Shown here: positions 1 to 34,702 of the stretch, one piece after another
How positions within the stretch are numbered: the first letter of the stretch is position 1
Layout of the letters: the number at the start of each line of letters is the position of its first letter
Assembly: GCA_032718475.1 (NCBI GenBank)
Contig: JAUCBJ010006467.1
Location: 1-34,702 of the forward strand
DNA: 34,702 bases
Reading direction: 5' to 3'
DNA from: Nemertoderma westbladi
Lineage: Eukaryota > Animalia > Xenacoelomorpha
The notes under the pieces: model-generated
The model's database searches: none
What the model saw: the letters and a program-made list of their open reading frames with translations, nothing else
Told to the model about the DNA's origin: nothing
Made by a program: the position numbers and the translations under genes

Positions 1-379
1 AAGGAGAAGAGTATTGTAAAATAAAAATGTCGTACTTAACTTAAATAGCCCTCGTTAGAAGGTTTACAAATGAGAGTTAAAGTGTGTAAGGGCGGGCAAA
101 CTGATATGGATCTCTATTTTTACAACTAGTTTAACACAAACTGATAGCATCGCCTTCACTCATATATATTTTAGGAAAGACAGTTTTCGTATATCTAATA
201 GAGATTAGTATAATGTACTTTCTAACATAGGCTTTCGTGCTGTGCGAAGGCCCCACGAACGTGTTTAAATGTGCAGTAGGCCTAATTAGGGCAATACACC
301 TAGAAATTGTTAGGGATCTGAGCCAAAAATCATTTATTGCCGAATTTCATCGGTTTATCTCGCGCCGCGCGGCCCTTAA

Positions 380-1939
380 CCCCTATTAGTACCGGGCTAT
401 AAAATGTTGTACAAATACCGGGGGGGGGGATCGACCCCCCCCCCCCTAAAATCTACAAATTTTTACGAAAACGTCTGATTTTTTGTTTGTACGTAGGTAT
501 CACTAGTCTCGATCCGACCTAAAAAAAAAATTTCGAAAAAATGTACTGGGGTGGTTATATTGCATCACCAAAATTACAAGTTGTGCACAATTTTCACAAA
601 ATTTGAAAGTTACATTTTTCGGCTAACTGTTTTTCAATACAGGTTTTCTGGGGCGCAACTGTACATTGGAAAATATTTAAAAATTATATGATTACTCTAC
701 GTAGGAAAAAATGAAAAAAACAAGTAACCAGGACTTTTCAGTTAGAACACAAAATTTTTAATTCACTTATACGATGCTATAATTTCACATTTTCAGGTTT
801 TCTAGGGCGCTGATTCCAATTGAATACATTTCTAATATGCCAGATCATTGCTACTTGTATTTTTCGGCGTATTTTGGCAAATTTTCGTGCTAGCACCAAA
901 TTTCGTACCCACCACCAAAAAGTACAAGTTTGCGATATCCGGTGCTGTTTTTATTCATTCCAACGGATTCAGGACCCTCATATACCCGTATAATGCAAGA
1001 AACGATATGATACTATCTACTGATCAATTTGCTTATTTTCCAAAATGTGGTGCTGGCACAACAATTTTCACCCACCGGCTAAAAATACAAGTTTGAAATC
1101 TCTTATGAAATTTTTTTCCTGATTCCATTGAATTCAGAACCCTCACAAACCCGTATAACGCAAGAAACAAGGTGACACAATCAATTGATATATTTGATGG
1201 TTTTCAAAATTTGGTGCTAGCTCCACATTTTGCACCCACTTCCGAAAAATACAAGTTCGAGATGTCTAGTTCGATAAATATATATTCCATTGAATTCAGA
1301 ACAGCCATAAACCTCTAAAACGCAAGAAATAAATTGTCACCAGCAATTTTATCTATTGAATGGATTTTCAAAATTTCGTGCTAGCACCAAAATTTGCACA
1401 CAGCACCGAAAAATACAAGTGTGATACGCTTAGTGCAACTCGTATATATTACATCGAAACTAGAATCCCAAAAAACCCCAATTGCGTAAAAAACAAGTTT
1501 CAAACAATCAATTTACAAAATTGGCATATTTCAAAATTTGGTGCTGTCACCAAAATTTGGCACCCGCCGAAAAAAACAAGTTTGAAATTTCTAAATCAAT
1601 TTATATGAATTCTGTCCAATTGCTAACACCAAAAAACCGGTGTAAATCAAAAATAGAGATGTTACAATTCATATGTAATTTTCATGTAATGTATAATTCA
1701 TAATGTAATTTTCAAAAAACGTCTCAAAAAAAGTGCCAAAAGTAGGGTTAAAAAATGGTGCTATAACTCAAACACTACCCAATATTTTTGAAACGGTTTT
1801 CACTACTAGGTAGACAATAGATTTTTAGGAAAAGTCATAAAATGTGAGATTCCCAACTACTTTTGTTTCAGAATTATAATAAAAAAACCACGGGGGGGGG
1901 GTCATATTGACCCCCCCCCCCCCCCCGGGTTTAACAGGG
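380..1939. mobile_element. piggyBac-like non-autonomous element (TTAA TSD)
   Basis: TTAA at 376-379 and 1940-1943. Ends are CCC...GGG with imperfect 16-bp TIRs (CCCTATTAGTACCGGG vs CCCTGTTAAACCCGGG). G-run/C-run hairpins lie near both ends. Removing it restores the TIR of the outer element. Confidence 0.75.
880..1690. repeat. Five diverged ~163-bp tandem units inside the piggyBac-like element
   Basis: The motif (T/G)GTGCTAGCACCAAA...CACC...AAAAATACAAGTTTG recurs at ~885, 1047, 1211, 1376 and 1538. Confidence 0.8.
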
Positions 1940-2729
1940 TTAAATGCCAAAACCGTCTATCTCATTTTTACATAGTTTTGAGAAAAACGCAAAATACATT
2001 CCAGGCCTGTCATTTGAATCCTGATTGGTGGAAATCCTGTGAAATGATGTCATTAGGTAAGTTATAGTCATAGAATTCTCTGAACAGCATATTTTTAACT
2101 GAAACTCCTATCTACATAGTACAATGTGAGATAGAGGGTATTTGCTTTTATTTTTTCGTAGACATTTGTGTGCTAAAACCGTCTATCTCAGAGTTAGTCT
2201 GTTTTGGCATGTATAAATTTTGTTGTTTAACCTGAAGTTCTAGGCATTCTTACATGCCAAATCAGACTATCTCAGATATAAACCCTATCTGGCCCGGCTT
2301 TTTTAATACGTAATTGGTTAGAAAACAAAAATTATGTTGTGTTTGGTTTGATATTTCCGAAGGTATATGGGTTTTCGAGGTCTCTGATCGAGATGAAACT
2401 TGTTAATAATATTTCTCGTACATCAAACGTCATTTTTGGGGCCATTCTGATACCCCAGGTTGAAAAGTAGATGTAGCAAAAATTTAATACGTTTTTTTAC
2501 TGTAGCATAAAACTTACAAATGCCAAAAATTGAATTTAGTTTGATAATATGATATTTTTGTGTCTCATATTCGTGATCAACTTCTCAGAAAACCCCTAAT
2601 GTCATGAAATAAGGTTGATATAGTAATGATTTTTTATTAACAAATTTATTCTACATTTATATTTTTCGTGCCGCACATTGACACATTGCTAAAAATGCCA
2701 TAATCAACAAGGTTCGATATATTCCAGTA

Positions 2730-3358
2730 CAAGGGGTTGGTGGAACAGGAGTTTTATAGCGCCGGAAGACAATTAAAAGATAAATTAAACAACGGCCTAT
2801 ATATTTCTCCCCGCTGGGGTATCGTCGGGGCCTGATTACTTAAAACAAACTGGTAAAACTGCAAAAACACAAAGGTATGAAACACCGGTACCGGTATGCA
2901 ATGTAAAGCAGTAAGGGACATCAGACTCATGACTGGCTAAACAGAACCTACAGTATATCTCCAAAAAATTATATAAATGCAGTATATTTTTATAAGACAG
3001 TAGAACCTAGAACAACAGAACCTACAGTATATCTTTATAAGACAATGCTAAACAAACGCCCCCAACTATGATATAGGCTAAGCTTACATAATAACAAAAT
3101 CAAATTACATTACAATAAATTAAATTTGATCATGCGCACCTAATTTCCAGGCTAGACGTAAATGAAAGCAACAGAGATCTGGAATAACTGCATTCTCCTA
3201 CGGTCTCCAAAACTTCAAATATTCCTACAAACCACTACGAAAAAATAGTGCTAAATAGATTGAGACGTACATAAGTCCATGATAAAATTAAAATTATGAT
3301 AAAATTAAATTTTAATTGTCTTCCGGGGCTATAAAACTCATGTTCCACCAACCCCTTG
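2730..3358. mobile_element. MITE with ~48-bp TIRs, probable TA TSD (Tc1/mariner-like)
   Basis: CAAGGGGTTGGTGGAACAGGAGTTTTATAGCGCCGGAAGACAATTAAA at 2730 is the near-perfect reverse complement of 3311-3358, with TA on both sides. Inverted similarity extends a few more bases, so the ends could be 2723-3365. Confidence 0.75.
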
Positions 3359-6300
3359 TAATGGATCATTGTGACGCCCTTAAGTCGGCTTGCTACGACC
3401 TTAAGCAATACATTTCTGTGTCATATTCGTGATCAGCACTCCAAAAAAAATCAAATATTTCAATAAAGGTCATAAAATTGGCTTGATTGCTTGTTTTTTC
3501 GTTCCCCAGGGGGCACATTCAAAATTACAAAAAAATTTCTCGAATGTTATATTTGAGTTTCTACAATCGTCATCAACATCCAAAAAACTAAATATACCGC
3601 AAATCAATTTATTTTAGTTAGTTTTTAATTTTAATTTAATTTTAGAACGAAAAATACTGGAGATGGGTGTCAGAAAGTTACCATGGCACGAAAACTAACA
3701 TACTGTAGCTATATAAATGACATTTGCGATGTTGGATAGCCCACTAAATATTAGGACACTAGTAAAACTAGGTACTAGTAAAAGCATAATTGTTAGGCTA
3801 TAAGGCAAGTTTACAGTCATTATTGTATTGTAGATCATAGAGATAGATTGTTTTGGCCAATACAAATGAATAATTATTAGATATTGAATCCAGGTTTTGG
3901 GATTTACTATTATTGACAGATTGTTGAGATAGACGGTTTTGGCAAAAATATAACTCCTTAGGACTTTATAATTACGTCTTAAGACTTGGCTAGAAAGATG
4001 CGCCTCGGTTTTCTGATTCCAAATAATATGCACATGTCATTTTTCTAAAAAACTGAGTTAGACGGTTTTGGCATGTAAGGGCCGCGCGGAATACCCATTC
4101 ATATGTTTTCTGACAATGCCTCTAATTTTCATATCAACATTATTGTATTACAAAACAAATTGTTAAATTGTCCAGCAGTAATAGACGAATTCGGCAAACA
4201 AGAAATACATTGGGAATTTAATGTACCTCTTAAACCCTCAGTATACGGTTTCATCGAACGTATGGTCGGTTGAACTAAGGGATGCATGAAGAAAGTTCTA
4301 GGTAGATCAGTTACAACCAATTACACCAATTACTAGACCAATTACATACAGTAATCGTCCAAATAGAAGCAATTGAGAACAGCAGACCTCTTACATTCAA
4401 TACGACAAAAGGGAAGATCTCAATAAATACTCAATATCCCAACTCAAAATAAGGTCATAAATTGATGGACCTAGCCTTGATATTTTGTACAATAACTCGA
4501 GAACTAATCACTCAACTCATATTTTTAGAGTGTCAACATCACCTAAATTGATCATTGAAGTTATGTGTGAATTCTGGACGCCTTGAGATAATTAGAAGAC
4601 TTATCATTTTTAGTGTATTTGTCAATATCGCATCAACGCGCTAATGTTGACTTGTGCCGGACTTCACATTTTCTGCAATATCTCAATAACTATTCGCTCT
4701 ATGCTTGTATTGAAGGTATCTACACCAACTAAATCGGTCATTGCGGTTCTAATGAGCATAATATCAATGCAGTAGGAATACTAGAAGTTGAACATCATAA
4801 AAATGGGGAATATGACTCACTTCCGCCAAGGGCGGGAACTGGCCATGTGCCTGTAGGAATATTTCCTGTCATCTCCAAATCAAAATTTTGGTATCTATCG
4901 AAGTTTGGGCCCATTTGATGACATCTGATGTGCGAACTGAGTTGAAATTCGAAATAAAAGTTTTTTTGGACCACCCTTGCTGGACCTATTGCCTATATTA
5001 CTATATAACCTATAACTGATTCTTATCGCAGCTTTACTTAAACTTGAATTGATTACAGCGAGTGAACTTGACATGCTAGCAAATCCAAAAGCCGATTCGG
5101 AATCAGCATCGTTCAATTGTATAGAAAAGTGTATTTTCATATGAACAAATTGATATTTGAAAAATAATGCTTAAACCCACAAGGTGGACTGCCGCGCTTA
5201 AAATTTGTAAACTTCAATGTGCTTGAGCACACCCTAAAATTTGAAATATGATGCTCAAATTTTTTTTGGTGTGTTTTCTCATGGAATGGACACAATTGAC
5301 ACCCTGAGCGATCAAAAAATCACATTTTCGATTTTTAAGAACCACCCTAAGGTATACCCCCCCCCCCCCCCCTTTCTAAAGATAAATAATAATAAGTCGA
5401 ACGAATTTGTTCCTAATCGCTGGCCTAACGACCGAAGAAAATTAACTTTTTTTATGAGATAGTTAAAATCTGGGTGCAAAATATTTCCTCAAAGGTTGAT
5501 ATAAGTAAAGAAAATACGATACAGATTAATATTAAATATTAAATAATAAGTGTAATAATAATCTCTTTTAGGTACATGGAAGTCCCGATAGATTGCCCCC
5601 CTTTCATGGAAGGAACCACCAATCAGGTTGTGTTTGATTGCATCAACCTGTCGACTACAAATTTCAGTTGCTCTACAAAAAACAATATCACTGTGAATGC
5701 CAGTAACTCAGACGGACACGTTCAAGGCGAGCTACGCTACCAACCTAAAAGAATGTGTAAGCCAATATTTATTTAGGACTGAGTTTGATTCGCACAACAT
5801 TAGTCTGGTGGCAGTTCTTCTGCCTATTAATCTTACTAAGATGTCCTCTTGAGAGATTTTTAGGACGCGCCTGAGTACCACCCGGTAGTATTTTGAACAA
5901 CTGAAGGAGCAACACATGTACTATACTATCCAGGTGGAGAGCGCAAATGGAGAATTTGCGCCATGCGAGTGCATGGCCGACTGCGTTGGCCATGTGGTAT
6001 TGTTCTACAGTAGAATATTTCGGTATTACTAGAGAGTCATTATTAGCACATGATGCTGATGGTAAATAATAATGCCTACCTTGATTTTGTTAAGGTCAGT
6101 TTTATTTATACTTGTAGGCTAATATATATAACTATACATGGGCGTAGTCGTAATGTTCCAAATACTCTTGTTGCGCCTGTCGATTCGTATAAATCGACAG
6201 GCGCAAATACCCCCCCAATTTATACTACAAAATTTGTGGCACGAAACACATTACACGAAATGGAATTACAATAAAAGCAGCCCATTTAAAACCATTTTCA

Positions 6301-6504
6301 ATCAATTAATTCAGCACCTTAGAAAACCTTATAATAGTTAAAAAGATTATTCAAATTTTTTGAGTTAATCATGGTTCTGAATTAACGAGGATGGTCTCTG
6401 AATTAACGAGTGAGGACCCTGAGTTAATAAGGATATTCCCTGGACTAATAAAAAATAATTAATACCAAAATTAATAACAAAAGAAGACCCAAAATACAAT
6501 ACCA

Positions 6505-6860
6505 GCAAATACAGAAATACTCAAATTAACAAAAAAAACACAAAAAGTATCACTTAATAAAAAATTTAATATTGAACTTAAAGCTCCAATATCACAAATA
6601 AAACCCATGAGGGAGTATTCCAATAAACAATTGTTCAACCCCAGTGATTTTGAAATACACCAGACATGTCAGAGAGCATTGCAAATACAGAAGTACTCAA
6701 ATTAACAAAAAAAAACAAAAAGTATTACTTAATAAAAAATGTAATATTGAACCTTTAAAGCTCTACTTAATCACAATGAAATCCACATGAAGATGTATTC
6801 CAATTACAATTGTTCAATCCCAGTAACTTATGGAACACACCAGATGTGTCAGAGAGCATT
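6505..6860. repeat. Diverged tandem duplication, ~176-bp unit x2
   Basis: GCAAATACAGAA.TACTCAAATTAAC...GTCAGAGAGCATT starts at 6505 and again at 6681. Confidence 0.85.
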
Positions 6861-7807
6861 ATAAGTGTTGTTTCCTTGCACAAAAATGAATTCTTCTTCA
6901 TAAATCATGTGCACAATTTTCAAACATATTCAAACAATCCATAGTGTGGAACCGGTAGTCATACAGCAATTTAGTGTGGGGACATTTTTTTTTTAGGGTG
7001 GGGGGGGGGGGGGGGGGTTGGTGGAAGGGTCGGTGGTAACCCTTAACCATAACTGTAACTGGGGTTGGGGGTGGAACGGTCGGGGGTAACCCTATCCTAT
7101 AGCTGTGGTAAGGGGGGGGGGGGGGGGGGGGGGGTAGCCTTTCCCTTAATGTTTTAAATTAATTTTTCAAACCCACATAGTTGGTTTATTTATAATCATA
7201 ATCGTCATTTATAAAGATACATTTTTGTTACAAAATCATTATACCAACACAACAGTTACAACATAACACGGCCCAGTGAAATGAACTTAGCACATAGGCC
7301 TAGCACAATAAATACGAATCATGGCTCACTCACGAAATTGGGGCGGGATTTGGGTTGTTATAATATAGCGTGGGTAAATGTACAGTACATATTATTCAGT
7401 GCACAAAGGCAGAGCTTGAAAACCAAAAAAATATTTTTTACCAGCGATGATTTAGGTCTTCATAAATCCGGCCGCATGGTATACCACCCACCAGTGCGGA
7501 TATATCAGAGTACGATGTTGAACTATGAAGTAAATTGAGATTAATTTGCATTTATTACAATTAATTATAACAATAAGATTCAAAGAGAGCGCCTACGTGC
7601 GTGAGGGAGGGGGGGGGGGGGGGGGGGTGCCGGTAATTCTAATCCATTTGAAAAGTAAATGTAAAACGAAACCAAATAAAATAAATGAAAATAACGAAAT
7701 GAAAAACGCAATAATAAGTGTTAGGATTGGTTAAATTTTAGTTTCGTTTCGTTATATAAATTTTTATATAAATAAATTCGATTTAAAATAAAAAATAAAT
7801 ATATAAA

Positions 7808-8471
7808 TGTAAGCGGATTCAATTCCACTTCATTACCCACCAGAAAATGGGATGGTGGCATTTTAGCAATATGTTGGAGATACGATATTAGCAATATTAA
7901 TCTCGTCTCATAACCAACATTTGGGGGGGGGGGGGGCGTCACAAGCCCCAAAGCCACATAGAAAGGAAGGTTAGAGGTCAAACCACCTCGGAGGGAACAC
8001 AGCTAGTAGAGGCTAGCAGCAGAGGGGAAACACTCCCAGAGAGTGCCAGGGTGAGAAGTAGCCTATTAGCCAATAGGGGGGAGGGAAGCACGTGATAGGA
8101 AACAGGAGAGCATCCATTAGGTAGCAGGCCAAGGTAGAGTAGGAGGTGAAGCAATATTAGTGTATCAGTCATATATTATGTCAGATTCTTGGATTGGTAC
8201 ATCAGTTAGTTAGTTACTCAGTTTTAGTGCAGACAGATAACAATTATTCACTGTCATCGTCATCGGCTGTCATCATATACTATTACCGGTATCAATCATA
8301 TACTATTATCTCTGTCATATATTATTGCTATCATATATTATAACATCAAGAAACAACATCAAACTCTGATCGCTTTTCTCCAACGGCCTCGGCGGAGCTA
8401 TTAGTACCATCTCAGAGCCAACGGTGACGCTTATAACAATTTACCCAGTCGGGATCTCTGATCCCGTCACA
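7808..8471 (+). repeat. 5' LTR of element A
   Basis: TGTAAGCGG...CCCGTCACA. About 97% identical by eye to 28996-29648 (roughly 18 substitutions, one ~8-bp indel, G-run length difference). Confidence 0.95.
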
Positions 8472-8482
8472 GTGAATAATTG
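8472..8482 (+). promoter_or_regulatory. Non-canonical primer-binding site of A (GTGAATAATTG)
   Basis: Directly follows the LTR, lacks TGG, and is the exact reverse complement of LTR positions 8241-8251 (CAATTATTCAC). Confidence 0.7.
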
Positions 8483-8530
8483 CCAACTGCCAACTGAACT
8501 GTGACTGCAGAGATAGAGAGAAGTAGAAAG

Positions 8531-9297
8531 ATGGCAGAAGAAGGAAAGCCCCGATTATCAGAGGGAGAGAGAACGCCGCCGCAGACCCCGGACGATACCA
8601 ACCAAACAATCCATGAGGCCGCGACGCAACGGTATCGGCCTGCGACGCCGGATTCGCCGACAAGGGACGATCTGGTAGCCCAAGCGGAGGGCGGCCGTCA
8701 ACCACGAGGGAGGGACGAGTCGACGTACGATGGCGGTCAGAGTACCGAAGTCGCCGGACAGCCACAGGCCGAGGGCGACGGACGGCCCACCAGAACGGCA
8801 ACGGTGGGGCCGCCGGTACGATGCCAACCAGGAGAGGTGGAGGAGTCGGGAGACGGACGAGTCGAGGATGTCGGGACGAGTGATCGGCTACGACGGGCCT
8901 ACAACGCCACGAAGAAACTACTGAAGGAGGCCAGAGAGGGAGGAAAGGTAGACCAGCCTAAGTTACACCAAAGGCTAGGTGGGTCGAATAAACATTTTCG
9001 ACATTTAGTCCGTTTTGGACAGGGATAGCTGGCGAGTGAGAGACCGAGGGGGCTCGCCACCGAACTGTTTGAACTGTGGCGATCCGGGGTTATGGAGCCT
9101 GAAGTAGTGTACATAGGGCCATACTTAGTGGAAGCTAGGGGGATTAAGTTAGTGGGTTGGGCGGATCCGCACGAGGGTGAACCCGAGGTTAACCCCGAGG
9201 ATTCGGTCTCATCGGTTGGTGAGAACCCCAGAAAGCGGGGGAAAGTTAGTAGGACAGAGAGGCGACGGGAGACCGTCGCGACCGATAAGTCCGCTAC
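8531..9297 (+). pseudogene. gag: Element A gag N-terminus (in-frame stop at 9026-9028; interrupted by B)
   Basis: MAEEGK..TPPQTPD..EAATQRYRPATPD..VVYIGPY..KLVGW..EVNPEDSVSSVGE matches B's gag N-terminus at 22081-21300 (-). Confidence 0.85.
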
Positions 9298-9859
9298 TGT
9301 GACGGGATCCAGCGAGGATCCCGGTTTATCCGGTTTTTAATCTATGCGTCCCCGCCGTGTGTGAAAGGTGAAAGAGTTTGCTGATCGTTGTATGTAGTCC
9401 TTCGGGTATAATAGCATAAATGAATAAATGAATAAATGGAATTGTCAATAGAATATTAATGGTAAGCGGAAGGCGGGTATCGAAGACGGTGATTAAAGTC
9501 CCGGTACTTCCCTAGCTAAACTAACCTAACTAAACTGAATAAATGATACAATGAATAAATGATAGCTGCACTGATAATGTATATTGCACGGTTGGCCAAG
9601 TTACGTTACCCAGCCAGTGCCTTCCCCCCATTGGCTAATAACTCTGTTGTCACCCTTTGCCCCCCTCTGAAGTGCTTCCCTTCGCCCTTGCTATTCTCTC
9701 TCTTTCAGGGGTGTAACCGCTGACCCTTATTGTGCGTATGTGTCTCCTTCCCACTTGGTTGGGGTGACACGAGGTTGATATTGGTAATCAACCTCGTGCT
9801 CCCAATATTGCTTAACGGCTCGCTTTATGGGGTGGTTAGCGGAATTGGATAAGCTAACA
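9298..9859 (-). repeat. 3' LTR of element B
   Basis: TGT...ACA termini. About 10 substitutions relative to 22170-22731 by eye (~98%). Adjacent to the PPT. Confidence 0.95.
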
Positions 9860-9868
9860 CTCCCCCCC
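9860..9868 (-). promoter_or_regulatory. Polypurine tract of B (GGGGGGGAG)
   Basis: Purine run abutting the 3' LTR on the minus strand, equivalent to GGGAGGGAG in A. Confidence 0.85.
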
Positions 9869-10704
9869 ATGCTATCTTCCCGGTAAGAAGATAGCATCCA
9901 CCTCTAGTGCGCTACAATTCCGCTGGATCCCGACCTAGTGTCGGGTGTGGGGTGGGATTATTTTTCTTTCGGAGCCGGCTTTCCAGGCCGCTCCCTATGG
10001 GTATGATAATGCTACCCGTTTGCGTGGCGTCCCGTGTCGGGCTGATCGTGCGCTCCTCTCACACGACTTTTGTTTCCCCAGCACTTTCGCCACTCTAACT
10101 CTACTCTACTCTCACCCCAACTCTTACACTCTCGGACCTCTACGTCCCTTAATCTGCCTCTTACTTCTCCCCCCCCCCCCCCCCACACTTGAATTGCACT
10201 CGCACTCTCTCTATACCCCGCACTCTCTTTGCACTACAACTCAACCTCTATCCTGATCACTCACTCCCGACGAGTTTCACCCTTCCCTTTTGTGCCGTCG
10301 CACTCAAGAAGCGTGATGTCGTCCAATGTCTCGTCTGTGGTAGTATCATAGTCCATTGGTCCCCAGTCCCAGTAGCTAATTGAGAAAGGTTATACGACTA
10401 TAGTACTTACTTCGAATATATTTTTATCACTAGATTACTGATTATTACGTATGTACATACAAATTGCACTTATTCGATTATTTACATTATTTGAAATTGT
10501 ATTTAAGAGTTCGCACGTCTTAGTCTTAGTCTTAGTTCGTTCCACCAGCCTTTGGGAACCATCTTAAGTCTTTCCCTTTGCCGTCCTCTTCCCTGGGTCG
10601 TTTCCTGGTTATTACCGCTCCTCTGGGATCTGTTTTCTGTTTTCGGACTCTCGCTGCCACCTCCTTACTGATCCCGGTCGTTGGCTCCTTGGGTGCCGGT
10701 GTTA

Positions 10705-13078
10705 TCAGCTCCGATATCGCTTTGCGGGTGGCCCCTCCGAGTGGCCCTGTTGTCTCCCCCTGGTGGCGTCCCATAAGATCATCTTCATTGCTCGCGGCAC
10801 ATGCTCCGCCAAGAAATCCCTAAACTCTCCTCTGCTCTGTGGCGTCCACCTATCCAAATACCTCTGCGTATTTATCACCCCGGCATATGATGCCGCCGTC
10901 GCCACTTCCTGGTAGGTAAACGGAAGCCTCCGTTTGATAATCTCCATATGAGCCTCCTGATTGATGTTAAAGAAGCCCCACCGGAACTCCTGGGCCTTCA
11001 TACGTTGCTGAGTCATTGCCCCGACATCGGCCCACTCCTCGAAGACCCTAAACTTCTCTTCGTCGTCCATCCAGTCGCACTGGCGTCCGTAATGTCCCCG
11101 AAAGTTACATTTCGAACATCGGTTATGCAACCTTGGACACGCCCCCATCCTGTGGCTCAACTCGCGGCAATAGAGACAAAAGGTCCCTTTCTGGAACCGG
11201 TGCAAACAGCTTCTTTCCTGGTGGGTCTGTCTCCCACAGTAATCGCAACCGAGTACCAATGTCTCCCGCCCCACCTCGTCCCTCGTCCCAAGCGATCTCC
11301 GCGGTCTGTGGAGTCGCTGGTAAGCGAACTTCCAGACGTTAGTGTCCCTGTCTACGTCGATTTCCTCGCCCCTCTCGGGCATCGTCTCCCCGAATACTAC
11401 CCGTGGTGCCGTCCCCAGTTGCTCCCCAACCTGATAGTGCTCCCCGCGAAATCCATCGCCGGCTCCTCATGCACCCAGGCCCGCTTGCCAGGTCTATCCC
11501 AGAAGGCCCTCGCCCCACTGGCCGCCAACACCCTTCCGCCAACCCAGTCCGTGTCCGAGTGGCCCATCCTCCCGATGGGCGGCATCTCTCCGAACTCGTC
11601 GTCGTCTTCGTCCTCCTCTGGCAGTGGCTCCAACCCCGGTATCCCGGTGGATCAACTATGTCCCTTCCCGCCTTGGCTTTCGCCCGTAGCTCTCCATCCC
11701 TCTAGCTCCCCTAATTTCCTTAGCGGTTGGTCGCCCTCGTCGCCCGCTGGTATGGGCATCGCTTGCAACCCCGACGTCGACTGTTTCGGTGACCCCACCG
11801 TCCATCCCAGTTCTCGCCCTAGAGACTCCCCCGAACTCCCTGATGAAGTCCAACGAAGTTCGTCTAAGCCCGCCTGTTCCTCGAAGCCGTAGCTCTGCGT
11901 CCTGGCCTCCTCCTCCCTCTCCTCTGCTTCTCTCCTCTCCCGTCTAGCGACTTCTTCCAGTCGCTTTGCCTCCCGTCTATCCGTCTCTAGCTCCTCCCAT
12001 CTCTGATACGGCGTATCTATCTCCCCGTCTACCAGATGTCGGCTGTTGTAGTACACCGAATCGCCCTTCAGCCCCGGGTGGTCTACCAGACCATCGAAAG
12101 CCGTCTTAAAGGCTCTTCTGTAGCTTAGGGGTGATCCCGATAACAGAAATGCCGCTGGTTCCCTCTCGAAAACCACGGTTATGAATAAGTTAAGAAAACT
12201 TATCATTATCCAATCTTCCTGCAGGATATATCGCTTCTGATATACCTTTATCGCTCCTCTTCGGAATTGATACACCTCTTGCTTTCCCGGCCTCGCTCCC
12301 CACTTCAGCGAGTTCGCTAGTTCTGCTCCGTATTCTTCCCTGAACTTCCCCCAGTCCATCGGTTTGTGACATACGAGGCCCAATAGCTGGCCCATTGCCA
12401 CCGCTCCGCATTGGCCTGTGTTCTCGACTAGTCCCAACCCGTCTGGTGCTGTCATAGCCATGAAGACCTTCTGCATATCCAGGAGGTTGGTGGCGTCTGG
12501 ACTGATGATTCTCTCCGCGTCGTCGCGAATCGCCGATCCCACTTTCGTCGTCGACTTCTCCCTCACTAGGACCTGCACCGCCCTCGGCAGCCGGTCCAAC
12601 TTCGGCCCATCCTTCTTCCCATACGTTCCCAGGTCAAATAGGAAAATGTCCCCATTTGGCGCGGCCAAATGTAGGAGTGTGGTCCTGGCCGATCCTGCCG
12701 ATCCTCGTCTTCCACGGTCCCTTCGTCGTCTAGGATCATGTATCCTCCCCTGTTGACGGACTCTATGAACCTCTTCCAATCTTTCCTCAGTGACTCTCTC
12801 GCGTTCTTCGGAATCCCGAACTTCGCCTCGTCTCCTTTCACCACGTAGTGGAAATGCTCGAAGATCGCGTTGTCCAGCGACGGCGTCCCGTAGGTCTCGA
12901 CCAGTCGCTGTTCATGCATCTCCCTGAAGTGGTCTTGTAGCGCTCGTGCTGCGTGACCCTTTTCTAACCGGTCATAGTATCCCCTCGTCCTCTCTTCCGG
13001 ATGCCTCTTGGTGAAATCCACCAGTATCTCCTTTCCTCCTTGCTCCGCCTTTCTCTTTCGCACAAGTTTGCTTGCCAT
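10705..13078 (-). pseudogene. Accessory ORF of B: DEDDy-like (RNase D/WRN/EXD/Mut-7 type) 3'-5' exonuclease + acidic linker + three CCHC zinc knuckles; 2 frameshifts and 1 stop
   Basis: Joins ORFs 13102-12566, 12779-11652, 11633-11397 and 11382-10705. Motifs: ILDDEG (ExoI DxE, ~12730), LLHLAAP..IFLFDL..LPRAVQVLV..KVGSAIRDDAERI (ExoII)..LLDMQ..QKRYILQED (ExoIII-like). Knuckles: CDYCGRQTHQERSC, CLYCRELSHRMGAC, CSKCNFRGHYGRQC (11247-11077). The true C-terminus may extend to 10532 via another frameshift. Confidence 0.8.
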
Positions 13079-13569
13079 CTCGAACTCTGCCCGATCGCTC
13101 ACCTTTTGGGTGGTGCCTTGCCAAGGCCCTATAGGATGAGTGACAGGTTTAGATGGTTTATTTCAGTTCTATGGCCTATCTCTCTTTGAATTTCTGAGTT
13201 ATTGCCTATTTTACACTGCTTTATTTCTGTAGCTACCAAATTGTACCTAAATTACGAATTTGTCAGTTACTTTTATTGTATTCCAGAATTTTCTTTCCTA
13301 CTGTTACCATAATTTTCTAATTTTCAGCCCTATTCTTATTTATTTTAACTTAATTTTTAATTCTACTGTCCTACTACTTACTATTGCCTATGGATTATTC
13401 TATTTCCTAATCCACATTCTGGCCTACTCTGTGGGCTTGTGCAGTACAACAGTATGCGTCGCGCGGCCTACACAATTTATCCAGCTGTACTCATATGCCC
13501 CCCTCTCGCTACTAACTACTGACTAATATCTATACTATATATACCCTTCTACCTCTATCTCTTACTAAC

Positions 13570-14030
13570 TAGTACTACGTACTTTCTTACTAACTTCTGA
13601 CTCTCTCTAACTAACTAACAGTACTACGTACCCTCTAACTCTTACTTTCTCTAACTAACGGTACTATGTACCCTCTAACTCTTACTAACTCTCTAACTAA
13701 TGGTACTACATACCCTCTAACTCTTACTAACTCTCTAACTAATGGTACTATGTACCCTCTAACTCTTACTAACTCTCTAACTAATGGTACTACGTACCCT
13801 CTAACTCTTACTCTCTCTAACTAACGGTACTACGTACCCTCTAACTCTTACTAACTCTCTAACTAACGGTACTACGTACCCTCTAACTCTTACTCTCTCT
13901 AACTAACGGTACTACATACCCTGTAACTCTTACTAACTCTCTAACTAACGGTACTACGTACCCTCTAACTCTTACTCTCTCTAACTAACTAGCGGTACTA
14001 CGTACCCTCTTACTCTTACTATCTAACTTC
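13570..14030. repeat. Minisatellite (~39-42-bp unit) between integrase and accessory ORF of B
   Basis: About 10-11 copies of CTAACGGTACTACGTACCCTCTAACTCTTACT(AA)CTCTCTAA. Confidence 0.9.
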
Positions 14031-14176
14031 TATCTGCCTACTTACTGCGTATCTAGTTATGTACTTTTATTTATATATTTTTTATTTCATTTTTTTGTGT
14101 GGGAAGGGCGTCTCGCCCTCAATCCCACCCCCCTCAGTCCAAAACTTGGACGACTAAACTCCTCTCACACTCTACA

Positions 14177-16210
14177 CTAAGGTGCTCCCTCTAGAAGACA
14201 ACACTTTCCTACAGCCCGTCTGTAGGTTTTCCTGTCTTTCGCACCTATCTTTCCACCTATCCGCACTTCTACCGATCGGACTCTTCCGTCCTCGTCGGAG
14301 TAAGTGCCTACAACTCTCGCCAACCGCCACTGGTTGTTGATGATAGTGTCATCCGTGACGATCACGAGATCACCCACTTTCAGCTCTCTGTTCGTCTTCC
14401 TCCACTTACTTTTCCTGTGAAGCGTGGGTAGGTATACCTCAACCCATCTTCTCCAATATTTTGCGCTTATCGCCTTAGCGACTTTCCAACTCTGGCGTGA
14501 GTGTATGTCATCTGGGTCTACACCCCGCATGTCGATGGTCGCTGGTCTCTCCATTAGGAAATGGCTCGGCGTCAGCACGTCTAGTGACTCAGGGTCATCA
14601 TTCACTGGATATAGCGGTCTGCTATCAATGATACCCTCACACTTCGCAAGTACTGTCCTTAACACGTCCTCCGTAACCATATGGGTGTTCATCAACTTCG
14701 TCATCAGACGCTTTGAACTGCCCACTAGTCTCTTGACGCATCCTAGGGTATGCGGTGCATACGGCGTCCTCCTCTCCCATTTTACTTGTCGTCGCCTCAT
14801 GGCTGCCCTGACTTCCTCTCCTTCCAGGATATCCAAGGCCTCTGCCATCTCGTTCTCCGCCCCCACAAAGTTGGTCCCGTTGTCGGAGTATATTACTGCG
14901 ATCGTCCTACTTTTGCGGTCTCTAAACCTCTCTAAGGCATTAATGAATGCCGATGCGGTTGCATCTTGGGCGAGTTCTATCCCCACCGCCCGCGTGTTAT
15001 TACATACAAAGATAATACCGTATCGTTTCTCCGTGTGCCGCATCACTTTGATCTTTATCGGCCCGAACATGTCCACACCGCAATGTGTAAATGGCGGGTC
15101 GTGCTGTCTTACCCTACTCGCTGGTAGTGGTGCCATCTCCTGTATGGCTCGCTCCTTCTTTGCTCGTCGGCAGGTCTGGCACTGCCCCACTACCGCCTTT
15201 ACCTTCTTCCTTAATTGTTTGACCCAAAAGGTCCTCCTTATCTCCGTGAGGGTTCGGTTGGTGCCCCCGTGCAATATCGATTTATGGGAGTCCCATGTAA
15301 TCTGGTGGACTATCGGCGATCCTGTGGGGATGATGATGGGCTTCGGTGGAACAACGATACTGTTGTTGTATCCCACCCTAGAGTTCATTACTAGGATCCC
15401 GTCGTCATTAAGTTGTGGCGACAGCGCGGTCAGCTCGCTGTCCCGTCGGAGATGCTGTTGTTTACCGACGCGTTCCACCTTATCGCCGTAGTTCTTCCTC
15501 TGCTCGTAGCGGATGACTGCTTTAGCCGCTCCTTCCAGATCTATTGTCATTCTAATCTTCACGTCTTTGCCAACTCCCCTGAGGAAATTCCAGAAAGCTC
15601 TCCAGTATGCCACTAATTTCTTGGTCTTGTACCAACTAGAACTGTAGCTAAGGAGTTTAACCGTCGGGTTATCGCACAGTTCTCCTGGTTTTGGTTGCAC
15701 GTCCCTAATCTCCCTCACCATCTGGGAGTATATATCTTCTCCCTCTGAATCTCCCTCTTCTCCTTCTAGCACTACTTCTCCTGAGCCCGGGTCCACCTTT
15801 CTCATCGGTGGCCAGGCCTCCCTATCGCTCAGAAACTGTGGCCCGTGTTGCCACAATACTTCCTTCTTCAAGAAAGTGTGGCGTACCACGCCCCTCGATA
15901 ACAAGTCCGCTGGGTTCTCGTCCGTTGGGCAGTAGTGCCACCTTTCCAATTCTGTAGTCGCCCTTATTTCGTCCACCCTATTCGCGACGAATATAGGGTA
16001 TCTCGTCCTTTCGTTATGTAGCCAACCAAGCACTACCATGGAATCCGTCCAGTAGTGTGTCTCCACTATGTTGGGAATAGTATCCACTAGGTAGGCTGTA
16101 GCCCTAACTCCTAGTCTCGCAGCTGTCAATTCTAGTTTGGGAACTGATGCTGAATCTGGCGGCGTTGACTTCGCTTTGCTAAAGGCCAGTCTGGGCTTGT
16201 GAGCCCCCTC
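14177..16210 (-). pseudogene. pol: B pol C-terminal part: RNase H remainder + integrase + DUF5641-like tail
   Basis: VPKLELTAA, YWTDSMVVLGW, FVANRV, ENPADLLSRG; HHCC zinc finger (HKSILHGG..CQTC); GVDMFGP, SDNGTNF, GCVKRLV (catalytic E replaced by K); YWRRW..YLPTL..LKVGDLVIV..WRLARV. In frame with the upstream ORF across the TGA at 16211-16213. Confidence 0.93.
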
Positions 16211-18694
16211 TCATTGTACTAAATAGAGTGCCGCTCCGTATGCCTCCAACGATGCATCGGAGAACATGTGTAAGTCCAGATTCGTCATGTTCCCATCCGG
16301 GAAATACACTCTTGGCATGCTGTATGTTCCCATCTGCTCCAGACTCTCTGTCCACTTATACCACTGCTTTCTAATCTCTTCCGGGACCTCTGCGTCCCAC
16401 TCGTCCTTTAGCTTGTACACTTTCTTGAGTATCTGTTTCCCCGTGACTAGTAGTGGGGATGCTAGGCCTAGGGGATCGTATATCCTTGCTATGTACGACA
16501 CATAGCCCCTCTTTGTGTGGATATCTGCGCCCTCCTGACTCAACTGGTACTTCAGTTCATCCGTCTCTCTGTCCCACATGATTCCCAGTGCCTTCTGTTG
16601 TGACTCTATTCTCTTGTTCGCCATGTCCTGCCCCTTGGCTGTTGTGGGATTATCCATGGTCGATCCTGGTCTCTCGTCTTTTATCGCCTCGATAAATTCC
16701 TTCGAACTGGATTGGAATTTGGTTAGGTTGAAGCCGGATCCCTTAAGGATGACGCGAACCTCACGCCCTGTGTCCAGTAGCTCCTTAACCGTATTTCCAG
16801 ACTCCATCCCGTCGTCTACGTAGAAGCCGCGTCGAATCATATCGACGGCTCTAGTGCTGTACTTATCTTCCTTTCCCTTTACTGTGTCTCTTACGGCCAT
16901 AGTCGTTGTGAACGAAGAAGACTTGGCTCCCATATTCTGTACTACCACCTTATACATTGGTATGGTCGACGGTTCCTCATCGCCGTCGTACCGTAGGAAG
17001 CGTTGGCTGTCGCTATCCTCTTCCGTCACACGGACTTGGTTGAACATGCCTTCTATGTCACAGGTGAAGGCGTGTTTTCCATTCCTAAACCTGATTAGGA
17101 CCTCTATCCCTGAGTTGTATATGTTGGGACCTTCTAGCAGATAGTCGTTTAGGCATTTCCCGGCGGTCTTTGCCGATGCGTCCACTACCATCCGCAGTTT
17201 ACCTTTCTTCGGGTCTAAAGCCACGTGGAGTGGCAGGTAATATGTCCTGTCTGTGTTTGGTTCATTGACCGGTAACTCCACGGCCCATCCCTTCTCGACG
17301 TATTTTCTGATCGTTTTGTGAATGTACTCATTCTTTTCGGGGCTCCGTTTTAACGTCTGTTTCAACTTACGAAGCCTCGTGAGTACCATCGCTTTATTAT
17401 CGGGCAGTGGTAACTTTGGTAGCTTCCATACCATTCCTATGGTATACCGCCCCTCCTCGCATCTCATAGACTCCTCCACACTCTGCTGAGCCTGTTTGTC
17501 TTCCACCGAGGTTCCGACCCCGGTTTCCTTTAGTCCCTCAAAATCTTGCCTGAGCAGTCTTTTGAGCTGTTCCTCCGCTCTCTCATCCCCTATTTCTTGC
17601 ATAGTTCCTGCGAACATGCATCCCGATGTCTCCGACATCCAAAATGGTATCTTACTCCTAATTGGGCCACTCAGCGTCCACCCGAACGGCGTCAATATCG
17701 CCACCGGATCACACTGCTTGTCTTCGCCGAAGACCGTTTGCATTCTTTCGTGGGCCGCCGGGCAGTCCATTCCTACTATGATGGATACCTTCCTGACGTC
17801 CACCTCTGGGATTGAGAAGTCGATATCGTCCAGGAATTTATATTGCTCGACCTCGATGTTGGTTGGTCGCCTGGCATTGATATTTATTGACTCTATCACT
17901 TGGATGGGGTCGATGGTCGCCCCGTAGTCGCATCGCGGTGCCACCGCTGCAATTGCGCACCATCCGGTCCTCATCTCCAGGACCTTATCTTTGCTAGAAA
18001 TTGTTGTCACCGCCATTCTACTTGGCCTCGTTCTCAATCCTATCTCTTCGGCCACCCAATTTTCAATTAGCGTGATGGCAGCTCCACTATCGACCAGCAT
18101 CAATGTGGTCACTGATCGATTGCCTTCCCCAATCACTCGCACTGGTACTACCCCAAGTAGCACCGTTCCTCTCTTCTTCGCCCCTACTGTGCTCGTTGCC
18201 ATCATTTGGCCTTTGCTTTGACCGAACTTGATCGGCGTCTCCTTGCATTGTCTAGCTCTATATCCACCCATTACACACCGCGAGCAGATCTCGTTTTTCG
18301 CCGTGTACTCTACCTGATCTTCCCTGGGTAGCGCTTGCCAGTAGCTACAGTTCATGGTTCGATGATGCGCATTTGTCTGTAGTTGGCATTTGCTCTTTGG
18401 GTCGTAGCCGTCCTTGTACAGTGCATCGCGTATCGCAGCCGCACCCGTACCAAATTCCCTACTATTCTTATTGTTTGGGTTCGGCCTACTGGGCGTACTG
18501 GGGTTATATTTATTTGTGTTGTTATCCCTCTCCTGTCCGCTCCATGATGTGGTCTTACCCCCGGCTACCTGTGGACTCGCAGTCCCCTGCATCGCTGCGT
18601 ATGGCAATGAGCTTTGGTAATGCGTTTGACGTGTTGTGCTCTGGTTTCGGTCTATGGTAGTCGGTTCTTGGTCCCTTTCCCAGGCTGTCCTCAC
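16211..18694 (-). pseudogene. pol: B gag zinc-finger region + aspartic protease + reverse transcriptase + start of RNase H
   Basis: CSRCVMGGYRARQC; LVDSGA; AILTPFGWTLSG; YYLPLH, LRMVVDAS, CLNDYLLEGP, CDIEGMFNQV, FYVDD; IYDPLG; HMFSDASLEAYGAALYL. These are Pao-type motifs. Confidence 0.95.
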
Positions 18695-21600
18695 TATAGA
18701 CTGGGTCGGTTATTAATTCGGCTTCGAAGTTTAAGAAGCTCGACATTTCTTCTAAACCCGGTTCCGCACCCTTCCTATCTCGAGTGGAGAAAGCGATCTT
18801 CCTCCATTTGTTGCGCAGCCACATCGGTAGTGCCTGCGCTATCGTGGTGATGTTGTTGGACGCGTTGAGTTCGTATGGCGCGTCTAGCGTCTTTAGCACG
18901 ATTAGCGCCTTCTCGACTTTGTTAGCGAATGTCTTTATGCTAACGGGATTATCCTGTAGGCCACCCGATGTTATGCCCCTCAGGGTTTGCCGGATGATCT
19001 TGGCCGGGTGCCCGTATTCCCTGTCCAGTGCCCACCATGCCGTCGTGAAGCCGCCCTCTATGCCCTGGTATTGCCTCACGATGTCGTATGCTGGGCCTCC
19101 TGTATATACTTGCAGATATTTTAGGCACTCCGCCTGCGTCAAGTTCTTTGTTAGTATTTCGTTACTATACATGCGCCGAAACTGCAGATATTCTTCCGGC
19201 CTACTCCCATCGAATTTAAATGGTTCTACGGGTGGTAACTCGATCCTAGTTTTTAACGCATCGATCAACGTGGCCATCCCCATCGCCTGCGCTTCCAATG
19301 GGTTCGATGGATGTTGTATAGTTTCTCCTGTTGGGTGTGGTCCGTCCGTCCTATTTCCTACCTTCCTTTGGCTAGGGTATATCATTGGGGGTAGCGGCCC
19401 CCTCCATATTTCTGTGTCGCATGATCTGTTGTCATCCAAGGGTCTCGTTGTTCTTACTCCTATCGGGGTATATTGTTGATATTGTGATGGGGGAATGTCA
19501 CCCTGTCCCCACCCCCCCCCCCCCCCCCCCACCGGTATGCTTGGTACTGGGGTTGATGTTAATATATTGGGGCCCATGCACCTATCCGCAATAATTCCCC
19601 CCTCCCCTGGGTATATGTTATGTCCCTGCATGCTGTAGTCATACTGCTGTGCTGGTACCGGTATAGGCCCACCAGCTCCTGGCCTACCCGCCGGTATGTA
19701 CTCTGCGACTTCCGGGTTTAATTCCGTTGTCCGCGCTATCCTATCGCCTACATTGTTCCTGTCAGCATGGCCTATGGTATGTGCAGTAAGGCCTACAGTA
19801 TGTCCTACAGTCTGTATGTGTCGCTCGGGATCGAAGTTTAATCTTCTCGAGTAATCCTCCCCGCGGCTACCGTATTCTCGATCGGTAGTTATATCCCGCC
19901 GGAAAGTTTCTCTTTGACCCGCTCCACTACTCTCGTTCTCGTGTCGGTACATCGCGTACCCCTCTATCGGCGCGTAGTGCGCCTCGTCAGGTCGCGCCTC
20001 TCCGGGACGACGGCAATCTCCCGAAGTTTGACCCCACCGACTTTCCGTTCTCATCTCGACTATCGACGGCTCGGTATCCGTCCTCGCTCTCCTATCGCCC
20101 GCGGCGATACTTCTTCTACTTTCTTCTCTTCTTCTCTCTCCAGTGCAGTATTCCCGCTCGTGAGATCTCTCCTCCATCTCCCGGTTAAACTCCACTGTTC
20201 TTCTTCCCTCTTCTGATCGGGCTCGACGCTTCGTCTGCCCTCTCGCGACGTCAACCTGCCTCTCTCTGCTCGATCGCACGCTGCTGGGGATACTCGCAAT
20301 CCCCCTATCACTCTCCGTCGCCGGGTGTTGCGGTTTACCTGTCTCGGCCCGCGCATTATCCATTGACGCCTGTGGGACACTCTCTGCCCCCCCTCTCTCG
20401 CCACTAATTTGTCATGGTGGGGCGCCCGTAGCCCCCCCCCCCCCCCCCCCCCACTCGCCACATTTCACTTCACTATCTCTTACTTCACCTCTACACCCCT
20501 CTCTAGTCGACGCACTGTCTCTACTGCGGCTGGGTCCGTTCACCCCCGCCTCTCTCTCCAGTATTGCGTGGCCTACCAGGCCCACCTCGGGTTGGTTCAA
20601 CCCCGCTACCTCCTGCCTACCAACTACGCGGCCTACCAGGCCCCCGTCGGGTTGACTTAACCCCGCCACTTCCTGCCTACCAACTTCGTGGCCTACCAGG
20701 CCCCCGTTTGCCGGGTTGTATATGTCCGACGCGTTCACGTTAATAGCACCACCGTGATTGTCGCCAATTTGGCCCTCTAGTTCACCTGAATTATTTTATG
20801 CACCAAAACTAGAAACAGAATTATTCTGTTCGTTCTAGATAGGATTATTTGAATTATTTTGTGTGGGTACATTATTTGAATTATTTTGCAAATTCGGGTT
20901 TGGATCATTATTTAAATTATTTGGATTAATTTGTAAATTCGAATTCGGATTGTTATTTAAATTATTTGGGTTAATTGCATTTAAGTTTAAATTACTACTA
21001 CTAGGTAAAGTATTTCCTGGAATAAAGGTTTGGTTAGGATTATCTAATACGGTACTATTAATATTAACGTCGTCTACTGTATTATTATTATTACCCCCCC
21101 CCCCCCCGCCCGTACGGTCACACCAGTCTCGGGTCTGTCGTGCGGTCCCTGTAAGTGGGGTACTAATAAATGTATCCACGGCCCTTGGCTCTTCGAGAGC
21201 ATTCGAGCCAGCGTCACTCTCTGACAACCCCATCTGCGCCAGTTTCAGTTTGTGTCTCTTTATGGCTTGGTAGTGGATAAGCCCCCTCCGACGGGCATTT
21301 AAAATGTAGCGGACTTATCGGTTACGACGGATTCCCTCCGCCTTCCCGTCCTACTGACTTTCCCCCGCCTCCCTGAACTTTCTCCGACCGACGAGACCGA
21401 ATCCTCGGGGTTAACCTCGGATTCGCCCACCTGCGGTCTCCTCCAACCCACTAATTTTACTCCCCGGGCATCGACTGAGTATGGCCCTATGTACACTACT
21501 CTAGCCCACATACCCATACACTTCCATAGATCAGACAGTTCGCTGGCAACCCCTCTCACCCTGTCCTCGGCTAGTTCTCTCTGCCCAAAGCGCATTAAGT

Positions 21601-22081
21601 AGTTGAAATGTTCGTTCGACTCACCTACTCTCTTTCTTAGCTTTACCTCATCTATCTTCGCCCCTCCTTTGGCCTCTTTAAGTATCTTCCGGGTCGCGTT
21701 GTAGGCCCGTCGAAGTCGATTGCTGACCCCGACGTCCTCCGCGCCGACATCTCCTCCATCTCTCCGAGTCCAGCGTCATACCGTCGGCTCCACCGTCACC
21801 GTTCCGGTGGACCGTCCGTCGCCCTTGGCCTGTGGCTGGCCGGCGACATCGGTGCGTCGACCCCCGCTCCGCGTCGACTCGTCTCTCTCTTCTCCCGACT
21901 CATCTCTTCCTTCTCTCGACTCGCTCTCCGGTTGTAGACGGTCCCCCTAATCCTGAATTGCCGGGTCGCCCGTTACCGATGGGTCCGGCGTCGCGGGTCT
22001 ATACCGTCTAGTCGCGGCCTCGCGGATCGTTAGATCGCCGTCCGGGGTCCGCGGCGGTGTCATCTCTCCCGTTTGACTCAT
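18555..22081 (-). pseudogene. gag: B gag (long low-complexity N-terminus, DUF1759-like core), fragmented by stops and frameshifts
   Basis: ATG at 22081 (MSQTGEMTPPRTPD). Asn-rich tract at 21100-20835. Core ELPPVEPFKFDGSRPEEYLQF..LKYL..GPA..AWWALDREYG..LPMWLRNKW. Collinear with A's gag. Confidence 0.88.
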
Positions 22082-22160
22082 CTTTATATCTGGCAGTTGA
22101 TCGGTGGTTCAATCACTCGGGTTTAATCACTCTGGTAGTTAACTAGGGTAGCAGCTCCGA

Positions 22161-22169
22161 TTTAATCAC
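22161..22169 (-). promoter_or_regulatory. Non-canonical primer-binding site of B (GTGATTAAA)
   Basis: Directly follows the 5' LTR on the minus strand, lacks TGG, and is complementary to LTR-internal TTTAATCAC (22369-22361 and 9497-9489, minus strand). Confidence 0.7.
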
Positions 22170-22731
22170 TGTGATGGGATCCAGGGAGGATCCCGGTTTA
22201 TCCGGTTTTTAATCTACGCGTCCCCGCCGTGTGTGAAAGGTGAAAGAGTTTGCTGATCGTTGTATGTAGTCCTTCGGGTATAATAGCATAAATGAATAAA
22301 TGAATAAATGGAATTGACAATAGAATATTAATGGTAAGCGGAAGGCGGGTATCGAAGACGGTGATTAAAGTCCCGGTACTTCCCTAGCTAAACTAACCTA
22401 ACTAAACTGAATAAATGATACACTGATTAAATGATAGCTGCACTGATAATGTATATTGTACGGTTGGCCAAGTTACGTTACCCAGCCGGTGCCTTCCCCC
22501 CATTGGCAAATAACTCTGTTGTCACCCTTTGCCCCCCTCTGAAGTGCTTCCCTTCGCCCTTGCTATTCTCTCTCTTTCAGGGGTGTAACCCCTGACCCTT
22601 ATTGTGCGTATGTGTCTCCTTCCCACTTGGTTGGGGTGACACGAGGTTGATATTGGTAATCAACCTCGTGCTCCCAATATTGCTTAACGGCTCGCTTTAT
22701 GGGGTGGTTAGCGGAATTGGATAAGCTAACA
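22170..22731 (-). repeat. 5' LTR of element B
   Basis: Direct repeat of 9298-9859. Inr-like TCAGTT at 22410-22405 (-). Confidence 0.95.
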
Positions 22732-22736
22732 GCTAC

Positions 22737-25700
22737 ATCCTCCGCGAAAGCAAGAAGGGTGTTAGAGATAGATCTGGCGTGTCAACTAGACATAGTGGCG
22801 CTGGATCAGAAAGAGTTAGAGAGGCAGCAGGATGAGGGAACTGCGTTATTAGAGAAAGAGAGAGAGTTAGCGAGAGAATGTAGAGAGAGGGCCGAGCAGG
22901 TGGCGAGAAACTGTAGGGAGCGGGAAGAAAGAGAGATGAGTGAGTGTAAAGAGCGTGAGGAGCGGGAGGCGAAAGTAGAGAACAAGTGCAAAGAGAGAGA
23001 GGCAGTGAGGGTAGAGAGAGAGAAACGAATGAGCGTAAAGAGCGAGAGGCGAGAGAGATAGAATTAGTGAACCAAAGTTTGTGAGAGGATAGAGAGAGAG
23101 AGAGAGCGGGAAAGCGTATGCGGGATGATATGCATGCCCGGTTAAGGGGGCTTATGCAATATCAGGCTAAGCAAAAGTGCCGATTAGAACTGGCGCAGTT
23201 GGGATTATCAGAGAGTGAGGCCGGTTCGGGCAGTATTTACGAGGAGCCTGAAGTAATGGAAACGTTCGTTAATACCCCACTTACAGGCACCGGACGACAG
23301 ACCCAGGACTGGTGTAGCCGTACGGGCGGGGGGGGGGGGGGTAATAATAATACGTTAGAAGGCATTAATATTAATAGTACCGTAGTGGACAACCCTAATC
23401 AAACCTTTATTGCAGGAAATAATGTTTTACCCATTAATAGTAATTCTAATTTAAATGTACAAAATAATTCAAATAATAATAACTTTAATTTAAATGTACA
23501 AAATAATTCAAATAGTAATAACTCTAATTTAAATATACAAAATAATTCAAATAATTCTAATTTAAATACGCAAAATATTCTAAATAATAATCCCAATTCC
23601 GAACATAATAATTTAAATAATAATATTGATAACGGGGCTATTAATACTAATGTAGGAGACATAGGTGGTCCGGCCAGCGAGAGCCTGCACGGCCATGTAG
23701 TTAGTACGCAGGGAGTAGCGGGGGTGAGTCACCCCGATGGGAGTCTGCAAGGCCACGTAGTTAGGCAGGGAGCAGCGGGTTTGAGTCAACCCGACGGGAG
23801 CCTGCAAGGCCCCGCAGTAGTAGAGGGAGAGGCGGGGGTGAATAGACCCAGCCGCAGTAGAGACAATGCGTCGACTAGAGAGGGGCGTAGAAGCGAAGTA
23901 GGAGGTAGTGAAGTAAGAAGTGGCGAGTGGGGGGGGGGCTACGGGTGCCCCACCACGGAAGATTAGTGGCGAGAGGGGGGGGGGGCACAGAATGTCCCAC
24001 AAGAGGGGCGTAGAACCGAAGTAGGAGGTAGTAAAGTAAGAAGTGGCGAGTGTGGGGGGGGGCTACGGGCGCCCCACCACGGGAGATTAGTGGCGAGAGG
24101 GGGGGGGGGCAGAGAATGTCCCACAAGCATCGGAGGATAATGCGCGGGGCGAGTTAGATGAACTGCGGCAACCGATGACAGAGAATAGTAGGGGGATTGC
24201 GAGTATCCCCAGGAGTGTCCAACCGGGCAGAGAGAGAGAGATGTTGATGCCGGGAGCGGGCGAGCAAGAAGACATCAGTCGGAAGAGAGAAGAATAATAG
24301 TGGAGTTTAACCGGGAGGTCAAAGAGAGATCTCATGAGCGGGATCGCTACACTGAAGAGAGAAGAAGTGAAGAGAATAGAAGAAGCATTGCTACGAGCAA
24401 CCGGAGAGCGAAGACGGACCTCAAACCGTGGGTAGCAGAGATGGAGTTAGAGAGTCAGTGGGGTCGAACTCCGGGAGATTGCCGTCGCCCCGGAGAGACG
24501 CAGCCTGGCAAGATATACCGCACACCAGGAGAAGGGTACAGAACATACCGATACGAGGACGAGAACAGGAGAGGGGATCGAAGAGAAATCTCCCGACGGG
24601 ATATAGCTCCGATCGAGAGTATGGTGGTCGTGGGGAGGCCTTCTTGGAATATTCGAGAAGATTAAACTTCGGTCCGGAAGGACACAGGCAGACTGCAGGA
24701 CATACTGTAGGCCTTACTGCACATACTATAGGCCATACTGGAAGAGATAGTGTAGGTGATAGGGTAGCGCGAACAATAGGATTAGATCCGGAAGTCACGG
24801 CATACATACCGGTAGGTAGGCAGGAAGTGGATAGGCCTATACCGGTACCTGCACACCAGTATACTATAATATGCAGGGATATAACATATACCCAGGGGAG
24901 GGGGGAGTTATTGCCGATAGATGCATGGGCCCCAATATATTAACATCAACCCCAGTACCAAACATAACACTGGTGGGGGGGGGACAGGGTGACATTCCCC
25001 CATTGCAATATCAGCAATACACTCAACCGAGAACAAGAACATCGAACCCCCTGGACCAGAACAGATCGTGCGACACGGAGATATGGAGGGGGCCGTTACC
25101 CCCAATGATATATCCGACACAGAAGAAATCAACAGGCCCGACGGGCGGACAGCACCCAACAGGAGAGTCTGTACAGCATCCCTCGAACCCATTGGAAGCA
25201 CAGACGATGGGAATGGCAACACTTATTGATGCGCTCAAGACCAGGATTGAGCTACCACCAGTTGAGGCATTCAAATTCGACGGAAGCAGACCGGAAGAAT
25301 ACCTGCAATTCCGACCCATGTACAGCAATGAAATACTAACTAAAAACCTGACGCAGGCAGAGTGCCTAAAATAATTACAAGTGTACACGGGAGGCCCAGC
25401 GTACAACATCATGAGGCAGTATCAGGGCATCGAGGGTGGCTTCATGACTGCATGGTGGGCCCTAGACAGGGAATATGGACACCCTGCCAAGATCATCCGG
25501 CAGACCCTGAGGGGAATAACATCGGATGGCCTACAGAATAACCCTGTTTGTATGAAGACCTTTGCAAATAAGGTCGAGAAGGCGTTAATCGTGCTGAAGA
25601 TGCTAGACGCGCCATACAAACTCAATGCATCGAATAACATCACCACGATACGCAGGCACTGCCGATCTGGCTACAGAACAAGTGGAGGAAGATCGCCTTC

Positions 25701-26890
25701 TCCACCCGGGAGAAGAAAGGTGCAGAACCGGGCCTAGAGGAAATGTCAAACTTCCTCAACTATGAAGCAGAGTTGATTACAGACCCAGTCTACAGTGGGG
25801 ATAGTTTGGGGAAGGCACCGAAGACCAAATACAACAGGCCTAAACCTGAACACAGTCCGGCAGATCCATTCCTGAGAGTGAGACAGTCGCTACCACATGC
25901 GGCCACGCAGGGGACTGCTAGTCCACAGTTAGCTGGAAGTAAGGCCACACCGTGGCAGGGACAGAAACAAAATAACAACGCGAACAAATATAACACCAAC
26001 ATACCCAGTAGGCCGAGTCCAAATAACCAAAACACTAAACCGGTAGATATGAATCTAAGCGCTATATGTGAAGGTCTATACAGGGAGCGCTACAATCCAG
26101 GATACGAATGTCAATTGCATAGGGATGGAACCCATAAGACCATGAGTTGTAAGCATTGGCAAGCATTGCCTATACAAGATCGGGTAGCCTACGCGGATAC
26201 GAACGGACTATGTCACCGATGCGTGGTAGAGGGACACAAATTCGGAGAGTGTAGAGAAACACCGACAGAATATGACGAGACTGGAGGCCAAACAATGGCT
26301 ACGAGCACGACAGGAGCAAGAAGAAAGAGGAAAGTACTACTCGGGGTAGTACCAGTGAGGATAACAGGAGAGGGCGGTCGATCAGTCACGACACTGATGC
26401 TGGTCGACAGCGGAGCAGCCTTCACGCTGGTGGAGAATTGGGTGGCCGATGAGATAGGATTACAGACGAGGCCGAGTAGGATGGCAGTAACTGCTATATC
26501 GAGTAAGGATGAGGTCCTGGAGATGACGACGGGACAGTGCGAGATATCAGCAATAGCACCGGGATGTGACTATGGGGTGACCATCAACACCATTCAGATA
26601 ATAGAATCGATCAACATAAATGCCAGGCGACCAACTAAGATCGAGGTCGAGCAATACCGATTCCTGGACGATATCGATTTCTCAATACCGAAAGTGGATG
26701 TCTCTAAGGTATCCATCATAGTCGGAATGGATTGTCCAACGGCCCACAAGAGAGTAAGGACCATATTCGGAGAGAATAAGCAGTGGGATCCAACGGCGAT
26801 TCTCACGCCGTTCGGATGGACACTTTTCGGTCCAATTAAAACCAAGATTCCATTCAGGGTGTCGGAGACATCAGGGTGCATGCTATCAGG
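22737..26890 (+). pseudogene. gag: Element A gag (continued) and protease, with several stops and frameshifts
   Basis: Glu/Arg coiled coil, Asn-rich tract, ELPPVEAFKFDGSRPEEYLQF, CQLHRDGTHKTMSC, CHRCVVEGHKFGEC, LVDSGA, AILTPFGWTLFGP. Collinearity with B ends at ETSGCM (~26885). Confidence 0.9.
23879..24127 (+). repeat. ~124-bp tandem duplication within A gag
   Basis: AGAGGGGCGTAGAA..GAAGTAGGAGGTAGT...GAATGTCCCACAAG occurs twice; B has a single copy (~20375-20505). Confidence 0.85.
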
Positions 26891-27477
26891 CACCGTTGAT
26901 GACGTAGAGGAGAAACCAGAGATGGGCGATGGGGAGGTCCCATGTGAGAAGCGGCCTGGGGAAGGATACCAGGAGTTGGGTATGGATCTGGAACCACGCA
27001 TAGTGGAGTGTGGTGAAAGGATAGAGGATAGTTCCAGAGAAATACAGTCGGTAGATAAGTTAGGAGGGGAAGTAACAGCAAGAGAGTGGGCGGAGGAGAA
27101 TGGATTCGACGCGGAAGACTTAGAGACGAATGGAACAAGGATGTTCCTGGCAAGTATCGGTATGAGGATGGAGAAGAGTGGACGGCGAGATGTCCGGAGA
27201 AGTGTCCGGAGGAGATGCCGGTCCGGTTGAGAGGCATACCAAAAAGGGGAAGGTCAAATAAGAAGACAGGGTGGAAAGGGATAGGATTGGTATTATCGAT
27301 TGTGTTCTATCTATTCTTTCGATTTCTTTTCATTCTACCGCCAGGTGATGACAAGATGAATGGTGGCATTTTGCTGCCAGGGGACCATGAAGAAATCAAG
27401 AAGGCGACCGAAAGACCCGATTTTAGGGTGGTGGAGGAGGGAGAAGCAATTCCTAGAGAGTTGGAATTAACAAGGAG

Positions 27478-27612
27478 ACTGGGGCGAAGGATAAGAGGAC
27501 CTACAAGGGGGCAGTGGGAGTGTGCCTGCTGGAAGAATCGCCCTTGAAGTTTAGTCGTCCAATATGTTGGACTGAGGGGGGTGGGAATGAGGGCGAGACG
27601 CCCTTCTCACAC
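27478..27612 (+). pseudogene. Relic of integrase C-terminus and downstream UTR in A
   Basis: TGAKDKRTYKGAVGVCLLEESP matches B's IGAKDRKTYRRAVGKCCLLEGAP. It is followed by GTTTAGTCGTCCAA..TTGGACTGAGGGGGGTGGG..GAGGGCGAGACGCCCTTC, shared with B 14160-14100 (-). Confidence 0.85.
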
Positions 27613-27639
27613 ATAAATAAAATATAAATAATAATAAAA

Positions 27640-28290
27640 TAAGTAGAAAGTTAGAAAGTAATAGTAGTAGATAGTTAGATAGTAGGTAGCACTAGTTAGA
27701 AGTTAGTAGAAGTTAGTAAGAAGTTAGAAAGTTAGTAGAAGTGAGTAAGAAGTTAGAAAGTTAGTAGAAGTTAGTAAGAGTAAGAGGAGAGTTAGAAGTA
27801 GGCAGAAGATAGGGAGTGTGGTATATAAACATACCACGGGAGTAGGAGGGTACATAGTACTGTTAGAAGTAGGCAGAAGATAGGGAGTATGGTATATAAA
27901 CATACCACGGGAGTAGGAGGGTACATAGTACCGTTCGAAGTAGGCAGAAGTTAGGGAGTGTGGTACATTGGCGTACCACGAGAGTAGCAGGGTACATAGT
28001 AACGAGAGAGTTAGAGGTTGTGGGCACCGAAAGCGCCACCTAGAAAGAGGGTAGAGGGTATGGTATGTAGGTATACCATAGAAGTAGTGACAGAAGGGTT
28101 GTGGGCACCGAAAGCGCCACGTAGAAAGAGAGTGAGGGTATGGTATGTAGGTATACCATAGAGGTAGTAGCAGAGGGGTTGTGAAGGGTGTGGTATGTAG
28201 GTATTAGCAGTATTAGGGTACATAGTACCATAGAAGTTAGAAGTTGTGGGCACCGAGAGCGCCTTGTAGTAAGAAAGTAAAGACTATGTA
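27640..28290 (+). repeat. Compound tandem repeats in A's post-integrase spacer
   Basis: GTTAG(T/A)AGAA-type short repeats, then three ~70-bp units and ~82-bp units. The core GAGGGTACATAGTAC is shared with B's minisatellite. Confidence 0.8.
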
Positions 28291-28389
28291 GGCATAGTAT
28301 AGTAGTAGTAGGGTACAGGGTAAGAAGTAAGTAGCAAGGTAGATAGGATGATAGCGCAGACAGGGGTAAGACTAAGGAAAATTGGCACT

Positions 28390-28600
28390 TTGGGAGTGGT
28401 AGAGAACACAGGACATTGTGGAGCAGTGGGGATGGGCCAGCTCATGGGCCTTGTCTGCCACAAGCCGATGGACTGGGGCAAGTTCCGGAGGGAGCACTGA
28501 GCGGGCACAGGAAATTGTGGAGCAGTGGCGATGGGCCAGCTCATGAGGCTTGTCTGCCACAAGCCGATGGGCTGGGGTAAGTTCCGAGAGGAGTATGAGA
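28390..28600 (+). pseudogene. Two tandem fragments of the exonuclease ORF retained in A
   Basis: LGVVENTGHCGAVGMGQLMGLVCHKPMDWGKFRRE and TGNCGAVAMGQLMRLVCHKPMGWGKFREEY versus B's LGLVENTGQCGAVAMGQLLGLVCHKPMDWGKFREEY. Confidence 0.9.
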
Positions 28601-28986
28601 GGAGTACAAGGGAAGTATGGAGAGGAGGTGTTGGCGCATGAGGAAGTGAGAGGAGTGCAATTCAAGTGTGGGGAGCGAGCAGAGAGAGAGAGAGAGTAAG
28701 GGACAGAAGGGTCCGAGAGTGAGGTTAGAATGAGTTCAGAGTGAAAGTTTTTTAAAATTGTGTGAAAAGAGAGTCCACAATTGTCTCGAACAGAGACGTC
28801 AGATACATTGGTGCAACATAGCTCACGATTGCACCAAGGAGGGGTAGCAACATCATACCCAGGGGGGCAGCCTGGAAAGCCGACCCCGAGAAAAGAACTC
28901 CACCCCACACCCGATAGTAGATCGGGTTCCAGCGGAATTGAAGCGCACTTGAGGTTGATGCTATCTTCTCACCGGGAAGATAGCAT

Positions 28987-28995
28987 GGGAGGGAG
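28987..28995 (+). promoter_or_regulatory. Polypurine tract of A (GGGAGGGAG)
   Basis: Purine run abutting the TGT start of the 3' LTR. Confidence 0.85.
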
Positions 28996-29648
28996 TGTAA
29001 GTGGATTCAATTCCACTTCATTACCCACCAGAAAATGGGATGGTGGCATTTTAGCAATATGTTGGAGATACGAGATTAGCAATATTAATCTCGTATCATA
29101 ACCAACATTTGGGGGGGGGGGCGACACAAGCCCCTAAGCCACATAGAAAGGAAGGTTAGAGGTCAAACCACCTCGGAGAGAACACAGCTAGTAGAGGCTA
29201 GCAGCAGAGGGGAAACACTCCCAGAGAGTGCCAGGGTGAGAAGTAGCATATTAGCCAATAGGGGGGAGGGAAGCACGTGATAGGGAACAGGAGAGCATCC
29301 ATTAGGTAGCAGGCCAAGGTAGAGTAGGAGGTGAAGCAATATTAGTGTATCAGTCATATATTATGTCAGATTCTTAGATCAGTTAGTTAGTTACTCAGTT
29401 TTAGTGCAGACTGGTAACAATTATTCACCGTCATCGTCATCGGCTGTCATCATATACTATTACCGGTATCAATCATATACTATTATCTCTGTCATATATT
29501 ATTGCTATCATATATTATAACATTAAGAAACAACATCAAACTCTGATCGCTTTTCTCCAACGGCCTCGGCCAAGCTATTAGTACCATCTCAGAGCCAACG
29601 GTGACGCATATATCAATTTACCCGGTCGGGATCTCTGATCCCATCACA
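28996..29648 (+). repeat. 3' LTR of element A
   Basis: Direct repeat of 7808-8471, followed by TSD ATAAA. Confidence 0.95.
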
Positions 29649-30003
29649 ATAAATTTAATCATATATAAATATAATGGGAAAATTATCACCCCCATCGGGT
29701 ACTGGTACCGGTACCATTGTAATGCAATAGCTTAGTGCCCGGCTGCCCGTCCCACAATAATACTGTAAGGCACTTCTAATAAGGCAATACTGATAGTAAA
29801 TTACTACATACATGCAACGAAATTGAAATTTCTTTCGAGCTTTTCGTTTCGTTATGCCATCCCTGCTAACAAATACACAGCAGCATACAATGTAAGAGTA
29901 TTATAATATATGATATTTTATACAAAATTGTAAGAAATTACGAAATAATGTGTAGCATCGTCCAAGAAATCGCTATTACTTAAATACAAATGGCGTTACA
30001 AAG

Positions 30004-30189
30004 GTGTAAATGCTAGGCCGTCAATCAACAACCATTATTAGCACTAATTAATGTTAATTATAAATGAATGTAAAGGAACAGGTTACAGCGGAAGATAATT
30101 TTAACCAAAACAATAAACGAGAGTCATGAACACCGGTTTCAGTTCCATATTCAGCTGTGGTAGTTGGATAACGGCTTGGCATTTGCCAC
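30004..30189. mobile_element. Degenerate small MITE (older copy)
   Basis: Imperfect TIRs (GTGTAAATGCTAGGCCG.. / ..CGGCTTGGCATTTGCCAC). Internal sequence is similar to 30298-30520. Confidence 0.5.
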
Positions 30190-30297
30190 TTTGCATTATT
30201 TAAAACTGTTTTATAACATTATTAAAAATTAAATTAAAACAAATTCAAATGAATGGAAATCGCCCTGTTGTAATATACACAACTGCAAAATTAAAGG

Positions 30298-30520
30298 GTG
30301 TAAACGCTACGCCGACAACCATTGTTAAAACTAATTAATGTTAATTATCAATTGAGAGAAATGATCGGGTTTTTTTTTTACTTTACTTTACTTTACAGTG
30401 GAAAATTATTCTAACCAAAACAATAAACGAGAGTCACGAACTCAGGTCACAGGTCACTCAGTCACATTACATTTTCATAGTTCCCGTTGTTGGCAGTGGT
30501 TGTCGGCGTAGCATTTACAC
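30298..30520. mobile_element. Small MITE with ~24-bp TIRs
   Basis: GTGTAAACGCTACGCCGACAACCA at the left end and TGGTTGTCGGCGTAGCATTTACAC at the right. TSD unclear. Confidence 0.65.
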
Positions 30521-30636
30521 ACAAAATTAAATGAACAATAATTATATACCAGTAACAATAAATTACTCAAAAATCTTTGAAAATTTAAATTACCACATAC
30601 ATTAAACCAATTGAAATTTCTTTTGTTTCATTATGC

Positions 30637-33600
30637 CAAACTCGTTTCGACTCTGGCGAGTTCGTCCTACCTCGTTCGGACTGTATTGGGTTCGTCAAAC
30701 CTCATTCCGACTGCGACCATAGCGGGTTCGACAAACCTTGTTCCGACTGTATCGGGTACGTCAAACATCGTTTCGACTGTAGCAGGTTATTAAAACGTCG
30801 TTCTGACCATAGCGGGTTCGTCAAACCTCGTTCTGAACGGAACCATTGCGGGTTCGTCAAACCTTGTTCCGACCGTATCGGTTCGACAAACCTCGTTCTG
30901 ACCATAGAAGGGTTCGTCAAACCTCGTTCTGACCATAGCGCGTTCGTCAAACCTCGTTGTGAACACGACCGTAGCTGGTTCGTCAAACATCATTCTGAAT
31001 GCGACCGTAGCGGGTTTGTCATACCTCGTTCTGACCACGACCATAGCAGGTTCGACAAACCTTGCTCCAACCATATCGGATACGTCAAACCTCGTTCCGA
31101 CCATAGCAGCAGGTTTGTCAAGCCTCGTTCTGAACGTGACCGTAGCGGGTTCGTCAAACGTCGCTCTGACCACGACTGTAGAAGGTTCGACAAACCTTGT
31201 TCCAACCGTATCAGGTACATCAAACCTTGTTCCGACCATAGCGGGTTATTAAAACGTCATTCCGACCATAGTGGGATTGTCAAACCTCGTTCCGACTGTA
31301 TCGGGTTCATCAAACCTTGTTCCAACCATAGTGAGTTCATCAAACCTCGTTCTGAATGCGACTGTAGCGGGTTTGTCAAACCTCGTTCTGAACGTGACCA
31401 TGCGGGTTCATCAAACCTCGTTCCGACCGTGACTGTAGCGGGTTTGTCAAACCTCGTTCTGAACGCGACCATAGTGGGTTCGTCAAACCTCGTTCAAACC
31501 ACAATGGTAGTGGGTTTGACAAACCTCATTCCGACTGTATCAGGTCCATCAAACCTCGTTCCGTTCCGACCGTAGCGGGTTCTTCAAACCTCGTTCTGAC
31601 CATAGCGGGTTCGTCAAACCTCGTTCCAACGGCGACTGTAGCAGGTTCAACAAACCTTGTTCCGACCGTATCAGGTTCGTCAAACCTCGTCCCGACTATA
31701 TCGGGTACATCAAACCTAGTTCCGACCATAGCGGGATATTAAAACGTCGTTTCAACCATAGCGGGTTCGTCAAATCTGACCGTATCGGATATTTCAAACC
31801 TCGTTCCGACCATAGCGGGTTATTAAAACATCATTCTGACCATAGCGGGTTCATCAAACCTCGTTCTGAACGCGACCGTAGCGGGTTCGTCAAACCTCAT
31901 TCTGACCGTGACCGTAGCTGGTTCAACAAACCTTGTTCCGACTGTATTGGGTACGTCAAACCTCGTTCCGACCATAGCAGGTTATTAAAACGTCGTTCCG
32001 ACCGTAGTGGGTTCGTCAAACCTCGTTCAGAACGCGACTGTAGCGGGTTCGTCAAACCTCGTTCCAACCGCGACCATAGCGGGTTCGACAAACCTCGTTC
32101 CGACTGTATCGGGTACGTCAAATCTCATTCCGACCGTAGCGGGTTATTAAAACGTCGTTCTGACCATAGCGGGTTCGTCAAACCTCGTTCCGACCACGAC
32201 TGTAGCGGGTTCAACAAACCTTGTTCCGACCGTATTGGGTTCATCAAACCTTGTCCCGACCGTATCGGGTACGTCAAACCTAGTTCCAACCATAGAGGGG
32301 TATTAAAACGTCGTTCCGACCATAGCGGGTTCGTCAAACCTCATTCTGACCGTATCGGATTTGTCAAACCTCGTTCCGACCATAGCAGGTTCATAAAACC
32401 TCGTTCTGAATGCGACCGTAGCGGGTTCGTCAAACCTTGTTATGACCATAGCGGGTTCGTCAAACCTTGTTCCGACCGTATCGGGTTCGTCAAACCTCGT
32501 TCCGACCGTATCGGGTTCGTCAAACCTCGTTCCGACTGCGACCATAGCGGGTTCGACAAACCTCGTTCCGACCATATTGGGTACGTCAAACCTCATTCCG
32601 ACCGTAGCGGGTTATTAAAACGTCGTTCCGACCATAGCAGGTTCATCAAACCTCTTTTCGACTGTATCGGGTTCGTCAAAACTCATTCCGACCATAGCGG
32701 GTTCGTCAAACCTCGTTCTGAACGCAACTGTACCGGGTTCGTCAAACCTTGTTCCAACCATATCGGGTTCATCAAACCTCGTTCTGACCATAGCAGGTTC
32801 ATCAAACTTCGTTCTGAATGCGACCATAGTGGGTTCGTCAAACCTTGATCTGAACGCGACCATAGCGGGTTCATCAAACCTAGTGCCGACTGCGACCGTA
32901 GCAGGTTCGTCAAACCTCTTTCTGAACGCGACCATAGTGGGTTCGTCAAACCTCGTTCCGACCACGATGGTAGCAGGTTCAACAAACCTTGTTCCGACTG
33001 TATCAGGTTCATCAAACCTCGTTCCGATCCGACCATAGTGGGTTCTTCAAACCTCGTTCTGACCATAGCCGGTTAATTAAACCTCGTTCCGACCGCGACC
33101 GTAGCTGGTTCGACCATATCGGGTTCGTCAAACGTCGTCCTGACCGTATCAGGTACATCAGACCTAGTTTGACTGTAGCGGGTTATTAAAACGTCATTCC
33201 AACCATAGCGGGTTCATCAAACCTCATTCCAACCATATCGGGTTCATCAAACCTCGTTCCGACCATGGCGGGTTCATCAAACCTCGTTCTGAACGCGACC
33301 ATAGCGGGTTCGTCAAACCTTGTTATGACCATAGTGGGTTCGTCAAACCTCGTTCCGACTGTATCGGGTTCGTCAAACCTCGTTCCGACCATAGCGGGTT
33401 CTTAAAACGTTGTTCTGGCCGTATCGGGTTCGTCCAACCTCATTCCAACTGTACAGTCGTAGCAGGTTTGTCAAACCTCGCTCCGGCTGTAGCGGGTTCA
33501 TCAAACCTCGTTCCAACCATACCGGATTTGTCAAACCTTGTTCTGACCGTAGCGGGTTTGTCAAACCTTGTTCCGACCATATCGGATTCGTCAAACCTCG

Positions 33601-33737
33601 TTCCGACTGTAGTGGGTTCGTAAAACGTCGTTCCAACCATAGCGGGTTCGTCCAACACCAACCTCATTCCGACCATAGCAGGTTTGTCCAACCTCATTCC
33701 GATGGTAGCGGCAGCGGGTTCGACAAACCTCGTTCCA
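30637..33737. repeat. Minisatellite array, 30-bp unit with 36-bp variants (~95-100 units)
   Basis: Consensus GGGTTCGTCAAACCTCGTTCCGACCATAGC with 6-bp insertion variants (e.g. TGAACGCGACC). No unique spacers. Confidence 0.95.
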
Positions 33738-34242
33738 GCGTATTTATTGTGATTTTAAATTAGACCAAACAGAAATGACCATAACTCCGGAACCGTTATT
33801 GCAACATCACTGGGACCTTCACTAACGGGCTGAGATCGCTCCAGAAAACATTTTAATCTTTTATTCGCCGCACCAAGACCAAAGTGAATGGATCTCGAGA
33901 TATGGAGTCTTGAAAATCGACCAATCACAGCACAGAACTCTTTAACTGGTGGTTCGACCGCGATAGCGTCGTCGGCAGCATGATGGGGATGGACCTATAA
34001 ATATTTTAAGCTTTTATTCGACGCTCCAAAGTTAATAGATCTCGAGATATAGGGTTTTAAAATTTCGACCAATCACTGGCTACGTACCAATCGTACAGAT
34101 CGTACCGAGATGAACAAAAAAAATGCCGTTGCTATGAGAAAAACCAAATACTTTTCGAGAAAAATCGATTAGAAAACTTTAAATCTAATTACTAATTAAA
34201 TAATTTACATATTTTTCCACAAAAACTCCTAGCTATTAAATG

Positions 34243-34306
34243 AATACTCCATATCTCAAGAACCTGTGGCCTTGTGGTTGTAGTATCGGCTTCCACTTCG
34301 AGGTCC
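34243..34306 (+). repeat. Truncated copy of the tRNA-like SINE head, running into (ACTTCC)n
   Basis: AATACTCCATATCTCAAGAACCTGTGGCC.TGTGGTTGTAGT.TCGGCTTCCAC.TCGAGGTCC is duplicated ~234 bp downstream. Confidence 0.75.
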
Positions 34307-34424
34307 ACTTCCACTTCCACTTCCACCCCCAAGATCCCTTCCTATAATAAATGTATAATAACAAACACCTCGAAAAATACAGCTTGCCAACACATTGTTA
34401 CTATCAATAATAAAAAATCAGGGG

Positions 34425-34460
<36 letters not shown>

Positions 34461-34493
34461 AGCTGGCTTTGAAATTAATACTCCATATCTCAA

Positions 34494-34553
34494 GAACCTG
34501 TGGCCTAGTGGTTGTAGTCTCGGCTTCCACCTCGAGGTCCCAGGTTAGAATCC
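34494..34553 (+). mobile_element. tRNA-derived Pol III promoter (SINE-like head)
   Basis: A box TGGCCTAGTGG (34501-34511), B box GGTTAGAATCC (34543-34553, one mismatch to GGTTCGAATCC), and an anticodon-arm-like segment CTCGG-CTTCCAC-CTCGAG between them. Confidence 0.7.
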
Positions 34554-34603
34554 GACACCACGCTGATGAGACCCAGTAAGGTCGAAACGCGTACGTGGTT
34601 TGG
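34552..34603 (+). ncRNA. Type I hammerhead ribozyme (minimal palindromic stem III)
   Basis: Stem I ACCACG/CGTGGT (extended by CCGA/TTGG), core CTGATGA (34563-34569), stem II GACC-cagtaa-GGTC, GAAA, palindromic ACGCGT, cleavage triplet GTA (cut after 34593). Confidence 0.9.
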
Positions 34604-34702
34604 AGAGATATGAGATATTAATTTCAAGAAAAAATTACGCGATTCCTAAATTTGTACACTACCTAGTTAAAAAGTACGCATATGATGGGATTAGTCCTAC
34701 AA

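Follow-up and report, generated by a model that had tools for sequence, protein, structure and literature searches.

The closest described systems are retrotransposons primed by their own RNA. In Tf1 the primer consists of the first 11 bases, cut between bases 11 and 12 and released by RNase H (PMC7175516); Tj1 and Tf2 are described in PMC4600332 and PMC5341516, and PMC6317226 lists self-priming for the Tf1/sushi, Tcn1 and TAR lineages. For the Belpaoviridae, the ICTV profile describes a PBS of 18 nt for a host tRNA and calls replication poorly understood (PMC8742986). No report of BEL/Pao self-priming was found in the literature searched, which lay mostly outside subscription papers, Repbase and GyDB; term look-up in the available parts of PMC3118150, PMC554778 and PMC6238403 returned no mention of tRNA, and those of PMC3601003, PMC9094657 and PMC5408684 contained nothing on BEL/Pao priming.

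The window, a stretch of 34,702 nt from Nemertoderma westbladi (contig JAUCBJ010006467.1, assembly GCA_032718475.1), holds two BEL/Pao (Belpaoviridae) elements, A and B, the latter nested inside the former:

7808-29648, forward strand: element A, whole, BEL/Pao, with the 5-bp target duplication ATAAA at 7803-7807 and 29649-29653
7808-8471, forward strand: A 5' LTR, 664 nt, TG...CA
25887-27038, forward strand: remnant of the gag end and protease of A
28987-28995, forward strand: A polypurine tract
28996-29648, forward strand: A 3' LTR, 653 nt, with an anti-PBS copy at 29418-29428, then CGT
22731-9298, reverse strand: element B, whole, nested inside A, with the 5-bp target duplication GTAGC at 9293-9297 and 22732-22736
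22170-22731, reverse strand: B 5' LTR
14177-20411, reverse strand: B gag-pol, with DUF1759, protease, RT (YVDD), Peptidase_A17/RNase H, integrase and DUF5641
11652-12911, reverse strand: B accessory ORF downstream of the integrase, 3'-5' exonuclease-like (PF01612-like) by language-model features (score 0.93, 179/256 features)
9860-9868, reverse strand: B polypurine tract
9298-9859, reverse strand: B 3' LTR, 562 nt, with an anti-PBS copy at 9497-9489

B has the domains of BEL/Pao in the order gag-PR-RT-RH-IN, with the Pao-specific PF05380, PF03564 and PF18701, and both elements have TG...CA LTR ends, a polypurine tract and a target duplication. A has kept gag and protease and is missing RT, RNase H and nearly all of the integrase, and its 5' and 3' LTRs differ by 19 mismatches and 11 gap columns; in B, whose 562-nt LTRs differ by 10 mismatches, gag-pol is interrupted by shifts of frame, and a single in-frame stop falls in the RNase H region. 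A and B are close sister families, sharing 75% of nucleotides across 2.9 kb of gag-protease, and an alignment of their LTRs has 383 identities, 142 mismatches and 176 gaps. The accessory ORF of B, for which no Pfam match and no convincing PDB match was found, is likely, from its language-model features, a PF01612-like 3'-5' exonuclease, which we take as a lead only; decayed remnants of it are present in A at 28390-28614. A second ORF of B (10705-11466, reverse strand) carries several CCHC-like motifs with a weak zinc-knuckle match (E = 0.22), tandem repeats of 40-42 nt lie between the integrase and the accessory ORFs (13611-14064), and a perfect hairpin stands immediately 5' of the polypurine tract in both elements (9860-9900, reverse strand; 28955-28995, forward strand). 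Elsewhere in the window, an array of ~30-nt units with long open frames (30640-33750) has no convincing family match, and two 78-nt repeats lie 234 nt apart at 34229-34614, with a weak match to hammerhead HH9 that falls short of the gathering score (E = 0.013). Rfam gave four sub-threshold matches in the window, none of them relevant.

The sites on which the priming question turns lie at the LTR boundaries and inside the LTRs, numbered from the start of transcription predicted below:

8472-8482, forward strand: A PBS, 11 nt, directly after the LTR, without TGG
8241-8251, forward strand: A anti-PBS, +38 to +48, the predicted 3' end of a self-primer
22169-22161, reverse strand: B PBS, 9 nt, the first bases after the LTR
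22361-22369, reverse strand: B anti-PBS, +40 to +48, then CGT
8450-8466, forward strand: 7-bp hairpin at the U5 end of A, just 5' of the PBS
22176-22194, reverse strand: 7-bp hairpin at the U5 end of B

The original prediction, that each element lacks a TGG PBS and begins its leader with a complement of its own LTR, held at every coordinate: 8472-8482 is the exact complement of 8241-8251 and 29418-29428, 22169-22161 is that of 22369-22361 and 9497-9489, and neither leader has TGG among its first 49 nt. Immediately past the LTR, both leaders open with GT; neither has the 18-nt PBS for a tRNA 3' end that is the described habit, not a phylogenetic definition, of BEL/Pao. The pairing was also said to break at the LTR boundary in three of the four LTRs, which is so for the A 3', B 5' and B 3' LTRs; in the A 5' LTR it extends 3 nt more, and there the base after the anti-PBS is T in place of C, probably a CpG-type change after insertion. 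The best matches are contiguous, and a search for a splice junction giving a better match in A or B found none. The core helix formed with a probability of 0.44 in B and of 0.34-0.92 in A, depending on the start, and the folding z-scores of the whole region were just -1.3 and -1.9. The leader of B contains extra copies of the PBS core at leader +40 and +54 (22130-22108, reverse strand), which could compete with the true PBS.

Matches as long as these occurred at 0 of 6,229 internal positions for A (11 nt) and at 22 of 12,266 for B (9 nt), and each PBS matched the LTR of the other element over just 4-5 nt. The cores of A and B differ at positions 5 and 9 only, each compensated; the claim that PBS and anti-PBS had changed together between highly diverged LTR families is sound as to the compensation, but the families are close sisters by their gag-protease identity. 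Because two compensated core positions separate these sisters, the window by itself is suggestive without settling the matter. Chance, or an inherited relic without a present role, would suit sisters with just two compensatory changes and would also suit the 9-nt match of B, which was reached in 157 of 20,000 dinucleotide shuffles of the LTR and, under a wider scan null, in 10 of 100, and is modest alone; it agrees poorly with the match of A, reached in 7 of 20,000 such shuffles, and with the relatives and the long duplex of B considered next.

A scan with a BEL/Pao RNase H-integrase alignment provided 79 metagenome loci (from the best 80 of 543 confirmed) and 17 contigs in prokaryotic genome bins (L080-L096), the latter carrying BEL/Pao pol and being probably eukaryotic or host contamination. 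None was found in viral contigs, and a word-indexed protein search gave four distant matches; since the best-listed representatives are just 27-38% identical, no close family was available for comparison. ARAGORN detected no tRNA in the window and one in the 26 loci scanned. Sequence upstream of gag was present in 40 of the 96 loci, sorted by eye into 18 TGG-type and 22 non-TGG loci, with one of the 18 having no candidate site and leaving a TGG set of 17. GT-starting sites near the gag start were compared with upstream complements, contiguous or across a GT...YAG junction, and a locus passed when at most 5 of 100 shuffles did as well. A match to the own LTR beyond shuffles was obtained in 9 of the 22 non-TGG loci versus 0 of the 17 TGG loci (Fisher p = 0.0025). 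The match is contiguous in two of the nine (L074 and L086) and exists only across a predicted splice junction in the other seven (L039, L045, L046, L049, L085, L088 and L092), reaching 16 nt in L049 and 14 nt in L088 across junctions with canonical GTAAGT donors; merely 3-9 nt of the site lie 5' of the donor in these spliced relatives. Some predicted LTR introns are only 33-38 nt long (L002, 7152-7185; L039, 181-217; L045, 337-374).

The remaining 13 non-TGG loci failed the threshold, several with little LTR in the contig; L002, with a 10-nt match reached in 14 of 100 shuffles, was scored among them. A third leader type is found among these misses in five loci of the non-TGG clade (L019, L030, L033, L054 and L096), in which the apparent LTR end is followed by a small hairpin of TTCG...CGAA-like form and neither TGG nor a detected LTR complement is present. 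A relaxed scan of 12 non-TGG misses gave mostly chance matches of 9-15 nt, so that single spliced matches of 10-11 nt are weak; in L080 it gave an 11-nt spliced match, 5 nt after the apparent LTR end and followed by CG, which is plausible, post hoc and uncounted. When A, B, the nine passing loci and L002 were compared in a 12 × 12 matrix, each PBS matched its own LTR over 9-16 nt and the 132 cross pairs reached at most 9 nt, a diagonal that is not independent because the set was chosen by own match. No selection was made on the base that follows the site, and it is C in 10 of the 12 elements, with G next in 8 (the 3' LTR being used for A). LTR ends are fixed by target duplications for A, B, L086 (whose PBS lies 4 nt after the LTR end) and probably L088, those of most other relatives being inferred; the LTR pair of L088 (5807-6511) has an ACACA duplication and ends that look non-canonical (TA...AA). 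These comparisons support the view that the clade of non-TGG relatives carries family-specific PBS/LTR complementarity lacking in TGG elements. A match of the PBS to the own LTR, whose covariation in related families the original prediction had proposed as its check, is seen in nine of the non-TGG loci and was missed in 13.

In a tree of RT-RH-IN, from which L088 was left out for length and in which the named references (Sinbad/Sailor, Suzu, Tas, Flow and Dan) were not among the rows, all 21 non-TGG rows formed one clade with a support of 99, and the TGG rows lay outside. B is a long branch, set beside the TGG elements by FastTree and with the non-TGG clade (SH-aLRT 97) by an IQ-TREE mixture model applied to 20 of the 39 rows, and the AU test did not reject the placement with TGG elements (p = 0.35). 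Common descent of the self-priming trait in B and the non-TGG loci is the preferred reading, short of proof, but the A/B lineage may have acquired it separately.

The comparison of PBS and LTR sequences bears on the idea that the pairing is structural or regulatory (PBS masking, dimerisation or translation control) and that the primer is a host RNA, for example a tRNA half, as half-tRNA priming occurs in copia lineages according to PMC6317226. Elements primed in this way include copia, Osser and Bianca. Against a host primer, the twelve PBS sequences are distinct and each tracks its own LTR, and such pairing is absent in TGG elements. A tRNA half ending at position 39 would moreover place a C at position 37 for both primers, a position that is normally a purine in tRNAs, and we regard this explanation as improbable.

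The position of the anti-PBS within the transcript was judged from the following features:

8172-8179, forward strand: A TATA-like motif, 32 nt 5' of the predicted start, with a putative promoter role
8202-8207, forward strand: A Inr-like TCAGTT, with the predicted +1 at 8204
8231-8235, forward strand: A DPE-like AGACA of the 5' LTR, +28 to +32
22405-22410, reverse strand: B Inr-like TCAGTT; the long duplex ends at 22408, the predicted +1
22121-22169, reverse strand: B PBS and leader, in imperfect pairing with +2 to +48

TCAGTT is one of three Inr-like motifs 5' of the anti-PBS in A and of five in B, so its choice needed further support. Counted from this motif, the anti-PBS ends at +48 in both elements. 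In the 3' LTR of A the DPE copy is AGACT, one base off the consensus, with an 8-nt deletion upstream. In B, the 40 bases of leader past the core pair best with LTR positions 323-362, the 38 nt between TCAGTT and the anti-PBS, ranking in the top 3 of 519 windows and equalled in 0 of 2,000 shuffles; the whole duplex over 49 nt amounts to -37.8 kcal/mol, and no energy is gained upstream of LTR position 324, the A of the Inr. With this duplex and the contrast among the relatives, chance or a relic becomes very improbable as the origin of the pairing. For A the evidence of such a long duplex is weak, at 97 of 621 windows and 129 of 2,000 shuffles; of 10 relatives, only two pass, each with 13 of 500 shuffles, and an Inr-like motif at about 31 nt was seen in only 2 of the 10. 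A spacing of +37 to 39 from the Inr, tried as a general rule for the relatives, was not supported; TCAGTT at ~37-39 nt before the anti-PBS, as originally noticed, remains a feature of A and B.

Should transcription instead start at or next to the anti-PBS, the primer would be the first 9-11 nt of the RNA, exactly as in Tf1 and Tj1, and the core helix of A does fold well from the anti-PBS start (0.91). The 20 nt that precede the site contain no Inr-like motif in A, in B or in any of 10 relatives (two of them with less than 80 nt of context), the 49-nt duplex of B requires the upstream 39 nt, and the spliced relatives would be left with a first exon of 3-9 nt, which would make a primer at +1 implausible there; such a start seems unlikely. 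A primer internal to the transcript is favoured by the shared end at +48, the TATA and DPE spacing in A, the limit of the duplex in B and the spliced relatives.

Given a site without the TGG of tRNA priming and with a match to the own LTR, as in many distant relatives, priming by the own RNA is likely, and it is probable that A and B self-prime in the manner of Tf1, with a primer cut inside R instead of a tRNA. In the predicted mechanism, transcription would begin at the A of TCAGTT, and the 5' 48 nt would fold on the leader, with +38/+40 to +48 on the PBS and, in B, the whole 5' stretch paired. The RNA would be cut at +48, after ...AC, presumably by the RNase H of the element as in Tf1, to give a capped 48-nt primer, whose 3' end would sit at the LTR boundary, adjoining the 7-bp U5 hairpin. 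Minus-strand DNA would then copy U5 and the remaining R and jump to the 3' R, and plus-strand synthesis would copy the primer end, regenerating the PBS from the anti-PBS, so that strict co-variation would follow from its rebuilding in each cycle. The primer of Tf1 is reportedly not removed, as the title of a 2006 paper by Atwood-Moore has it. Occasional over-copying of the primer could leave the long complementary leader of B. Many relatives would have an anti-PBS only once an LTR intron has been removed by splicing, A and B being intron-free. The original proposal of a lineage that self-primes from a site inside R thus gains from the complementarity in A, B and the relatives and from the preference for an internal primer; the 13 missed loci and the unsettled clade placement of B count against its generality.

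The 48-nt end might also arise without a cut, if a separate short transcript, or the 3' R copy, ended or were trimmed at +48, maybe by the exonuclease-like ORF of B, and its 3' end served as the primer; the identical site in both LTRs and the likely presence of this enzyme would agree with this. We consider such a primer unlikely, as neither 3' LTR has a poly(A)-like hexamer shortly before +48, the spliced relatives would presumably need to retain the intron in their 3' R copy for it to be transmitted, and L046 and L088 have no space for an extra ORF after the integrase.

Taking the cut self-primer as our preferred reading, we lean slightly towards a broader picture, in which a widespread animal branch of BEL/Pao has lost tRNA priming in favour of a long capped self-primer, cut in R at a conserved AC|C(G), built by LTR-intron splicing in many families and represented by the intron-free 48-nt form in A and B, with an origin independent of Tf1 and another geometry. 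Self-priming from an internal site, if true, would mean that independence from tRNA arose anew, with a cut unlike that of Tf1; it would put these elements beyond the reach of control by tRNA fragments, and it would account for their being missed by annotation that relies on the PBS. A and B yield a precise, testable prediction, namely a 48-nt primer ending in AC.

The predicted system is worth comparing with those already described. With the Belpaoviridae/Semotivirus elements (BEL, Pao, Tas, Suzu and Sinbad), A and B share the domain set and order, TG...CA LTRs, polypurine tract and 5-bp target duplication, but not the 18-nt PBS for a host tRNA (PMC8742986). The TAR (Houba and Osr-1; copia) and Tcn1 lineages of plants are likewise cases of self-priming predicted from sequence outside yeast, although they belong to other superfamilies, and no internal or spliced primer is described for them in the available part of PMC6317226. 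There is a likeness, too, to Tf1 and Tf2 of Schizosaccharomyces pombe and Tj1 of S. japonicus, which similarly have no tRNA PBS, a complement of ~11 nt to the own LTR and a hairpin at the U5 end; complementarity of the PBS to the own LTR, the trait of Tf1/sushi, is found in A and B. Tf1/sushi elements are, however, Ty3/gypsy, whereas A and B, with Pao domains and no chromodomain match, belong to another superfamily, and whereas the Tf1 primer is the first 11 bases, that of A and B is predicted to end at +48 and that of the relatives to span a splice junction.

Follow-up and report, generated by a model that had tools for sequence, protein, structure and literature searches.

A nested BEL/Pao retrotransposon of Nemertoderma westbladi with a primer-binding site complementary to its own LTR and a nuclease-like third reading frame

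The locus studied here raises the question of how two related LTR retrotransposons, whose primer-binding sites (PBS) match their own LTRs, would prime reverse transcription, and whether an exonuclease-like reading frame (ORF3) makes the primer, as a sequence-only reading had proposed. Both elements lie in the window, the whole stretch of 34,702 nt of Nemertoderma westbladi DNA that was analysed (contig JAUCBJ010006467.1, assembly GCA_032718475.1). In the ICTV profile, Belpaoviridae are described as tRNA-primed, with a poorly understood replication (PMC8742986). For Tf1, the accessible part of PMC7175516 describes a primer produced by RNase H cleavage, and the title of a work cited there names the requirement for a U5 stem-loop.

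Results

Two nested BEL/Pao elements

Elements A and B are related BEL/Pao LTR retrotransposons, both broken, and B (9298-22731, minus strand) is nested inside A (Table 1). A is flanked by a 5-bp target duplication, and the empty insertion site of B was found in three of four runs. The Pfam domains detected in B are DUF1759, protease, RVT_1, Peptidase_A17 (E 5e-29), integrase, and DUF5641. With its LTRs, polypurine tract (PPT), target duplication, gag-PR-RT-RH-IN order, and Pao domains, B belongs to BEL/Pao (Belpaoviridae), and the LTRs, the PPT, gag followed by PR-RT-RH-IN, and the Pao-specific Pfam domains agree with the published description of the family (PMC8742986). B differs from that description in its length (13.4 kb versus 4.2-10 kb) and in its third ORF, which is nuclease-like instead of env-like, and both A and B lack the 18-nt tRNA-Arg/Gly PBS and have no TGG at the LTR end (PMC8742986). 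Since ten of ten readable relatives also lack such a PBS, we read its absence as a gap in the description of Belpaoviridae. In a midpoint-rooted RT-RH tree of 85 sequences, which contained no named clade references, B was placed on a long branch outside the clade of its relatives. All 53 listed RT homologues carry Pao-type Pfam domains or consist of RT only. No Rfam match was found over 7500-30000, and no tRNA gene was found in the window.

Table 1 Coordinates of the features of elements A and B in the window
Feature	Position	Strand	Remarks
B 5' LTR	22170..22731	-	562 nt, TG..CA
B 3' LTR	9298..9859	-	562 nt, TG..CA; 10 differences from B 5' LTR
B target-site duplication	9293..9297		5 bp; second copy 22732-22736
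A 5' LTR	7808..8471	+	
A 3' LTR	28996..29648	+	
B gag-pol	14177..22081	-	several pieces; DUF1759, aspartyl protease, RT, Peptidase_A17, integrase, DUF5641
B PPT	9860..9868	-	
Hairpin upstream of B PPT	9897-9869		13 bp; shared with A
U5-end hairpin	22176..22194	-	adjoins B PBS
ATTAAA	9336..9341	-	sole poly(A)-signal-like hexamer of B LTR; 147 nt past anti-PBS end
B initiator-like TCAGTT	22405..22410	-	predicted +1 at 22408, 9536 in 3' LTR
A initiator-like, predicted +1	8204	+	DPE-like AGACA at +28 to +32
B PBS	22161..22169	-	no TGG; adjoins LTR
B anti-PBS core, 5' LTR	22361..22369	-	predicted imperfect pairing continues towards 22408
B anti-PBS core, 3' LTR	9489..9497	-	
A PBS	8472..8482	+	no TGG
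A anti-PBS	8241-8251 (5' LTR), 29418-29428 (3' LTR)	+	
ORF3	11652..13078	-	DEDDy/RNase D-like; motifs assigned by eye
ORF3 ExoI-like	12730-12722	-	DxE; by eye
ORF3 frame break	about 12720-12685	-	between ExoI-like and ExoII-like motifs
ORF3 ExoII-like D	12524-12519	-	by eye
ORF3 ExoIII-like	12230-12213	-	non-canonical spacing, Y-x3-E-D versus YxxxD; by eye
Three CCHC knuckles	11077..11247	-	CX2CX4HX4C; in ORF 10705-11466
ORF3 remnant in A	28390-28596	+	two overlapping short pieces

The PBS of each element matches its own LTR

In both elements the PBS adjoins the LTR and has no TGG. The PBS of B is complementary over 9 nt to the anti-PBS core in each of its LTRs (equalled in 88 of 5000 LTR shuffles) and that of A over 11 nt (8 of 5000), and crossed pairs between the PBS of one element and the LTR of the other reach at most 5 nt; the LTR-complementary, non-TGG PBS that the sequence-only reading had described in both elements is thus borne out, for cognate pairs only. 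B has additional PBS copies at 22130-22122 and, with one change, at 22116-22108. The two anti-PBS segments occupy homologous positions in the LTRs of A and B, and at the two positions where they differ both are still paired, indicating compensatory changes. The reported C/A mismatch that bounds the duplex was also recovered, in the two LTRs of B and in the 3' LTR of A; the 5' LTR of A has a T there, and its pairing extends. A mismatch stands at the edge because the longest match was taken, and in two of ten relatives, both without ORF3, the duplex likewise stops exactly where the LTR ends.

The predicted duplex of B covers +2 to +48 (-38.8 kcal/mol), and its pairing outside the core was matched by 11 and 7 of 1000 shuffles. 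The extension in A was not significant, 573 and 358 of 1000 shuffles doing as well. The core-pair probability in the cis fold was 0.44 for B and 0.92 for A, and no splice junction improving the PBS-LTR match was found in either. The stem of the U5 hairpin is preserved in all four LTRs, with loops that differ between A and B. Putative self-priming, in which the PBS pairs with RNA of the element's own LTR, is supported by these sequence features in A and B.

We take TCAGTT to be initiator-like on the motif consensus; in B it can alternatively be read as a splice acceptor. The earlier placement of the anti-PBS 40-50 nt inside R agrees with this start, counted from which the anti-PBS ends at +48 in four of four LTRs, but it is a prediction only, other initiator-like sites giving +32 to +85. 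An RNA start about 48 nt ahead of the anti-PBS end is accordingly predicted from motifs. No poly(A)-signal-like hexamer occurs in the A LTR.

Self-complementarity is common in distant relatives

Ten relatives with a readable, defined 5' LTR end were counted, with RT identities of 30-37%. All ten have a non-TGG PBS that is self-complementary over 10-12 nt, and such pairing appeared in 0 of 300 shuffled leaders for nine of them and in 1 of 300 for one. When A and B are included, TGG is found at the LTR end of none of the 12 elements, pairing begins 0-4 nt from the LTR end in all 12, and the paired segment terminates in AC in 10, which suggests one shared end-making step. The cognate LTR had the top score in 12 of 12 rows; among the crossed pairs, 1 of 132 reaches 10 nt and none reaches 11.

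Six of the ten relatives form the primer match only across a predicted GT-AG splice junction whose intron is retained in the LTR, in a splice-aware test that was devised after their loci had been inspected; in the unspliced test, which covered offsets 0-2 only, three of ten exceeded their shuffles. A blind, uncontrolled search of 18 further loci gave a GT-starting complement of 11-12 nt in six, the other 12 showing nothing clear. Seven of the ten relatives have a poly(A)-signal-like hexamer 6-32 nt past the anti-PBS. Their U5 hairpins have energies of -1.2 to -8.6 kcal/mol versus -10.1 to -15.6 in A and B, few being comparably stable. One locus (L016) has a 10-nt self-complement starting with TGG. 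No BEL/Pao loci were found in viral contigs.

The internal regions of the relatives are 5.7-6.6 kb long versus 12.3 kb in B and have no room for ORF3; in nine of ten, a single ORF of 1825-2156 aa, containing gag-pol only, fills the region. No ORF3 homologue was found in 80 loci (best E 0.5). The best reading of these sequences is that Tf1-like self-priming may be widespread in BEL/Pao, with ORF3 as an accessory.

ORF3 resembles a DEDDy exonuclease

ORF3 looks like a DEDDy exonuclease on the basis of one language-model search and motifs assigned by eye. In that search against Atlas, 27 of 30 matches were PF01612 (best 0.92); the shorter ORF3 piece reached 0.83, a lead only. No match to ORF3 at E up to 10 was found in Pfam and NCBIfam. 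An RNase D profile, narrowly built from 63 gammaproteobacterial-type sequences, was not significant (55 and 67 of 500 shuffles did as well), and single-sequence AlphaFold folds had pLDDT values of 35 and 36, too poor for a fold search. A word search returned no homologue, its 139 candidates being of 102-328 aa only, and none was found in viral, metagenome, and prokaryote contigs. The sole match among 1.84 billion representatives was a repeat protein, which was rejected as spurious. The knuckles of this copy are encoded in another frame than the exonuclease-like piece. PDB 7c42/7c45 (CCHC-type domain-containing protein), presumably trypanosome RNase D, likewise combines an exonuclease domain with CCHC knuckles, but in B the two are in separate frames and ORF3 has no sequence match among PDB chains at E up to 10.

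In the main frame, 8 of the 11 listed variable sites are third codon positions (selected table, 40 of 2582 rows), by which ORF3 looks maintained within the family. A 1121-nt deletion takes out the ORF3 domain in three of four runs, from two samples. The ORF3 remnant of A points to an ancestor that also carried the ORF, and it contains none of the three Exo-like motifs. The supposed co-occurrence of pairing and exonuclease in two elements is not confirmed: with the exonuclease motifs missing from A, the pair does not amount to two observations of such a link.

As described in the accessible part of Rodriguez 2017 (PMC5408684), the bdelloid LTR elements Juno and Vesta, which are presented as dUTPase-bearing, retrovirus-like lineages of rotifers, and Athena/Terminons also have an RNase D-like DEDDy ORF downstream of pol, for which a role in processing the 3' ends of element RNA was proposed, with activity not demonstrated. 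DEDDy ORFs are also present in Penelope-like elements, and that part of the text makes no mention of BEL, PBS, priming, or tRNA. The ORF3 of B has three CCHC knuckles in addition to what the rotifer ORFs are described there as having, and the likeness is one of description, not of sequence comparison.

Discussion

We put the probability at roughly 0.5 that the primer for reverse transcription in B and A is the element's own RNA and that its 3' end is cut by RT/RNase H, in the manner of Tf1, rather than trimmed by ORF3. The RNA would start about 48 nt before the cut, and its 5' part would pair with the PBS and the leader, either in cis or on a co-packaged second RNA; a cut after ...AC would expose a 3'-OH next to the U5 hairpin, and minus-strand DNA would begin at the LTR end. 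An RNase H-type cut is favoured because of the Tf1 precedent, as given in the accessible part of PMC7175516. Tf1, Tf2, Tj1, and the Tf1/sushi group resemble A and B in having a PBS that matches their own LTR-derived RNA over about 11 nt, no tRNA primer, and a U5-end hairpin (PMC7175516 and PMC4600332, accessible parts). However, they are Ty3/gypsy elements, whereas A and B are BEL/Pao by their Pao domains, and unlike in Tf1/sushi, splicing is predicted to assemble the anti-PBS in six of ten BEL/Pao relatives. The anti-PBS of Tf1 is moreover the first 11 nt of the RNA in that account, whereas here it is predicted to end about 48 nt in, a point against the preferred reading. The non-significant extension in A, the cis core probability of B, the scarcity of comparably stable U5 hairpins among the relatives, and the position of B outside its relatives' clade also count against it. 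No paper on self-priming in BEL/Pao was found in the literature.

The relatives that retain an intron and whose primer is predicted to form by splicing fit a trans or 3'-copy primer better than a simple cis loop, and the hexamers close behind the anti-PBS fit a primer derived from the 3' end or from a short LTR RNA. Both observations, and the relatives without ORF3, argue for self-priming in which the primer is either a short, separately made LTR transcript or the 3' copy of R. The tail of that RNA would be cleared by host nucleases or never made owing to early termination near +48, so that no element exonuclease is needed; with the sole hexamer of B far off, none in A, and a conserved AC end that trimming to a duplex edge would not require, we hold this account only tentatively. 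Priming could instead come from a small RNA such as a fragment of a host tRNA, with the LTR-PBS pairing being a structure for regulation or packaging. For Belpaoviridae, the ICTV profile names tRNA-Arg or tRNA-Gly as the primer (PMC8742986), and the 9-nt match of B is by itself modest; this is nevertheless the explanation that we consider very improbable, given that TGG is absent throughout, that pairing always starts close to the LTR end, and that the PBS varies by family and tracks the cognate LTR, which a fixed host primer would not give.

The sequence-only reading, here confined to the B lineage, has ORF3 trim an RNA, either the 3' copy of R or a short LTR transcript, to the duplex and thereby make or improve the primer. 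In its favour are the likeness of ORF3 to 3'-5' exonucleases, its apparent maintenance, its presence in the putative ancestor of A, a B tail past the anti-PBS that would exceed that of most relatives, and the RNA processing proposed for such ORFs in the accessible text of Rodriguez 2017. We find it doubtful, as ten of ten readable relatives are self-complementary without ORF3, two of them with the duplex edge at the LTR end. Such relatives are one half of what that reading had itself named as counter-evidence, the other being exonuclease-bearing relatives with normal tRNA PBSs. It is further weakened by the loss of Exo motifs in A, by an exonuclease identity that Pfam, the RNase D profile, and folding do not support and whose ExoIII spacing is non-canonical, by the occurrence of DEDDy ORFs outside LTR elements, in Penelope-like ones (PMC5408684, accessible part), and by the deletion of the domain. 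Given that the relatives are distant and B sits on a long branch, there is room for an exonuclease role restricted to the B lineage. ORF3 is probably not the primer maker; we read it as an accessory of the B lineage, an RNA nuclease or an RNA-binding protein, with another job, for which RNA end processing or counter-silencing may be candidates.

A broader scenario, which we likewise think unlikely, is that a large BEL/Pao branch dropped tRNA priming in favour of a dedicated own-LTR primer RNA, often spliced, used in trans, and 3'-trimmed, and that the B lineage captured a DEDDy-knuckle nuclease for trimming a longer tail. If true, it would add a third way of priming to those by tRNA and by Tf1-type cleavage. 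A link between exonuclease and primer would matter more, if true, and the present evidence points away from it.

The nuclease-like ORF3, known from rotifer elements, is here extended to a BEL/Pao family. We infer that LTR finders demanding a tRNA PBS would misjudge such elements and that defence by tRNA fragments would miss them. If the pairing is the primer, primers would at times be assembled by splicing, and self-priming would not be limited to Tf1/sushi and would perhaps be common in a main animal LTR superfamily.

Two nested BEL/Pao elements

We identified two BEL/Pao LTR elements in the window, one nested within the other, whose gag-protease regions are 75% identical across 2.9 kb. The gag-pol of the inner element, B, is fragmented, with matches to DUF1759, protease, RT, Peptidase_A17, integrase and DUF5641; the outer element, A, has lost its RT and almost the whole integrase. 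Since all 30 bins of B were covered by contigs from four runs (three samples) and the empty insertion site was present in three of the four, B is a member of a repeated family and a true insertion. The conserved stretch before the PPT contains a 13-bp hairpin touching the PPT in both elements, and is a possible packaging or plus-strand priming signal. The AATAAA repeats in the LTR of B may terminate antisense or read-through RNA.

Features of the window (coordinates on the forward strand)
Feature	Position	Strand	Remarks
Element B	22731 to 9298	-	562-nt LTRs, 10 differing positions; 5-bp target duplication
Element A	7808-29648	+	encloses B; separate 5-bp duplication
Pre-PPT stretch, B and A	9765-10017; 28842-29098		~250 nt 5' of PPT; 77% conserved
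Tandem repeats between integrase and ORF3, B	13542-14060		~42 nt
Tandem repeats between integrase and ORF3, A	27700-28310		71-80 nt
Repeated AATAAA	9419-9436; 9536-9560	+	opposite to B transcription
PBS-like copies, B leader	22169-22108		three copies
Splice-acceptor-like sequence	13150-13125	-	by eye; ~50 nt 5' of ORF3 start codon
Join in contigs	11939-13061		3/4 runs (2 samples)
Large 30/36-nt repeat array	30650-33750		outside A and B
Long open frames in array	30589-31575; 31520-32848
Diverged satellite	874-1673		~163-nt unit, 5 copies

Pairing of the primer-binding site with the element's own LTR

A self-complementary priming signature is present in both elements. The primer-binding site (PBS) of each adjoins its LTR, does not start with TGG, and pairs with the element's own LTR over 9 nt in B (equalled in 88 of 5000 shuffles) and 11 nt in A (8 of 5000). 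The paired segments coincide when the LTRs are aligned, and each duplex stays paired at two positions where A and B diverge; crossed A/B combinations reach at most 5 nt. The C/A mismatch at the duplex edge lies where the sequence-only reading had placed it, and is absent from the 5' LTR of A.

Transcription starts were predicted from the initiator and DPE motif consensuses. Counted from an initiator-like TCAGTT, the paired segment ends at predicted +48 in all four LTRs, alternative initiator-like sites put this end at +32 to +85, and a DPE-like pentamer lies at predicted +28 to +32 in the 5' LTR of A. The predicted B duplex reaches near +2, partly via a second PBS copy in the leader, an extension matched by 11 and 7 of 1000 shuffles; extension beyond the core in A was not significant (573 and 358 of 1000). 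The PBS-like copies in the B leader could have arisen by repeated self-primer copying.

The exonuclease-like ORF3 of B

The integrase-to-3' LTR interval of B, 4.3 kb long, holds an additional gene, ORF3. The ORF from position 13078 carries ExoI-, ExoII- and ExoIII-like motifs in that order, as assigned by eye; a frame break splits the first from the other two, the ExoIII-like motif departs from the canonical spacing, and a later frame encodes three CCHC knuckles. In the ESM Atlas, 27 of 30 matches were to PF01612, with a best score of 0.92 that shuffled proteins attain 4-10 times per 100, and a shorter piece gave 0.83. Pfam, NCBIfam, PDB sequences, two predicted folds and an RNase D profile built from 63 sequences gave no support, and database searches found no homologues. 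We therefore treat ORF3 as a likely, still unconfirmed, putative exonuclease, for which a DEDDy-type fold is fairly probable. Of 11 variable sites listed for the main frame in a selected table, eight fall on the third base of a codon, which hints at purifying selection. ORF3 may be expressed from spliced RNA, and the contig join tabulated above represents a B-family variant without the exonuclease-like domain.

A retains only an ORF3 remnant in which the Exo motifs are missing. An exonuclease-like domain therefore accompanies the pairing in B alone, not in two elements as the sequence-only reading had it.

Self-complementarity in BEL/Pao relatives

By RT-RH alignment, 80 BEL/Pao loci (30-37% identity to B) were retrieved from metagenome contigs; 30 with terminal repeats were inspected, and the 10 with a defined 5' LTR end were counted, omitting 70 of 80. 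The comparison covers distant relatives only: in an 85-sequence tree (midpoint root, no named references) the 10 belong to a clade that does not include B, which has a long branch.

None of the 10 has TGG at the PBS. In a direct test (offsets 0-2, splicing disallowed) three exceeded shuffles. A splice-aware test (offsets 0-5, one GT-AG intron permitted within the LTR), devised after viewing the same loci, gave PBS-LTR pairing of 10-12 nt in all 10, four directly and six across a predicted GT-AG junction; among these, two LTR boundaries, one an end and one a start, were placed by hand, and three LTRs have no CA end. Shuffled leaders given equal freedom did as well in 0/300 for nine loci and 1/300 for one. 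The cognate LTR scored best in 12 of 12 rows (the relatives plus A and B), and one of 132 crossed pairs reached 10 nt. The paired segment terminates in AC in 10 of these 12 elements, and the duplex edge coincides with the LTR end in two of the 10 relatives.

In L005, L035, L048, L051, L056 and L061 a PBS complement of 11-12 nt forms only when the predicted intron, which is retained in the LTR DNA, is bridged. L035 has a TATA-like box 36 nt upstream of the predicted donor, so roughly the first twelve bases of its spliced RNA could serve as the primer. L016:2516-3400 contains a 10-nt stretch starting TGG that is complementary to upstream LTR-side sequence.

The integrase-to-3' LTR gap is 79-402 nt in all 10 relatives, and their internal regions span 5.7-6.6 kb, filled by a single ORF in nine and broken in one. 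Pfam found no exonuclease family in nine polyproteins but equally missed ORF3 of B, and it is therefore the shortage of space that carries the argument. As all 10 readable relatives are self-complementary without room for ORF3, an element-encoded exonuclease, which had been proposed to trim the element's RNA into its primer, is not required for a self-complementary PBS.

Possible routes to the primer

Judged from sequence, the self-priming signature in BEL/Pao resembles that of Tf1, in which RT/RNase H cuts the element's own RNA (described in the accessible parts of PMC7175516 and PMC4600332). By analogy, we propose for B and A, with a probability of about 0.5, that the 5' part of the element RNA would base-pair with the PBS and leader and be cut after ...AC by RT/RNase H; the pairing is observed, and the start site, cut and enzyme we infer. 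In a less likely alternative, the primer would be supplied in trans and finished by host enzymes; it would come from an LTR RNA, either short or spliced, or from the 3' copy of R. Six relatives retain an intron that the primer must lose, and a poly(A)-signal-like hexamer lies 6-32 nt past the paired segment in seven of 10, both in its favour. The geometry of the trimming model survives in this trans route, where ORF3 as the trimmer is not needed. Trimming that depends on ORF3, confined to the lineage of B, seems improbable, and priming by a host RNA more so. ORF3 is probably an accessory nuclease gene; a role in priming is not supported.

In its accessible text, Rodriguez 2017 (PMC5408684) documents DEDDy ORF3s both for rotifer LTR elements and for Penelope-like elements, suggesting a role in 3'-end processing; a term search of that text returned no mention of PBS or priming. 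The ICTV profile gives BEL/Pao (Belpaoviridae) as tRNA-primed (PMC8742986). Among the terms sought, PBS, tRNA priming and exonuclease are not mentioned in the accessible portions of PMC554778, PMC3118150, PMC2774666 and PMC9094657, and those of PMC3601003, PMC11662393 and PMC6431247 contain nothing on BEL/Pao priming. Among titles and abstracts of largely open-access literature, we found no publication on self-priming in BEL/Pao, including a splice-junction PBS. In older nematode work (about 1999-2000), Tas/Cer elements are reported to carry an RNase D-like domain and Cer7 to have a self-encoded primer. If these reports are true, both the RNase D-like domain and the self-encoded primer would have precedents in BEL/Pao.
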